Source: Planctomycetota bacterium (lineage in GTDB: Bacteria; Planctomycetota; UBA8108; SXIK01). Taken from it: a DNA stretch of 64,000 nucleotides. The notes under the pieces are model-generated. The model ran no database searches and had not been told where the DNA came from. It saw only the letters and a program-made list of their open reading frames with translations. Position numbers and translations under genes: made by a program. Position 1 is the first letter of the stretch. Each line of letters begins with the position of its first letter. The stretch is from NCBI GenBank assembly GCA_965223265.1, contig OZ244999.1:4091822-4155821 (forward strand), in the 5' to 3' direction. Below, piece after piece: positions 1 through 64,000 of this stretch.

Positions 1-713
1 CCGCTAGAGACGAGTTCGACATCACCGACACGATCCTCGAGGCGCTGCGCGCCGAATTCGTTCTGCCGCAGGTCGATAACGATGAAGACGACGGCGACGG
101 TTGCGAGCTGATCATCGGCGTCCTGATCGATGCGGTGGCGCCGTTTGACGGTGCCACGATTCCACCGCTTGACTTCCCACAGCGCATGGGATGCGTCAGA
201 TTCACCGTCGACGACAACCCCGACCTTTGCGGCTGGTGCCTGCCCATCGAGTTCATTGACGGCCTCTCAGGAAGCGACATGGTACCAACGAAGAACCTCG
301 TCTCCGCCGAGAACGAAGCACGCTCACCGCTCCTCAATGGATGCGAGATTTGCGTTGGTGACGCGGCGCTCTTCTTCCGCGGCGATTGCAACTTCGACGG
401 TGGTGCAGAAGGGCTTGCCGTCGACATCGGAGACGCCGGCGCGCTGATCAGCCATCTCTTTTTTCCGGTGGGCTCTAGATTCGAGGTGCCTTGCCAAGAC
501 GCCTGCGACTGCAACGATGATGGCAGGCTCGACATAGCCGACGCCACCTGCATGCTCGCCTACCTGTTCCAGTCCGGCCCCATGCCGGATCTCCCAGGCC
601 CTGGTGCCGTGGGAGTGATTGGGGACGATCTGCCCCTCCGAGCCACGCCGCGCGGCGTGGATCCGACCGCCGACGACTTGGGCTGCACCGGCGGCACGGA
701 TTGCGGCAGTTGA
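1..713 (+). CDS. 3' end of a gene entering from upstream of the window. The C-terminal ~150 aa carry two dockerin-like Ca-binding modules with conserved Cys.
   Basis: Frame 3 is open from base 3 to the TGA at 711-713. Sequence RGDCNFDGGAEG...ISHLF and CDCNDDGRLDIADATCMLAYLF matches the DxNxDGxxD loop plus LLxxLF helix module seen in seven other proteins in this window. Confidence 0.6.
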   Translation, partial: ARDEFDITDTILEALRAEFVLPQVDNDEDDGDGCELIIGVLIDAVAPFDGATIPPLDFPQRMGCVRFTVDDNPDLCGWCLPIEFIDGLSGSDMVPTKNLVSAENEARSPLLNGCEICVGDAALFFRGDCNFDGGAEGLAVDIGDAGALISHLFFPVGSRFEVPCQDACDCNDDGRLDIADATCMLAYLFQSGPMPDLPGPGAVGVIGDDLPLRATPRGVDPTADDLGCTGGTDCGS

Positions 714-909
714 CCAGACTCTCCGGGCGCGATCATTCGGCCGCTCTACGGCCGGAAGCGACGTAAGGGAGTTCTTCACGCTCTGTTCGGTTAGACTGGG
801 CGCCAGAATGCGGCGGCCGGCACAGTGTGCCAGAGCAAACACCGGCGCCCGCGGCGACGGGGAATCGGTCCCCGCTGACACGTGTCTAACCTCGAGCTCG
901 GCCAACACT

Positions 910-2097
910 ATGCCATCCACACGCCTCATCGACGACGAGCGTGCCGTCTCGCACCTGATGAACTTTCTCGCCACCGAAGGACCGAGCCGCCAAGAACAGG
1001 GAGTCGCCCAGATCGTCCGAGAGAAACTCGTGGCCGCGGGGTGCAAGCCAGCCTGGATTCGGCATGATTCCGCCCATCGCCGTCTTGGCGATGGCCACCA
1101 GGTCGGAAACTTGATCGTGCACTGGCCGGCAAAGGGCGCGGGCCGCCGGTCGCAGCCGCGACGCCTCTTTTGCGGCCACATGGACACCGTCCCGCTTTGC
1201 CGTGGCGCCGTCCCCGTGCGCCGAGGGCGCCGCATCGTAGCGAAAGGTCAAACGGCTCTGGGGGGCGATAATCGAACCGCCGTGGCTGCGATCGTGACCG
1301 CTGCGGAAGCGATCCTCAAATCGGCGCGACCTCACCCACCGCTCACCCTCCTCTTCACAGTAGGCGAGGAAATCGGGCTTCGCGGTGCCCGGGAGGTGCG
1401 GTTAGCAGACCTACGGCGTCCGCAACTAGGCTTCAACGTCGACTCAGGCGATCCCGCGCGCGTGATCATCGGCGCGACCGCTGCTGAAAGGTGGGAGGTT
1501 GATGTCTTTGGCATTGCCGCCCACGCGGGGGTACATCCCGACAACGGCGTCTCCGCTGCGCTCATCGCTTCGCACGCCATCGCCGCCGTGGCCGAGGACG
1601 GATACTTCGGCAAGATCCAAAAAGGCCGCCAAACTGGGACCTCGAACGTGGGAATCGTCCGCGGTGGCGAAGCTACCAACCAGGTCACCGATCATGTCTA
1701 CATACTTGGAGAATCACGCAGCCACAACGCCAACTTCGTGAGGCGAATCACGCAGCGCTATGAGCGCGCGTTTCGCAGCGCTGCGACGCGGACGAAAAAC
1801 AGTGCGCGCCAGTCCGGGAAAGCGAGCTTTCGCTGGTGGCTGGATTATCCGTCGTTTCGTCTCCCGGCCTCGGAAGGGGTGATCCGCGTTGCGGAGGCGT
1901 CGGTGCGTCGGCTGGGATTGACGCCACAGCGCGTTATCGTCGACGGCGGCGTGGACGCCAACTACCTGAACTCCAAGGGCATCCCCACGGTCACGTTGGG
2001 CGCCGGCCAACACGGCGCCCACACCTTAGGAGAGTACGTCGACGTCAAAGAGTATCTCAGTGGCTGCAAGCTGTTGACGGACTTGATGAGCGGCTAG
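910..2097 (+). CDS. M20 family metallopeptidase (peptidase T / tripeptide aminopeptidase-like)
   Basis: HMDTV motif (CGHMDTVPL), metal-site region TVGEEIGLRGA, and GGEATNQVTDHV. ORF 619..2097; start placed at the Met at 910 to avoid overlapping the upstream gene. Starts at 619 or 808 are alternatives. Confidence 0.8.
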   Translation: MPSTRLIDDERAVSHLMNFLATEGPSRQEQGVAQIVREKLVAAGCKPAWIRHDSAHRRLGDGHQVGNLIVHWPAKGAGRRSQPRRLFCGHMDTVPLCRGAVPVRRGRRIVAKGQTALGGDNRTAVAAIVTAAEAILKSARPHPPLTLLFTVGEEIGLRGAREVRLADLRRPQLGFNVDSGDPARVIIGATAAERWEVDVFGIAAHAGVHPDNGVSAALIASHAIAAVAEDGYFGKIQKGRQTGTSNVGIVRGGEATNQVTDHVYILGESRSHNANFVRRITQRYERAFRSAATRTKNSARQSGKASFRWWLDYPSFRLPASEGVIRVAEASVRRLGLTPQRVIVDGGVDANYLNSKGIPTVTLGAGQHGAHTLGEYVDVKEYLSGCKLLTDLMSG

Positions 2098-2150
2098 CAG
2101 CCCGTGCGGCCAGAAGGCTGTTGAACGAGTGCGTGGCGCATCACGGCCGG

Positions 2151-2591
2151 CTAAAGATTCAGCTGCAAGCGGGCCGCGTCGGACATGCGATCCATCGTCC
2201 ATGGAGGATCCCACACGAGCTCTACTTTGCATTCGCGCACGCCCGGAGCGCCGCCGACTTTCTGTTCGACCTCCGGCGGCAAACTGCCGGCGACCGGACA
2301 TGCCGGCGACGTCAAAGTCATCCGCACGTGAGCCTTCGCATCCTGGTCGATCGCGACTTCGTAGATCAGCCCGATCTCGTAGATATTGACCGGAATTTCG
2401 GGGTCGAAAATCGTTCGTAGGACGCCGACAACGTTGTCCTTGATCACTTCCTCATCGGGATGTCGCTCGAAATCATAGGCGGAGGTCTCTGCAGCAGGCT
2501 TCTCTGCCGCCTGGCTTGCGTCTTTTGATGTCGATTCGCTGGACGACTTTTCGTCGTCACTCCTCGGCGCCTTCGGATGCTCTTCCACCAT
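2151..2591 (-). CDS. DUF59 (MIP18/SufT-like) Fe-S cluster assembly protein, last gene of the suf operon
   Basis: Conserved DUF59 core VIKDNVVGVLRTIFDPEIPVNIYEIGLIY...ACPVAG. Position directly downstream of sufU. Start at the internal Met (2591); 2618 or 2690 are possible alternatives. Confidence 0.7.
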   Translation of the reverse strand: MVEEHPKAPRSDDEKSSSESTSKDASQAAEKPAAETSAYDFERHPDEEVIKDNVVGVLRTIFDPEIPVNIYEIGLIYEVAIDQDAKAHVRMTLTSPACPVAGSLPPEVEQKVGGAPGVRECKVELVWDPPWTMDRMSDAARLQLNL

Positions 2592-2717
2592 ATGTTGCCT
2601 CCAGGTCACGCGCAGCATGCTATCCGCCGTGCTACGTCGCCGTTGATTCGTTTCGGTTTGCTGCGAGTCGACCGTTTGGACGTGAACCACATTGATCGAC
2701 TCGACGTGTGGCTGAAG

Positions 2718-3170
2718 CTATTCGGTCGTTATGGTGCCACTCTTCTCTTCGAGGGCGGCCTTCAGGGTGTGCCAGGACAAGCTGGCACATTTGACGCGAG
2801 CTGGAAACTCACACACACCAGCGAAAACGGCCAGCTTGCCGAGCTTCTCAGTGTCGACTACGTCACCGGGTCGACCCGTGAGCATCGCATGAAAGCCTTC
2901 GAACAGTTCCTCGACTTCGGCCTTCGACTTACCCACAAGCAACTCTGAAAGCAGTGACGCTGACGCCATCGAAATCGCACAGCCGGCACCGACAAAACTG
3001 ATGTCGGTGACGACATCGTCTTCGACCTTTACATACAAAGTGATGCGATCGCCGCAAATCGGATTGTATCCCTCAAGCTGCGTGGTGGCGTCGTCCATGG
3101 CATGAAAATTCCGCGGACTCTTGCCATGGTCCAGAACGACCTCTTGATAGAGTTCCCGCAAGTCCGACAT
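2718..3170 (-). CDS. sufU: SufU-like (NifU/IscU family) Fe-S scaffold / sulfur acceptor
   Basis: NifU-like core NPICGDRITLYVKV...AGCAISMASAS...CASLSWHT with conserved Cys. Stop/start overlap with sufS at 3170. Confidence 0.8.
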   Translation of the reverse strand: MSDLRELYQEVVLDHGKSPRNFHAMDDATTQLEGYNPICGDRITLYVKVEDDVVTDISFVGAGCAISMASASLLSELLVGKSKAEVEELFEGFHAMLTGRPGDVVDTEKLGKLAVFAGVCEFPARVKCASLSWHTLKAALEEKSGTITTE

Positions 3171-4444
3171 CAGCGAAACACCTCGTCAACCTTCCGCAGA
3201 GCCGACACCAGAGAATCCACTTCATCTCGAGTGTTGTAGAGAGCGAACGAAGCCCGTGCGGTGGCAGCAACGCCGTATCGCTCCATCACCGGCTGTGCAC
3301 AGTGGTGCCCGGCGCGAATCGCAACACCTTCCGTGTCGAGTATCGTACTAATGTCGTGCGGGTGAGCGGCGTCCATGAAAAAGGAGAGAATGCAGACCTT
3401 TTGCTCTGCCGTGCCAAGGAGCCGCACGCCCGGGAACTCTTGCAACTGCTCTGTGGCGTATTGCAGCAACTCCGCTTCGTGCTGCGCCGCCGCTTCGAGT
3501 CCGATCTCGGCGAGAAAATCGAGGGCTGCACCGAGCCCGATCACTCCAGCGATGTTCGGTGTACCAGCTTCAAACTTGTGAGGCGCCTTTTTGTAGGTCG
3601 AGCCTTCGAACGTCACCGTCGAAATCATCTCACCGCCGCCTTGATATGGAGACATCGCCTCGAGCAGCTCGGCCTTGCCGTAGAGCACCCCGACGCCCGT
3701 TGGACCATACAACTTATGCGACGAAAACGCGTAGAAGTCACAACCCAACTGCTGGACATCGACTGGCAGATGGGCCGCGGCCTGGGCACCGTCGATCATG
3801 ACCGTGGCACCCACCTCGTGTGCCCGAGCAACGATCTCGGCGACAGGGTTGACCGTTCCCAGTGCGTTCGAAGCGTGAACGACGGATACGAATCGTGTCG
3901 CCGGACCCAGGAGTTTCTCGAAATCTTCAAGCTCCGCCTCGCCTCGATCATTCAGTGGTACCACACGCAGGCGGGCGCCCGTCTCTTCGCAAACCATTTG
4001 CCAAGGCACGATGTTGGAGTGATGCTCCATCCCAGAGATCAAGATTTCGTCTCCAGGACTCAGGCGCCGCCGGCAAAATGCACTGGCGACGAGATTGATG
4101 CTCTCCGTTGTACCGCGCGTGAACACAACTTCGTCGGCCGATGCGGCCCCAATCCAGTCACGCACGCGTCCACGAACGCCTTCATAGTTTGCGGTGGCTT
4201 GCTCACTCAAATAGTGTAGACCGCGATGGATGTTGGCGTTTTCGTGTGAATAGTATTGCGACACACGCTCGATCACCCGGCGCGGTTTCTGTGTGGTCGC
4301 GGCGTTGTCCAAGTAGACGAGTTCTCGCCCACGAGGCCGAACGTCGAGCACGGGAAACTCAGCGCGAATCGCCTCGAGGTCGAGCTGCGGCCCTCGCCCC
4401 TGACGTCCTTGCTCTCCGCCGGCCCGATCTGTTAGCGCTCTCAT
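3170..4444 (-). CDS. sufS: Cysteine desulfurase SufS (class V aminotransferase)
   Basis: PLP-lysine region FSSHKLYGPTGVGVLYGK and active-site Cys loop RAGHHCAQP. 424 aa; stop overlaps the sufD start (ATGA-type overlap at 4441-4444). Confidence 0.9.
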   Translation of the reverse strand: MRALTDRAGGEQGRQGRGPQLDLEAIRAEFPVLDVRPRGRELVYLDNAATTQKPRRVIERVSQYYSHENANIHRGLHYLSEQATANYEGVRGRVRDWIGAASADEVVFTRGTTESINLVASAFCRRRLSPGDEILISGMEHHSNIVPWQMVCEETGARLRVVPLNDRGEAELEDFEKLLGPATRFVSVVHASNALGTVNPVAEIVARAHEVGATVMIDGAQAAAHLPVDVQQLGCDFYAFSSHKLYGPTGVGVLYGKAELLEAMSPYQGGGEMISTVTFEGSTYKKAPHKFEAGTPNIAGVIGLGAALDFLAEIGLEAAAQHEAELLQYATEQLQEFPGVRLLGTAEQKVCILSFFMDAAHPHDISTILDTEGVAIRAGHHCAQPVMERYGVAATARASFALYNTRDEVDSLVSALRKVDEVFR

Positions 4445-5877
4445 GCTCCGTCGTCCTGCTGATTCCGTGATCCGTTGAGGCTGTCCGTGGGGCTAAATCC
4501 CTGCGGCAATCGATCAAACAGACGCTTCTCCAGCGCCCCCCTGAGATCCTCCACCGTCACGGTCGAGAGCACGTCGGCGGCGAACGCATAGGTGAGAAGC
4601 GCTTCTGCGCTCGCACGACTCAGGCCGCGAGACCGGAGGTAGAAAACCGCTTCACGGTCAAGTTCGCCGACGGTCGCACCGTGAGTGCACTTGACATCAT
4701 CAGCGTAGATCTCGAGCTCGGGCTTACTGTTCATCACCGCACTGCGCGAGAGGAGCAGGCTCTGATTCGACTGTTTTGCGTCCGTCTTCTGGGCGTCCTG
4801 AGCGACGTAAATCTTACCGTTGAAAACCCCCGTTGCGCGGTCACACAAGATGTTCTTGTAGACCTCCCAGCTTCGACAATTCGGCTGCGCATGAACGATG
4901 CGAGTCTGGTTGTCCACATGCTCGTTCTCGCGCGCAACGACCAGGCCATTCAGGGTACATTCGGCCTCTTCCGCGCTCAGTACGACGTCGACATTGTTGC
5001 GAACCAACCCACCACCTAGGCAAACAGAGAGAGACGAGAACTTGCTTCCATGCGACTGCACCGCCGCGACACTGCCGAGATGGTACGAGCCTGCCGTCTC
5101 GCACACGATCCGATAGTGATCGACCGTGGCGCTTTCAGCGGCGAAGAATTCGGTTACGGGATTAGTCAGTGCGGAACCCGATTCCAATCCGACGTACTCT
5201 TCGACAAACGTCAAATGCGCGTCCGTCTCAGCGACGATCAAATTGCGCGGATACTGGGCCGTTGGAGACGAGCCGCCGGTCGCTACGAAAACAGTATGGA
5301 TCGGTTCCGGCACTTTTACCCCGCGCGGGACGTGGACGAACACGCCGTCCTGCATGTAGGCAGTATTGAGCGCGACGGTGCTGCGCTTCTCGACGCCCGC
5401 GCATGTTGACAGGCGTCTCTTCACCTCGGGGTCCGAGGCGAGAGAATCTCGTAGCGACACCACCTTGACGCCTGACGGCAGATCCCCGACGGAAGAATGC
5501 TCCGGGCAAAAACAGCCGTCGACGAAAAGCAAGCGAGTGCCCGCCAAACGAGATGTCAGCGCCTCCCAGTCGAGGTCGCCTCCTTCGGTGCGGGAGCGCG
5601 ACTCGGCCCGAGTCCAACTCACAGGCTGAAACTCGATGCGTCCGAGCGGCTGAAGGTTGGTGTACTTCCAGTCTTCGTCGCGAACGGTCGGCAGACCCGT
5701 GTTTTCGAATCGCGCAATGCCTTGCCGCCGCAATGCGCCGACCCATTCCGACTCCTGCGCCGACGCGAGTGAGGCAAACGCATCGAAATCCGCCACGAAG
5801 TTCCCCACAGCCTTCGCCCTCGCCGGACGGTTTGCGGTGCCGATTTTTGTTCCCACGTCGTCAGCTCTTGCAATCAT
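4441..5877 (-). CDS. sufD: Fe-S cluster assembly protein SufD
   Basis: 478 aa SufB/SufD family sequence between sufC and sufS. Overlaps sufC by 4 nt. Confidence 0.85.
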   Translation of the reverse strand: MIARADDVGTKIGTANRPARAKAVGNFVADFDAFASLASAQESEWVGALRRQGIARFENTGLPTVRDEDWKYTNLQPLGRIEFQPVSWTRAESRSRTEGGDLDWEALTSRLAGTRLLFVDGCFCPEHSSVGDLPSGVKVVSLRDSLASDPEVKRRLSTCAGVEKRSTVALNTAYMQDGVFVHVPRGVKVPEPIHTVFVATGGSSPTAQYPRNLIVAETDAHLTFVEEYVGLESGSALTNPVTEFFAAESATVDHYRIVCETAGSYHLGSVAAVQSHGSKFSSLSVCLGGGLVRNNVDVVLSAEEAECTLNGLVVARENEHVDNQTRIVHAQPNCRSWEVYKNILCDRATGVFNGKIYVAQDAQKTDAKQSNQSLLLSRSAVMNSKPELEIYADDVKCTHGATVGELDREAVFYLRSRGLSRASAEALLTYAFAADVLSTVTVEDLRGALEKRLFDRLPQGFSPTDSLNGSRNQQDDGA

Positions 5878-6632
5878 TTCGCGCCCGCAACCTCACTCTC
5901 GATCCAAGCGTAGCCCTTCTCTTCCAGCGTCAAGGCCAACTCCTTGGTTCCCGACTTGACGACTTGCCCTCGATAGAGAACATGGACAAAGTCTGGCACG
6001 ATGAAGTTCAGTAGCCGCTGATAGTGCGTGATGACGACGATCGCACGATCCGGGCCGCGTAGCGCGTTCACGCCGTCCGCGACGATCTTGAGCGCGTCGA
6101 TATCGAGCCCTGAATCCGTCTCGTCGAGGATCGCAAGCTTCGGTTCAAGAACGGCCATCTGAAAAATCTCGTTACGTTTCTTCTCGCCACCGGAGAAACC
6201 TTCGTTCACCGACCGATTCAAGAGTGCGTCATCAAGCTGCACGACCTGGCTCTTTTCTTTCATCAACGAAAGAAAATCCATGGCGTCGAGCTCAGGCTCA
6301 CCTCGGTGCTTTCGTATCGAGTTGAGCGCTGTCTTTAAGAAGTAGGTGTTGGTGACCCCCGGAACCTCGACGGGGTACTGAAAAGCGAGGAAGATGCCTT
6401 CACAGGCGCGCTCCTCAGGCTCCATGTCGAGGAGGTCTTTACCGTCATAGGTGACTTGGCCGCCTGTCACCTCATAGTCCTCGTGCCCCGCCAGGACTTT
6501 CCCCAACGTGCTCTTGCCGGAGCCGTTCGGCCCCATGATCGCGTGAACTTCACCGGCGTTCACCTGCAGATTAACGCCGTGCAGGATGGTCGCGCCTTCG
6601 GCGCTGGCAGTAAGATTCTTGATTTCTAACAT
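5874..6632 (-). CDS. sufC: Fe-S cluster assembly ATPase SufC
   Basis: Walker A GPNGSGKST, ABC signature LSGGEKKR, Walker B ILDETDSGLD. Start taken at MLEIKNL (6632) giving ~252 aa. Confidence 0.9.
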   Translation of the reverse strand: MLEIKNLTASAEGATILHGVNLQVNAGEVHAIMGPNGSGKSTLGKVLAGHEDYEVTGGQVTYDGKDLLDMEPEERACEGIFLAFQYPVEVPGVTNTYFLKTALNSIRKHRGEPELDAMDFLSLMKEKSQVVQLDDALLNRSVNEGFSGGEKKRNEIFQMAVLEPKLAILDETDSGLDIDALKIVADGVNALRGPDRAIVVITHYQRLLNFIVPDFVHVLYRGQVVKSGTKELALTLEEKGYAWIESEVAGAK

Positions 6633-6749
6633 AACTCTTTGTTCGTACGTCGTTGTCCACCTCGCCGTCGATAGCACACCTGACGATTTCAACCGAACAG
6701 GCGGATCTGTCGAGCGACGCGCTGACGTCAAAGTCAGTCGGCGTCTGAA

Positions 6750-8195
<1,446 letters not shown>

Positions 8196-8270
8196 TTGAT
8201 TCTTCGTCTCCTAACAGTCTGCTTGAAAAAAAGCCTCGCGCTCACCCCGACGTCGCCGCCGCAGGATCGG

Positions 8271-8831
8271 TCACTTGTCTCCGTTTCCGATACGTGAAAG
8301 CGACACCAGGGCGGTGTGCGATGAGGTGGTCTGCTCGGCGGGCTTGTCCAGATCGTCAACTAAACGAAGCAGCACTTCAACGTAGCCGCGCATCCAGTCT
8401 GCGACACTCTTCTCACTCGCGAGAAGGTCCGCTACGCTCGTGCGGTCGAGAATTGCGTCCAAGACGAGCTGCAGTCCCGACCAAAGCGAGCGCACCGAAC
8501 ACTCGCTCGAGTGCACGCAGAACTGGCGGTCGCCGCGGAAACGATCGCACAACTGTGGTTCGTACATCTTGCCGCCGAGTGCTGCGAGCACCGCGCCAAC
8601 CGAAATCTCCTCCGGCGGCAGCCTCAAGCGATAGCCGCCCTTGCAGCCACGGACACTCTCGACCAGATCGGCACGCGCGAGGATGCGAAAGAGCTTGCCC
8701 GCGTACTGCACAGACAGCCCTTCCGCGGCAGCGATCGAGCTCACCGTCTGAAAGTCCTGCTCGGCAGCAGTACTGCGCGCGAGGCCGATGAGGCATCGCA
8801 GCCCGTACTCTTCCTGTGCCGTAAACTTCAT
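8271..8831 (-). CDS. Rrf2 family transcriptional regulator (IscR/SufR-like), first gene of the suf cluster
   Basis: N-terminal wHTH typical of Rrf2 (MKFTAQEEYGLRCLIGLA...SVQYAGKLFRILARADLVESVRG). Sits directly upstream of sufB on the same strand. Confidence 0.8.
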   Translation of the reverse strand: MKFTAQEEYGLRCLIGLARSTAAEQDFQTVSSIAAAEGLSVQYAGKLFRILARADLVESVRGCKGGYRLRLPPEEISVGAVLAALGGKMYEPQLCDRFRGDRQFCVHSSECSVRSLWSGLQLVLDAILDRTSVADLLASEKSVADWMRGYVEVLLRLVDDLDKPAEQTTSSHTALVSLSRIGNGDK

Positions 8832-8996
8832 AAACTAAACAACTTGCAACACAGATCGAACTGAAAACAGAGTAAAAACCTACGGAATTGTATTCTTTCA
8901 GCAGCGAAATTCCACAGTTTTGTAGGTTTTTTACACTCTGGCCCCCCGGCGCGGCGCAAAAGGGGTGCGAATCCGCCCGTGCAGACGGCGTCGCGA
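8832..8996 (-). promoter_or_regulatory. Probable promoter/operator region of the Rrf2-suf operon (also downstream of prx)
   Basis: 165-bp AT-richer gap containing imperfect inverted repeats (aaaacctacggaatt ... aattcc..gtaggtttt). An Rrf2 autoregulatory site is expected here. No specific motif was verified. Confidence 0.3.
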
Positions 8997-9644
8997 TCAG
9001 AGATCCTTCTTGCAGAGGTAAAAGTCGAGCCGCTCGTAGTCAGCGCTCAGTCGGTCATTGACTTCGTCCTCGGTCTTCGGTGGCGGCACGATGACCTTGT
9101 CCCCCGGCCTCCAATTGACCGGACAAGCTACGGACTTTGTGTCCGCCGTCTGCAGTGCGTCGACGGTGCGCAGCACCTCGTCGACGTTGCGACCGACGTT
9201 CAAAGGATAGTAGATGATCGCACGAATTTTTCGACTCGGGTCGATGACAAAGAGCGCGCGCACGGTGACCGTGGCACTCTCCTCGGGGTGCACCATGCCG
9301 TAGAGTTCGGCGACGTTGCGGTTCGAATCTGCCACCAAGGGGTACGGTAGACGCACGCTAAGAATACTCTCGAGGTTCTGCACCCACGCCAGATGGGAGT
9401 GAATACTGTCGACGGAAATCCCCATGAGTTTGACGCCTCGCTGCGCGAACTCATCACTGCGGCGGCCAAATTCCGACAGCTCGGTCGAACAGACAGGCGT
9501 GAAATCAGCCGGATGCGAAAAGAGTACCACCCAGCTATCACCGGCCCAGGACGCGAAATCAAGCTCACCATGGGTGGTTTGGGCATGAAAATCCGGGGCA
9601 TCGTCACCTATGCGCGGAATCGGGCGAACGTTTCCATCGCTCAT
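8997..9644 (-). CDS. 1-Cys peroxiredoxin (Prx6-like, AhpC/TSA family)
   Basis: Peroxidatic Cys motif FTPVCSTE, thioredoxin-fold sequence. AGGAGA Shine-Dalgarno sequence upstream of the ATG. Confidence 0.85.
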   Translation of the reverse strand: MSDGNVRPIPRIGDDAPDFHAQTTHGELDFASWAGDSWVVLFSHPADFTPVCSTELSEFGRRSDEFAQRGVKLMGISVDSIHSHLAWVQNLESILSVRLPYPLVADSNRNVAELYGMVHPEESATVTVRALFVIDPSRKIRAIIYYPLNVGRNVDEVLRTVDALQTADTKSVACPVNWRPGDKVIVPPPKTEDEVNDRLSADYERLDFYLCKKDL

Positions 9645-10099
9645 CTTTCATCTCCTAAAATGTAGCGGCCCGCCTGAAGACAGCGACGCGATCGAGAAGC
9701 CGAGCCTGTCACGCCTTAGTGCCACACCGAGCCATTCGTGCGAGTCTTCGCGCGCCGAGATCGCTTCGTGCAGGCAAGGGACGCTCCGAAACCTGCGAAC
9801 ACGGAGAAGCCGAATCGGCGGGCAACGTGTCGACGACAACGACACGAAACCTCTGGGTGCGGGGCCATAGTCGACCGCGTCAATACTCAAAACCGCAGAG
9901 AAAACGTGCGCCTGTGCCCTCGCAGAGCGAGCGGCTGGCAGGCACCCGGGAGTCTCTGAGAATTGCTGAGGACAAGAATCGGTCAAATTATACCAAACCC
10001 CGAGGGAAGGAAAGAGACGTTCCCTTTGTTCTTGACGCGCCCTCAGAAGGACGAAAAAAATGGGGCCTCTCAGGGACAACCACCACGAGGTCCAGCTCC

Positions 10100-12142
10100 A
10101 TGCAGGCTTGCACACGCCGCCGTCGCGGCACGGCACTCCACTTCGCCACGCTTTTGTCACTTCTCCTGCTATTGTCACATCGATCGCCCACGCGAATCTC
10201 AACGGCGGCAGCCGACTCGACGGTGGCGGAGACCGTCGACACTCCACTGCAAAACGACGCGCTCGAGGGGTTTCAGAAGCCGACTCGAAAGAGCGAGTGG
10301 CGTCTCGAAGACGGTGTACTCACCGGCTCGACAGGTCCCGGGGTCCTCGCGACGCGGGCAAGCTACACGCATTTCGAGCTCGAATTCGAAGCCATTCTGA
10401 ACGACCGCGCCAACCGCCGTGGCAACAGCGGCGTCTTCTTTTGGAGTTCCGGGCTCCAAGCCTTTCGCAATCGCTGGCCCGATGGCCCGGAGGTGCAGCT
10501 TGATCACGGCGATCCAAACTTCTGGACGGGTGCAGTCTGGAAACGCGCCAAGGCTCGGCCGACGGGGACCAAGGATGGTGAGTGGTTTCACATGAGGGTC
10601 CGCGCGGTTCGCGGCCTGGTCAGCGTCTGGGTCAACGGCGAGATGGCGACGGAATACGAATACGACGGCGAAGTGCGTAGCAGCCCGATCGCGTTCCAGA
10701 TGCACCACCCGTCAAACGTGGTTCGCTTTCGCGATCTGCGCATTCAACGCTTGAGTCCTTCGTCGGAGGCTCCGTGGCCACAGTTTCGCGGTCCCAACGC
10801 AATCGGCCAGCCGCAGCGCGACCAAACGCTCCCTGACGATCTGACGACCGCATCAAGCCGCCGCTGGCGCACCGCTCTGCCTCCAGGTCACTCTTCGCCG
10901 GTCGTTGCTGCGGGTCGGGTGTTCGTCACGGCGGTGAGAGGCTCTGCGACCGACGTTCAGCTCGTGACGCTCGCACTCGACGCGGACAGCGGTGAGATAG
11001 AGTGGGAGCGAGCGGCACCGCACAAGGAGCTGGAGCGGGTACACCGGATCGGTAGCTACGCGCAGCCCTCTCCTGCAAGCGACGGCGACCGTGTTGTCGT
11101 CCTCTTCGGCTCGTCCGGTCTGACGTGCTACTCAGTCAACGGAACACAGCTCTGGAGCCGCCCGATGGGGCCGTTCAACGATGACTTCGGTGCGGGGGCC
11201 TCACCTTTGATCGTGGACGATTGGGTGATTCTCAATCAAGACCATGACACAGGCTCTTTTCTCTCCGCCATTGACAAGCGCACTGGAAGGACGGTGTGGC
11301 GGACAGATCGCTCAGAGTTCCCTCGCGGATACGCGACGCCCGTGGTCTGGGGGCAAGGCGACAGGCGAGAGATCGTGGTTTGCGGCACCCTCCGGGTCGT
11401 TGGCTACGGCCTTCATGCCGGCGATGAAAAGTGGACGGTGCGCGGCATCTCCCGACTGGCCAACATGACTCCGGCGGTAGGCGCCGACGGCCGCCTCTAT
11501 GTAGCGGCATGGGCGCCAGGAGGCGATACGACGAATCGTATTTCAGCGCCGCCGTTCGACACCGTCCTCGGCGAATTCGACAGCGACGGCAGCGGCGATT
11601 TGCAGCCAGGTGAGCTACCTGCCGACGGTCCCATCGGACGACGTTACCGCCAAATCGACCGCGACAAGAACGAAAGGATCACGCGCCTCGAATACGACGG
11701 CATGCGCGCGATCTTCGCACGGGCACGAAACGTGCTCTTGGCCATCCGACCGGGTGGGCGTGGAGATATCACGAAGAGCCACGTCGTGTGGACTCACGAC
11801 CGTCTGCTGCCCTACGTGCCGTCACCCCTCGTCTATGAAGGGCACGTCTACATGATCAAAAACGGCGGCATCTTCTCGGCCGTCGAGGCAGAGACGGGCA
11901 GCCCTATCAAGCACGGCCGCGTCAGCGCCGGCGGCGACTACTACAGCTCACCCGTCGCGGGTGACGGCAGGATCTATCTGCTCAACCGCGATGGCGAACT
12001 GACCATCGTTCGCGCTGGTGCCGACTGGGAAGAGCTTTCCAGCGTTGAGCTCGGCGCCGAGACATTCGCCACGCCTGCGATCGCCTCTGGAAGAATCTAC
12101 GTGCGCACGAATGCGCACCTGCACTGCTTTGGCGATTCATAG
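10100..12142 (+). CDS. Secreted DUF1080 (3-keto-disaccharide hydrolase-like jelly-roll) + PQQ-like beta-propeller protein with an EF-hand-like loop
   Basis: Signal-peptide-like N-terminus from the Met at 10100. DUF1080-type stretch WRLEDGVLTG...GNSGVFFWS. Repeated PQQ/BamB-like blades (VVAAGRVFVTA, GDRVVVLFGSSGLTCYS...). DxDxSGDLQPGE / DRDKNERITRLE EF-hand-like loops. Confidence 0.75.
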   Translation: MQACTRRRRGTALHFATLLSLLLLLSHRSPTRISTAAADSTVAETVDTPLQNDALEGFQKPTRKSEWRLEDGVLTGSTGPGVLATRASYTHFELEFEAILNDRANRRGNSGVFFWSSGLQAFRNRWPDGPEVQLDHGDPNFWTGAVWKRAKARPTGTKDGEWFHMRVRAVRGLVSVWVNGEMATEYEYDGEVRSSPIAFQMHHPSNVVRFRDLRIQRLSPSSEAPWPQFRGPNAIGQPQRDQTLPDDLTTASSRRWRTALPPGHSSPVVAAGRVFVTAVRGSATDVQLVTLALDADSGEIEWERAAPHKELERVHRIGSYAQPSPASDGDRVVVLFGSSGLTCYSVNGTQLWSRPMGPFNDDFGAGASPLIVDDWVILNQDHDTGSFLSAIDKRTGRTVWRTDRSEFPRGYATPVVWGQGDRREIVVCGTLRVVGYGLHAGDEKWTVRGISRLANMTPAVGADGRLYVAAWAPGGDTTNRISAPPFDTVLGEFDSDGSGDLQPGELPADGPIGRRYRQIDRDKNERITRLEYDGMRAIFARARNVLLAIRPGGRGDITKSHVVWTHDRLLPYVPSPLVYEGHVYMIKNGGIFSAVEAETGSPIKHGRVSAGGDYYSSPVAGDGRIYLLNRDGELTIVRAGADWEELSSVELGAETFATPAIASGRIYVRTNAHLHCFGDS

Positions 12143-12195
12143 TCGCTTTCTCGTCGTTGCGTGAACCGTCTAAACGGCCTCACGCGAGAGGGAAA

Positions 12196-12235
12196 AAAAG
12201 AGCCGAGCCGACCAATCGCACTGCGGTCGGCCCGG
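12196..12235 (-). terminator. Rho-independent terminator-like hairpin (minus strand)
   Basis: Minus-strand reading gives GGGCCGACC-[11 nt loop]-GGTCGGCTC followed by ggctc and T7. The stem-to-T-run spacing is slightly long. Confidence 0.45.
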
Positions 12236-12370
12236 CAGGTCGCAACCAAATTCACCATGGCGTTGGCGGATCGCGCCAACGCTGCTGTTCGATCCAGACG
12301 CTGAACTCTCGCTCCTCGGTGTGCGAATAGAACCCAGATCGTGCACGTCCGAGGTTGGAGAGCCAACGAA

Positions 12371-12676
12371 CTAGCCGTCGGATGGTGGACGATCGTCTCG
12401 CCCCAGCGCCCTCAGGCGACGGATCGTCAACGGGCAGTGGCTGCTCACCATGGGTCGGGCAACACATGAAAGAGGCTCCTCTCGTCTCGGATTTCGGTTT
12501 GATTTCGACTGCAATCGAGGCAGGGACGTGAACTTCATGGCAAAGGAGTCATGGCCGGCATCTCCCTGCCGCCAGGTCGGATTGAGGAATCTGCGGCCAC
12601 GAAGTCCGTGGTACTTTGCGATCAGCGCGTCACGCGATACACCGATGGAGCGGAACGTGGAATCAGAACGAGTCAT
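12371..12676 (-). CDS. Small hypothetical protein (~100 aa) flanked by two terminators
   Basis: ATG at 12676 preceded by GGAGG at 7-nt spacing. ORF closed by TAG at 12371. Lies between the terminators at 12744..12776 and 12196..12235. No recognisable family, and the C-terminal half is low-complexity. Confidence 0.3.
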   Translation of the reverse strand: MTRSDSTFRSIGVSRDALIAKYHGLRGRRFLNPTWRQGDAGHDSFAMKFTSLPRLQSKSNRNPRREEPLSCVARPMVSSHCPLTIRRLRALGRDDRPPSDG

Positions 12677-12743
12677 CGGAAACCTCCGGAAAAAGAGTGG
12701 TGAAAGCGGTGCGCTCACGCCGTCCGCGGCGGGGACGCACCGC

Positions 12744-12776
12744 AAAAAAAAAAACCCGCACGACGAATCGTGCGGG
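12744..12776 (-). terminator. Strong rho-independent terminator (minus strand)
   Basis: Minus-strand reading gives CCCGCACG-attcgt-CGTGCGGG (8-bp GC-rich stem) followed immediately by T11. A second 8-bp stem-loop (12706..12743) follows. Confidence 0.7.
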
Positions 12777-13376
12777 TGACAGTTTCGATTTCGTTGACGT
12801 TTAAGTCTTCGTCACGTGCCTCCCGCACCTGAAACGATGCCCCCCTTGGTGCCCCAATCGAGAATGCCGAGCATGCTCGGTCCATCGTTTTGACCACGAT
12901 GCATCGCTACACTCGTCGGACCGCGGGTATCCACGACTTCGGACCGCGCGAACTCGACGCTGCCGGCCCGGCTCGGGGAAGCCGACGCACCGGGGCGTGC
13001 GGCAGGGGCGTACCGGGGGTGAATCTGGAATCTCATGTTCCGCTGCATCATCACCTCCGGTTGCGGGGATTGAATTCGGCTTCCAGGTCCCACCTGTCTC
13101 GACGTCCTGTTAGGGCGTCACGTGACGGACATGCTCAGTCCGGCCAAAGGTGGGCAACAATCGACGCAGCCTAGTCGCTCATGACATCCAAGTCAAACTC
13201 AAAAACGTTCGGTCGACCTCGTGGAGCCGCCACTGCCGGGCGAGATTCCTATGGGCATTTCGAACGACCAAGCAGCACGCCTGTGATAGGATGCGCTCAT
13301 GAAGCGTTTAGAATGCTTCCGACGGCGACAGCAATTGCTCGCCGCCGCCCAAAGGAGGCCTCGAGCACGCACGGCG

Positions 13377-15812
13377 ATGCGCCTGCGAACGGCACTTGTT
13401 CTCGTCACGCTCGGCGCTGCGGGATGGTCGCCGGGAATCGACGCGCAAACGCCGTCTCTTTTCCGCCGCGGCGATATCAACGTCGACGGCGCCGTTGACG
13501 TGAGCGACGCGATCGGTCTACTCGCCGGCCTTTTTCGAGGCGTCGCCTTGCCACCCTGTGACGACGCCGCCGACGCGAACGATAGTGGCGACCTCGATCT
13601 CTCCGACGCCATCTTCGTGCTTGGCTATTTGTTTCGCGGCGCCGCGCGGCCACCACATCCTGGACCGAATCTCTGCGGCCGCGATCCGACACCGGACGAA
13701 CTAAGCTGTGACGAGTACCTGGCGACCGTGCCCGAATTCAACTGCGAGAACGCCGTTGAACAAGTGTTTCGTGGCCGCTTCTACGGCAGCATTCTCATCA
13801 CGCCGATCGTCTCCGATCTCAACGGCGACGGGCGACTCGACGTCATCGGCGTGCGAAACCGCAGCCTGGTCGTGATGCCTGGCGTCGGAGGCGGCACGTT
13901 CGGTGCCCCGAGGAGCTATCCGGCTCCGCGCCCCTCGGATCTCAGACTGCTCGATGTCGATGGCGACGGCATCCGCGATGCAGTGACCATCAGCCCTGGA
14001 GGCCGTTCACTCAGTGTGTTTCGCGGATTCGAGGACGGCACGTTCGACGACGCCACAACAACTGCGTTCACCGACGAGCCCGTCGGGTTCGACGCCGGTG
14101 ACTTGAACGGCGACCTCCGCGGCGACTTCGTCGTCACGGTGCTTTCTGCCGCCGGAATCGCCTCACTCGAAACGTGGATCGGCACTCCAGACCTCGCCGC
14201 GCTCGAGCGACGCTTCACGACTGTTGTTATTGACACTCCGCGCATCGGAGATGCCGTCGATGGAAACTCACCGCGCCTCGGAGACTTCAACAGTGATGGC
14301 ATGAACGACGTCGTCATCGTCGGCGCCGCGCTCAGATTCTTTTGGGGTAGCGGAGATGGCATTCTCACACCAGGACCTACGCGACAATTAGCCGAGCCCG
14401 CGCACGCGCTGGTTGTCGCCGAGTTCGGGGGTGGGCCAGACGTCGACTTGGCCGTCGCAACGACAACCTCAATCTCCGTCCTGCGCGGCCTCGGAACTGG
14501 TACGTTCGAGGCAGCCACGCAGCTGCCCGTGGAGACAGTGTCTCTTGCAGTCGGCGATGTCGACAGTGATGGCGATGGTGATATCGTTGCCGATGGCGTA
14601 ACCCTCCTTCGCAACGACGACGCGCTGCGGTTTACGCTCGTACGCAACGGCTGGCCTGACGCCCGTGGGCCAGCCGCGCTGCAGGATCTTGATGACGATG
14701 GGAACGCGGACCTGGTCGTCCCCGCATCGGGAGGCGTCGTCGTTCTCAAGGGGTCAGGGAGTGCCGACTTTCCAGCGCCGCACCTCCAACCGACGACGAC
14801 GCGCCAAACGAACATCGCGGTCGAAGACTTCGACGACGATGCTCGCGTGGATTTCGCCGTGACGTCAGAGAGCAGCGACCGAGTGCTGATCTTCCTGGGA
14901 AGTGATGGAAACCGTTTTGATACCCTGCAGTCGTTCAGCGTCGGCAGTGATCCATCGTTTGTCCTCGCCGCAGACGTCGATGACGATGCCATCACCGACC
15001 TCGTAGTGTTGAGCTTGGAAGACGACAGCATGTCCATCTTACTCGGGAGCGGCGACGGCACGTTCTCGCCGCCACGATCGCAACTCGTGGGAGACTCGCC
15101 GCGCGGGGTTGCGGCCGCGGATATCGACGACGACGGCGCGACGGACCTGGTGGTCGCAAACGGTGGGGTGAATTCATTTTCCCGCGGCTCGCTCCTCGTT
15201 CTGCGAGGGTCCGGTCAGGGATCCTTTCCAGAGTCACGCCCTTTGCCTTCGAGTCGGCGCCCGTGGGCGGTGTCGATCGCGCACGTCAATAGCGATGACG
15301 TCCTCGACATCCTCGTGGCAAATGAGCGCTCCTCGACTGTGACGGTCCATGTTGGCACCGGCGATGGGCAGTTTCAGCAAGCTCGCGATTACTTGGTCGA
15401 CGTACAGCCGACATCGCTTGCCGTTGGCGATCTTGACGGTGACGGCAACCTCGATTTCGTTACCGGCAACGATCGAGGTCACAGCGTCACGGCCTACCTG
15501 GGGCTCGGTGACGGGCGTTTCGACCGGGCCGGCACATTCGGACTTGGGTTCGAGACAAGCGATATCAGCGTCGTGGATATCGATGGCGATGGGCTGGTGG
15601 ACGTTCTAGCGACAACGAGCGGCACCGGCCAGCTAGCGGTTTTTCGCGGCCATGGCGATGGCTGGCTTTCGCCTCCGGAGTCTTATCCGGCAGGAGTCGG
15701 ATCCCGCGCATTTGCGCCGGCCGACGTGGATGGAGATGGCGACTTCGACGTACTGATCACAAACGTCGCCCGCGACGGCGTGACGGTTCTTGAGAATTCC
15801 GCCGTGCGTTAG
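13377..15812 (+). CDS. Secreted FG-GAP/VCBS-repeat beta-propeller protein with an N-terminal dockerin-like domain
   Basis: Signal peptide MRLRTALVLVTLGAAGWSPG. N-terminal RRGDINVDGAVDVSDAIGLLAGLF...DANDSGDLDLSDAIFVLGYLF dockerin-like pair. Then >10 FG-GAP-type repeats (DxDGDGxxD ... V). ORF opens at 13299; the Met at 13377 was chosen. Confidence 0.75.
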   Translation: MRLRTALVLVTLGAAGWSPGIDAQTPSLFRRGDINVDGAVDVSDAIGLLAGLFRGVALPPCDDAADANDSGDLDLSDAIFVLGYLFRGAARPPHPGPNLCGRDPTPDELSCDEYLATVPEFNCENAVEQVFRGRFYGSILITPIVSDLNGDGRLDVIGVRNRSLVVMPGVGGGTFGAPRSYPAPRPSDLRLLDVDGDGIRDAVTISPGGRSLSVFRGFEDGTFDDATTTAFTDEPVGFDAGDLNGDLRGDFVVTVLSAAGIASLETWIGTPDLAALERRFTTVVIDTPRIGDAVDGNSPRLGDFNSDGMNDVVIVGAALRFFWGSGDGILTPGPTRQLAEPAHALVVAEFGGGPDVDLAVATTTSISVLRGLGTGTFEAATQLPVETVSLAVGDVDSDGDGDIVADGVTLLRNDDALRFTLVRNGWPDARGPAALQDLDDDGNADLVVPASGGVVVLKGSGSADFPAPHLQPTTTRQTNIAVEDFDDDARVDFAVTSESSDRVLIFLGSDGNRFDTLQSFSVGSDPSFVLAADVDDDAITDLVVLSLEDDSMSILLGSGDGTFSPPRSQLVGDSPRGVAAADIDDDGATDLVVANGGVNSFSRGSLLVLRGSGQGSFPESRPLPSSRRPWAVSIAHVNSDDVLDILVANERSSTVTVHVGTGDGQFQQARDYLVDVQPTSLAVGDLDGDGNLDFVTGNDRGHSVTAYLGLGDGRFDRAGTFGLGFETSDISVVDIDGDGLVDVLATTSGTGQLAVFRGHGDGWLSPPESYPAGVGSRAFAPADVDGDGDFDVLITNVARDGVTVLENSAVR

Positions 15813-16089
15813 CTTCGAGTTCGGCCCTCTCACGCCTGTCCGACCGGACGATTCGGCGCAGAGCTCAAGTCGCTCACCCTTCTTTTTCGCCCCTGGGCTC
15901 TCGTGCGTAGCCGAACACTTCTGAGCGGCCCTTTGAAGATTGGAGGGTGGCACGTCGCGATGACCGCGGCAGCGGGAGAAAAGGGCACGCGTTCTGCGGG
16001 AACGCCGCCGCGATGTCTGTGCGTTGTCTGCTATAATCGGTGGCTACAGAAGGGTCCACTACGTCGGCAGTACGCGTGCATCGTAGGCT

Positions 16090-16122
16090 GCGTTGCGCTT
16101 TCATAACGTATTCATAACGTAT
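16090..16122. repeat. Three perfect tandem copies of the 11-mer TTCATAACGTA
   Basis: Read directly: ttcataacgta ttcataacgta ttcataacgta. The 11-bp period is about one helical turn. Confidence 0.85.
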
Positions 16123-16264
16123 TCATAACGTAGAAGTGACCGGCAAGATCGAGCCCCAATTGACCAACAATCGCCCTTTAACAGCTCGCTTGAAAAAGTC
16201 ATTCGGCCGAGAAACAGGCCTCTTCGCATCCAGTTTTCGACTCGAAGTACTTTTTCAACAGGCT

Positions 16265-16291
16265 GTTAACTCGAGGTTAACTCGAGGTTAA
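16265..16291. repeat. Tandem repeat GTTAACTCGAG x2 plus partial copy (each unit is two palindromic hexamers)
   Basis: Read directly: gttaactcgag gttaactcgag gttaa. Lies 65 bp upstream of the giant-gene ATG. Confidence 0.8.
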
Positions 16292-16355
16292 AACCAGACC
16301 GCGACGCGGCTGCCATCCTGGATCCCTTCCCTTCATCGAATCTGCATAAGAACGA

Positions 16356-19300
16356 ATGCTTCGACCTCGACCACACATCTTCGCCGCGATCGTTTGTCCT
16401 CTCCTGTGCATCGCGCTGACAGCAGCTCTTTCCGCCGCCGACTGCAACTTCAACGGCATTGAGGATGGCGACGAGACGGCTCAGTCAACAGACCTTGACT
16501 GCAACGCCAACGGCATCCCGGACACGTGCGAGACCGCACCGCCAGCATTTAGAGCGCGGTCTGTTCTGAGCGTCGGTGGCGTCGCCAACAGCTTTCCGTG
16601 CGGTGACGTCAACGGCGACGAGATCCCTGACGTGATCGCAGGACACAATCGCGGCTTCACGGTTCTCCTGCAGCGACCGGCCGAGAGAGAATTCGACGCC
16701 ACCGACTACCCGGTCGACGGTGCCGGCAAAAAGTGGCTCCTTTTGGACGTCGACAGCGACAATGATCTCGACGTCGTCGGTGTGCAGACACGCCGCGTAG
16801 TGACATTCCTCAACAATGGCGAGGCCGAGTTTGCGGGTCCCGTCGATACCGAGTTCGACTCGGGAGTTGAGTCGTTCGCCGCAGGCGACATCGATGCAGA
16901 CGGCATCGTTGACGTAGTGCTCACGAATCGGGTCCGCGACCAGGTCTCCGTTTTGTTCGGCCGCGGCGATGGCCGATTCGATCGCGCCGCCCATACGGCC
17001 GTCGGAGAGTTCCCACTCGCGGTGGCTATCGCCGACCTCGACGGCGACGGCGACCTCGACGTTGCGACCGCCAACCGCGATGGCAACAGCGTCACGCTCC
17101 TCTCCAACGATCAAGGCGAGCTGGGTGAACGACAGGACGTCCAGGTCTCTGGGAGCTCACCGCAAGCCATCGTCGCCGCAGACTTCGGCGGCACGTCGCT
17201 TCCCGAACTGGTTGTTGGCACTCTTTCTTCGACGCTACTTTTGGAGAATCGAGGCGGCGAGCTGACACCAAGAGACCTGACGGTCGGCCTCGGGATTCAG
17301 CAACTCAGCGTCACGGACGTCAACGGTGACGGAAAGGACGACATCGTTGGCAGCATTCTCGACCCGCGCGCGTTCTGGACACTGACGTCTCTCGACGCAG
17401 GTGAATTCTCCCTCCACTCCTTCAATCTTGGAGACCGGCCGGAGGCGACCGAGGGCTGTGACCTCGACGGCGATGGCGACAGCGAGCTGTGTCTCGGCTT
17501 CTTCGGACTCGAGACGGTGAACGTGCTCTGGAACGATGACAGCGTCGAGCGCAACTTTCTTTCGTTCGGCGCTCCTGAGTTTTACGAGGCGGGCGGAAGA
17601 CCGCACACCGCCGGCACGGCTGACTTCAACGGTGACGGACACCTCGACCTCGTCACCGGCAACAATCGCAACAGCTCGACGGGTATGTCGGTCTACATCA
17701 ATCGCGGCGATGGAACGTTTCTACCTCGCGCGCACTACAACTCCATCGCCAGATCGTTCGCGATGGTCGTCGACGATTTCGACTTAGACGGCCACCTGGA
17801 ATTCGCGGTGGCAGACCCCTCGCAGAATAAGCCGGACATCGGCGTCATGCGAAACCGAGGCGACGGCACGTTCGTCTCCAGCCATACGCACAATTTGACG
17901 GGAGGTGCGTTTCACGTCACATCAGGAGATCTCGACGGCGACAGTTTTCCTGACCTCGTTGCGTCGATGCAGGGTGTCGGTGCTGTCGCGCTACTCTTCA
18001 ATGCTGGAGACGGCACGTTCACGAACGTCACCGACATTCGCGTTGGCGCCCGTCCCGTGAGCGCCGCAGTGGTCGACGTGGACGATGACGGACACCGCGA
18101 CATCGCTGTAGCGACGCTTTCTGGGGGTGGGATCGATTTGCTTCGGGGTGATGGCAGCGGGCTCTTCTCAGATCCCGAGAGGTTTCCGTTGGCCAACTCG
18201 CCTTCGTTCGTGATTGCGGTCGACATGAACGTCGACGGAGCTCCGGATCTCGTCACCGTGAGCGAATCGGGACAGAACGCGACGGTTCTATGGAATCAAG
18301 GACGGGGAGGATTCTCGGCCTCGCAGCCGTGGCCGCTGCGGACAAAGCCCTATTCGGTCCTCGAGGGTGACATGAACGCCGACGGCTTGCCAGATATCGT
18401 TGCGCTCAGTGAGCTGATCGGGAATTTCTCGCTGCTGCTCAATGGCGGCGACATGACGTTCAGCTCTCCGATACTGCTCGGGACGGGGCCGGGGCCGCGA
18501 TACGGCGCGATCGGCGACTTCGATGGCACCGGGACGGATGACCTCATGAGTGCGAATCGCCCCGGCAACAGTATCACGGTGATCCGCAACCAAACGGATG
18601 TGGCGTCGTTTCCCGCGGCGGCGCTAGAGCTGATCTGCACGGAAAAGAACTTCCTCGATATCTCTCGCCGGGTCACCACGCGCGGTTTGACGGTACGAGC
18701 GACGAAGTACGTAGCGCCCGCGCGAGCCGACGACGCGTCGCTTCTCTCGACGCAGTACCAGAACGTCAACCGCTTCGAGCTGCACGAAGAGTTCCTCGGC
18801 GCGGTGTTCCCCGAGCGCTTCCCGTCGCTGCCGGGCGACCGCGAGTTCTACAACCAGCTCATCGGCCGCCGCGCCACGCGTGACTACTACGTCGGCGTCT
18901 TGACGCGTCGCCAAGCGGAAAGCGGCCCGCTCTACACCTTCACCGCCGTCACCGACACCGGCTTCAGCGTCGGCGAGATTCTCGAGCAAGAGGAGCTCGA
19001 AGGCCTCTACACCACTCTCAAGGAGTCGTTCACTCTCGAGCCCCTTGCCTACGAGCCCGACACCGAGCTCGCCCGCCGCAAAGCCGAGACCTTCCAAAAC
19101 CCACAGTTCCCCGTCCACTTCGACGACGGCGCCGCCGGGCTCGACTACGAGCCCTACACCCTCGCCACCGGCTACGGCCGCGTGCGACTCTTGACGCTCG
19201 AAGAGTTCAACGACGCCAACGACAGCGGCACCTTCACCTTCCAGGACGTCCTCGTCGTCGATCTCGCGCCGCGCGACATCGAAGGCATCGTCGGCGGTGT

Positions 19301-21797
19301 CATCACCGCCGAGCCCCAGGGAAACCTCAGCCACGTTGCCGTGCGCACCGCGCGACGCGGCACCCCCAACGCCTTCGTCAAAGACGCCCGCGACGTCTTC
19401 GCACCACTAGAAGGCAAGCTCGTGCGCCTGCAGGTCTTCGACACCGAGTTCTTCGTCGACGAGGTCGAGCTCGAAGAGGCCCAGGAGTTTTGGGACTCCA
19501 ACCGACCGCGCTTCGAACCGCCGCCCACGTTCGACGAGCTCTACAGCGCCCTCGACTCGCTCGCAGAGATCGACCTCGACAGCGACCCCGTCAGCCGCTT
19601 CGGCGGCAAGGCGAGCAACTTCTCCAGGCTCCAGCGCCTCCTCACCGGCACCTACCAGCAGTACCAAGAGCGCGGCTTCGCCATCCCCATGCACCACTAC
19701 CTGCGCTTCATGAACGAAAACACCCTCACACTCGAGGGCGGCAGAACCCTCACCTTTCAGCAACACCTCGACGAGATCCTCGCCGCCCCCGAGTTTCAGA
19801 GCGACTCGCAGCTGCGCTTTGAGGCCCTCGATGAGTTTCGCGATCGCGTCCGAGGCGAAGGCGTCGTCGACCCAGCACTGATCGCCGCGCTCGCTGTGCG
19901 CATCGAAGAGGTCTTCGGTGACACCACCACCATGGTGCGCTTTCGCTCCTCCTCCAACGTCGAAGACCGCCTCGTCTTCAACGGCGCCGGACTCTACGAG
20001 TCCACCTCGGTCTGCGCCCAGGACACCCTCGACCCCGCCTCCCCCGACGCCTCGCACTGCGACCCGACGCGCACCAATGAACGCACGATCGAACGCGCGC
20101 TCAAGAAAGTCTGGAGCAGCCTCTGGACCTTCAGAGCTCACGAGGAGAGGACCTTCTTTCAGATCCCCCCACAGCTCGCCTCCATGGGAATCCTCTGCAG
20201 CCGAGCCTTTCTTGACGAGAGCGCCAACGGCGTCGCCTTCACCGGAAACCCCACCAGTGTCGACGACAAGCGCTACGTCATCACCGCCCAGCTCGGCGAA
20301 GAGAGCGTCGTCAGCCCAGAGCCCGGAGTCTCGATCGAGCGCAGCTTGCTGGAAGTGGCAGGCGGCCAGGTCGTGCGCATCATCCGCGATCGCTCCTCAA
20401 CTCTTGTCCCACCCGGTGAGGTCATCCTCACCGACGAGCAGCTCATCGAGCTCGGAGGCGTCATGGCGCACGCCGACGCTGCGTTCGAGCTCGACCTCGA
20501 AGGGCACCAGCGGCGTGAGGTGCTGCTCGACTTCGAGTTCAAGATCGAGCCCGACGGTTCGCTCGCGATCAAGCAGGTGCGCCCTTTCCTCATTCCGAAC
20601 ACCGCGCCGAAAACGCCCACCTTCGAGCTCGAGGTGCCTGAGGGAAGCATGGTCTGCTCAGTCTTCTCCAAGGAGCGCGTCGGACGCGAGCCGCGCCGCG
20701 AGTTCGAAACCAAGAGCACCGTGCGGCTGGTGCCCGGGGTGATCACGCTGCCGACGGCCAGTGACACGCTCTCCGGCGAGCTCTTCGCTGAGGTGCGCTT
20801 CGGAGCAGCGCAGGAACTCGCCGTGCCGCTCGAGGACGGGCTCTTTCGACTCGAGAAGGTGAGCGCCGGCGGCAGTCTGACCACCTATCGATTCAGCTTC
20901 GAGCAGACCTTTGCCCTCGGTGAGAGCGACGTGCTCGCGCTGCGCGTCTTTGGCATCGACTTTAAGGGACGCGGCGAAGTGCCGATCGAGCCCGCCGTCA
21001 CCCTCAACGACGAATACCTGACGTTCGACCTCACCATGGAAGCAGAGCTCAACGGCGAGCCCATCGCAAGCTACTCCTCATGCACCTACTCCCTCCTGCC
21101 GCAGTTCGAGCTCGCCTTCGAACTCGACGGCGGTGACTCCATCAATATCAGAGAGCGGTTCCTCGAAGCCGAGAGCTTAACGTCCACCGGACCGGCGGCT
21201 GTCGTCCACGCTGCCGTGGAGCTCGGCGGCGAGCGTCGCGTCGTCACCGACTACTGGAAACTCGTCTACACCGCACAGCGACACAACTTGGAAGTACGCT
21301 ACTGGATTCTCTTCGAGCCAGCGATCTCCGCCGCTGGACTAGCGAAACCGGTTCACGCCGTGGAGGTCGCGCCGGCCGACCGTGAAATCGTCGTGCCGCC
21401 AGGTGCGCCGCCCATCGTAAGGCGCACCGAGTCGAGCGTCACGTTCCTCGACGCTGACTTTGAGCCTATTGCAACGCCCGCCGTCATCGACTTCTCGCGC
21501 CGCACGGTCGACTCGACGGAACCGCGGTTTCGCCGCGGTGACGTCAACTCCGATGGCATCATCGACCTCGCCGATGCTCTCGCCGAGCTCAGTTATCTAT
21601 TCCGCAGTGGTGAGACACCCGTTTGCCTCAAGGCTGCCGACGCCGACGATGATGGTCGACTCAACGTCTCCGATGCGATCACGATTCTTCTGCACCTGTT
21701 TCGAGGTGCTGGGCCGCTGCCGCAGCCGGGCGTCGCATGTGGAGTCGACTCCTCGTCGGACGCACTCGCATGCGAGTCGCAAAGCGGTTGCCGATAA
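16356..21797 (+). CDS. Giant secreted multidomain protein A (1813 aa): signal peptide, Ca-binding Cys-rich motif, FG-GAP repeats, PEP-utilizing phospho-His domain, PPDK_N ATP-grasp domain, unknown beta domain, C-terminal dockerin-like domain
   Basis: MLRPRPHIFAAIVCPLLCIALTAALSA signal. DCNFNGIEDGDE / DLDCNANGIPDTCE. Many FG-GAP repeats. GGVITAEPQGNLSHVAVRTARRGTPNAFV resembles the PEP-utilizers swivel His motif. GGKASNFSRL, VRFRSSSNVEDRLVFNGAGLYES and KKVWSSLWTFRAHEER resemble PPDK_N/PEP-synthase ATP-grasp motifs. C-terminal RRGDVNSDGIIDLADALAELSYLF...DADDDGRLNVSDAITILLHLF dockerin-like. Confidence 0.85.
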   Translation: MLRPRPHIFAAIVCPLLCIALTAALSAADCNFNGIEDGDETAQSTDLDCNANGIPDTCETAPPAFRARSVLSVGGVANSFPCGDVNGDEIPDVIAGHNRGFTVLLQRPAEREFDATDYPVDGAGKKWLLLDVDSDNDLDVVGVQTRRVVTFLNNGEAEFAGPVDTEFDSGVESFAAGDIDADGIVDVVLTNRVRDQVSVLFGRGDGRFDRAAHTAVGEFPLAVAIADLDGDGDLDVATANRDGNSVTLLSNDQGELGERQDVQVSGSSPQAIVAADFGGTSLPELVVGTLSSTLLLENRGGELTPRDLTVGLGIQQLSVTDVNGDGKDDIVGSILDPRAFWTLTSLDAGEFSLHSFNLGDRPEATEGCDLDGDGDSELCLGFFGLETVNVLWNDDSVERNFLSFGAPEFYEAGGRPHTAGTADFNGDGHLDLVTGNNRNSSTGMSVYINRGDGTFLPRAHYNSIARSFAMVVDDFDLDGHLEFAVADPSQNKPDIGVMRNRGDGTFVSSHTHNLTGGAFHVTSGDLDGDSFPDLVASMQGVGAVALLFNAGDGTFTNVTDIRVGARPVSAAVVDVDDDGHRDIAVATLSGGGIDLLRGDGSGLFSDPERFPLANSPSFVIAVDMNVDGAPDLVTVSESGQNATVLWNQGRGGFSASQPWPLRTKPYSVLEGDMNADGLPDIVALSELIGNFSLLLNGGDMTFSSPILLGTGPGPRYGAIGDFDGTGTDDLMSANRPGNSITVIRNQTDVASFPAAALELICTEKNFLDISRRVTTRGLTVRATKYVAPARADDASLLSTQYQNVNRFELHEEFLGAVFPERFPSLPGDREFYNQLIGRRATRDYYVGVLTRRQAESGPLYTFTAVTDTGFSVGEILEQEELEGLYTTLKESFTLEPLAYEPDTELARRKAETFQNPQFPVHFDDGAAGLDYEPYTLATGYGRVRLLTLEEFNDANDSGTFTFQDVLVVDLAPRDIEGIVGGVITAEPQGNLSHVAVRTARRGTPNAFVKDARDVFAPLEGKLVRLQVFDTEFFVDEVELEEAQEFWDSNRPRFEPPPTFDELYSALDSLAEIDLDSDPVSRFGGKASNFSRLQRLLTGTYQQYQERGFAIPMHHYLRFMNENTLTLEGGRTLTFQQHLDEILAAPEFQSDSQLRFEALDEFRDRVRGEGVVDPALIAALAVRIEEVFGDTTTMVRFRSSSNVEDRLVFNGAGLYESTSVCAQDTLDPASPDASHCDPTRTNERTIERALKKVWSSLWTFRAHEERTFFQIPPQLASMGILCSRAFLDESANGVAFTGNPTSVDDKRYVITAQLGEESVVSPEPGVSIERSLLEVAGGQVVRIIRDRSSTLVPPGEVILTDEQLIELGGVMAHADAAFELDLEGHQRREVLLDFEFKIEPDGSLAIKQVRPFLIPNTAPKTPTFELEVPEGSMVCSVFSKERVGREPRREFETKSTVRLVPGVITLPTASDTLSGELFAEVRFGAAQELAVPLEDGLFRLEKVSAGGSLTTYRFSFEQTFALGESDVLALRVFGIDFKGRGEVPIEPAVTLNDEYLTFDLTMEAELNGEPIASYSSCTYSLLPQFELAFELDGGDSINIRERFLEAESLTSTGPAAVVHAAVELGGERRVVTDYWKLVYTAQRHNLEVRYWILFEPAISAAGLAKPVHAVEVAPADREIVVPPGAPPIVRRTESSVTFLDADFEPIATPAVIDFSRRTVDSTEPRFRRGDVNSDGIIDLADALAELSYLFRSGETPVCLKAADADDDGRLNVSDAITILLHLFRGAGPLPQPGVACGVDSSSDALACESQSGCR

Positions 21798-21898
21798 GCC
21801 CGCCGGAGAACGCGGCGCCAGAGCGCGAGTTGCCACTGGCGAACACCGGGGACCTCAATGGCTGGATCAACGCGAGAACGGGCGGTTATGCTGGTGGC

Positions 21899-24040
21899 AT
21901 GATCTATTCCAATCGCACAACGCGAAACACGCACGATCAGGCGCCTCGCACCATCACTTCTCTCTTCACGGTTTTGATCGCCTCGGCGGTCTGGACATCC
22001 ATCGTCTGCAGCGCACCGGATGACACCGAGGGGCGGACGCAGCGTCCCCCACTCAGCGCGAATGCTAGCGAGCTCCTCACACGCGCCGGCAACTCCGATT
22101 CGGACGCCGAACGCCTCGGTCTCCTGCGCAAGCTGTACCGTCTCGACGGGCTCGACCCCGAGTTGCGCATGGAGCTCGACGTCTTGCTGCCTGTCGCAGA
22201 GAAGTGGGTTGAGTCGCCGTTCCTGCCTTTCTTTTGGCGCGAATTTCGCGACAGCATCGAGTCTGACCTCGGCATCTCCAGTGCGTCACACCTCTATCCG
22301 CTCAGGTGCCTCTACCGCGGCCGCATGCTCGTTTGGAACACGCTCGAGATGGGAAACATCATCCGCAACCCAGCGCTGCGGCGACAGTTTCTCGACCAGG
22401 CCGTCGCTGACTTCAAGGTGGCTCTCGCGGCGTTTCCGAAGAACCGCATTCTGCGCATGTATCTCGGCGAGCCGATCGCGTGGGAAAAGCCGATCGCGGT
22501 GCCGAAAAGGGCGCCGCGCTGGGCCGCCCTGCAGCGGGAGAACTTGGAGAGGCTCAGCGACATCATCGTGTGGTGGATCGAAAAGCGCATGCAGCCCGAC
22601 GGCCAGTACGGCGGCGGCTGGGGCGACGACTGCGAAATGTGGCGCTGGTGGGCTCCCGTGCTGCTCGGATTCGATCACCCGCAGATCTCGTCCGCCCAAG
22701 CCCGCTTTTCGGCGGCGCTCATGTCGCAGCCGCACATGGAACGTGGTTACACCACGCGGATGACGGACGTCGAGCACACGGCGGAGGATTCTGCCGACGC
22801 CATCACGCCGATGATGCACCTTGCACCGGAGCAAACGGAATGGCGCGCGCGCGCACTGCGTCTCGCTACGCTGATGGAAGAAAGCTGGACAGGCGTCAAT
22901 CGACGCGGTTTTTTGCAGTTTCGAAGTACATATTTCACTGTCGACAAAGTCGACACCGCCCCCGAGCGTGCCTGCGACACTGTCTACCATCCTCGTGCCG
23001 TGCAGCCGGCACTCCTCCTCTGGCAGCGAACGGGCGACCCACAGCTCGGCTCTCTCTTTCGCCGTTGGATGGATCTCTGGGTCGATGCCGCCGCGCGCTC
23101 TGAGCGCGGCAAGCCGGCCGGGATCGTCCCGTCCGCGATTCATTGGCCCGACGGCACAGTCGGCGGCCTCGCAGGCAACTGGTGGGACCCGAACAACCAC
23201 GACGAACCGACACTCTATCTGTGGCCCAGCGCGCTCGGCATGCTCAACGACACGCTGCTCTTGACCTATCACATGACAGGCGACGAAAAGTACCTTGCCC
23301 CGCTGCGAAGCATGGCGGCAATTCGCCTGGCGTACTTGAAGAGCGATCCACAGGGCTCTCCCGAACCGGGAAGCGAGCCATGGTGTGCCTCGCGATTGCG
23401 CGGCCTGGCCGGAACGCTGGCGAAGTATCGCGCACTGACGAAGAACGGCGAGTTCGACGAGCTCCTCGAGCGGGAAGGTCTCACGCTCACCGCGGGCGAA
23501 CGTTTCGCCGATCGAGTCCAACTCGAAGAGGAGCTCGTAGCCAGCGCGAAGTCGCTGCGCACGAACTTCGCCGGCTACACCAGTGAGGTGCGCTGGACGG
23601 ACCGCGTGCTGCGGTTTCCGGCGCTCTTCGGCGAGAATATGATGTTCCCAGGGGCACTCCCGGGTTTTCCGACACCAAACCCTGGCCTCCTCTACCGGCT
23701 GGTGACCGGCGATCCGGGCTCGGCTGGATACTTTCCGCTCAATGCCGTGCGCTGGCGGACGCCACCAAAAGACATCGCGGTCCTCGTGACGCATTCCGAG
23801 ACGGATCGATTCGCGGCCGAACTGTTTCATTTCGGCGCCAGCCCGCGGCCGATGGTGGCCGACCTCTACTTGCTCGCCAGAGGAAGCTACACGCTGACGC
23901 TGACTGCCGCGGCTCGAGCGGTGGCTCCGACGGCCGAACTGCTGCGCCGGGACATCGACGTCACTGGGCCCGTGACCCGCCTCAGCTTCGAGTTGCCACC
24001 CCAGCGGCTGGCGCACCTTGTCGTCGAGACCAAGCCCTGA
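21899..24040 (+). CDS. Hypothetical secreted protein (~714 aa), possibly an alpha/alpha-barrel-type carbohydrate-active enzyme
   Basis: Long ORF on the coding strand with a hydrophobic N-terminus (ITSLFTVLIASAVWTSIVCSA) from the Met at 21899. Trp-rich segments (WWIEKRMQPDGQYGGGWGDDCEMWRWW). No confident family assignment. 102 bp downstream of giant gene A, so possibly co-transcribed. Confidence 0.55.
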   Translation: MIYSNRTTRNTHDQAPRTITSLFTVLIASAVWTSIVCSAPDDTEGRTQRPPLSANASELLTRAGNSDSDAERLGLLRKLYRLDGLDPELRMELDVLLPVAEKWVESPFLPFFWREFRDSIESDLGISSASHLYPLRCLYRGRMLVWNTLEMGNIIRNPALRRQFLDQAVADFKVALAAFPKNRILRMYLGEPIAWEKPIAVPKRAPRWAALQRENLERLSDIIVWWIEKRMQPDGQYGGGWGDDCEMWRWWAPVLLGFDHPQISSAQARFSAALMSQPHMERGYTTRMTDVEHTAEDSADAITPMMHLAPEQTEWRARALRLATLMEESWTGVNRRGFLQFRSTYFTVDKVDTAPERACDTVYHPRAVQPALLLWQRTGDPQLGSLFRRWMDLWVDAAARSERGKPAGIVPSAIHWPDGTVGGLAGNWWDPNNHDEPTLYLWPSALGMLNDTLLLTYHMTGDEKYLAPLRSMAAIRLAYLKSDPQGSPEPGSEPWCASRLRGLAGTLAKYRALTKNGEFDELLEREGLTLTAGERFADRVQLEEELVASAKSLRTNFAGYTSEVRWTDRVLRFPALFGENMMFPGALPGFPTPNPGLLYRLVTGDPGSAGYFPLNAVRWRTPPKDIAVLVTHSETDRFAAELFHFGASPRPMVADLYLLARGSYTLTLTAAARAVAPTAELLRRDIDVTGPVTRLSFELPPQRLAHLVVETKP

Positions 24041-24127
24041 GGAATCCACAGCCTCGCGTGACGCGCTCACCTTCCCACGGCGCCTGAACAGTCCCTAGCA
24101 TGCCGTGGCTGCGATCACACATCCGTT

Positions 24128-24496
24128 TCAACGCGCCTCTTCCATCAGAGTCAGGACGTTCCCATCCGGGTCTTTGAGATGAGCTAGCGTGCCGCCAAAG
24201 TCCTGCTTTGCAGGCGGACCAGCGAACTCGACGCCTCGATCGGTCAATAGCTCGTATTGCCGAGCGATGTCCTCGACCATAAGAGTGACGCCGACGAAAC
24301 GGCCGACCAGCTTCCCTCCTTGCGCAACACGATCCGCTTCGCACTTTTCTATCGCCAGGCTCACATCGACTCCGGTTTCGAACTGCGCCCAGGAGGTCTT
24401 GTCGGTGTAGTCGATCTCCATGCCGAGCGTCTGAGTGTAGAAGTCGAGAGATCTCTCAAAATCGGTCACGAACACTCGCACAAATCCTACTCTCAT
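24128..24496 (-). CDS. VOC family protein (glyoxalase/bleomycin-resistance fold)
   Basis: MRVGFVRVFVTDFERSLDFYTQTLGMEI ... GVEFAGPP...DPDGNVLTL typical of paired beta-alpha-beta-beta-beta VOC modules. Start at the internal Met (24496) to avoid overlap with patatin. Confidence 0.7.
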   Translation of the reverse strand: MRVGFVRVFVTDFERSLDFYTQTLGMEIDYTDKTSWAQFETGVDVSLAIEKCEADRVAQGGKLVGRFVGVTLMVEDIARQYELLTDRGVEFAGPPAKQDFGGTLAHLKDPDGNVLTLMEEAR

Positions 24497-24554
24497 GGGA
24501 AGTTCCTCGTTGTGCCAACGCTCGCACCGCTTGTTCCGCCTTGAACGATCCGGT

Positions 24555-25691
24555 TCAAGATTCGACGAAGGCGCGAATCTCGTCGGCACGCGCTTTCGCG
24601 TCTTGCTCGCCGAGCTCGATTAAGCGCGACACGTAGTCGCCCTGAAACATCAGCATACTCAAATAGTCCGAGTTGCGCGTCTCCTTGGTTCCAAGGCCAC
24701 GCATCATGAAGCGAAAAAGTCGCGGCAACTGGACTTCGTAGTCACCAGCAAGGCGGCCCAAGTCTTGGGACGGTCGCACAACGAGAAGCCGGACGGGGTG
24801 AAGCCTGCCGCGAGCTTCCTGGGGACAGCTCTCGAGCAGCCGATTGATCCGCTCAAGGTTTTGAGCGTCATATTCGAGCATATCGAGGAAGACGGAGTTC
24901 ATCAGGACGCCAGCGATGTGGGCCGGAGGTGGATAGCCCTCGAGGGTCGTCATGCTTCCTTCCGCGGTGGTGCGCGGGTAACGCGTCGAGATGGCGACGA
25001 TGCGGTCAGCACCCAGGTGGAGCGCCGGGGAAAGCGGCGCGGTCAACCGGATACCACCGTCACCATGCCACTCTTCTCCGACTTTGATAGCCGGAAAGAA
25101 GAGCGGCAGCGCCGATGACGCCATGATGTGATCGACCGTCAGTCGACACTCAACGGCGACGCGGTGGGCACGTTGCCACATCGTGCGGGCGCGTCCTTGA
25201 ATCCAGGTGTTGGACTGAGCGGTACCATAGTTCGTCGTCGTGATGCCGACAGCGTCCAGCACACCGCTTTCAATGTTTCGCGTGACGTTAACGAGAACTT
25301 CGTCGGTGTGAGGCAAAGCCTTCAGGATGAACGATCGAAGCGGCGCGGTGTCGGCAAGCCCTCTCGCCTTCGGCGCTCTCAAGTGTCCGCCAGAGAAGAG
25401 ACGCAGAGCCCACTGCGCCAGTCCTTTCATGACCGGGCGCGAATGGACCTGAAAGACATCCTCGACCTTCAGTCCGCGCCACAGCTCCGCCAACTGCTCG
25501 ACCGACTCACCATAACTGCACGTCCGTGAAGCGAGATGTGCCGTATTGATCGCGCCGGCTGAGACGCCAGTGAGAATCGGTACGCGCAAATCGGGATAGA
25601 GTCGCCCGAGAAACCGCAGCACTCCCACCTGATAGGCCGCTCTCGCACCACCGCCGTTGAGAGCAAACCCCAGCTTTCCTTCGCAGCTCAA
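24555..25691 (-). CDS. Patatin-like phospholipase
   Basis: Oxyanion hole GGGARAAYQ(G-G-G-x-R) and nucleophile elbow GVSAG (GxSxG). 378 aa. Confidence 0.85.
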   Translation of the reverse strand: MSCEGKLGFALNGGGARAAYQVGVLRFLGRLYPDLRVPILTGVSAGAINTAHLASRTCSYGESVEQLAELWRGLKVEDVFQVHSRPVMKGLAQWALRLFSGGHLRAPKARGLADTAPLRSFILKALPHTDEVLVNVTRNIESGVLDAVGITTTNYGTAQSNTWIQGRARTMWQRAHRVAVECRLTVDHIMASSALPLFFPAIKVGEEWHGDGGIRLTAPLSPALHLGADRIVAISTRYPRTTAEGSMTTLEGYPPPAHIAGVLMNSVFLDMLEYDAQNLERINRLLESCPQEARGRLHPVRLLVVRPSQDLGRLAGDYEVQLPRLFRFMMRGLGTKETRNSDYLSMLMFQGDYVSRLIELGEQDAKARADEIRAFVES

Positions 25692-26060
25692 TCTTCACCT
25701 CGGAATCAGTCGGTCGCGCTCAGAAAAGGACTGTGCACGACGACAGCGGCGGATTTCGATCTCTCTTCGAGGACAAACCCTCGGGAGGACACAAATCAGT
25801 TGGTCGACGCGTGAGCGGCCTTCGGGCCGACCGTGGCATACGTCGCACGTTACTTATACCGATGGCTCTCGAAAATGGCGCCTCAAGACTTGAGCGCCGG
25901 AACGCCACAGGGCCGATAACAGACTGTGGCTGCAGACGCAGTCGCCGCCGGAGCCCGCCCGCGTCAACTTCGGCTGTAGCTCGACAAAGCCGCGCCGCAC
26001 GCCCGCCGAGAGCCGCAGAGATTCTCTCTGCCTTCGGCGCCGTCGCCGCTTGAGCCCCCG

Positions 26061-26126
26061 TTTGCGTTTGCGTTTGCGTTTGCGTTTGCGTTTGCGTTTG
26101 CGTTTGCGTTTGCGTTTGCGTTTGCG
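26061..26126. repeat. Hexanucleotide microsatellite (TTTGCG)11
   Basis: Read directly. The six-frame ORFs across it translate as TQ/KR/AN dipeptide runs, as expected for a simple repeat. About 370 bp upstream of the patatin start. Confidence 0.9.
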
Positions 26127-26440
26127 TGGGCGTGGGAGTGGGCATGGGAGTGGGTGAACTCGGTTGCGGGCGTGCGTGTCGGTGCAAGTCTCGGTCGCGC
26201 ACCGCGAGGCTGTGAGTCTTTTTGGAACGTGCCGTCGTGCCTCACGGACACCTCCACGCTCGGACCCGGAACGGCACGCGGGAGCGTGCCTGCTACTTTG
26301 AAGATCGAGTTGGCGGTGGTAAGTGTAGAGTCGCAGGCACACGCCGTTTGCCGTGTCGCCGTGTCGCTGTTGCCGTGTGCCGTGTGCCGTGCCGGACGTG
26401 AACTAACCGTGACCGTGACCGTGAGTTGCGACGGCACTCC
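26127..26440. repeat. Compound simple-repeat tract: (GTGGG/GGGNGT)n, degenerate (GCCGTGT)6, (GTGACC)3, plus a palindromic-element copy
   Basis: tgggcgtgggagtgggcatgggagtgggtg; gccgtgtcgccgtgtcgctgttgccgtgtgccgtgtgccgtgcc; gtgaccgtgaccgtgag. Within it, 26286..26350 resembles the palindromic element at 39895..39984. Confidence 0.8.
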
Positions 26441-26456
26441 GCGTTCGAATCTGTCT

Positions 26457-27938
26457 CTATGGCCCCGGGACGGGATCGTCGGGCCCGATCGGCTCTCCCT
26501 GCCAGTAAGGCACACCGTCCCTGATCTCGAGCAATCGAACGCGCGATCCCTTCATGGGCGGCACGTTGACGCTTGGTAAAAAGCTCGCGAGTCGTTTCTT
26601 CGTTGCCGCGACGCTTTCGAGAGAGGCGATGTTCCTCCACTCCTCGGGATCCGTGCGCAGGTCGTAGAGCTCTTCGGAGCCGTCGGCGTAGCGGATGTAG
26701 CGAAAACGCTCGTCGCGTACGCCATGATTGTTCGGTCCGTGGGTTGTGATCGCCGGCCACTCGCGCGGCGCGCGGGCGTCCTTAAGCTGCGGCACCAGGC
26801 TGTGACCCTCGACACCGCTCGGAGCGGGCAGTTCGCAAAGCGCGGCGAGCGTCGGATAGACGTCCAACAGCTCGGCCGGTTTCGTACATCTCCCGCCGGC
26901 AGACACGCCCGGCCCGGCGAAGATCAAAGGCACACGCGTCGATGGCTCCCACAGTGTGTTCTTGCCAGTGATCAACTTGGAACCGAGGTGGTAGCCGTGG
27001 TCGGAAAAGAGCACCACGATCGTGTTGCGCGCCAGGCCTGTCTCCTCGAGGGTGTCGAGCACGCGCCCCACCATGGCGTCGACAAAACTGACACTTGCCA
27101 AGTAGGCACGCACTTTGTTTCGCCATTGACCATTCTGCCGCACCCACTCAAGTCTCGGTTCCGGTAGTTTCCAGTGGAGGTACCATGAGAACCTTGGCGT
27201 GTCTTCCCGGTCGTCTTCGCGCATCGAAGGCATTTGGAGTTCTTCCTCGGGGTAGAGGTCGAACCACTTCTGCGTCGCGAACAGAGGCACGTGTGGGTGA
27301 TAGAACCCAACGCTCAAGAAGAATGGCTGCGGAGGTGGGCTACGAAGTGTCTTGATTGCCCAGTCGGCAACTTTCCAGTCAGACTGCTCCTCATCACGCT
27401 CGGGGTAGACGCCCCAGTCAACCAGCGCGTGGCTCAGGCCGGGGACGATGCGTTTCTTGGGACGCGGCGCAAAGCCGCCGTGAAATCCCCAGACGTCGAC
27501 CTCAGACCCTGTCGTCCGGAGCTCTTTCGGCGGGTAGGCACCATGAAAAACCTTGCCCGTTGTCAACGTTCGATAACCGCCTGCGGTGAAGTGCTGCCAC
27601 AACGTCCGATGCGATCGCCACTTTGGGTCGGTACGAAACCATGGATAGAGGGCGTAAACTCCGGACGTCGACGGACGGAGTCCCGTCATGAAGCTCGTGC
27701 GCGACGAATTACAAAGTGGCGCCTGGCAATGCGCATTTAGGAAGACGGCACCGCGACTGGCGAGGCGGTCGATGTGAGGGGTTTTCGCCTGTGGGTGCCC
27801 ACCCAAACACCCAAGCCAATCGTTCAAATCATCGATGGCGATCAGAAGAACGTTCGGTCGCTCCGCGCCCCGCAGCGCAGCAGGGGACGACATCGACAAC
27901 ACAGCGCTAGCCAGCACGAACAAAGCGTGGAATCTCAT
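26457..27938 (-). CDS. Secreted sulfatase (arylsulfatase family) with a variant active-site signature C-N-S-S-R
   Basis: Signal peptide MRFHALFVLASAVLSMSSPAA. RPNVLLIAIDDL; PLCNSSRTSFMTG occupies the position of the canonical C-x-P-x-R-x(4)-TG motif but has Ser in place of Pro. C-terminal sulfatase fold motifs (LFSDHGYHLG). Confidence 0.85.
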   Translation of the reverse strand: MRFHALFVLASAVLSMSSPAALRGAERPNVLLIAIDDLNDWLGCLGGHPQAKTPHIDRLASRGAVFLNAHCQAPLCNSSRTSFMTGLRPSTSGVYALYPWFRTDPKWRSHRTLWQHFTAGGYRTLTTGKVFHGAYPPKELRTTGSEVDVWGFHGGFAPRPKKRIVPGLSHALVDWGVYPERDEEQSDWKVADWAIKTLRSPPPQPFFLSVGFYHPHVPLFATQKWFDLYPEEELQMPSMREDDREDTPRFSWYLHWKLPEPRLEWVRQNGQWRNKVRAYLASVSFVDAMVGRVLDTLEETGLARNTIVVLFSDHGYHLGSKLITGKNTLWEPSTRVPLIFAGPGVSAGGRCTKPAELLDVYPTLAALCELPAPSGVEGHSLVPQLKDARAPREWPAITTHGPNNHGVRDERFRYIRYADGSEELYDLRTDPEEWRNIASLESVAATKKRLASFLPSVNVPPMKGSRVRLLEIRDGVPYWQGEPIGPDDPVPGP

Positions 27939-28142
27939 GCCTGCACGACACCTCCGTCCCCAACGAAACACTCGGCGGCAAGTGGTCCGCATGCGCATGC
28001 GCACTCGACCTCGCGCACTGACACTCACCGCCACGGCGATGGCAACAGGGTATCACAGTCAGAGGCAATCTTGACTAACTTCGCGCTACTGAACTGCCCA
28101 CACGGTGCCCCAGAGGCCTGCGATGCGAAGCAGACACCAGGG

Positions 28143-29261
28143 TCAGCCCGTACACGCCGCGTGCAGCTCGTCGCAACTCGTGACGCTACGATCGATCGAT
28201 CCGTCGTCGTCGACGTCGATGTCAACGCGCAGATCGGAGTTGTAAGTCACACGTGCAGTCTCACCGGTGTTCACGATGGTCACGATGAGCTCGCCACCGA
28301 TCGGACAGTCGGTGCCATCCGGGATTTCGAGCGGTGTGACCGTTGTGAAACTGACGGCACCCAGGCAGCCCATCGACGCTTCGCCGCTGATGCTGACGAA
28401 CGTCGAGCCAGTGCCCTGCTGTACCGTGACGACGAAGTTGTTGTAGGACTGCCTCGTGCGCTCACCGGTGCTGCGGTCGTTGACGTCGAGCACGCCGTCG
28501 ACCGAGATCGTCGTGTCGCAGGAGCTGGGAAGATTCGCGACGACGATGGATAGATTCTCTGCCGTGATTGACGCGTCGACATCATCGTCTACGGAAATGA
28601 AATCCATAGTGAAGGTGCCGGAGAGGCTGCCGCCGGTCGTGCACCCGGGTTCTAGACTGCCGCTGGCGGACATGGTGCCGTTGACGAAAACGCGCGCAAC
28701 CTGGACGGAACTGACGCGAGACGTGATTGTGAAGTTGTTGAAAGTCGCCGTAAAATCAGTGCCATCGACGAGACCCGCGTCGCATACGAGAGGGTCATCG
28801 ACAATCACTTGGTAGCTGCCGGTCACTGTGACTTCGGTGCCGCTGTCGTCTTCGACGCAATTGAGGGCAGCAACGTTTAGGATGCTCTGGTCGCCGATGA
28901 CATCACATGACACCTGCAGGCTGCCGCTGGTCCCGCAGTCGATCGTCGCGACCGCCTTCTCGGCGCCGCCGACGGTGAGTCGTTCATTCACTAGGTTGCC
29001 AGCGCCCAAGCGCGAGAGAAGCCGCGACTTCAACCACTCTGATCCGTCGGTCGCAGTCCCAACGTCCGTGTCGAAGCCGACAATCCCTTCTAGCCCAGCG
29101 ACCGAGAGCTGGCCCATCGCCGCCGACGTTTCAGCGGCGTCGGCGCCTTCCGGGGGCGGAGCGCTGCTGCCTCCCCCACTGCTGCAACCGGAGGCGACGA
29201 TCACACCGATGCCCAGGATCGAGAGTGCGACGAGTCTCGCAAAACACGATGCTCTGTTCAT
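28143..29261 (-). CDS. Hypothetical lipoprotein, beta-rich, Ser/Thr/Asp/Gly/Val-rich
   Basis: N-terminus MNRASCFARLVALSILGIGVIVASGCSS (lipobox-like VASGC). Coherent 372-aa ORF. No family recognised. Confidence 0.5.
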   Translation of the reverse strand: MNRASCFARLVALSILGIGVIVASGCSSGGGSSAPPPEGADAAETSAAMGQLSVAGLEGIVGFDTDVGTATDGSEWLKSRLLSRLGAGNLVNERLTVGGAEKAVATIDCGTSGSLQVSCDVIGDQSILNVAALNCVEDDSGTEVTVTGSYQVIVDDPLVCDAGLVDGTDFTATFNNFTITSRVSSVQVARVFVNGTMSASGSLEPGCTTGGSLSGTFTMDFISVDDDVDASITAENLSIVVANLPSSCDTTISVDGVLDVNDRSTGERTRQSYNNFVVTVQQGTGSTFVSISGEASMGCLGAVSFTTVTPLEIPDGTDCPIGGELIVTIVNTGETARVTYNSDLRVDIDVDDDGSIDRSVTSCDELHAACTG

Positions 29262-29462
29262 GACTATCTCCTTACGCCGATAGCGGGCGTGATCTGAGGA
29301 GATCTTCCGCGCCCGCCGGTGAGTACATCAAGACTCAATGAACGTTTTGTCGGCGCTCATCGTAAGGATCGATTAGCTAGAGAGAGCGAAGGGGAACGTG
29401 GCAAGATTTATGGCAACCCACGCCCACGATACCGGTCGTTCCCGGGGGTGAAGTCACCAGCG

Positions 29463-30833
29463 TCAGAATCGAGCTTTGCTCGCCCGAGGCAGGGGCCAAT
29501 CGTCTGGCAGGCCAATCTTGGTGTCGACAAGAATCGCGAGCACGGCCTCGCGCTCCGCAGGCGGGATCGACGCCGAGACGCCTCGAGCATTTGTTTCGCC
29601 GGTCAGCACTTTCAGCAGCTCGGTGTAGATCCAATCGAGAAGCGGCGTCGGCAACGCGTCAAAGGCATCCGAATAGATCAGATAGCTGCAAGGATACTTG
29701 AACAGCCTGGTCGTTAGATCGAGTTGACGCAGCGACCGACCCAGGCGGTCCTTGGTGCCCCGCGCGACGAATTCGTCGGCAAATCCTGTGCTGCCGCGCA
29801 TCGGGACGGGCAGGGGGGCTTGCTCGAGGAGCAGCAACTCGCGCAGCAAGCGACCTCCGGCTTGAGCGATACGGCGCCTCGCGGAGGAACCGAGATATTC
29901 GCTGTCGCGGCCGTCGAGTCGGTTCAACGTCTCTTGTTGGTAGAGGGCAAGACGCACCTGATACGAGGCGGCAGCGATGGCATTGTGGAGACTCGTTTGA
30001 TGGTCGTGGACCAGGAGCGCGACAAGGTCGCTGTGCGATGTGACGTAGGGCGTCGTATCAAACAGAGTCGCAAGGTCGACATCATTTTTGTGCTGCGCCG
30101 CAAGGATCGACTCCGGCGTTGATGCGTCGCGAAGAACCCGATTGCCCATGTGTCGAGGCGGCACGTTCTTCCCCGTAACGTACCATCCCCCCCATCGCTC
30201 TTCGATCGGTGTTGCGTATGTGACGTCGATCGTACCGGCACGAAACAGCGGCAGCCCGCTCGCCAGCGGATACACCGATCGCACCAAGTGTCCAGGAACT
30301 CCGCGTGTGCGCCGCGAGTGGTGGCACTGAAGGCAAGAACCTCGATCGCGCTCGAAGCGCGGCGCCGTGACCGGCGACTGTACGAGGGTGTAGAAGACCG
30401 CGCCGCGTTCTGGGTCCACGGCTGAGATCTCTAAACGGTCGCCGCCTTGGACCCAGCCAACGTAGACATCTTCAGAGTAGTAGAGCGCCCTAGGTCTTCG
30501 CGGCGAGATGTGAGCCTGTTGCAGACTCGTCTTGGAAAACACGAGAAGCTGCGACGACGATGAAACGTCCAAGACCTCGAGTAGAGAATCGAGATAACCC
30601 CGCGTGCCGTGGTACTCGAGCTCAGCGTCGCCACGGTCGAGACGTCGCTGCAGCTCAGCAATCGGATCGCGCGTCGGACCGACGTGATAGTTAAACGGCG
30701 GCGCGTCGACCTCGAACTCGACGGCGGGGACCGACTCACGCAGGAGTCCGAGCAGAACAAAAATCGTGGACAGCCCCGTGCCAAGGCGTCGCCAATGGCG
30801 CGCCCTTCGGGGCCTCTCGTGTGGAGGCATCAT
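29463..30833 (-). CDS. Hypothetical secreted protein with a single CxxCH heme-binding motif
   Basis: Start at MMPPHERPRRARHWRRLGTGLSTIFVLLGLL (signal-like). Motif GSCLQCHHS. About 456 aa. Could belong to planctomycete cytochrome-like DUF families, but this was not verified. Confidence 0.55.
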   Translation of the reverse strand: MMPPHERPRRARHWRRLGTGLSTIFVLLGLLRESVPAVEFEVDAPPFNYHVGPTRDPIAELQRRLDRGDAELEYHGTRGYLDSLLEVLDVSSSSQLLVFSKTSLQQAHISPRRPRALYYSEDVYVGWVQGGDRLEISAVDPERGAVFYTLVQSPVTAPRFERDRGSCLQCHHSRRTRGVPGHLVRSVYPLASGLPLFRAGTIDVTYATPIEERWGGWYVTGKNVPPRHMGNRVLRDASTPESILAAQHKNDVDLATLFDTTPYVTSHSDLVALLVHDHQTSLHNAIAAASYQVRLALYQQETLNRLDGRDSEYLGSSARRRIAQAGGRLLRELLLLEQAPLPVPMRGSTGFADEFVARGTKDRLGRSLRQLDLTTRLFKYPCSYLIYSDAFDALPTPLLDWIYTELLKVLTGETNARGVSASIPPAEREAVLAILVDTKIGLPDDWPLPRASKARF

Positions 30834-31031
30834 CGTTTGAGGGCTCGAGTGTAACCCAAAGCGAGCAGGCATTTGAGCGCCCGGCGACACCCCGCGTCCC
30901 ATTTGCCCAACAAATCGGCCGATAACTCTTGCGTAAGGCAAACGTTCCGCTAACATGATGGAATCGCCTCCAATCCAGTCGCGCAGCATGGCAGGAGTGT
31001 CCATATCCCACGAGACAGAGGAGTTCTCGAT

Positions 31032-31298
31032 ATGGCCGTTGAATCCGCTCAGGACCTGCATCGCAACGATACTTGGTTGTCCCAGTACCGCTGGCTTCTC
31101 CACGTCCCCGATCTCGACGGGGACCTTCGCCGACTACAACGCCTTGTGGCGTTGGCTCTAGAGTACAGCGCCGAGGGTGATGACGTGGTCGAGGAGTTGA
31201 CCGCGGCTATCCGACGCGTCGCCGGCCGCCATGCGTCGGTTCTCGAGTCGCTGAGGCCAGAGCAGCGGGCAACTCAGAGCGACATCTTTCTCGGCTAG
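31032..31298 (+). CDS. Small hypothetical protein (88 aa)
   Basis: ATG preceded by GAGGAG at ~9 nt. Protein-like helical sequence (LSQYRWLLHVPDLDGDLRRLQRLVALALEY...). Upstream of the transporter operon. Unknown family. Confidence 0.35.
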   Translation: MAVESAQDLHRNDTWLSQYRWLLHVPDLDGDLRRLQRLVALALEYSAEGDDVVEELTAAIRRVAGRHASVLESLRPEQRATQSDIFLG

Positions 31299-31414
31299 TC
31301 GCCCAGGTCGCTCGTTGCCACTGAGCTCGCCAGCCGAGGATCAAGCCGCCGCGACGAGGTCAAAATCGGCGAGACGCGCCCGACCCCTTGACAACGGCGC
31401 ACTGTGGTCCAACC

Positions 31415-32707
31415 ATGGTCGCTCACCCGAGAAGCGAACTCATGCAAGACCGCAAACTGCCGCCAGGTGGTGGCAACGTCATCTGGGTGCTCTGGATTAC
31501 GTACGGCGCGTTTTACTTTTGCCGGACGAATATCTCGGCGACGGTCCCGAGCCTCGAGCGAGATCTCGGGCTGTCGAAGGAGCAGATCGGCCAGATCCTC
31601 GGTGCGCTCAAGCTGGCGTATGGCTTCGGTCAGTTCATCAACGGACAGCTGGCCGAGAGGGTCTCACCACGGATCTTGCTGGCCGTCGGCATGGTGACGT
31701 CTGCTGCACTTAACGTCGCGTTCGGGCTCGCCGAAGGATTCTATTTCCTCCTTTTCATCTGGGCACTCAACGGCTACTTCCAATCGCTCGGTTGGACGCC
31801 CTGCATGCGCGTCGCTGGTAACTGGTTTTCTCCGGTGCAGCGCGGCTTTGCGATTGGGGTGATCGGGACGGGATATCAAGCGACGGCGGCAGTCACCTAC
31901 CTCGTCTCAACGCAGGCCGTGGAGCACTTTGGTTGGCGCTTCGCTCTGTACATTCCGGCTGCGATGCTGTTTGCGGCCAGCGTCCATATGTTGCTTTTTC
32001 TCAAAGAGGGAAGACATAGTCCTCAGGGCGGTTTGCATCCGGCCACTTCAGCGCGCGGTCGACCGCCAATCGCCAAGACCGTCATGGCGACGCTCACGAA
32101 CCCGTCGCTTTGGATCTTCGCGGTAGCTCTTGGCCTCCTGAATGCGTGTCGCTACGGTTTTCTTGATTGGGGCATCGCTCACCTGCACGAGGTGCGTGAA
32201 GAGTCGGTCGGCAAAGCGGGCATCAAGTACATGCTTCTACCTCTCGGCGGCATTCTCGGCGCGTTTCTCTCCGGTTGGGTAAGCGACCGTATGTTCGCCG
32301 GACGGCGCGCCCCAGTGATCTGCCTCCTTCTCTTGTCGCTCGGCGCTCTGACGCTTTGGTATCGCGTCGCGGTCACAATGGGCGACGCCGCCACCATCAT
32401 CACACTGGTGTTCATCGGTTTCACGATCTACGGCCCGCAAGTGCTTCTTGTGGGTACCGCCCCCGTCGACTTCGCGCGCGACGGTGCTGGCGCAGCTGCG
32501 GTAGGCTTCGTGAACTGCATGGGATACATGGGAGCGTACGCCGGGGACGCAGTCACCGGGATACTGACCGCGAACTATAATTGGCGTGTGGCGCTGTCGT
32601 TCTGGGCGGCGTGCGCCTTTGCCGCGGCTGTTCTCGTCGCGATCTTGTGGGGCCGCAGCGCGGTCGAAGAGAAAGGCGAAAGCGCGGCGCAACCGCCCGC
32701 AACGTAG
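31415..32707 (+). CDS. MFS transporter, organophosphate:Pi antiporter (OPA; GlpT/UhpT/PgtP-like) family
   Basis: 12-TM profile. N-terminal WITYGAFYFCRTNIS resembles the GlpT-family first helix. Start ambiguous between 31388 (TTG), 31415 and 31442. Confidence 0.8.
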   Translation: MVAHPRSELMQDRKLPPGGGNVIWVLWITYGAFYFCRTNISATVPSLERDLGLSKEQIGQILGALKLAYGFGQFINGQLAERVSPRILLAVGMVTSAALNVAFGLAEGFYFLLFIWALNGYFQSLGWTPCMRVAGNWFSPVQRGFAIGVIGTGYQATAAVTYLVSTQAVEHFGWRFALYIPAAMLFAASVHMLLFLKEGRHSPQGGLHPATSARGRPPIAKTVMATLTNPSLWIFAVALGLLNACRYGFLDWGIAHLHEVREESVGKAGIKYMLLPLGGILGAFLSGWVSDRMFAGRRAPVICLLLLSLGALTLWYRVAVTMGDAATIITLVFIGFTIYGPQVLLVGTAPVDFARDGAGAAAVGFVNCMGYMGAYAGDAVTGILTANYNWRVALSFWAACAFAAAVLVAILWGRSAVEEKGESAAQPPAT

Positions 32708-32756
32708 CCACCGATCATCGCCCACGCTAGGAATCGCCACCCCGAGAAGGAATCTC

Positions 32757-33515
32757 ATGAAAGCCATCATCATCGGCGCCGGCCGCGGAAGACGACTCAT
32801 GCCGACGACTGCCGACACTCCCAAGTGCTTCGCCGAGGTGCAAGGCCGACGGATTCTTGACTGGATCCTCGAAGCCTTCGCGGGCGCGGGAATCACAGAC
32901 GTCTGCTTCATCGGCGGCTACCAGATCGACAAAGTTCGTGCTGATTACCCAAGTTTCGAATTCCGCCATAATCGAGACTGGGAGACGAACAACATCCTCG
33001 CGTCGCTCATGCATGCAGAAGATGTGATGGACGCCCCGTTTGTCTGTTGCTACTCAGACATTCTGTTCACGACCGACGTCGTCGCGAGGCTGATGCGCGC
33101 TCCCAACTCTATCTCACTCGCAGTCGACACGCAGTGGCTCGATCGATATACGCTGCGCACACAGCACCCGACCGACGACGCGGAGAAAGTCACCGTAAAG
33201 GATGGGACGATCAATCGTATTCACCGCAGCATCGACAGCGACTCAGCGTTCGGCGAGTACATCGGTGTGGCAAAGTTCGATGCGGCGGGCGGTGCAACTC
33301 TCATCGAGCAGTACCACCGCGCGCGCGAAGCCCACAGCGGCAAGCCGTTTCGCGAGGCGGAGGTCTTTGCTAAGGCATACCTGATCCACCTTTTTCAGGA
33401 AATGATCGAACGCGGCGTCGAGCTATCGTATGTCGAGACTAAAGGAGGCTACATGGAGATCGACACACAAGAAGACTTTGAGCTCGCACAAACGCAATGG
33501 CGAGGTCGGGTATGA
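32757..33515 (+). CDS. Nucleotidyltransferase (cytidylyltransferase, LicC/PntC-like; NTP_transferase fold)
   Basis: MKAIIIGAGRGRRL (G-x-G-x-R-L) signature of sugar/phosphobase nucleotidyltransferases. GAAGGA Shine-Dalgarno sequence upstream. About 252 aa. Confidence 0.7.
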   Translation: MKAIIIGAGRGRRLMPTTADTPKCFAEVQGRRILDWILEAFAGAGITDVCFIGGYQIDKVRADYPSFEFRHNRDWETNNILASLMHAEDVMDAPFVCCYSDILFTTDVVARLMRAPNSISLAVDTQWLDRYTLRTQHPTDDAEKVTVKDGTINRIHRSIDSDSAFGEYIGVAKFDAAGGATLIEQYHRAREAHSGKPFREAEVFAKAYLIHLFQEMIERGVELSYVETKGGYMEIDTQEDFELAQTQWRGRV

Positions 33516-34576
33516 CACCGGCGACGCTCTTCCCCAGTTCCGTCGTAGGCTCGATGCCCCGCCCGGCGTTTGTCCGGGAGCTGCTGAGTCAACAGGCTGA
33601 TCTGGCACCGCACGAATTTCGCCAGGCGATGGAACGCGCTGTCGCCTACGTCGTGTCTCTGCAGGAGCAAGCCGGACTCGACGTCGTCACCGATGGAGAG
33701 TGGTGGCGAAAATCGTATATCGGGATTATCGCGCAGCTCGCACACGGATTCGAACTCAGCCAGAGCCCCGACGGACGCCCTTGGACGATCGTCGTCGATA
33801 AGCTGTCGGCGAAGAAACCCGGGGCCGTTGCTGCCGAGATCAAGTATCTCAAACAGCTGACGACACGCCGCGTCAAAGCCACGTTGCCATCACCGGCGCT
33901 TCTTGGTGAACGCATGTGGGATCGCGAACGGTCGAGTGCAGCTTACCCGACGCGTGAAGCCTTTGTTCGCGACTGTGTGCCTGTCCTACGCCGCGAGTTG
34001 GAGCTCGTACGAGACGCGGGTGCCGATATCGTACAAATCGACGACCCACACCTCTGCCTCTTCGTCGATCCAAGCGTCAGGGAACGCTACGACGACCCTG
34101 AGGCTGCAGCACTCTTCGCGGCTGAGGTCGTCAACGAGGTCGTCGACGGCGTCGATGGCGTCCACTTGGCTGTCCACCTCTGTAGGCGCGCCGGAGCTCG
34201 AGTTCGGGGCGAAGCCGAGTTCCTCGGTGGGTATGATCCGATTCTGGACGCGCTCAATCGTCTGCGAGTCCACCACCTCACCATGGAGTTCACCGCGCCG
34301 GGCGTTGGTGATACCAGCGTGTTTCGGAAGCTCCGTGACGACTTCGAGATCGGGCTCGGTTGCGTCAGCGTCGAGCCTGGAAACGTCGACTCGGTCGACA
34401 CCATCGTCAAACGCGTCGAGCATGCCCTCGAATACCTCGCAGCCGAACGAGTGACGCTCAACCCCGACTGCGGTTTTGCCCCTGGTTCAGCGGCGGAGGT
34501 CAGCCTCGATGAGGTCTATCAAAAGCTCCGAAATGAAGCCGAAGCGTCGCGACAACTGCGGGCGAAATACGGCTGA
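33512..34576 (+). CDS. Cobalamin-independent methionine synthase (MetE) C-terminal-domain-like protein (UROD/MetE-like Zn methyltransferase fold)
   Basis: VQIDDPHL (cf. MetE IQIDEPA), HLCRRAG and NPDCGFA (cf. xPDCGL) Zn/His/Cys motifs. Start overlaps the previous stop in an ATGA arrangement, suggesting translational coupling. Confidence 0.7.
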   Translation: MTPATLFPSSVVGSMPRPAFVRELLSQQADLAPHEFRQAMERAVAYVVSLQEQAGLDVVTDGEWWRKSYIGIIAQLAHGFELSQSPDGRPWTIVVDKLSAKKPGAVAAEIKYLKQLTTRRVKATLPSPALLGERMWDRERSSAAYPTREAFVRDCVPVLRRELELVRDAGADIVQIDDPHLCLFVDPSVRERYDDPEAAALFAAEVVNEVVDGVDGVHLAVHLCRRAGARVRGEAEFLGGYDPILDALNRLRVHHLTMEFTAPGVGDTSVFRKLRDDFEIGLGCVSVEPGNVDSVDTIVKRVEHALEYLAAERVTLNPDCGFAPGSAAEVSLDEVYQKLRNEAEASRQLRAKYG

Positions 34577-34747
34577 TTCGATGAGAAAACGTCACACAGT
34601 GAACGCAGGACAACACCCCGACTAATCGTTCGTTTTTTGTTGCGCCGACTCAGATCCACCTCTAGTCTTGGCCTACTGTGTGTCTGCACGTGCCGTGGGC
34701 ATGTGTCCGAGGCCTCAAACACGGGGGACCAAGCGGGAGGGCGCTTC

Positions 34748-36409
34748 ATGCGTGACGCTGGAAACGTTGCGACACCATCACCATTGACACCATCACCATT
34801 GTCGTGCGCACGGTGCGGAGTTGCGGTGATGATCATCTCCGTATTCTGCACTCAATCCACCTCGGCACAGGAAGGCAGCGGTCTCGTCCGCGGGCCATAT
34901 CTGCAGGCTCTCGCCATCGATTCGGTGGAGATCATCTGGTTCACGCGCGACGTGGAGGGCGTCGGCAGCGTTCGAGTCTTCACGACCGCTGGCGAGGGGA
35001 ACGCCATGCGGGTGGAGGAAGACCCGGCGACGGCGTGCAACCCGTTTCTCGCCGGTGAAACTTGCCATCGAGTCCGGCTGACCGGCCTCCTGGCCGGGAC
35101 GAACTACAGGTACGAGGTCTTCGCCGGCGACACCATGCTTGCGGGCGACGCCGCGACGCGGTTTCGGACGACTCCCGAGCGTCAACATGGCGTCACGTCG
35201 TTCGCCATCCTCGGTGACAGCGGCGTCGCGCAGCCCTCCCAAGATCTCGTTTCGGAAATCGTCCGCGAAATCGACCCCGACGCGATCCTTCACACCGGCG
35301 ACCTGGACTACCTCGGCGACGTCGACAAGAGCGTCTTCGGACCCTACAAGGATCTTTTGTCGCGCTACTGCTTCTTTCCGGCGCGAGGCAATCACGACTT
35401 GAGCTTCAAGTTCGAGGAGATCTTCTTCGTTCCCGAAATCGACGCCATGCCGAAGCGCACGTTTTACTCGTTCAATGCAGGCAGCGCGCACTTCGTCGTC
35501 CTCGACACCAGCGTGCAGGAGACCGGCAATCTCCTTGGCGACGAGCAGTTGACTTGGCTCTGCGATGACCTTTCGAGCGGCCACGGCCAGGAGTGGACCA
35601 TCGTTCTGACTCATAAGTGTTTCTTCACAATCGGCCTCCATGCGACCGAGGCGACCGTCGCACTGCGGCATGCTCTCTCTCCGATCTTCGATCAGTTCAA
35701 CGTTGATTTGGTGATCTCCGGTCACGATCACAACTACCAGCGCACGCACCCGGTGCGTATGAACGACACGCGGAGCTGCGGCACCCAGGCACCGCTCAAC
35801 TGCGAGGCGACACCAGAGTCCTGCTACACGACGCGCGAGGATGTCTTTCCCGGGCCACACTACGTCTACCCCGACAGCCCGATCTACTTGATCAGCGGCG
35901 GCGGTGGTCAGAGGCTCTATCCGCTGCACCCCAGCGCCGGCAAGCCAGAATTCGACGGCAAGTTCTCGAGTTTCTTCGAAAGCGCCTGGCACACGGTAGA
36001 ACTTGAAGCCACGCCGGCGATGCTCAAGGTTCGCGGCATCCGCATCGTCAACCCGAACGACCGTCAGGAAGGCGATCCGTTCGGTGAGTCCTTCGACGTC
36101 TTCAGTGTCAGCAAGATGCGCCTCCTGCGCGGCGACATGAACTTCGACCGCGGGCTCGATCTGGCCGATCCCGTGGCACTCCTCAACAGTCTCTTTCTCG
36201 GTCAGTCTGCCGACTGCCTGGCGGCTGGCAACGTCAACGGCGACGAAGCGATCGACCTCGCAGACGCCGTGTACTTGTTGATCCACCTTTTCGACAGCGG
36301 TCCGCCGCCAAGCGCTCCTTATCCGGAGTGCGGCCCGATCCGCGACGCGAACGCCCCCGTACTCCTTGGCGAGGGCGATGTGAATTTGTGCCTGAGGAAC
36401 GGGTGCTGA
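34748..36409 (+). CDS. Secreted calcineurin-like metallophosphoesterase (purple-acid-phosphatase-like) with C-terminal dockerin-like domain
   Basis: GDSG...HTGDLDY...RGNHD...GHDHNYQR metallophosphatase motifs. C-terminal RGDMNFDRGLDLADPVALLNSLF...NVNGDEAIDLADAVYLLIHLF. Start ambiguous (34637 vs 34748). Confidence 0.8.
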   Translation: MRDAGNVATPSPLTPSPLSCARCGVAVMIISVFCTQSTSAQEGSGLVRGPYLQALAIDSVEIIWFTRDVEGVGSVRVFTTAGEGNAMRVEEDPATACNPFLAGETCHRVRLTGLLAGTNYRYEVFAGDTMLAGDAATRFRTTPERQHGVTSFAILGDSGVAQPSQDLVSEIVREIDPDAILHTGDLDYLGDVDKSVFGPYKDLLSRYCFFPARGNHDLSFKFEEIFFVPEIDAMPKRTFYSFNAGSAHFVVLDTSVQETGNLLGDEQLTWLCDDLSSGHGQEWTIVLTHKCFFTIGLHATEATVALRHALSPIFDQFNVDLVISGHDHNYQRTHPVRMNDTRSCGTQAPLNCEATPESCYTTREDVFPGPHYVYPDSPIYLISGGGGQRLYPLHPSAGKPEFDGKFSSFFESAWHTVELEATPAMLKVRGIRIVNPNDRQEGDPFGESFDVFSVSKMRLLRGDMNFDRGLDLADPVALLNSLFLGQSADCLAAGNVNGDEAIDLADAVYLLIHLFDSGPPPSAPYPECGPIRDANAPVLLGEGDVNLCLRNGC

Positions 36410-36455
36410 GCGAGGCTTCCGAACGATCCACTGCAGCACGTGAACATGGGACAAT

Positions 36456-37160
36456 TCAGCGCGCCGCAATCGCAGCGTCGTCGAAGTCTTCGTTCTCTCG
36501 CAGACTTCGCAGTACGCGATATGAAGCGGCCTGCGTCGTCGCCACGAAGGCGGTCGCGAACGCCTTGACGATCGACCGAACTAAGATGGGAAGAGGTGAG
36601 CTCAGGTTCTTGCTCATCGCCTCGGTTGCGACGACGGAAGCCCAGAAGACGACGATCATCGTGAGTATGAAGAGGCGGAAAATCTCCCGTCGATTTCCCT
36701 CAGTGAGGATCTGACTCCTCGCAAACGCCTCGCGCACACTCGTGCGCTCGACCGCCGCAACCGGAATCGCCACCCAAAGAGAAGTTGCCACGACGAGACC
36801 AGGGAAGAAGAACAACGCGAAAGAGAGAATCGTCGCGGCACCGACGGAGAACCCGACAAGCACGATCCTGAGGAGTCGCGAAAACCCCATGAAAGACCCA
36901 AAAGCCAATCGGCCTCGATTCCCATCCTCGTTCCGTAGAACGCCGAGGGTGATCGTGCCCATCGCGATGGGCATTAAAGAGAGTCCGAGGAAGATCGCCG
37001 CTCCCCTTGGCTCGGCCGTTCCAGAGTGAACGCAATAGAGGAGAAGGAGCGTCTCCGGTAGATGGACGAGCAGCGCGACCACCATGAACGGCAAGACGTT
37101 CGCCAAGAAGGCTGCAACGGACTTGGCAAAGATGGGGACCGCTGTGAACTTTCTCATCAT
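36456..37160 (-). CDS. Hypothetical integral membrane protein (about 6 TM segments)
   Basis: Strongly hydrophobic segments throughout (LANVLPFMVVALLVHL, IVLVGFSVGAATILSFALFFFPGLVVATSLWVAIPVAAV, FRLFILTMIVVFWASVVA). Convergent with the phosphoesterase gene. Confidence 0.5.
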   Translation of the reverse strand: MMRKFTAVPIFAKSVAAFLANVLPFMVVALLVHLPETLLLLYCVHSGTAEPRGAAIFLGLSLMPIAMGTITLGVLRNEDGNRGRLAFGSFMGFSRLLRIVLVGFSVGAATILSFALFFFPGLVVATSLWVAIPVAAVERTSVREAFARSQILTEGNRREIFRLFILTMIVVFWASVVATEAMSKNLSSPLPILVRSIVKAFATAFVATTQAASYRVLRSLRENEDFDDAAIAAR

Positions 37161-37347
37161 CGCTGCTGTTCAACGAAGTGAATCGGAACGAACGGGAGAT
37201 TGTTGAGCAAGCAGGAGCCGGCTCCCAACCGGAAACGACGATCGGCTTCGCGGTAGGATAAACCGTGCGTCGCCTGACCTCCATGTGGATGACAAAAAGG
37301 GGAGAGCAAGCTCTCCCCTCCTCCGGCAAACAGACTTCTACTGTCGA

Positions 37348-39456
37348 TCAAAACTGACAGCTCTTCGGCTGGGCGCCGCACCCCATCGCATTGTCGGCCT
37401 CGAGTGTTGCGGGCCCGCACTCGGGGAATGGAGCAACCGGCTCCGCGCTGCCAGCGACGAAGAGGAACGATAACAGCGTGATCGGATCCGAGATGTCGAC
37501 ACCGTCGTCGCCGTTGACATTGAGCGCGGCTCGGCAACCCGGCTGCGACGGTGTGCTGGAGAAAAGAACGCTCAGCATGCAGATCGCATCGGAGATGTCA
37601 GCGACGCCGTCGTCATTACAGTCGCCACGACTGAACGCGAGTTGTGGTCGAGACTTCTCGAACTGCTGAGCAAGCTCGTCCGCCATACCGAACCAAGACT
37701 GAGCCACGTTCGGTCCCAGAATCCTTCGATCTACGGCGGACATAACCTCGTCCACGAACCGGCGCAAGGCGTCAGCTAAGCCATTATCGTCGCCCCGCTC
37801 GACGGCGAGCGCCGCGAGCTCGATTTCGCGTGCGAGAAGGCGCACGTCGTTCGGCTCGAGAAACGGCGCTGCAAGGATTTCGCGCAGGAGGGCTTGAGTG
37901 ATCGAATCAAGTGTGCGCGTCTGCTTCGCCACCCAGCCGTTCGAGAAACCGAACGCACCGCTATCTGGCGTGGCCTCGAGGAGAGCCCCGCGCGTCGTCG
38001 GAAAGTTCGACGACCATGTGAACCCGCTGGCGTACGCATTCCCCGTCTCGTCAACAGAAATGCTCGTGCCGTAATCGCGCGGGCCGGCGATCAGAAACCC
38101 GCCCAGGTTCCCGCCAAGCGTCCGTGAGGAGTCCAGCGTTCGACCACTGGCGGAAACGACCGTCAGGAATGCGTCTGCTTCGCTGTCGATGAGACCGTTG
38201 TCGACGGCCAGGGTCGGGAACCCCGGCCTTCCGACGCCAGTGACGTATGCACGACCAAGACGATCGACGTCGATTTCGTAGCCGACATCAGCGTTGCCGC
38301 CGCCCAAGTAGGTCGAATATCGCAAACGGCGTGCATCGGTGGAAAGCTTCGCGACCCAGGCATCAGAGCCAGTGCCTGAGGCGCAGCCGCACTCACTCTG
38401 GTACGCGTAATCGGTGATGGGAAAGTTGGTCGAGGTCGTGGATCCGGTTGCGTAGATGTTACCGTCGCTATCAAGCGCCAAGTCATAGATGTCGTCGGAG
38501 CGCGAGCCGCCCAGGTAGGTCGAAAAGACAAGCATGTTGAGCCCGATCTTCGACGGATCGATTTTGGCGATCCAGGCGTCGCTGCCACCTGCGGACTCCT
38601 CCGCGTAGACACCGACGGTCGTCGGGAAACCACCTTGCGAACTCCCGCCGACATAGAAGAATCCGCGTTCATCCACTGCAACTCCCCTGGCGATGTCGCG
38701 CCGGTCGCCGCCGAGATAGAAGCCGCTGACCTGAGCGCCACTCTCGTGGAGCAGAGCGACGAAGGCGTCGGTATCGCCGTTGAACGTGAAGTCGTAGCCG
38801 AATTCCGTCACGGCGAAGTCTCCATCCGTGTCGCCGACGATCATGACGCGCCCTCTGGAATCCACGGCGATGTCGAACGCCTCGTCGTCCCCCGCCCCAC
38901 CGAGGTACGTCGAGTAAACGATCCTCGTCGCGTCTGCGGTTAACTTGACGACGAAAGCATCACGCGGTGCCCACTCCTCAGAAGGATCCGTGGCGCCACC
39001 ACCGAGCTCTGCCTGATGCGCGTTCACGGCCGGAAAATCACCTGAACGAGTCGATCCGGTCACGTAGATGCTACCGTCCAATCCGACCGCAGCACCGGAG
39101 CTCAGGTCGTGACCGCTCCCGCCGACGAAAGAGCCGCCGAGAACGTTTCGGCCGTCGGGGGTGAGGCGCAGGACGAAGACGTCGCTCTGCCCGCAGTTTC
39201 CGAAGCCATCGCAGCCGTCACGGCCGATGGCTCCCATCAAATCCGCTGAGCTCGTGGAACCGACGACGACAACGTTGCCGTCCGGCGCCACCACGACGGC
39301 AGACACTTCGTCTCCTGCGCCACCACCGAAGTATGTACTGAACTCGATCTCCGCCGTGAGACGATGACCGGTCAATGCGATGATCAACAGAGCTGAGAGC
39401 GCGGCGGCAAGCGGGTGACCCGGGCGGGAGGTTGCGGGCAGGCTTGAACGAAACAT
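37348..39456 (-). CDS. Secreted SBBP-type beta-propeller-repeat protein with C-terminal dockerin-like domain (tandem paralog 1)
   Basis: Signal MFRSSLPATSRPGHPLAAALSALLIIALTGHRLTA. Repeated YSTYLGG...DxAxxIAVD blades. C-terminal RGDCNDDGVADISDAICMLSVLF...NVNGDDGVDISDPITLLSFLF. AAGGAGA Shine-Dalgarno sequence before the ATG. Confidence 0.8.
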   Translation of the reverse strand: MFRSSLPATSRPGHPLAAALSALLIIALTGHRLTAEIEFSTYFGGGAGDEVSAVVVAPDGNVVVVGSTSSADLMGAIGRDGCDGFGNCGQSDVFVLRLTPDGRNVLGGSFVGGSGHDLSSGAAVGLDGSIYVTGSTRSGDFPAVNAHQAELGGGATDPSEEWAPRDAFVVKLTADATRIVYSTYLGGAGDDEAFDIAVDSRGRVMIVGDTDGDFAVTEFGYDFTFNGDTDAFVALLHESGAQVSGFYLGGDRRDIARGVAVDERGFFYVGGSSQGGFPTTVGVYAEESAGGSDAWIAKIDPSKIGLNMLVFSTYLGGSRSDDIYDLALDSDGNIYATGSTTSTNFPITDYAYQSECGCASGTGSDAWVAKLSTDARRLRYSTYLGGGNADVGYEIDVDRLGRAYVTGVGRPGFPTLAVDNGLIDSEADAFLTVVSASGRTLDSSRTLGGNLGGFLIAGPRDYGTSISVDETGNAYASGFTWSSNFPTTRGALLEATPDSGAFGFSNGWVAKQTRTLDSITQALLREILAAPFLEPNDVRLLAREIELAALAVERGDDNGLADALRRFVDEVMSAVDRRILGPNVAQSWFGMADELAQQFEKSRPQLAFSRGDCNDDGVADISDAICMLSVLFSSTPSQPGCRAALNVNGDDGVDISDPITLLSFLFVAGSAEPVAPFPECGPATLEADNAMGCGAQPKSCQF

Positions 39457-39894
39457 GTCATTTCTCCTTGGAAGTCGTGAACCAGTGCAACGGGACGCGC
39501 CACGCGTCCTCACGCACCTGGGGGCGACAACGGCGGGTCGATTGGCTCACGGTTTTTGTGAGAATCTTGATTCCGCCTCGACCGGGGCGGCGGGCGGAGC
39601 TCCTCGTGCCGCAGGAAGATCACCTTAGCGCTTGCGGCGTAAAGACTTAGCTCCTGGGTGAGGGGGATGAAGCAGAGGCAGATACAGATCGCGCTTGGTG
39701 AGGCTTGTCGATGTGCCGTGTTCGACCAATTCGGACCATCGACCGAACTGGCGTCCGTTGGTGACCCGCGTCCTCCACGCACGCGCACACGGAGAGGCTG
39801 TGAAGGTTTAACACGTGCCGTCAAAACTTGCGCTCCGCACGGTCGCCTCCCGAACGGCACGAATTCTTTAACTGCTGTTGCAGCTCGCAGACAT

Positions 39895-39984
39895 CCGGAA
39901 CGGCACACGGCGTGTGCCTGCTACTATAAAGACGTCACCGATACGCTTTTCAAAGTAGCAGGCACACGCCGTGTGCCGTTCCGG
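39895..39984. repeat. Perfect 31-bp inverted repeat (arms 39895..39925 and 39954..39984, 28-bp spacer). Each arm contains a nested 8+1+8 palindrome.
   Basis: ccggaacggcacacggcgtgtgcctgctact ...28 nt... agtagcaggcacacgccgtgtgccgttccgg, read directly. Related copy at about 26286..26350 and a partial arm at about 40026..40040. Coordinates may be off by 1. Confidence 0.85.
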
Positions 39985-40164
39985 AGAGTTGCGACGGCAA
40001 GTTTCGAAAACTTCACAGCCTCGGAGTGTGCCTGCTACTTGAGCACTCGCACACCCGCACCCACGCTCACACCCACACGCACACCGAGTCCAAGACGCCT
40101 ACACGACAGAGCAGAACGTCAGACTCCGCGCTGGTTCCCGTCGACTGTGCTTTCCCCGCAAAGC

Positions 40165-42294
40165 TTAGAATTCACAGCTCTTTGGCCGCGTGGCGCAGCC
40201 GACCGCACCGTCGGCATCGAGTGTTGTCGGTCCGCACCAAGGAAACGGAGCTACCGGCGGTGCGCTGTCGGCAACGAAGAGAAAATTGAGCAGCGCGATC
40301 GGATCCGAGATATCGACGCCGGCGTCACCGTTGACGTTCAGCGCAGCCTGGCAGATCGGCTCCGAGCCAGTGTTGGTGAACAGTGCGTTCAGCGTGCAAA
40401 CCGCATCAGAGATGTCAGCGTCACCGTCGTCGTTGCAGTCGCCACGACGGAGGATGATCGCTGGCAGCGACTTCTCAAGCTGCAGCGTCATTTCGCTGAG
40501 CAAATCAAGCCAGGCCTCCGCCGCGCTTGGGGTCAACCTGCGCTCATCCACAACCGTCTCGACCGCAATTGCGAACCGCCGCAGCGCGTCGAAAAACTCG
40601 TCGAGGTCGCCGCGCTCAGCAGCCAGAACGGCGAGTTCGATCTCTCGGGCCAGGAGACGGACGTCTTCGGGTTCGAGAAAGGGTCCCGCTTCGACTTCAC
40701 GCGTGAGAGCGTCGCTCACCGAGTGCAGGTCGCCGCGCGCCTGCTTCACAAGCCAACCGTCGAAGTAACCAACGGAACCATCATCCGCAGGCTCCTCAAG
40801 AAGAGCGCCGCTCGTCGTCGGGAAGTTCGAAGACCACGAGAGTCCACCAGCGTAGACGCAGCCGCCCTCATCGACCGCGATGCTCCTGCCGAGATCGAGC
40901 GGCTCTAAGAGGAAACCCCCGCCCTCCGCCCCTCCCAGAGTCCTCGACGACTGGAGTGTTCGCCCGGTAGCGGAGACGACGGCGATGAACGCATCTCCCT
41001 TAATGTCGATGAAGCTATTCTCCGGGGGGACCGGAAATCCCGGTCGTGCGGCTCCGGTAACGTATGCCCTGCCAAAGCTGTCCACGTCGACTCGCTTGCC
41101 AGTGTCAGCACCGCCGCCGCCCAAATAAGACAAATAGACGAGTGCACGCCCGTTGGCGGAGATCTTTCCGACCCAGGCGTCCGCCCCACTTTCAGGAGAG
41201 AGATCGCAGCCGCACTCACGCTGAAACGCAAAGTCCGTCACGGGAAGGTCGCTCGAGGCGGTGTCGCCCGTCGCGTAGATATTCCCATCCGGGCCGATCT
41301 CGAGACCAAAGATGTGATCCGGTCCCGTGCCGCCCAGATATGTCGAAAAGACGAGCATGTTGAGACCGATCTTCGTCGGGTCGATCTTGGCGACCCAACC
41401 GTCGACGCTGCCGATTCTGTTCTCCTCGTAGACGCCGGTCGTGGTCGGAAACCCTCCCTCGGTATCTCCACCAACGTAAAAGAAGCCCTGCGCATCTACG
41501 GCAGCGCCTTGGGCCGTATCTTCGCGATCACCGCCGAGATAGAAACCACTGTACTGGACGCCGTTTTCGAGGAACAGAGCGACGAACCCGTCGGTACGTC
41601 CACCGTTGTATGTGAAGTCGAAGCCGAATTCGGTCACTGCAAAATCGCCATCCGTTGCGCCGACAATCATGACGCGTCCCTGGGGGTTGACGGCGATGTC
41701 GAATGCCTCGTCGTTTCCCGGACCGCCGAGATAGGTCGAGTAGACGATGGTCGTCGCGTCCGCGGTCAGCTTGACGACAACGGCGTCCCGCGGCGGTTGC
41801 TCTTGAGAAGGGTCTGTTGCCCCGTCGCCAAGCTCGCTCTGATGCGCCGCGACGGTCGGAAAGTCACCCGATCGAGTGAATCCCGTCACGTAAATGCTGC
41901 CATCGGCACCTATGGCCACGCCCGTGGCTTCGTCGAAACTGCTGCCACCGATGCGGCTCCCGCCCTCCAAAATCTGACTTCCGTCTGGACTGACCCGTAG
42001 GACGAAGATGTCGCCCTGGCCACAGTTTCCGAAGCTGTTGCACCCCTCCTGCGTCAAGACCCCCATCACACTTTCCGAACTGCTGGTACCGACGACAACC
42101 AAGTTGCCGTCCGGTGCCACAGCGACCGCGTTGATGGTGTCGCCGGAAGGGCCACCGAAGTAGGTACTGAAGTCGATCTCCGCGGCGACGAGGCGGAACA
42201 CGCCGAGCCCAGCAGTTCCAGCCGTGAGTGTTACCAGAATGACCGCGAGCCGGCGAAAGTGAACAAGTGAGGGCATGGTTGACGCACAGAGCAT
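40165..42294 (-). CDS. Secreted SBBP-type beta-propeller-repeat protein with C-terminal dockerin-like domain (tandem paralog 2)
   Basis: Same architecture as 37348..39456 at about 55-60% identity. Signal MLCASTMPSLVHFRRLAVILVTLTAGTAGLG. Dockerin RRGDCNDDGDADISDAVCTLNALF...NVNGDAGVDISDPIALLNFLF. AAGGAGA Shine-Dalgarno sequence before the ATG at 42294. Confidence 0.8.
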   Translation of the reverse strand: MLCASTMPSLVHFRRLAVILVTLTAGTAGLGVFRLVAAEIDFSTYFGGPSGDTINAVAVAPDGNLVVVGTSSSESVMGVLTQEGCNSFGNCGQGDIFVLRVSPDGSQILEGGSRIGGSSFDEATGVAIGADGSIYVTGFTRSGDFPTVAAHQSELGDGATDPSQEQPPRDAVVVKLTADATTIVYSTYLGGPGNDEAFDIAVNPQGRVMIVGATDGDFAVTEFGFDFTYNGGRTDGFVALFLENGVQYSGFYLGGDREDTAQGAAVDAQGFFYVGGDTEGGFPTTTGVYEENRIGSVDGWVAKIDPTKIGLNMLVFSTYLGGTGPDHIFGLEIGPDGNIYATGDTASSDLPVTDFAFQRECGCDLSPESGADAWVGKISANGRALVYLSYLGGGGADTGKRVDVDSFGRAYVTGAARPGFPVPPENSFIDIKGDAFIAVVSATGRTLQSSRTLGGAEGGGFLLEPLDLGRSIAVDEGGCVYAGGLSWSSNFPTTSGALLEEPADDGSVGYFDGWLVKQARGDLHSVSDALTREVEAGPFLEPEDVRLLAREIELAVLAAERGDLDEFFDALRRFAIAVETVVDERRLTPSAAEAWLDLLSEMTLQLEKSLPAIILRRGDCNDDGDADISDAVCTLNALFTNTGSEPICQAALNVNGDAGVDISDPIALLNFLFVADSAPPVAPFPWCGPTTLDADGAVGCATRPKSCEF

Positions 42295-42800
42295 GTGGTT
42301 CTCCTTGGCGGGTAGCAGACCGCTAGACAGGAATGCACTCCGCGTGCCTCGCTCTTGACGAGTCAACGAGTCGCGCATTCGCTCCTGGCCTTGCTGCACA
42401 AACACGTGAGTAGAAATCAAATGGCCTAAGCGCATCCCCCTCCGCACGCCGCTCGATCCTTGCAGCATTCTGCCATAAAACGTGAGCGCACGGGCCCAAG
42501 AACCGGGGCGACCGCCTGTCTGATGACGACGGAGAGTAATCCGCGGCGGCCGAGCGAGCTCCGTTCCTCTTTCTGATGGACCGTCGCGACCTGTCTGTAT
42601 CGCGAGCGCGAACTCGTCATGACTCAACGCACGTCCTGCTACCGCAGCGGGTGCCAGCGTCTGACCACCGCGGACGCATCAACCACTGCCGCAACAGAGT
42701 CCGGGCTTCACGACAGCGTGCAAGAGAACGCGTGGGACGATGTCGATCCACCATCGAAGGCCGACGTGAGTCCGCCCCTGCCCTTGCGCTCGAGCTCAAC

Positions 42801-42846
42801 AAAAAAGACTCGAACCCGAAGAGTTCGGGTTCGAGTCTTTTCTTCG
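42801..42846. terminator. Bidirectional rho-independent terminator downstream of the porin gene
   Basis: A6-AGACTCGAACCCGAA-gag-TTCGGGTTCGAGTCT-TTTTcTT. Perfect 15-bp stem, with a U-run on both strands (better on the minus strand). Confidence 0.7.
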
Positions 42847-42944
42847 CCTTTGAGGCCGAGCTTCGCAGCTTGCTGCGACGTCACCTGGAGCGACAGCGCG
42901 GAGCCCCGTGTGGACTCAACGCCAGTTCGCGCCAACGCCAAAGT

Positions 42945-44300
42945 TCAGAACTTCAACTCTGCCTGCAACCAGTAACGCTGAATATCGCCGCCAGCGAGTA
43001 CCGACTCGCCTTCAAACACGGCGAGCTTGGCAAGTACGGCAAGATTCTTCGTAATCGCTTTGCGCAGCGCTGCATCAAATTCGACACCGAAATCTCGGCT
43101 CCTGTCTTCAGAGAAGAACATGTGAAAAACCGCCTGGAACTTCATGTCCCAGGGAAGCGGCGCTCTGACGTACGCGTAGAGATCTTCCAGTCCGTCGGGA
43201 GGCGTGACCAAAAACTTGTCGGCCCAACCGTTGAACTTGTGCAGCGTGGCCAGTGGGGTACTGAAGGACGCGGCGCCCCCATCGCTGCTCAGCACCTCGT
43301 AGCCAACGCCAAACGTGCCAACGCCTTTGACTCCGACGTTCCCTTCGAGAAGAAGATAGTGAGCCTTGTAGTCGTTCGGATTGTCCCCCGCGTCGACCTG
43401 ATAGGCGTAGGACAGTATGTAGCCGAAGCTCAGTTTCTCCTCTTGAAACTTCTGCGTTCCGTTCAGGCGGAGACCGACAGTGTTCGAAGAGTTCACGTCA
43501 GAATTGGGAAGGTCGATCAAGTAGCCAAAGCCAGTCAACGTCCCTACCGGGAGGCCGGAGTAGGACGCGCGGATCAAATGCGAGTCTGATTTGAAATCGC
43601 GACCGGCGTCAGGCCCAAAGATCCGGTTCACTTCGTCAATGTACCCATAGTAAAGCGACAGATCTTCGACCCAATCAGATTGGATCGTGAGGGCGTCATA
43701 GGTCTGTTCATTCTGGCGCCACCCGACGTTGCCGACGAACCTGGCGTCGTCGAGAATGATGCGTTGCCGTCCAATCTTTCCGGTGAAGAAGTCGTGATCG
43801 TAGCGAATAAAGGCACGGTTTAGCTCCGTGTTCTCCGGGTCAGCGATCACAGTCTTTCCGGGTTCACCGTTGAGACCCGCGGCGTTGTAGAGGTCCTCGT
43901 CCGCCGAACGCGTATCTTCGAACTCCAAGAAGCCCGAGAATCCATAGAACGGTTTCGTCCCGTATCCGAGACGAAGCCGTTCCGTGTACGCTTGTGAAGT
44001 GTCGAGTCCTTCTTGTTCAGCGATCTCCACACGAGCTCGGAGGTCGAAACTCAGCTTTCCATTGATGATGGAATCCATAAATGAGTGCCAGACGCTCGCC
44101 TCTTCGCCACCAGAAGCGGGCCCCGCCACCTCTCCCGGTGCCGTTTCTTGAGGTGCTTGCCCTTGCAGCGAAGCGGCTTCCACACGCGGTGGCACGCTAG
44201 CTGCCTGGTCGCTGGGTTCAGCAACCACCGGACCGAGCGCCCAGAAAAGAAGGACTAAGGAAACAATCTGAAAGATTGGGTTGGAAATCGTCTTTTTCAT
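42945..44300 (-). CDS. Outer-membrane beta-barrel protein (alginate-export/AlgE-like porin family)
   Basis: Signal peptide MKKTISNPIFQIVSLVLLFWALGPVVA. Alternating amphipathic beta-strand pattern. C-terminal aromatic residue (..WLQAELKF). Family resemblance is a judgement, not verified. Confidence 0.65.
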   Translation of the reverse strand: MKKTISNPIFQIVSLVLLFWALGPVVAEPSDQAASVPPRVEAASLQGQAPQETAPGEVAGPASGGEEASVWHSFMDSIINGKLSFDLRARVEIAEQEGLDTSQAYTERLRLGYGTKPFYGFSGFLEFEDTRSADEDLYNAAGLNGEPGKTVIADPENTELNRAFIRYDHDFFTGKIGRQRIILDDARFVGNVGWRQNEQTYDALTIQSDWVEDLSLYYGYIDEVNRIFGPDAGRDFKSDSHLIRASYSGLPVGTLTGFGYLIDLPNSDVNSSNTVGLRLNGTQKFQEEKLSFGYILSYAYQVDAGDNPNDYKAHYLLLEGNVGVKGVGTFGVGYEVLSSDGGAASFSTPLATLHKFNGWADKFLVTPPDGLEDLYAYVRAPLPWDMKFQAVFHMFFSEDRSRDFGVEFDAALRKAITKNLAVLAKLAVFEGESVLAGGDIQRYWLQAELKF

Positions 44301-44308
44301 GATTTCGC

Positions 44309-45442
44309 CTAGCCTTTCCTGCCAAGCACCTTGTTCAGGCGTTTGGTGAGCTCCGCGAAACGCCCTTCCAGCGTCGAGCAGTGCACCGCTGCTTCCTCGG
44401 CAACCATGGCGCTGTCCTCGGCGCGGCGGGAGATGGCGTCGAAAGCCTGAGCGCGCTTTCTCGACAGACGTCGTTCCTCATGTGGGTCGATGACGCTCTC
44501 GCCGTCTGCAGTGACGGCCTGTTTCGCCATGACGACGTCGGCTGACGATCTGCACGTCTCGAGCTGACCTTCGGCACCACTGAGGAGCTTACGACTACAA
44601 CCGACCACTTCGTCGATCGTCTCTGAGAAAGCGGTGATCTCTTCGGCTGACTTCTGAACCGGGTTGATGACCGATCTACCCAAGATGAAGAAGAGCAACG
44701 TGAAACCGATCACAAACGTGGCTGCAAGGCCGAGGAGGAGATTGGTCTTGCCGGACGCGGCGAGAGCCTGAACCTTCTTCAGAGGCACGTTGACTTCGAT
44801 CGCTCCCATGAGCTGATGAAGCTCCCACTGCTTCCCCGGCGTGACTCCAGCTTTGGACCGCATCGCCATGATCTCAGGCTTCTTCTCCCAATCGTTGTGG
44901 CAACTTACACACGCTGCCGCAGACGCTGGGTCGGCTCTCATGTAGCGCAGAACGTCTTGTCCGTTCACGCTCTCGACTCGATAGGCAGGAAGCCACTCGT
45001 GACCTTTCGCTCCAGGGTTGCCTGTATGGCTCTCGTCCTGCTTGACCAACTCTTCCCACGCCCACTGCTGGAAGTCGTCTTTCAGGCCTTGATCTTGGTT
45101 AAGATTCCATTGACTCACCAGACCATATGAATAGAGCCCTTTTGCCTGCTCCGCGACGCGCATCGAGACGAATCTCACGAACTGAGCAGGAAGCTCCACG
45201 AAGCCCTTCTTCCCAAAGTCGTTGCGTGCTGCCCCGAAACCATCGCGCTTGAGTTTGCCAACGACGTTTTCGGTGTACTCGGCGCGGTCCGCTACAACCT
45301 GATTGGAGACGACTTCTGCGACTCGGAGAGCCTCCTCCTGGATGAGCTGATTGTTAGACCGCTCGACGATCAGATTGGTCGCTATCATCACGGCGGCCGC
45401 GATGCCTACGATCGATAGCACGAATTTTGCTCGAATACCCAT
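44309..45442 (-). CDS. Membrane-anchored periplasmic c-type heme sensor protein (DUF3365/Tll0287-like) with a cytoplasmic coiled-coil tail
   Basis: N-terminal TM (FVLSIVGIAAAVMIATNLIV). Periplasmic domain with CVSCHN (CxxCH). Second TM (LLLGLAATFVIGFTLLFFIL). About 110-aa helical C-terminus. Confidence 0.65.
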   Translation of the reverse strand: MGIRAKFVLSIVGIAAAVMIATNLIVERSNNQLIQEEALRVAEVVSNQVVADRAEYTENVVGKLKRDGFGAARNDFGKKGFVELPAQFVRFVSMRVAEQAKGLYSYGLVSQWNLNQDQGLKDDFQQWAWEELVKQDESHTGNPGAKGHEWLPAYRVESVNGQDVLRYMRADPASAAACVSCHNDWEKKPEIMAMRSKAGVTPGKQWELHQLMGAIEVNVPLKKVQALAASGKTNLLLGLAATFVIGFTLLFFILGRSVINPVQKSAEEITAFSETIDEVVGCSRKLLSGAEGQLETCRSSADVVMAKQAVTADGESVIDPHEERRLSRKRAQAFDAISRRAEDSAMVAEEAAVHCSTLEGRFAELTKRLNKVLGRKG

Positions 45443-45462
45443 GGTCTACGTTCTCCTAGGAT

Positions 45463-45696
45463 TCACAGAATCTTGTCGATCTCCGAGTTCAACCGTTCTT
45501 GATCAGGCTTTCTCGGGACATTGAGAGTGATCGATCCAGCAAGGAAGGGCCGGATCGTTCGAAAATCGTCTGCCGTAACGTTACTTGGGGTCTTGCCGCA
45601 GCGCTTAAGCTGCCGTTCGAGCGCAAGACTCGCCTTGTCCCGGTCCATGTACTGCGTCATGGCCTCAAAGACAGCGGTGTAAACGGTGCTTTCCAT
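45463..45696 (-). CDS. Small hypothetical protein (77 aa) immediately upstream of the heme-sensor gene
   Basis: ORF on the same strand 20 bp upstream of 44309..45442. No family recognised. Confidence 0.3.
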   Translation of the reverse strand: MESTVYTAVFEAMTQYMDRDKASLALERQLKRCGKTPSNVTADDFRTIRPFLAGSITLNVPRKPDQERLNSEIDKIL

Positions 45697-45964
45697 GTTC
45701 CTCCACCTGATGCTTCTCGTGGAAAGGGTTTGAGTTCGAAGGATCGTCGAGGTGCTCCAGCTATCGGTGGGAAACTCACAAAAGTTCGCAACTAGATGCC
45801 TCTACGCCTGTTTTTTTCCTTTTCGGAACGTCTGTGAGCCGAGCGGTAGGTGCCCAAGGCGCTTTTTTCGTCAACCCTCTTCCACGCTTTCGGGTAGACC
45901 TATCGTGTGGGCTACGAAGCCCACCCTCAGCACGCGCACGGCGCATGCAAGCATCTGGGGAGTC

Positions 45965-47031
45965 ATGTCAAAGAACCGCTCGAACCGCCCTGAACTCCGT
46001 GCCAGCCACAATCTGGCGGTCGCGTCGCTCTGCCTACTGGCATGCGTTCACGCTAAACCAGAGACGCGCGTCGTCATCGCTGCACCACCTGCCGTCCCCG
46101 CCGCATTGACACGGTGGATGGAACCGCAGCGATGGGTGCGAGACCGAAGCGCACCGGTTCTTGCTCTGGGCGCCAGCGGGTCGTTCGACGACATGCACAT
46201 CTTCGCCCCTTGCGTCAATTTCGAGCAGGGTCGCTATCAGATGTACTACTGCGGATCGCGACACGAGGTCGCCAAGCGTCTGTTTCGCCTTGGGCGTGCA
46301 GAGAGTCATGATGGACGCTACTTCGTCAGGACCGGCGACAGTTCGGTCTTTGAGTTCGGAGATGGCGAACATTCCGTGCTAACCCCGGCACTTCTTCGTC
46401 GCCCGGATGGTTCAGTCTTGCGCGAAGACGGCAAACTGCGTCTTTGGTTTAGCGCCACCCGCTTTGCGGCTGCGAGCAACCTTCACACACTCCATGAAAC
46501 GTCGAGCGAGGACGGTATTCATTGGCGAGAGCCGTCACCACCGTTGGCTGAGAACGTCTACGCCCCATCCGTTCTGAAAGATGGCGGTGCGTATAAGATG
46601 TGGTATGTCGACGTTGCCGCCGAACCGTGGATCCTGCGCTACGCGGAAAGCCGCGACGGACGACGCTGGGACGTCGAATCGAAACCAGTCCTCACGCTGT
46701 CGCAGAGTTGGGAGAAAAACCGGCTCTTTTACCCGACCGTTCGACGTGTCGACGGCGCCTACTTGATGTGGTACGGCAGCTACAACCCGCCAAGACGGCT
46801 CTTGGCTTTGCCGCCAGCTCGGACGGGAAGACGTGGTACAAGAACCCTCACAATCCAGTGCTTCGTCCCGATCCGATGCGAGCTTGGGAGTCGCACTACA
46901 CAACCAGTCAGTCACTGATACGCTTCAGCGACGGAACCTGGCGCGCCTGGTTCGCGACGCGAAAAGCGCCGCCGTTCAAGAACAAGTACTTCGCCATTTC
47001 GACAGCCTGCTGGTCAGGACCGAAAAGGTAG
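45965..47031 (+). pseudogene. Frameshifted five-bladed beta-propeller glycoside hydrolase-like gene (GH43/GH130-like). Shift of -1 near 46785..46793.
   Basis: ORF 45752..46918 ends in ...AYLMWYGSYNPPRR. The reading continues in another frame (ORF 46600..47031) as AKTALGFAASSDGKTWYKNPHNPVLRPD...WRAWFATR. A single base missing in ccgccaag restores ...YNPPKTALGFAASSDG... Signal peptide MSKNRSNRPELRASHNLAVASLCLLACVHA. Confidence 0.6.
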
Positions 47032-47118
47032 CACGGGCGGACGATGGAACCCCAGGAGACGCTCTGAGAGGCGTCGACCTTTGCACGCCCGAGACGACAC
47101 AGATGAGAGGAGCTTCGC

Positions 47119-47688
47119 ATGAAGTTCGACGACGCGCGCCGACTGATGGAGGAATGGACGGAGAGCCCCGCTCTGCGAGTTCATATGGAGTGTGTCGCGC
47201 TCTGCATGCGAGCCTACGCCAAGCACTTCGCTCCTGACGAAGAGGAGCGCTGGTCGGTCACCGGCATTCTCCACGACTTCGACTACGAAAAGCACCCATC
47301 CGTGGAGGAGCACCCTCTCGTCGGAGTAACACACCTGCGCGGGCTCGGCGTCGACGAAGGCATCTGCACGGCGATTCTCGGCCACGCCGAGTACACCGGG
47401 ACGCCGCGGGAAACGCCAATGGCTAAGACGCTCTTCGCTGTGGATGAACTCGCCGGATTCATCGTTGCGTGCGCGAAGGTGCGACCGCAAGGTATCGCAG
47501 ACCTTCAGAGCAAGTCCGTCAAGAAGAAGCTCAAGGACAAATCCTTCGCTGCCGCAGTCAATCGCAACGATATTCGCGTCGGCACTGAAGAGCTTGGAGT
47601 CGACCCAGCGGCTCACATCCAAACGTGTATCGACGCGATACGCGTCGATGGAGAAAAGCTTGGGCTGCTGCCACCCACCTCAGCGTGA
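47119..47688 (+). CDS. HD-domain metal-dependent phosphohydrolase
   Basis: H...HD...H...D pattern (ILHDFDYEKH, ILGHAEY) typical of the HD superfamily. 189 aa. Confidence 0.8.
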   Translation: MKFDDARRLMEEWTESPALRVHMECVALCMRAYAKHFAPDEEERWSVTGILHDFDYEKHPSVEEHPLVGVTHLRGLGVDEGICTAILGHAEYTGTPRETPMAKTLFAVDELAGFIVACAKVRPQGIADLQSKSVKKKLKDKSFAAAVNRNDIRVGTEELGVDPAAHIQTCIDAIRVDGEKLGLLPPTSA

Positions 47689-47739
47689 GTCGCAGACCGC
47701 CGAGGCGCTCACACACTGGCAACGAGTACGCCACAGTCC

Positions 47740-50700
47740 TCAATCGCACGGCGCGTATGACGCGCAATCGAGCGCATCCGCGGTGAGATCGCGACCGCAA
47801 AACGGAAACGGGGGCGCGATTCCAGCTTCGCCGCCGAAGAGATGCAGCAGGACCCTGATCGGATCGGAGACGGTCAAACGCCCGTCATCGTCAACGTCTG
47901 TGGACTTGAGACAACTCGGGATGAGGCCATCGCGAAAAAGGAACTCGAGCGCGTAAATCGCATCGGCGAGTTGTATGTCGCCATCAGCGTTGGCGTCGCT
48001 GCGGCGAAATCGGACATCTATCGCAGTGTCCGTGAGCCGCTGAAACGCGTTCACTTCAACCGCCGCGATGACCTGAAAGTCGCTGTCGAGATAGGCCGCG
48101 GCCGGGTTCGGCATGATCGGCGGCTCGGGTGCGGCGAGTTCAATTGCCCGCACCGGTCGTTCAACGAGCGCCAAATCGATCGGCGGATCAAAGACGATGA
48201 GATACTTCACGAAAGTATTGTGACGAAATGACGCATAGACGAGATTCCAGTAGTCCGCCACACGCAGATACGCTGATTCCGCAGCGACTTCGGCGGCGAC
48301 CAAGCTTGCCGGTCCGGTGCGACTTGGGTCTGGGCTAGGGATCGAGCGCTCTCGCAACCTCAGGCTCGTGCCATCCGCGAGTTCGGCCTCGATCGCCCAG
48401 AGGTCGAGAAGTTCGTAGGTGCACGACGAATACGCCACGCGCAGTGCGGCATCGCCGTCCGAGAATCCGGTCATGAAAAGCTCGTCGGTGATGAACTCTT
48501 CGTCAAGGATGACCTCACCGCGCTGCGGAACGCCGCCGGCAGCGCTAAACTCGACGTCGTCCAGGGTCACGACGAATGTTTCCCCGGCCGTACCTGGCAA
48601 GCTGAAGCGCTGCTCGTAGGTAAAACGATAAAGTGTCTCGCCGCCCGCACCGGGCCGTTTCGTCGCGCGCATTCGCCCGCGGCCGAGCGGCGTCGCTGTC
48701 ACCTGCGCAGGCCCAATCAGCACTTCGTCGATCAGGTCTAAACTGATCGATCCGGTCCGCCCGGCAAGCTCGAAGGTACCTGCACGCAGTCGTACGCGGC
48801 TCTTCGACGCCAGTCCGACCAAAGGGTCTTCTTCCGGAGCATTGACGTCGAGGACACCGCAGACGCTCGTCTCAGCGGGAATCTCCAGGACAAACATCGG
48901 CGTCGGTTGCCGCTCGGAGGTCAAGAGGAATGGCCGCACCTGCTTGACCGCCAGATCGCCGCTTGCTTCGATCTTGAACTCAAGGTCGAGCAAGACGTCG
49001 TCACGATCATGTTCGCCAAGAACGACGGGGAAATTCTGGTCCATGTGCCACATGACGGCGCCGAGCTCGCGGAGCGCCGCGTCGGTCATGACCAACGCAT
49101 CGCTCTCCACGAGCGTCGAACGCGTGGCGCGGATGATCTCCACGACCTCGCCGTCGACCACGTCGAGGAGCGTTTTCTCCGGCAACACGCCGGGTTCGGG
49201 ACTGACGACACTCTCCTCGCCAACTTGTGCTGTGACGACAAAGCGCCGGTCGTCAGGGTTCGCCGGGTCGCCAGTGAACGCGACGCCGTTGACCCGCTCG
49301 TCGAGGAAGGCGCGATTGACCAGAATGCCCATCGCGGCACTCGCCTGGGGAATCTGAAAAAAGGCGCGCTCTTCGTGGGCACGAAAAGTCCACAGGCTTG
49401 TCCACACCTTCTTGAGCGCACGCTCAAGCGTACGCTCGTTCGATTTGCTCGCGTCACAAAGCGATGGTCCCTCGTCATCACCGTCGAGCTGATCGGCTAG
49501 GCACGCTCCCGTGGACTCGTAGAGGCCAGCGCCGTTGAACTCGAGTAGGTCCTCGACGTTCGACGACGAGCGAAAACGGATCGATGTAGTCGCAGAAAAA
49601 ACTTCTTCGATACGGCTCCGCAGCAAAGCCAGAAGCTCGGGTGAAACCACGCCGGTGTCGCGCGCGACGTCGCGAAACGCCTGCAGCGCTTCAAAGCGCC
49701 GTCGTGAATCCGTTTGAAAATCCTCGAGCGTTGCGAGCTCGGTAAGAAACTCCTCGTACGAGACCTGACGGCCCGGATCGACCGGCGATGCCGTCCGGTT
49801 CCCCCGCATGAACTCCGTGTAGTAGCGTACGGGGATCGCGAAGCCTTTCTCGCGGTAGTCGGCAAACACTCCATCGAGAATCGTCTGCAGACGCGCGAGA
49901 TTGCTCGCCTTGCCGCCAAAGCGGGACTCCGGCAAGCCGCCCAGATCGAAGTCGGTGAGACGGTCCAGCGCTGCGTAGTTCGCGTCGAACGGCGGCAGGG
50001 CTGGCAACTGCGGTCGGTTCTCCTGCCAAAACGCCTCGGCGTCGGACAAATCCGCCGGGCTGACCTCGAACGAACTCTCGGTCACCTCGAGGCGGATCAA
50101 CTGATCGTCGAAAGGCGAGAAGCGTGCGCGCGCGTCCGCGACGAACGCGTTTGGCGTTCGTCGGCGCGCGGTGCGTACGGCAACGTGGCTCAAGGTTCCT
50201 TGTCGAGAACCGGTGATGACGCCGCCGACCACTCCCTCGATGTCACGAGGTGCTTCGTCGATGACGAGGACATCCTGAAACGTGAAAGCACCCGCTGCGT
50301 TCGCCGCCTCGAACTCCTCGAGCGTCAGCACCCTCACGCGCCCGAAACCGACTCCCGTCGTGTAAGCCTCAAAGTCGACAGCAGGGCCGGTATCGATGTC
50401 CAGAAGCACCTCAAATCCTGGATTCAACCAGCTTTCGGCGGTCTCTCGCGCAATCGGCGTATCCGGTAGATACGCAAGCGGCTGCAAGCTGATCGACTCG
50501 CGCAGGCGGTCGTACACATCCTTGACCTCAGCGACACCCAGCGCTTCGGACGCGCCGCTCCCGGTGTCAGCAACGACAGTAAAGGCATACACAAATGCGC
50601 CATCCGAGCGCAGTCGCTTGAGCGAACCGACATAGTAGTCGCGCGTCGCTCGGAGGCCAACCAATCGGTTGTACTCGGCTGGCCCCAGCGCCGGGAAGCG

Positions 50701-53160
50701 TTCAGGAAACACGCTAGCGAGGAAATCCTGATGCAGCTGGAAACGATGCGTGTTTTGGAAGGCCGTCGTCAGCAGCGCAGCATCGTCTCGCGCCGGAAGC
50801 ACGAACTTCGTTTCGCGCTCGCCCACAGCGCGTCGACGAGACGGGACGGCGACGCTGCGAAAATCGTTTTGCGTGCAGAGGCGAGGCAGGAAGTCGACAG
50901 TCGCAGGAAACTCCGTCGCGTTGTGCGACACGATGAGTTGGTTGTCCTGTCGATTCATGACGAGAAGATCGATCTTGCCGTCCTGATCGATGTCTTCGGA
51001 GACAGCGTACCGCGGCCCACTGCTGACCGCGCTGATCTGAACGGCTTCGACGAACGCATGAAGCGGTTCGGCAAACGTGCCATCGCCCCGGTTGACGAAA
51101 AGCGCCAGGCCGAGCGAGATTTCGTTCGACGTGACGAGGTCAAGGTGCCCATCTCCGTTGTAGTCTCCGGAGGTCATGGAGTACGGCAACTGCCGCACCG
51201 GATAGGTCCGCACAGTCTCGAATCGCAGCCCGCCGCGATTCTCCACCACCGCCATTTCTTGTTCGTTTTGGTTCGATGCCGCCAGGTCGTCGTCACCGTC
51301 GCCGTCCCAATCGCCCGCGACGACGAAGCTCGTACGCCCGAACGTCTCAATCGAACCAACGTGCTCGAAGGACGCGGAACCGTCGTTCGCCAGGATCTCC
51401 AGTTTGCCGGCTCCATTCGCGGCGACGAGGTCAAGGTCATGGTCGGCATCAAAGTCGCGTGCAACGACGCCCAGGAAGCGCCCCGGGATTCTGATGATGT
51501 CGACGCGCGGAAACGTGCCATCGCCGGCGTTGTGCAAAATCGTCACCGACGCGCCGCTGTCGGCGGTGATCACTTCGGGCCGTTCGTCACCGTTTAAATC
51601 GGCAGCGATGGCGTAAAACGGATCCACCCCACCAATGTAGTAGGCGCTCGATTCAAAGGTGCCGTCCGCATAGTTCAGCATGATCTCGGTGCGCCTGTCG
51701 TTCAAAAACGGCGACGCCACGTCGATGCTCCCGTTGCCGTCGAAATCGGCGGTCACGATAGAATTCGGATAGCCGTCGGCCGGTCGCGTCGCAGCCACCG
51801 AAAAAGCGCCTCTCCCGTCGTTGAGCAAGTAACAGGTAATGAACGCCCCGCCATGCCCGAACACGACGTCGAGGTCGCCGTCCTGATCGAGGTCGGCCAG
51901 CGATGGCGGCGAGTGCGGACGACTACCGCCTTCGTAAATGCGACTCACAAAACTTAACGCGCGGCCGTTCATCAGCATGCCGATCGAATCCGGGACTCGC
52001 TTCGCGACGCCAACGTCGATCGCCCCGTCGCCGTTCAGGTCGCCCGTTGCCACCCAGACCGCTTCTCCCTCCACGGCCACGTCGCGGCGCGCTTGAAAGC
52101 TGCCGTCGCCGCGGTTGACGAGCACGGCGACGGAGCGCGGTTCAGTTCCCACGATGACGTCCGTCGAACGATCGGAGTTGATATCGCCGACGCCGATGCA
52201 GCGGCCTTGAATCGCGAACGTTGCGTGCTCCTCCAAACGCCGTTCGGAACGGCTCGCGGTGAGCACGACCACGCCTTCCGCTGCCATCAAGGCGATGTCG
52301 TCGACCGAGTCGCCCGACACGTCCGCAACGGCAAACGTACGTGGATTCCCAACCGCCACAGACGCCGCGGTCTCTTCAAACCCGGCGTCTTCGCTTCCCC
52401 AAAGGACCGTGACGCCTGACGGCAGCAGGGCGGCGACGTCCTGCAGGCCATCCGCATCAAAGTCGCCACACGCGAGCGCCGCGATGTCCCCCACCATGTC
52501 GCGGGCCGCTAGCGGCGGTTCGAAAGTGCGTCCTTCGACGCCGCGAGCGACAAACAGCGCCTCGGATCCAAACCGCGCCAAGAGAAGGTCCTTGATGCCG
52601 TCGCGATCAACATCCGTGACCGCCACGGTCCGGGCGCCCTCAAAAGCGAACGAATCTGGCGTCCGTGGAAAGCTGCGTTCGCCGTCGTTCCACAAAATGA
52701 ACACCGCGTTCGGTTCCACATTGACGACGTCGAGAAACCCGTTGCCGTCGAGGTCGGCGACAACGAGGTCGATCGTGTCGGCACCGAGGCGACGGTAGGT
52801 CGGAGTTCCGACCACACCGTCCTCGTCTTGAAAAAAAATCCCGATCGTCGAACCCGCAGGACCGAGCGCGGCACTCATGAGATCGCTACGGCCGTCGCCG
52901 TCGAAGTCATGAACTGCGACGCGACGCGGGATGCCGCGCTGCTTCAGTCCGGGCACCGTCAAACCGAGCTCGAGCATGCCGAGCTCGCACTCGTCGGGTA
53001 CGCCGTCACCGTTACAGTCCTCGCTCGCGCTCGTGGCAAGGTCCATAGCGTCGTCGACACGGTTGCCGTTACAGTCAACGGCAGTCACAAACTCGACAGA
53101 GGCGAAAACGAACGTCGCCACAAGGACGTGGAGCGCCGCACAACGCGCTGATTCTTGCAT
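47740..53160 (-). CDS. Giant secreted multidomain protein B (~1806 aa), paralog of 16356..21797 with the same architecture
   Basis: Signal MQESARCAALHVLVATFVFASVEFVTA with GGAG Shine-Dalgarno sequence before the ATG at 53160. DCNGNRVDD / EDCNGDGVPDECE. FG-GAP repeats. GGVITGSRQGTLSHVAVRTARRRTPNAFV. GGKASNLARLQ, IRFRSSSNVEDLLEFNGAGLYES, KKVWTSLWTFRAHEER. C-terminal RRSDANADGDIQLADAIYALEFLF...DVDDDGRLTVSDPIRVLLHLF. Confidence 0.85.
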   Translation of the reverse strand: MQESARCAALHVLVATFVFASVEFVTAVDCNGNRVDDAMDLATSASEDCNGDGVPDECELGMLELGLTVPGLKQRGIPRRVAVHDFDGDGRSDLMSAALGPAGSTIGIFFQDEDGVVGTPTYRRLGADTIDLVVADLDGNGFLDVVNVEPNAVFILWNDGERSFPRTPDSFAFEGARTVAVTDVDRDGIKDLLLARFGSEALFVARGVEGRTFEPPLAARDMVGDIAALACGDFDADGLQDVAALLPSGVTVLWGSEDAGFEETAASVAVGNPRTFAVADVSGDSVDDIALMAAEGVVVLTASRSERRLEEHATFAIQGRCIGVGDINSDRSTDVIVGTEPRSVAVLVNRGDGSFQARRDVAVEGEAVWVATGDLNGDGAIDVGVAKRVPDSIGMLMNGRALSFVSRIYEGGSRPHSPPSLADLDQDGDLDVVFGHGGAFITCYLLNDGRGAFSVAATRPADGYPNSIVTADFDGNGSIDVASPFLNDRRTEIMLNYADGTFESSAYYIGGVDPFYAIAADLNGDERPEVITADSGASVTILHNAGDGTFPRVDIIRIPGRFLGVVARDFDADHDLDLVAANGAGKLEILANDGSASFEHVGSIETFGRTSFVVAGDWDGDGDDDLAASNQNEQEMAVVENRGGLRFETVRTYPVRQLPYSMTSGDYNGDGHLDLVTSNEISLGLALFVNRGDGTFAEPLHAFVEAVQISAVSSGPRYAVSEDIDQDGKIDLLVMNRQDNQLIVSHNATEFPATVDFLPRLCTQNDFRSVAVPSRRRAVGERETKFVLPARDDAALLTTAFQNTHRFQLHQDFLASVFPERFPALGPAEYNRLVGLRATRDYYVGSLKRLRSDGAFVYAFTVVADTGSGASEALGVAEVKDVYDRLRESISLQPLAYLPDTPIARETAESWLNPGFEVLLDIDTGPAVDFEAYTTGVGFGRVRVLTLEEFEAANAAGAFTFQDVLVIDEAPRDIEGVVGGVITGSRQGTLSHVAVRTARRRTPNAFVADARARFSPFDDQLIRLEVTESSFEVSPADLSDAEAFWQENRPQLPALPPFDANYAALDRLTDFDLGGLPESRFGGKASNLARLQTILDGVFADYREKGFAIPVRYYTEFMRGNRTASPVDPGRQVSYEEFLTELATLEDFQTDSRRRFEALQAFRDVARDTGVVSPELLALLRSRIEEVFSATTSIRFRSSSNVEDLLEFNGAGLYESTGACLADQLDGDDEGPSLCDASKSNERTLERALKKVWTSLWTFRAHEERAFFQIPQASAAMGILVNRAFLDERVNGVAFTGDPANPDDRRFVVTAQVGEESVVSPEPGVLPEKTLLDVVDGEVVEIIRATRSTLVESDALVMTDAALRELGAVMWHMDQNFPVVLGEHDRDDVLLDLEFKIEASGDLAVKQVRPFLLTSERQPTPMFVLEIPAETSVCGVLDVNAPEEDPLVGLASKSRVRLRAGTFELAGRTGSISLDLIDEVLIGPAQVTATPLGRGRMRATKRPGAGGETLYRFTYEQRFSLPGTAGETFVVTLDDVEFSAAGGVPQRGEVILDEEFITDELFMTGFSDGDAALRVAYSSCTYELLDLWAIEAELADGTSLRLRERSIPSPDPSRTGPASLVAAEVAAESAYLRVADYWNLVYASFRHNTFVKYLIVFDPPIDLALVERPVRAIELAAPEPPIMPNPAAAYLDSDFQVIAAVEVNAFQRLTDTAIDVRFRRSDANADGDIQLADAIYALEFLFRDGLIPSCLKSTDVDDDGRLTVSDPIRVLLHLFGGEAGIAPPFPFCGRDLTADALDCASYAPCD

Positions 53161-53424
53161 ACTCACTCCGCGAACAACCTCGGCTAGTCTCACCGCACAC
53201 AATTGTAACGGACGCCTCGGCGATTCAGCTCACTGTTCGTCGAGAAACATCGACGTACGCAGCCGAACGTTCCGTCTCCACCTGAAGGAGACTGGGAGAC
53301 ACCGTACACCTCAGTCGCGATCAAAGATTATTCGATCGTCCGAAGTCCTCGCTTCCCGTAGCATGAAGGCGAAGCGCTCGCGAGCCATCAGCGCTCGGAA
53401 CACTCGAGTCTATCAGGTAGCTCC

Positions 53425-54186
53425 ATGACATTTAGCAAACGCCTCGCGCAGGAGTACGCCGAGGACGGCTTCGTCACAGCCGTCGAGGTCTTCCCTGAGG
53501 ATGAGATTCGCGAGTATCGCCGCGCCTTCGACGCGCTCGAGGCGCGGGAAGGCAAGGAGCGCTGCCAAATTGGCATCATGGGACGCCACTTTGAGGAGGA
53601 GTTTATTTGGCGCATGGCCACGCAGCGGCGGCTCCTCGACCTCATGGAGGCGCTTGTCGGCGAGGATCTGGTCCTGCTGTCGACCCACTTCTTCTGTAAG
53701 TACCCTGACAAGGAGGCGACGAAGTTCGTCGCTTGGCACCAAGACGTCACCTACTGGGGCCTCGAACCGCCGACGGCGCACACCGCGTGGATCGCCATCG
53801 ACGACGCTGACGAGGAAAACGGCTGCATGTTGGTTCTCCCGGGTTCGCACAAGCGAGGAATCGTCCAGCATGGCACGTCGGCGCGCAGTGGCAACCTCCT
53901 CAGCATCAACCAGGAAATTCCGGCCGCTGAGATCGACGAGCGGCAAGCGGTCTGCCTCCCACTCAAGGCCGGGCAAGCGTCGGTCCACGACGGGCAGCTC
54001 TTTCACGCCAGTCGACCGAACCGCTCCACACGCCGGCGCTGCGGCATGACGGTTCGATTCATTCCACCGAACGCGCGCCAAGTGAGCCCTAACTCCGTTG
54101 GTGAGCCGTGGCGTCCGATTCTCGTTCGCGGCAGGGACCGTTACGGCTATCACGGCACGGTGGAGCCTCCGTTCCTACTGTCATAG
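53425..54186 (+). CDS. Phytanoyl-CoA dioxygenase (PhyH) family Fe(II)/2-oxoglutarate oxygenase
   Basis: WHQDVTYW, LPGSHKRG and H...SRPN motifs typical of PhyH-family dioxygenases. 253 aa. Confidence 0.8.
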   Translation: MTFSKRLAQEYAEDGFVTAVEVFPEDEIREYRRAFDALEAREGKERCQIGIMGRHFEEEFIWRMATQRRLLDLMEALVGEDLVLLSTHFFCKYPDKEATKFVAWHQDVTYWGLEPPTAHTAWIAIDDADEENGCMLVLPGSHKRGIVQHGTSARSGNLLSINQEIPAAEIDERQAVCLPLKAGQASVHDGQLFHASRPNRSTRRRCGMTVRFIPPNARQVSPNSVGEPWRPILVRGRDRYGYHGTVEPPFLLS

Positions 54187-54280
54187 CACGGTCACTGCGC
54201 CACGTCCCAGCCCCAAAAAAACGCAGGGTGTACCGTCAAGCACACCCTGCTGCCTCACGTCAAACCTCGTTCATTTAGCG

Positions 54281-55144
54281 TCAGTTACAACCTTGGTGCG
54301 CATCTTCCGAGATTTCGTTGGGGCCGATCGACGCGCTCCAGGGTCCAGCGTCAGCGCACTGGTCGTTGTCGGGATTGCCATCGATGAAGATGTCTGGGTC
54401 CAGTGACAGCACGGCGCGGAAAGAGACTGACGGCGGCGCTTCGTACAGCGGCCACGATCTGTCGTAAGAAACCTGTAGACTCGCGCCCACGTCTAACTCC
54501 GTGAAGTCGAGACGTGCGACCTCCCGCGGACTTGAACCCGACACCTCTTCGTAAAGTATGAAACTCTGCTGCCCAGGGCGCGAACGAAACGGTGCGGCAC
54601 CAATGTTGAGTAAGTCCGCGGTGACGCGGATCGCGGCGAAGTCGGCGAAGCATTGAGTGCTGCGGACGATGATTCCACTGACTTCGAGCGCCGGACATCC
54701 CGCGGGACCGCATTCACTCTCGAGCGCACAGGTGAGTCCATCCGGGGTGGGGTCGAATCCGCAATCACCCACTGGGGGTGGTAAGACCGGTGAACCGAGA
54801 AACAGAAAGCCGAGCAAAGCGAGCGGGTCGGAGATGTCGAGGATACCGTCGTCATTGGCGTCGGCCGCATCGAAACAGCCGCGGGCGGGGGAACCCGCTA
54901 CGAAGAGAAAATTGAGCGTGAAGAGCGCGTCCGACACATCGGCGTCGCCGTCACGGTTAGCGTCGCCGCGCTCAAAGGAATGATTCAGCAGTCCACCATC
55001 GGGGAGAGGCCCGATGTCTGGAATTTCGATTGGCGGCTCGAAAATGCCAGGATCGAAGATCTGCGCACTCAGTGACGGGAACACGAAAGCAGCGAAGAGA
55101 AGAACGGCGGCGAGGAAACGCGGGTGCGAGGGGGAGTGACGCAT
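54281..55144 (-). CDS. Secreted protein with N-terminal dockerin-like domain and an unknown C-terminal beta domain
   Basis: Signal MRHSPSHPRFLAAVLLFAAFVFPSLSA. ERGDANRDGDADVSDALFTLNFLF...DANDDGILDISDPLALLGFLF. ORF opens at 55357; the Met at 55144 was chosen. Confidence 0.65.
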   Translation of the reverse strand: MRHSPSHPRFLAAVLLFAAFVFPSLSAQIFDPGIFEPPIEIPDIGPLPDGGLLNHSFERGDANRDGDADVSDALFTLNFLFVAGSPARGCFDAADANDDGILDISDPLALLGFLFLGSPVLPPPVGDCGFDPTPDGLTCALESECGPAGCPALEVSGIIVRSTQCFADFAAIRVTADLLNIGAAPFRSRPGQQSFILYEEVSGSSPREVARLDFTELDVGASLQVSYDRSWPLYEAPPSVSFRAVLSLDPDIFIDGNPDNDQCADAGPWSASIGPNEISEDAHQGCN

Positions 55145-55447
55145 GAGCTGTGTCCTTTCCGTCTGGTTGGGTTTTCCTGACACGTCGCCGCTGCGACGTT
55201 CACTCCTCCAGGGACACGGGGCGGCGCATCTGTAACGCGGTTTCTTTGTTTTTCCGTCGCGGCCGCGGCAAACGCTACAGTCGGAACGCTGCATTCGATG
55301 GCACAACGACTTACGCCGTCCACCTGGGGGCGAGCAGGCACGCCCGTGCCAGCTCACCGCAGCCTCGAAGGCCGCCGCCCCTGCCGCGAGGCTGCGTCAA
55401 GCCGCCCTGGAGTGGGTGAGGCGGAGGTCCTTGTCTGTCAGCCTCGA

Positions 55448-56719
55448 TCACTCTCCCGCAGGCCGCTTCACGCCAAGCTCAGCGAGAAGCTGGATCGCGG
55501 CTTCGTAGTCGCCGTCGAGCTTGAGTGCCTCTTGGGCATGCACGATCGCCTTCTGCTTGCGGTCGCCGAGAAGCGAGTAGGCCCAGGCTAGAAAGTAGTG
55601 ATTGCGGGCGTCGGTCGAGTCGATCTCGACCGCTTGTTCGAGGAGCGAAGTCGCCTTCTCGTAGCGTTGACGCGCCTCGTCGCCGTCGCCACCAGCAAGG
55701 ATCAGGGTGCGCGCGTACGTGCGAAGAACGCGATCGCGGCGTGACGACTGACGCGGCGTTTTCTCGAGCACTTTTTCGAACAGCACCTCGGCCTCGTCGC
55801 CGTAGCCGCGCTGTGAGAGGTGCTCAGCGTGCCCAGTCATGGCGATGGTGCCGCAGGGATCTGCGGCGACGACGCGGTCGAACGCCCTCCGAGCCGCCGC
55901 GGGCTTCTCCGTCCTGCTGATGACCAGCGCCATGTAGAGGTTGGCGTCCGGAGCCGCCGGGTCGATCTCTAGTGCTCGCTCAAGATATTGACTGGCGCGC
56001 TCAAAACGTTCACTTTTGACTTCGACGTCGACGCCGCCGTATGTCAATCGTCCGAGCGCCTCCAAGCTACGGGCGTGATGTGGATAGAGACGTACGGCGC
56101 GACGATAGGCGGCGTGTGCGGCGTGCGCATCACCACCGCGCTCGAACTCCTGTCCTGCGTTGAACTCCTCTTCAGCGTCGACCCAACCGCCGCGAAGCTC
56201 TCTGGTCTCTTCCTTCGACGCGGGCCGATGGGCCACGTCGGCATGGCCGCAGGGAGAACTCCACAACTGCTCACGTCGCTCGCGCGCGAAGGCGGACGCG
56301 TGAGCCGCTGACGCATAGTGGTGACGCGACGAAGCCGCGTCAGGCCTCAGGACCTGAAGGTGGCCCAGTTCCTGCAGGAATACGCCGTAGAGCATAAAAC
56401 GACGCACCGCACTCGCTGGCCAATTACGGCCGGCGAGTGCGCCAAAGGACTCTGCCTCCTGATCGGACGCAAGATACGGTGTCAGGTCAAGACGGTGCGG
56501 CAAAGCGCAGAGATGAACTTCCGTCCGCTCCGGCCCGGTCGCCAGACCGAGACGCCGGTCGTCGCCGATTTGCCGCCGGAGAACCACCCGTTTGAGACGT
56601 TCCCAATCCGACGCGTGAAGGCGCGAGAGGACGACACGGAGGTCGGCCTCCTCGACGAAATGCCGGAGGTGACCGTCGGTCGGCTCGCGAACAAAATCGA
56701 TGCGGTCGATGTTCTGCAT
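55448..56719 (-). CDS. TPR-repeat protein (N-terminal unknown domain + C-terminal TPR array)
   Basis: C-terminal half shows repeated 34-aa helical TPR-like units (AHAAYRRAVRLYPHHARSLEALGRL; ASQYLERALEIDPAAPDANLYMALV; ...AWAYSLLGDRKQKAIVHAQEALKLD). Start taken at the Met at 56719. Confidence 0.65.
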   Translation of the reverse strand: MQNIDRIDFVREPTDGHLRHFVEEADLRVVLSRLHASDWERLKRVVLRRQIGDDRRLGLATGPERTEVHLCALPHRLDLTPYLASDQEAESFGALAGRNWPASAVRRFMLYGVFLQELGHLQVLRPDAASSRHHYASAAHASAFARERREQLWSSPCGHADVAHRPASKEETRELRGGWVDAEEEFNAGQEFERGGDAHAAHAAYRRAVRLYPHHARSLEALGRLTYGGVDVEVKSERFERASQYLERALEIDPAAPDANLYMALVISRTEKPAAARRAFDRVVAADPCGTIAMTGHAEHLSQRGYGDEAEVLFEKVLEKTPRQSSRRDRVLRTYARTLILAGGDGDEARQRYEKATSLLEQAVEIDSTDARNHYFLAWAYSLLGDRKQKAIVHAQEALKLDGDYEAAIQLLAELGVKRPAGE

Positions 56720-57057
56720 CGAGCGTAATCCATGCCACCGTGGAGAACGTGATGAAAACGAGCGTAACGCATCTGAGAGGGCACCGCAAACACGCCCCCA
56801 AGAGAGAAATAGAGTAAGATCGTGTCGCCTTCTCAGCCCTTGGGATGGCAAGAGCGGCAGAACCGGCCGCGGTGCGGCGTTCGATCGGTGCGGGTGACCG
56901 TGCACATGAATTGAGTTGTTTTCTCTCGCGGCGGCTAAGTAGGATGACTCTCCCAATTGAATCGACGGTTCTGCAGAGATAGCAGCGGCCGAATCGGCTT
57001 CGCGTCGTCGACGCGACAGACGACTTGCGCAGCCTCACGACACACAGGAGGTGGGTG

Positions 57058-58242
57058 ATGAAACGACGCTCGTTCCTCAAACAAACGCTTGCTGCGACCG
57101 CAACCGCCGCGATCGCGAGCCCGCTACGTGCGGCAGCGGGCAAGAAGAAACTCAGCGTGGGCATCATCGGCTGTGGTCGCATGGGCCAATACTACGCCGA
57201 GGTCTATCGCAGCATGCCGAACACCGAACTCGTCGCGATCGCTGAGTGGAACGACGAGCGCCGCGGTGTCGTGGGCGAGCGCTTCGGCGTCAAAGCGCTC
57301 TACAAACATGCCAGCGCGATGCTGAGCGAGGTCGTACCAGACATCTGCGCGGTCATCACACCGACGAAGTTCATGAAAGACGCGGTGATCGCGTGTGCCA
57401 AGGCCGGCGTCAAGGGCGTGTCGACGGACAAACCGATCGCAGCTCGTCTCTCCGACGCCGACGCCATGGTCGAGGCGTGCGCCAAGCGAAACGTCATTTT
57501 CGCAGGCGGCAACCTTCAGTGCGCGAAGTGGGCCGTCCAGCATGCGGCGAAACGACTGCGATCTGGCGAGCTCGGAAGAATCCGCGGCGCCGCGGTGCAC
57601 CGTTTTAGCGGCGAGATCTCCGGCGGTGGCTGCCAGCACTGCTGCGTGCTGCGTCTTCTCACCGGCGCGGAGGTTGCGGAGGTGACGGCTTGGGGTGCTC
57701 CAGCCGAAGCGCTCGCGAGCGACGTCGACTCAGGTCTGTCGATCGATGGTCGATTCCGCATGACTTCAGGTCTCGAGGTGAACGTGTTCTCCGCTGAGAC
57801 GCCGTACCGCGGCGTCGACGTCTGGACGGACGACGCGCTCGTGCGCTGGGATTGGGCCGACCCACAGTTCTTCAGAGGCGCCGACAGCAGCGGTGCGCGG
57901 CAAGAGGTCGATTCCGGTTGTCCGCCATACCCATGGTCGAAGATTCTGAACGAAACGCCCGGGCTGCGCCCGAGTGATGACTATCTCGTCAGCTCGATCA
58001 GCACGTTTGTCGACGCGGTCGCAAGCGGCCGCGAACTATTCGTTTCGGGTCACGACCTTCGACAGGCGCTGGAGATCGCGATCGCAAGCAAGCTGTCGGC
58101 ACAGCTGGGCAACCAGACGGTCCGGCTGCCACTGAAGGACCGCTCGCTGATACTCTATCCTTCCAAGTACCGGTGGCTCGGCGGTGACGCGTCCGGCCGT
58201 CCGCAATCGGCGAAAGATGCGTCTGGAGAAGAGAAGTCGTAG
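57058..58242 (+). CDS. Tat-exported Gfo/Idh/MocA family oxidoreductase
   Basis: Twin-arginine signal MKRRSFLKQTLAATATAAIASPLRAAA. Rossmann GIIGCGRMG and Gfo/Idh/MocA core. Confidence 0.85.
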   Translation: MKRRSFLKQTLAATATAAIASPLRAAAGKKKLSVGIIGCGRMGQYYAEVYRSMPNTELVAIAEWNDERRGVVGERFGVKALYKHASAMLSEVVPDICAVITPTKFMKDAVIACAKAGVKGVSTDKPIAARLSDADAMVEACAKRNVIFAGGNLQCAKWAVQHAAKRLRSGELGRIRGAAVHRFSGEISGGGCQHCCVLRLLTGAEVAEVTAWGAPAEALASDVDSGLSIDGRFRMTSGLEVNVFSAETPYRGVDVWTDDALVRWDWADPQFFRGADSSGARQEVDSGCPPYPWSKILNETPGLRPSDDYLVSSISTFVDAVASGRELFVSGHDLRQALEIAIASKLSAQLGNQTVRLPLKDRSLILYPSKYRWLGGDASGRPQSAKDASGEEKS

Positions 58243-58318
58243 CCGACACGCGACTCGATAGGACGTTGCTCCACGTCAGTCACCTTCCACACACTAGCAC
58301 CTTAGGGGAGAAACGAGC

Positions 58319-59200
58319 ATGGCTCTGATCTGTGCCCTCAAACAACAGGGTTTGCTCGCCACCGCGGTGGCGATTTGTTGCGTCAGCGCAGCGCCGGTCT
58401 CAGCACGTGATTTCCCACATCGCGCCGAGGTCATCAAAATCGAGGATCTCAACCACAACATCCGTCGAGTGACGCTGAAACCGCAGTCACCTGAATTCAA
58501 GTTTGCGGCCGGACAATACATCTACCTGCGCGCCCCAGATGCCTACATCGATGCCTTCAACGAGAAGCACAAGACAGATCATGGTGAGATCTCTCGGCCC
58601 TATTCCTTCGCCTCGAGTCCTGAAAATCGCGACACCTTCGCACTCATCATCAAGCACTACGGCCCCCCACGCGGTAAGGAAGCCCCTCCCGGTGTGGTCT
58701 CGACCTATGTCCACAAGCACCTAAAAATCGGCGACAAAGTCGAGCTGAGCACGCCGCGCGGCCGCCTCTACACGCCGGACGACTCAGACCGCCCGATCGT
58801 CCTCCTCGCCGGCGGAGTAGGGATCTCGCCATTCGTCGGACTCTTGACCTATTTCTTCGAGAACAAGGTCAATGAGGATCGGGAGATCTATCTCTTCTGC
58901 GGCGTCCGTAGCCGGCAAGATCTCGTCCTCGATGCGCACTTCAAAGAGTGGGCGAAGACGAAAAAGAACTTTCACTACATCCCAGCCCTCTCACATCCAG
59001 CTGAAGGCGACGCATGGAAGGGTAAGACAGGATATATCAATCTCGTCTTCGATGCGCACTTCCCACAAAAGTATGACGCCGACGCCTACATCGCGGGCTC
59101 GCCGATCATGGTGCGCGAGACGATCAAGGTGCTGAAGAAAAAAGGCATCCCAACGGAGCAGATTCACCGCGATCGCATCAAGGTCGGCGAAGACGACTGA
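58319..59200 (+). CDS. Ferredoxin-NADP-reductase-like FAD/NAD(P)-binding oxidoreductase with an N-terminal signal-peptide-like segment
   Basis: RPYS (R-x-Y-S FAD motif), GGVGISP (G-G-x-G-x-x-P NAD(P) motif), C-terminal FNR fold. N-terminus MALICALKQQGLLATAVAICCVSAAPVSA is signal-like. Local GC looks lower than neighbours by eye. Confidence 0.75.
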   Translation: MALICALKQQGLLATAVAICCVSAAPVSARDFPHRAEVIKIEDLNHNIRRVTLKPQSPEFKFAAGQYIYLRAPDAYIDAFNEKHKTDHGEISRPYSFASSPENRDTFALIIKHYGPPRGKEAPPGVVSTYVHKHLKIGDKVELSTPRGRLYTPDDSDRPIVLLAGGVGISPFVGLLTYFFENKVNEDREIYLFCGVRSRQDLVLDAHFKEWAKTKKNFHYIPALSHPAEGDAWKGKTGYINLVFDAHFPQKYDADAYIAGSPIMVRETIKVLKKKGIPTEQIHRDRIKVGEDD

Positions 59201-59296
59201 CCGAGACGTCGTCGTTGAGTTGACGTTTGATGCTTGGCTGCTTCAGTGCAGGTGCGGCTTGAACGAGACGGACCTCTGAGAAGGAGACGCTGATCG

Positions 59297-60991
59297 ATGA
59301 TTCGACGTGAGTTTCTCAAGGGTGCGCTCGCGGGCGCGCTCGTCGGTTCGCCTGTGGCAGCAGACGCGGCTGCGGGCGCAGACGCACGCCAAGAAGCACA
59401 GGCACGACCGCGCAAGCCGCGCATCATGTTCTACCATGACGGTCGGCACCCGCTCATCTACATGTACGAGCCACCGATGCAGAAGGTCGAATTCGAAGCC
59501 GGCGTCGACGAACTAGTCGGCACGCCGGTCGAGGCGATCACCTTTGCGCTGGGCGATGGACGTACGGTCCTGCACGACACCAAGGTCGGGGAGCTGTGGG
59601 GACACAACGTCAAGCGCTGGCCGCACCTCATCTTTCGGCGCGCCCACCAAAATGCCGTCGACCTGATCGAGTCCGGCAACGACCCGCTGCGCATCATCTG
59701 CGACCGCGCGCACGCCAAAGGAATTCTTTTCTATCCGACGCTGCTCGTGCAGCAGGGCACCCGCAAGCGCGGCGAGGACGTGCGCGCGTCAGACTTTTGC
59801 CTCAACAACCCACAGCTCCGCATCGGCGCTCAAGGTGGAGTCGACCCCGATCACCGCTCAGCGACGTGCCTCGACTTCAAGCACAAGGAAGTGCGCGACG
59901 AGCGCTTTGCTTTGATCGAAGAGACGCTGCAGCGCTACCCGGTCGACGGCTTCGAGTTGCAGATGGACTACGTGCCACACTATTTCCATCCGCGCGAGAT
60001 CGACGCCGGCCGCGACATCATGACCAGCTGGATCGAGCGCGTGTACCGCGCCGTGAAGGCTAGCGGCGCCGAGCGAGAGCTCGTGATCCGCGTTCCTTCG
60101 AGCATCGAAGGTTGTTACTCGGTCGGCATGGATGTGCGGGAATGGATCCGCCGCGGTATTGCGGACGTCCTCGTCGGCCAGAACTTCTCGGGCCCGGAGC
60201 TCGTCGACCACAACGCGGACTTCCGCCCACTCGTGGCGGCAGCGAAAGGTACGAGCTGCCGAATCCACGCCGCAGTTCACAGCCATGTCGACTCCGACCG
60301 CCTGGCAGAAGCGACGATCGAAATGGTGCGCGGCGCTGCCTGCAACTACTGGGATCAAGGCGTCGACGGCCTCTACTTGGCGCATTGGTTCGGCAACTGG
60401 CCCTACGATGCATCTTTTTACGAGAAACTGCGCGAGTTACCCGATCCAGAGGTGATGGCGCCGAAGGACAAGTTTTACTACATTCCGACATCGACCGGGC
60501 GCTACCCGCGCCCGAGCGTCGAGCCGGGAATGAGCTTACAACTGCCGGCTGATTTGACCGTTGGCAAGCCCACAGAGGTTGAGCTCGCCGTCAGCGATGA
60601 TCTACCACGCTGGGCGCGCGACGGACGCGTTCACGAGGTACTCCTGCGCCTTCGAATCAACAACACGACCGAGCTTGACGAGCTGCGGTTTCGCTTCAAC
60701 GGCAAGCGACTGCCAGACTCAATGCTCCGCAAGATCAATGAGATGTACCGCATGAGCGCGCCGCGCTATCGTACTGGCTCAGCGTATTGGTTCATTTTCC
60801 GGCTCGACGAAAAAAATTGGCCACGCCGTGGGAGCAACACGATCGAAGTGACGCTGGCGAAGCGGGATCCCGCCGCTATGCCGCAAGTTTTTATCCGTGA
60901 TGTCGAACTCGAGACCAAGTATCTCATGGGAAAGAACTTTCATCGCGGCCAGGACGTCGATCTAGGGGCGTACAAAGGCAGCGGCATTTAA
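59297..60991 (+). CDS. Tat-signal hypothetical protein (564 aa), possibly a TIM-barrel glycoside-hydrolase-like fold
   Basis: MIRREFLKGALAGALVGSPVAADAAAGA twin-arginine signal. Long coherent ORF. Family not recognised. Confidence 0.6.
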   Translation: MIRREFLKGALAGALVGSPVAADAAAGADARQEAQARPRKPRIMFYHDGRHPLIYMYEPPMQKVEFEAGVDELVGTPVEAITFALGDGRTVLHDTKVGELWGHNVKRWPHLIFRRAHQNAVDLIESGNDPLRIICDRAHAKGILFYPTLLVQQGTRKRGEDVRASDFCLNNPQLRIGAQGGVDPDHRSATCLDFKHKEVRDERFALIEETLQRYPVDGFELQMDYVPHYFHPREIDAGRDIMTSWIERVYRAVKASGAERELVIRVPSSIEGCYSVGMDVREWIRRGIADVLVGQNFSGPELVDHNADFRPLVAAAKGTSCRIHAAVHSHVDSDRLAEATIEMVRGAACNYWDQGVDGLYLAHWFGNWPYDASFYEKLRELPDPEVMAPKDKFYYIPTSTGRYPRPSVEPGMSLQLPADLTVGKPTEVELAVSDDLPRWARDGRVHEVLLRLRINNTTELDELRFRFNGKRLPDSMLRKINEMYRMSAPRYRTGSAYWFIFRLDEKNWPRRGSNTIEVTLAKRDPAAMPQVFIRDVELETKYLMGKNFHRGQDVDLGAYKGSGI

Positions 60992-61074
60992 CGTTAACGG
61001 ACTCCCCGCTGGCGATGACTTTCAACACCGCGCGATCTCGCGGGTTTTCTTTCAGTTTTTGAGGATTTCTTTTC

Positions 61075-62991
61075 ATGTTGGCGAAATCATCGTTCGTCTC
61101 TGTCATGGTCGCGGTCGTTGCAACTTTCACGGTCATCTCCTGTGGGCATCTCAGGAGTAGCCGCGTGGTCGACTCTGATGCGTCATGGTTCCAAAAGAAC
61201 GCCGCCGTCGTCGAGTCGTTCGACCTCAAGACCCGCGACCGCCGGCTCCCTGCGCTCGACGTCCCAGAGGGCATTCAGGCCGGCAACGTGTACGAGCTTG
61301 GCGAGTTGCCCCAGGTTGAGCTCGCGCCCGGTGTCTCGGCAACCATCTCTTGGGGACGCGGCGCTCTACTCGAGCTCGTCGAAGTCGAGCCGCAGGCGAT
61401 TTACCCGACGCAAGTGTTGAACGAAGAGCTCATCACCTACGTCGAGGCGGGCTCTGGTTCGTGCGAGACCGCCAGTGAGAAGCTCGACCTCGAGGCAGGT
61501 TCGCTCCTCTATCTGACGCCGGGCATGCAGCGCACGCTACGCGCAGGTGCGAACGGGCTGAAGCTCATCGAAGTCTTCTCTCCAGTTCGGCCAAATCACA
61601 TCAGGCTCACCGGCATCGACGTACCGCAAGACGCAAAGCTCGACTTTCCCGACCAAGGCGTGACACCCTCCATCGAAGCTGGTCGCCTCTACAATCTGAA
61701 CAACATCCAGCTGACTGGTTTGACGCCGCCGCTTGAGGGGAATTCCTACAAGCGGAGTACAGCGCAGGCGCGTCTCGTCTGGGGACGCAATGCCATGCTG
61801 AGCTTTATCCGTATGGATCCTGGCTCCTCGTTCCCGTGGCATATCCATCCGGAAGATCAGCACATGATCGCGCTCCGCGGTGCCCTCGAAGAAGGCATCA
61901 TGGGCGACTACCTCACCATGAACGGCGACAAACGCCACGTCGTTTTTCAGCCAGGCGGCATGGCGCACTCAGCGAATCTGAGCGAATTCGGCGCTGACGC
62001 TCTGGACGTCTTCTGGCCGGTCCGCCCAGACTACATGGAAAAAGCTGCCGCGCAGCAGGAACGCCTCGATGAAGTCATCGAGCCGGGCACCATCGCCACC
62101 AAACTGACGGAAGGCTTCATCTTCGCCGAAGGCGGCGTATGGATCGACGACGCGTTCTTCTTCACCGACATGTACTTCGAGGCCGACTGGACCGGAGACC
62201 CCGAGCGCAGCGCGCTGATCAAAATGGACGTCGACGGAACCTGGTCGCGGTTCGTCAAGGGCATGCAGATGAACGGCACCATTCGCTCCAAGACCGGCAA
62301 CCTCATCGTCTGCGACATGTTCGGCCACCGCGTCGTCGAGATCGATTCGAAGAGCGGAGAGGTCGTCAGGACACTGCTCTCGGAGGTCAACGGCAAGCCC
62401 ATCGATGGCCCGAACGATCTCGTCATGGACTCTGCAGGCGGAATCTACGTCAGCGATCCACAGTTCACCCCTGAGGCGAAGAAGAGTCAGCCGGGAAAAC
62501 AGGTTTACTACATACCGCCAGAGGGCGCCCCCCGCGTAGTGATTCCTGCCGGCGAGCTCGCGTTCCCCAACGGGGTCGCGATCTCGCCGGATGGAAACAC
62601 GTTCTATGTCAACAACACCTGGTACGCTCCGGGCGAGAACTACGTCTGGGCGTACGACATCGAAGCCGATGGCTCGCTCTCGGGGAAACGCCAGTTCGCC
62701 AAGCTCAACCTCACGGGCGACGTCCTCAGCCATCCGGATCCGGCGCAGCGTGTTGACGCGCGCGCCGACGGCATGGCCATCGACACGGACGGTAGACTCT
62801 ACGTGACGACGCTCTCCGGCGTGCAAATCTTCGATCAAGACGGCAACTACGTCGGCACGATATGGTGCCCGCAGAATCCGGCGAACTGCGCTTTCGGCGG
62901 GCCAAACAACGACATTCTCTTCATGGTCGGAGGTTCGTCTGCGTGGGCGGTCCAAACAAAGGTGAAGGGGTTCGCGCATCCGAGGTCATAG
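61075..62991 (+). CDS. Lipoprotein fusing two cupin domains to an SMP-30/gluconolactonase/LRE-like beta-propeller
   Basis: Lipobox-like VISCG. Two cupin-like segments (..SATISWGRGALLELVEVEP..; ..SFPWHIHPEDQHMIALRG..). C-terminal SGL-type repeats (NDLVMDSAGGIYVSD, PNGVAISPDGNTFYV, DGMAIDTDGRLYV). Confidence 0.75.
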   Translation: MLAKSSFVSVMVAVVATFTVISCGHLRSSRVVDSDASWFQKNAAVVESFDLKTRDRRLPALDVPEGIQAGNVYELGELPQVELAPGVSATISWGRGALLELVEVEPQAIYPTQVLNEELITYVEAGSGSCETASEKLDLEAGSLLYLTPGMQRTLRAGANGLKLIEVFSPVRPNHIRLTGIDVPQDAKLDFPDQGVTPSIEAGRLYNLNNIQLTGLTPPLEGNSYKRSTAQARLVWGRNAMLSFIRMDPGSSFPWHIHPEDQHMIALRGALEEGIMGDYLTMNGDKRHVVFQPGGMAHSANLSEFGADALDVFWPVRPDYMEKAAAQQERLDEVIEPGTIATKLTEGFIFAEGGVWIDDAFFFTDMYFEADWTGDPERSALIKMDVDGTWSRFVKGMQMNGTIRSKTGNLIVCDMFGHRVVEIDSKSGEVVRTLLSEVNGKPIDGPNDLVMDSAGGIYVSDPQFTPEAKKSQPGKQVYYIPPEGAPRVVIPAGELAFPNGVAISPDGNTFYVNNTWYAPGENYVWAYDIEADGSLSGKRQFAKLNLTGDVLSHPDPAQRVDARADGMAIDTDGRLYVTTLSGVQIFDQDGNYVGTIWCPQNPANCAFGGPNNDILFMVGGSSAWAVQTKVKGFAHPRS

Positions 62992-62994
62992 ATC

Positions 62995-64000
62995 ATGCCG
63001 ATCCGCGGACGTTTGGGGCGCCGGGGAGGTGGCATCAAGAGTGGCATCGAGAAGAGACGTAGCATCAAGAAATGCTTGATCGTCCGGTGTATCGCGTTAC
63101 GCGTCTTGGTCAGCTGCACCTTGGCGATGCTCCTCTATTCTCCGTCGCGTCAACAGCTCCAAGCCGATGAGTGGCAGTGGCATGCCAAGAGTGTTCTCGA
63201 ATCGCAGCGCCCCCAGTTTCAGCAAACGTCGAACGCTCAACGACCGTCGTCTCTTGAGTCCCTGATCATCACAACAAGTGAGGACGGTCAGGCGGGCTGG
63301 TGGGAAGCCACCATTCCGATTGACGGCGGCGCCTACTACCGCTTTCAAGCACGCCTTCGTACGCAGAACATTCAGTTCCAACGGCGGACAGCGTATCCGC
63401 GCCTCCTGTGGCTTTCAGATACCGGAAAGCCGGTCCTTCTCGACCGTGCTGCTATCGGGCCCTACCACCCGCCCGGAGAACCTGCCCTCGCCACGCCGGA
63501 TCTACCGCGCGAGGCACGCGGCGACGCTGACGGCTCCGTATGGTTTGACGGTGTTTACCGGGTGCCCACGGCTGCACGACGTGCGCGGGTCCAGCTCCAT
63601 CTGCAATGGGCGAAAGACGCGCGCGCGGAGTGGTCCGACGTTCGTCTCGAGAAAACCGCTGCACCTAGGCCGCGCAAGGTTCGCCTCGCAGCGATTCACC
63701 AGCGCCCCACCGGAAAGTCACCGCAAGAGAACTGTCGAGAGTTTGCGCCTCTGATCGCGCAGGCTGCGAAGGAACGCGCGGACTTGATCGTTCTCCCCGA
63801 GACGTTGACTTTTTTCGGTGTGGGCAAGAGCTACGCGGAGTGCGCCGAGCCGATTCCGGGACCTTCCACGGATTACTTCGGTGGCCTCGCGACGAACCAT
63901 GGCGTCCATCTCGTCGCCGGCCTGCTCGAACGCGAGGGCACGAAGGTATACAACGTTGCCGTTCTGATTGGCCCGAGCGGGAAGGTCGTCGGCAAGTACC
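62995..64000 (+). CDS. Carbon-nitrogen hydrolase (nitrilase superfamily) protein with ~220-aa N-terminal extension and signal-like N-terminus. 3' end beyond the window.
   Basis: Manual translation of frame 1 from the ATG at 62995 (right after the TAG at 62989-62991) runs open to the window end. It ends ...KVRLAAIHQRPTGKSPQENCREFAPLIAQAAKERADLIVLPETLTFFG...HGVHLVAGLLEREGTKVYNVAVLIGPSGKVVGKY (CN-hydrolase motif with catalytic Glu in LPE). Not in the ORF track because no stop lies within the window. The Met at 63127 is an alternative start. Confidence 0.6.
   Translation, partial: MPIRGRLGRRGGGIKSGIEKRRSIKKCLIVRCIALRVLVSCTLAMLLYSPSRQQLQADEWQWHAKSVLESQRPQFQQTSNAQRPSSLESLIITTSEDGQAGWWEATIPIDGGAYYRFQARLRTQNIQFQRRTAYPRLLWLSDTGKPVLLDRAAIGPYHPPGEPALATPDLPREARGDADGSVWFDGVYRVPTAARRARVQLHLQWAKDARAEWSDVRLEKTAAPRPRKVRLAAIHQRPTGKSPQENCREFAPLIAQAAKERADLIVLPETLTFFGVGKSYAECAEPIPGPSTDYFGGLATNHGVHLVAGLLEREGTKVYNVAVLIGPSGKVVGKY

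Follow-up and report, generated by a model that had tools for sequence, protein, structure and literature searches.

Plant enzymes of the GWD1 and PWD/GWD3 types (EC 2.7.9.4 and 2.7.9.5) carry a phosphohistidine domain directly upstream of a C-terminal PPDK_N domain, are devoid of a PEP/pyruvate TIM-barrel, possess a long N-terminal non-catalytic region, which is presumed to bind the target, and show an LSHV..R motif around the His. The same traits are found in gene B, the gene considered here, which is located in a window (the whole stretch of DNA that was analysed) of 64,000 nucleotides from a Planctomycetota bacterium (assembly GCA_965223265.1, contig OZ244999.1). Gene B, however, is bacterial, contains FG-GAP propellers instead of CBM45 or CBM20, does not have the CFATC redox motif and adds a predicted Sec signal, a beta-barrel C-domain and a dockerin. 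We know of no solved structure for the plant glucan,water dikinases. In potato GWD1, the catalytic His resides in the phosphohistidine domain, and the catalytic domain is C-terminal (PMC12892837, PMC6243121). Rifampin phosphotransferase (RPH, PDB 5HV1/5HV6) is a cytoplasmic enzyme with the order ATP-grasp, rifampin-binding domain, His domain, whereas gene B shows no similarity to the rifampin-binding domain and an identity to RPH of 17-19%. PEP synthase and PPDK are arranged as ATP-grasp, His and barrel; in gene B the order is reversed and the TIM barrel is missing.

Two further systems should be considered for the parts outside the catalytic module and for the size of the proteins. Cellulosomal type I dockerins consist of a duplicated Ca-binding loop-helix fold, which is also present in the C-terminal module of gene B; the latter differs by extra conserved cysteines and a Cys-rich tail, and in this window dockerin-like modules are also found in N-terminal and internal positions of other proteins. 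No cohesin domain was found by Pfam in the window ORFs scanned. In the giant proteins of Omnitrophota, the 'Archaeovorins', for which an action on other cells has been proposed, PPDK_N is among the frequent domains whose predicted localization was counted (bioRxiv 10.1101/2023.11.21.568195). By domain content, the likeness consists in the presence of PPDK_N in very large proteins with predicted extracellular regions from PVC-group or neighbouring phyla; the difference is that the Archaeovorin domains are embedded in proteins of more than 30,000 aa.

Based on the comparisons presented here, we regard it as probable that gene B is functional and belongs to a large and old family with an 'X,water dikinase' core, which would be exported and tethered, and that its placement relative to its paralog in the same window, gene A, is incidental. 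The enzyme kind as such is known; new is an uncharacterised, apparently exported GWD-like variant, and the truly odd point is that an ATP-grasp dikinase appears to leave the cell interior. To our knowledge, one would not expect bacteria to carry out ATP-dependent phosphotransfer outside the cytoplasm.

Architecture of gene B

The open reading frame of gene B spans 47740..53202 on the minus strand, and the ATG at 53160 renders a product of 1806 aa, whose parts are collected in Table 1. The predicted layout comprises a signal peptide, two FG-GAP beta-propellers, the N-domain, the phosphohistidine domain with His992, PPDK_N, a beta-barrel C-domain and the dockerin. FG-GAP_3 was matched in 10 stretches (Pfam, E=6e-61), and 14 DxDxDG-type motifs with a spacing of ~48 aa are distributed between residues 85 and 723; the 14 blades probably, and most simply, form two 7-bladed beta-propellers. 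A carbohydrate-binding module was not recognised by Pfam in gene B, the N-terminal region being made up of FG-GAP repeats. The PPDK_N match covers residues 1080-1418 (Pfam, E=8e-14), and the PEP/pyruvate domain PF02896 gave no Pfam match. The N-domain is a candidate for the acceptor-binding or second catalytic site. Judged from its sequence, gene B is intact and looks functional, and it encodes a 1,800-residue propeller-dikinase-dockerin protein, which is predicted to be exported.

Table 1. Positions of gene B, its parts and the related features in the window
Feature	Position	Strand	Residues	Basis or remark
Gene B, whole CDS	47740..53160	(-)	1806 aa + stop	ORF list and translation; colinear with gene A and P0241
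Predicted Sec-type signal peptide, MQESARCAALHVLVATFVFASVEFVTA	53080..53160	(-)	1-27	Read from sequence
Short Cys/Asp-rich N-terminal motif (DCNGN...DCNGDGVPDECE)	52936..53079	(-)		Found in gene A, gene B and P0241
FG-GAP/VCBS repeat region, 14 blades	50926..52935	(-)	~76-745	Pfam and DxDxDG spacing
N-domain of the core, alpha/beta	50281..50925	(-)	746-960	Without known family
Swivelling phosphohistidine domain	49966..50280	(-)	961-1065	His992 codon at 50185-50187
PPDK_N ATP-grasp nucleotide-binding domain	48901..49965	(-)	1066-1420	Cys-bracketed insertion (C...GPSLCD)
C-domain, all-beta	47986..48900	(-)	1421-1725	Without known family
C-terminal dockerin-like module	47743..47985	(-)	1726-1806	Cys-rich tail at the end
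Gene A, paralog	16356..21797	(+)	1813 aa	Six-part architecture as in gene B; translation, BLASTP, Pfam, alignment, dockerin HMM
Dockerin-bearing genes between A and B (3 of ~17)	34637-36409, 37348-39513, 40165-42627			Family dockerin HMM

Catalytic residues and domain order

Gene B shows the features of the His-swivel dikinase superfamily, namely a PPDK_N ATP-grasp domain, in which the nucleotide and Mg motifs are conserved, and a beta/beta/alpha swivel domain, whose invariant His is located at the N-terminus of a helix. This residue is His992, the His of GTLSHVAVR, found at the start of a helix in the predicted structure of the swivel domain and invariant in all 85 aligned family members. The same holds true for the ATP-grasp signatures GGK, RxRSSS..ED and DxExK...KQxRP (85 of 85 sequences), whose residues align to the PEP synthase motifs when PDB sequences are searched with a profile, and the Cys pair of the ATP-grasp insertion is nearly invariant in this set. 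In that search only the ATP-grasp domain and the dockerin were matched, and the N-domain, the His domain and the C-domain found no matches among the PDB sequences.

Amongst the Pfam phosphohistidine models, GWD1_pHisD (PF22973) is the only one with any match in the family (4 of 46 members, best E 5.5e-4), and its match to gene B itself (E=0.058, 13.4 bits) lies below the cut-off of 27; PF00391, the PEP-utilizers model, matches none of the 46. The first-pass annotation had called the catalytic module permuted, which is correct in relation to PEP synthase and PPDK, but the arrangement is nothing special, as it is the order of the plant glucan,water dikinases. The succession of His domain and PPDK_N without a barrel supports a GWD-type way of working, whereas membership in the GWD group is not established, because the PF22973 match is sub-threshold and neither CBM45 nor CBM20 is present. 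Starch or glycogen gene context was not found in the window ORFs scanned. An identity as PEP synthase or PPDK was rejected on account of the reversed order, the missing TIM barrel, the all-beta C-domain and low scores of the NCBIfam PEP synthase models (15-27 bits, with cut-offs of at least 598). Rifampin phosphotransferase was likewise rejected, with 18.4 bits for NF041857 against a cut-off of 999 and another domain order.

Nevertheless, structural comparison brings this enzyme back into consideration with regard to the acceptor. In structure, the ATP-grasp domain is most similar to rifampin phosphotransferase and HpeI, and the C-domain resembles avidin/calycin-like and Diels-Alderase-type barrels, that is, small ligand-binding barrels more than carbohydrate-binding modules. 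Such avidin/calycin-like and Diels-Alderase-type barrels bind small hydrophobic ligands. The same chemistry could thus be directed to a small molecule (an antibiotic, a lipid, a phenolic or another xenobiotic), as in enzymes of the rifampin phosphotransferase or phenylphosphate synthase type, rather than to a glycan, and the lack of a detectable carbohydrate-binding module in gene B points in the same direction. A small-molecule acceptor stays in play on account of the barrel-like C-domain and the resemblance to rifampin phosphotransferase and HpeI; the propellers, the dockerin and the analogy to GWD, on the other hand, favour a polymer or surface glycan, and we consider the small-molecule alternative rather unlikely.

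Divergence of genes A and B

Aligned by BLASTP, gene B and gene A render one colinear alignment (residues 25-1805, 1174 bits, E=0, 41% identity), and the global alignment gives 43% overall. Along this global alignment, identity is highest in the His domain (60%) and in PPDK_N (58%), amounts to 56% over the whole catalytic module, 53% in the dockerin, 51% in the N-domain and 39% in the C-domain, and is lowest in the FG-GAP region of the propellers (32%). Four motif pairs are common to both proteins (B/A in each case): GTLSHVAVRTARRRTPNAFV/GNLSHVAVRTARRGTPNAFV, GGKASNLARLQ/GGKASNFSRLQ, IRFRSSSNVEDLLEFNGAGLYES/VRFRSSSNVEDRLVFNGAGLYES and KKVWTSLWTFRAHEER/KKVWSSLWTFRAHEER. The earlier description of gene B as a divergent paralog of gene A with the same architecture and set of motifs is thereby borne out, as is the statement that the propellers are less similar than the catalytic module; only the identity of 60-65% given for the module was slightly too high. 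A similarity confined to the low-complexity FG-GAP repeats can be dismissed, since it is strongest in the catalytic module, with truly common motifs.

In the catalytic module of A and B, pN amounts to 0.27-0.31 and pS to 0.52-0.70. With pN far below pS, the data are consistent with long purifying selection on the module; the dN/dS ratio itself, which had been proposed as a check, is uninformative, because synonymous sites are saturated and only the inequality of pN and pS can be used.

Each of the two proteins is closer to proteins of other genomes than to the other. Gene B and its ortholog-like relative P0241, a protein of 1800 aa, are 57.5% identical over their full length with 8 gaps (70% in the module), gene A and its own such relative P0245 share 51% identity, and even L002 from another MAG is more similar to gene A (42.8%, 1253 bits) than gene B is. 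A and B do not pair as sisters in a neighbour-joining (NJ) tree built from 29 full-length members. For this reason they do not constitute a recent pair, and from their sequences we read them as two long-separated lineages of an old multi-copy family, not as a local or recent duplication. The source genome probably holds at least three copies, the third of which, P0022, is without propellers. The SufB encoded in the window shares 87% identity with the SufB of a Planctomycetota MAG, in support of the assignment to this phylum. Close relatives of gene B, sought for synteny and inversion, were not found in metagenome contigs.

The distribution of identity also bears on whether the module works at all. 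A protein with so many binding-type modules (propellers, dockerin) could be an adhesin, in which the catalytic module is retained as a non-catalytic binding relic, and the scarcity of extracellular ATP would fit such a pseudoenzyme. This is hardly credible to us, because the catalytic residues are invariant: the phosphohistidine candidate and all ATP-grasp motif residues are kept across 85 diverse members. In addition, the module is the best conserved part of the protein, both between A and B, where the propellers have diverged much further, and between gene B and P0241, where it exceeds the identity of the whole protein.

A large family mainly of uncultured Planctomycetota

The catalytic module was found in at least 575 proteins of a 90%-clustered collection; nearly all come from Planctomycetota MAGs, and their most specific annotation is 'PEP/pyruvate-binding domain-containing protein'. 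When 1.84 billion representatives, each standing for a 50%-identity cluster, were searched exhaustively with phmmer, 857 of them reached E<=1e-30; of the 100 best matches, about three quarters are proteins of ~1800 residues with the module at ~750-1430. More than 555 family loci were confirmed in GTDB species genomes, and several MAGs have at least six copies; beyond the Planctomycetota, the family is represented in Verrucomicrobiales, Omnitrophota, Myxococcota, Chloroflexota and Kiritimatiellae. In the 79 related loci inspected, the complete architecture, from the propellers through the N-domain, His domain, ATP-grasp and C-domain to the dockerin, is present in 29 of ~69 family genes, the others being without propellers or dockerin. 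Literature searches found no publication describing the family, which, as far as its sequences allow us to judge, is large, old, multi-copy and uncharacterised, with its centre in mainly uncultured Planctomycetota.

The first-pass annotation had argued that a module conserved across an old duplication is functional and not a decayed fusion. The conclusion holds, given the conservation, the invariance of His992 and of the ATP-grasp residues and the excess of pS over pN, but the argument understates the case, as the wide conservation of the ~1800-aa architecture, which recurs in dozens of MAGs, is far stronger evidence of function than the conservation between A and B alone.

According to a hydropathy heuristic, 78 of the 88 family members with complete N-termini contain a strongly hydrophobic segment within the first 55 residues, and some members have lipoprotein-like LxGC boxes. 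Together with the conserved Cys pair and the dockerin, this leads us to predict that the family of gene B is exported. A conserved gene neighbourhood that might hint at a pathway was not detected across the 79 related loci beyond the synteny among close MAGs; what looked like the largest 'neighbour cluster' consisted of antisense shadow ORFs located within the family gene itself.

Possible mechanism and acceptor

By analogy with plant glucan,water dikinase and rifampin phosphotransferase, the core of gene B most likely is an 'X,water dikinase'. The ATP-grasp domain would bind ATP and transfer the beta-phosphate to His992, whereupon the His domain would swing to a second site, probably in the N-domain and perhaps in the C-domain, and phosphorylate a hydroxyl of the acceptor, with AMP and Pi being released. 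The propellers and the dockerin may tether the enzyme to a surface or to its target. For the acceptor, our leading guess is a glycan of the cell surface or of the environment.

If the enzyme is active outside the cytoplasm, the source of ATP becomes the question. Supply of ATP there is not obvious, and a different donor, compartment or site of action could be involved. Because of this problem an effector acting in another cell has to be weighed: gene B might be an exported effector or toxin, attached by propellers and dockerin, which phosphorylates a target in a prey or competitor cell with the ATP found there, and the supply problem would then be solved. Family modules are indeed found inside giant proteins of 3617 aa (L076, from a Kiritimatiellae MAG), 3336 aa and 6419 aa, and PPDK_N is frequent in the giant Omnitrophota proteins (bioRxiv 10.1101/2023.11.21.568195). 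Across the 79 related loci, however, translocation domains and genes for immunity or secretion systems are not found consistently next to family members, and the family combines a high copy number with stable orthologous lineages, which makes an effector improbable in our view.

Returning to a tethered dikinase with a polymeric acceptor, one may go a step further and speculate, tentatively and with more doubt than conviction, that the hundreds of members form an undescribed class of exported and surface-tethered ATP-dependent dikinases, which phosphorylate extracellular or periplasmic polymers such as glycans in Planctomycetota and neighbouring phyla. Plant starch phosphorylation would then have a bacterial counterpart beyond the cytoplasm, and a pool of usable nucleotides would have to exist there. 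Irrespective of the acceptor, attention should be drawn to a family of at least 857 clusters at 50% identity, which is apparently exported and whose best-conserved part is the ATP-grasp and phosphohistidine engine. Were these proteins active where their signal peptides and dockerins suggest, uncultured Planctomycetota, which are abundant, would possess a hitherto unrecognised way to modify polymers or small molecules outside the cell. The family would also offer models of the GWD-type catalytic unit that are bacterial and probably easier to work with.

Placement of the two genes in the window

Genes A and B converge, their 3' ends being separated by 25.9 kb, and three genes between them as well as three ORFs outside carry the same dockerin-like module, which the family dockerin HMM detects in 8 ORFs of the 64 kb. 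From such an arrangement one could conclude that a local inverted duplication encloses a 26-kb island of genes that are secreted or dockerin-bearing, and that it may also invert or co-regulate this island. The protein identities and the tree discussed above already speak against it, since neither gene is the closest relative of the other. At the DNA level, A and B are 54% identical and share no exact match longer than 17 nt. In inverted orientation, the two best matches cover 68 nt (84%) and 75 nt (76%); stretches this short do not suffice for homologous recombination and provide no substrate for a homologous inversion. Two family genes within ~20 kb were encountered in only one of the 79 related loci, and there they are arranged in tandem.

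The content of the interval does not resemble an island either. Its ~17 genes include those for a glyoxalase, a patatin, a sulfatase, an MFS transporter, an NTP-transferase, a MetE-like protein and an HD protein, besides a dockerin-bearing metallophosphatase, two dockerin-bearing SBBP propeller proteins, an alginate-export-type porin, a Tll0287-like protein and a GH43-like protein. About half of the genes have signal-like N-termini according to the hydropathy heuristic; the rest (glyoxalase, patatin, NTP-transferase, MetE-like, MFS and HD proteins) probably serve cytoplasmic or membrane housekeeping. The bracketed block of secreted and dockerin-bearing genes claimed earlier thus survives in its opposite strands, its length and the share of signal-like N-termini, and fails in that the dockerin is restricted to three genes of a heterogeneous set. 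As three of the eight dockerin-bearing ORFs lie outside the span from A to B, the richness in dockerins is a property of this genome region and not of a bracketed island. An inverted duplication with such a role is, in our opinion, largely refuted and retains very little probability, and the inverted arrangement of A and B appears incidental, without a mechanistic role. As a second inverted copy, the A/B pair is ordinary: two members of a multi-copy family situated near each other.

Dockerin-like modules and neighbouring genes

A dockerin-like module is common to eight ORFs within the 64 kb (family HMM, E 1e-16 to 1e-31; see the table), including both propeller-dikinase genes, A and B, and its position among them varies from C-terminal to N-terminal or internal; no cohesin was detected within the 64-kb window. 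Directly upstream of gene A lies an FG-GAP repeat protein gene (837 aa), in whose product a signal-like N-terminus is followed at once by the module, and which looks like a propeller-only protein related to the N-terminal half of A and B. At its 3' end, gene A is overlapped over 61 nt by a 767-aa ORF whose GC3 (0.77) is coding-like and whose product has neither a Pfam match nor a signal-like N-terminus.

Between both dikinase genes, a purple-acid-phosphatase-like metallophosphatase is encoded, which carries a signal-like N-terminus together with the module common to A and B. SEX4 is the phosphatase counterpart of the plant glucan,water dikinase GWD, and it is pure speculation that the metallophosphatase might be such a counterpart to the dikinases here. 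At the related loci it is not a conserved neighbour of the family genes.

The gap separating the two SBBP/dockerin genes contains a long, imperfect hairpin, whose 46-nt arms are 87% complementary and enclose a loop of 18 nt; it may represent a terminator or else a repeat element. The complete suf Fe-S assembly cluster, adjoined by a 1-Cys peroxiredoxin, is ordinary chromosomal context.

Family members elsewhere

A third family member without propellers, the protein P0022 (1070 aa), was found outside the window, and the source genome probably holds at least three family copies, counting this one; SufB of the window is 100% identical to the protein P0121. Among the related loci, only L036 (Planctomycetota MAG JBFFXF010000039.1) has two family genes close together, a tandem pair on the same strand, both without propellers. 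Giant proteins also contain the module of N-domain, His domain and ATP-grasp, embedded from residue ~1000-1300 onwards.

Features of the window, related loci and giant proteins (dockerin-like modules by family HMM)
Feature	Source	Position	Strand	Remarks
Dockerin-like module ORF	window	135-713	+	
Dockerin-like module ORF	window	13299-15812	+	FG-GAP; module N-terminal
Dockerin-like module ORF	window	16356-21797	+	gene A
Dockerin-like module ORF	window	34637-36409	+	metallophosphatase
Dockerin-like module ORF	window	37348-39513	-	
Dockerin-like module ORF	window	40165-42627	-	
Dockerin-like module ORF	window	47740-53160	-	gene B
Dockerin-like module ORF	window	54281-55357	-	module internal
ORF overlapping gene A	window	21737-24040	+	
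Hairpin	window	39885-39994		
suf cluster	window	2151-8831	-	Rrf2 regulator, SufB, SufC, SufD-like, SufS, NifU-like, FeS_assembly_P protein
Tandem family genes	L036	3967-7278; 9773-13114		
Giant protein, embedded module	L076	779-11632		Kiritimatiellae MAG
Giant protein, embedded module	P0328			3336 aa
Giant protein, embedded module	P0331			6419 aa
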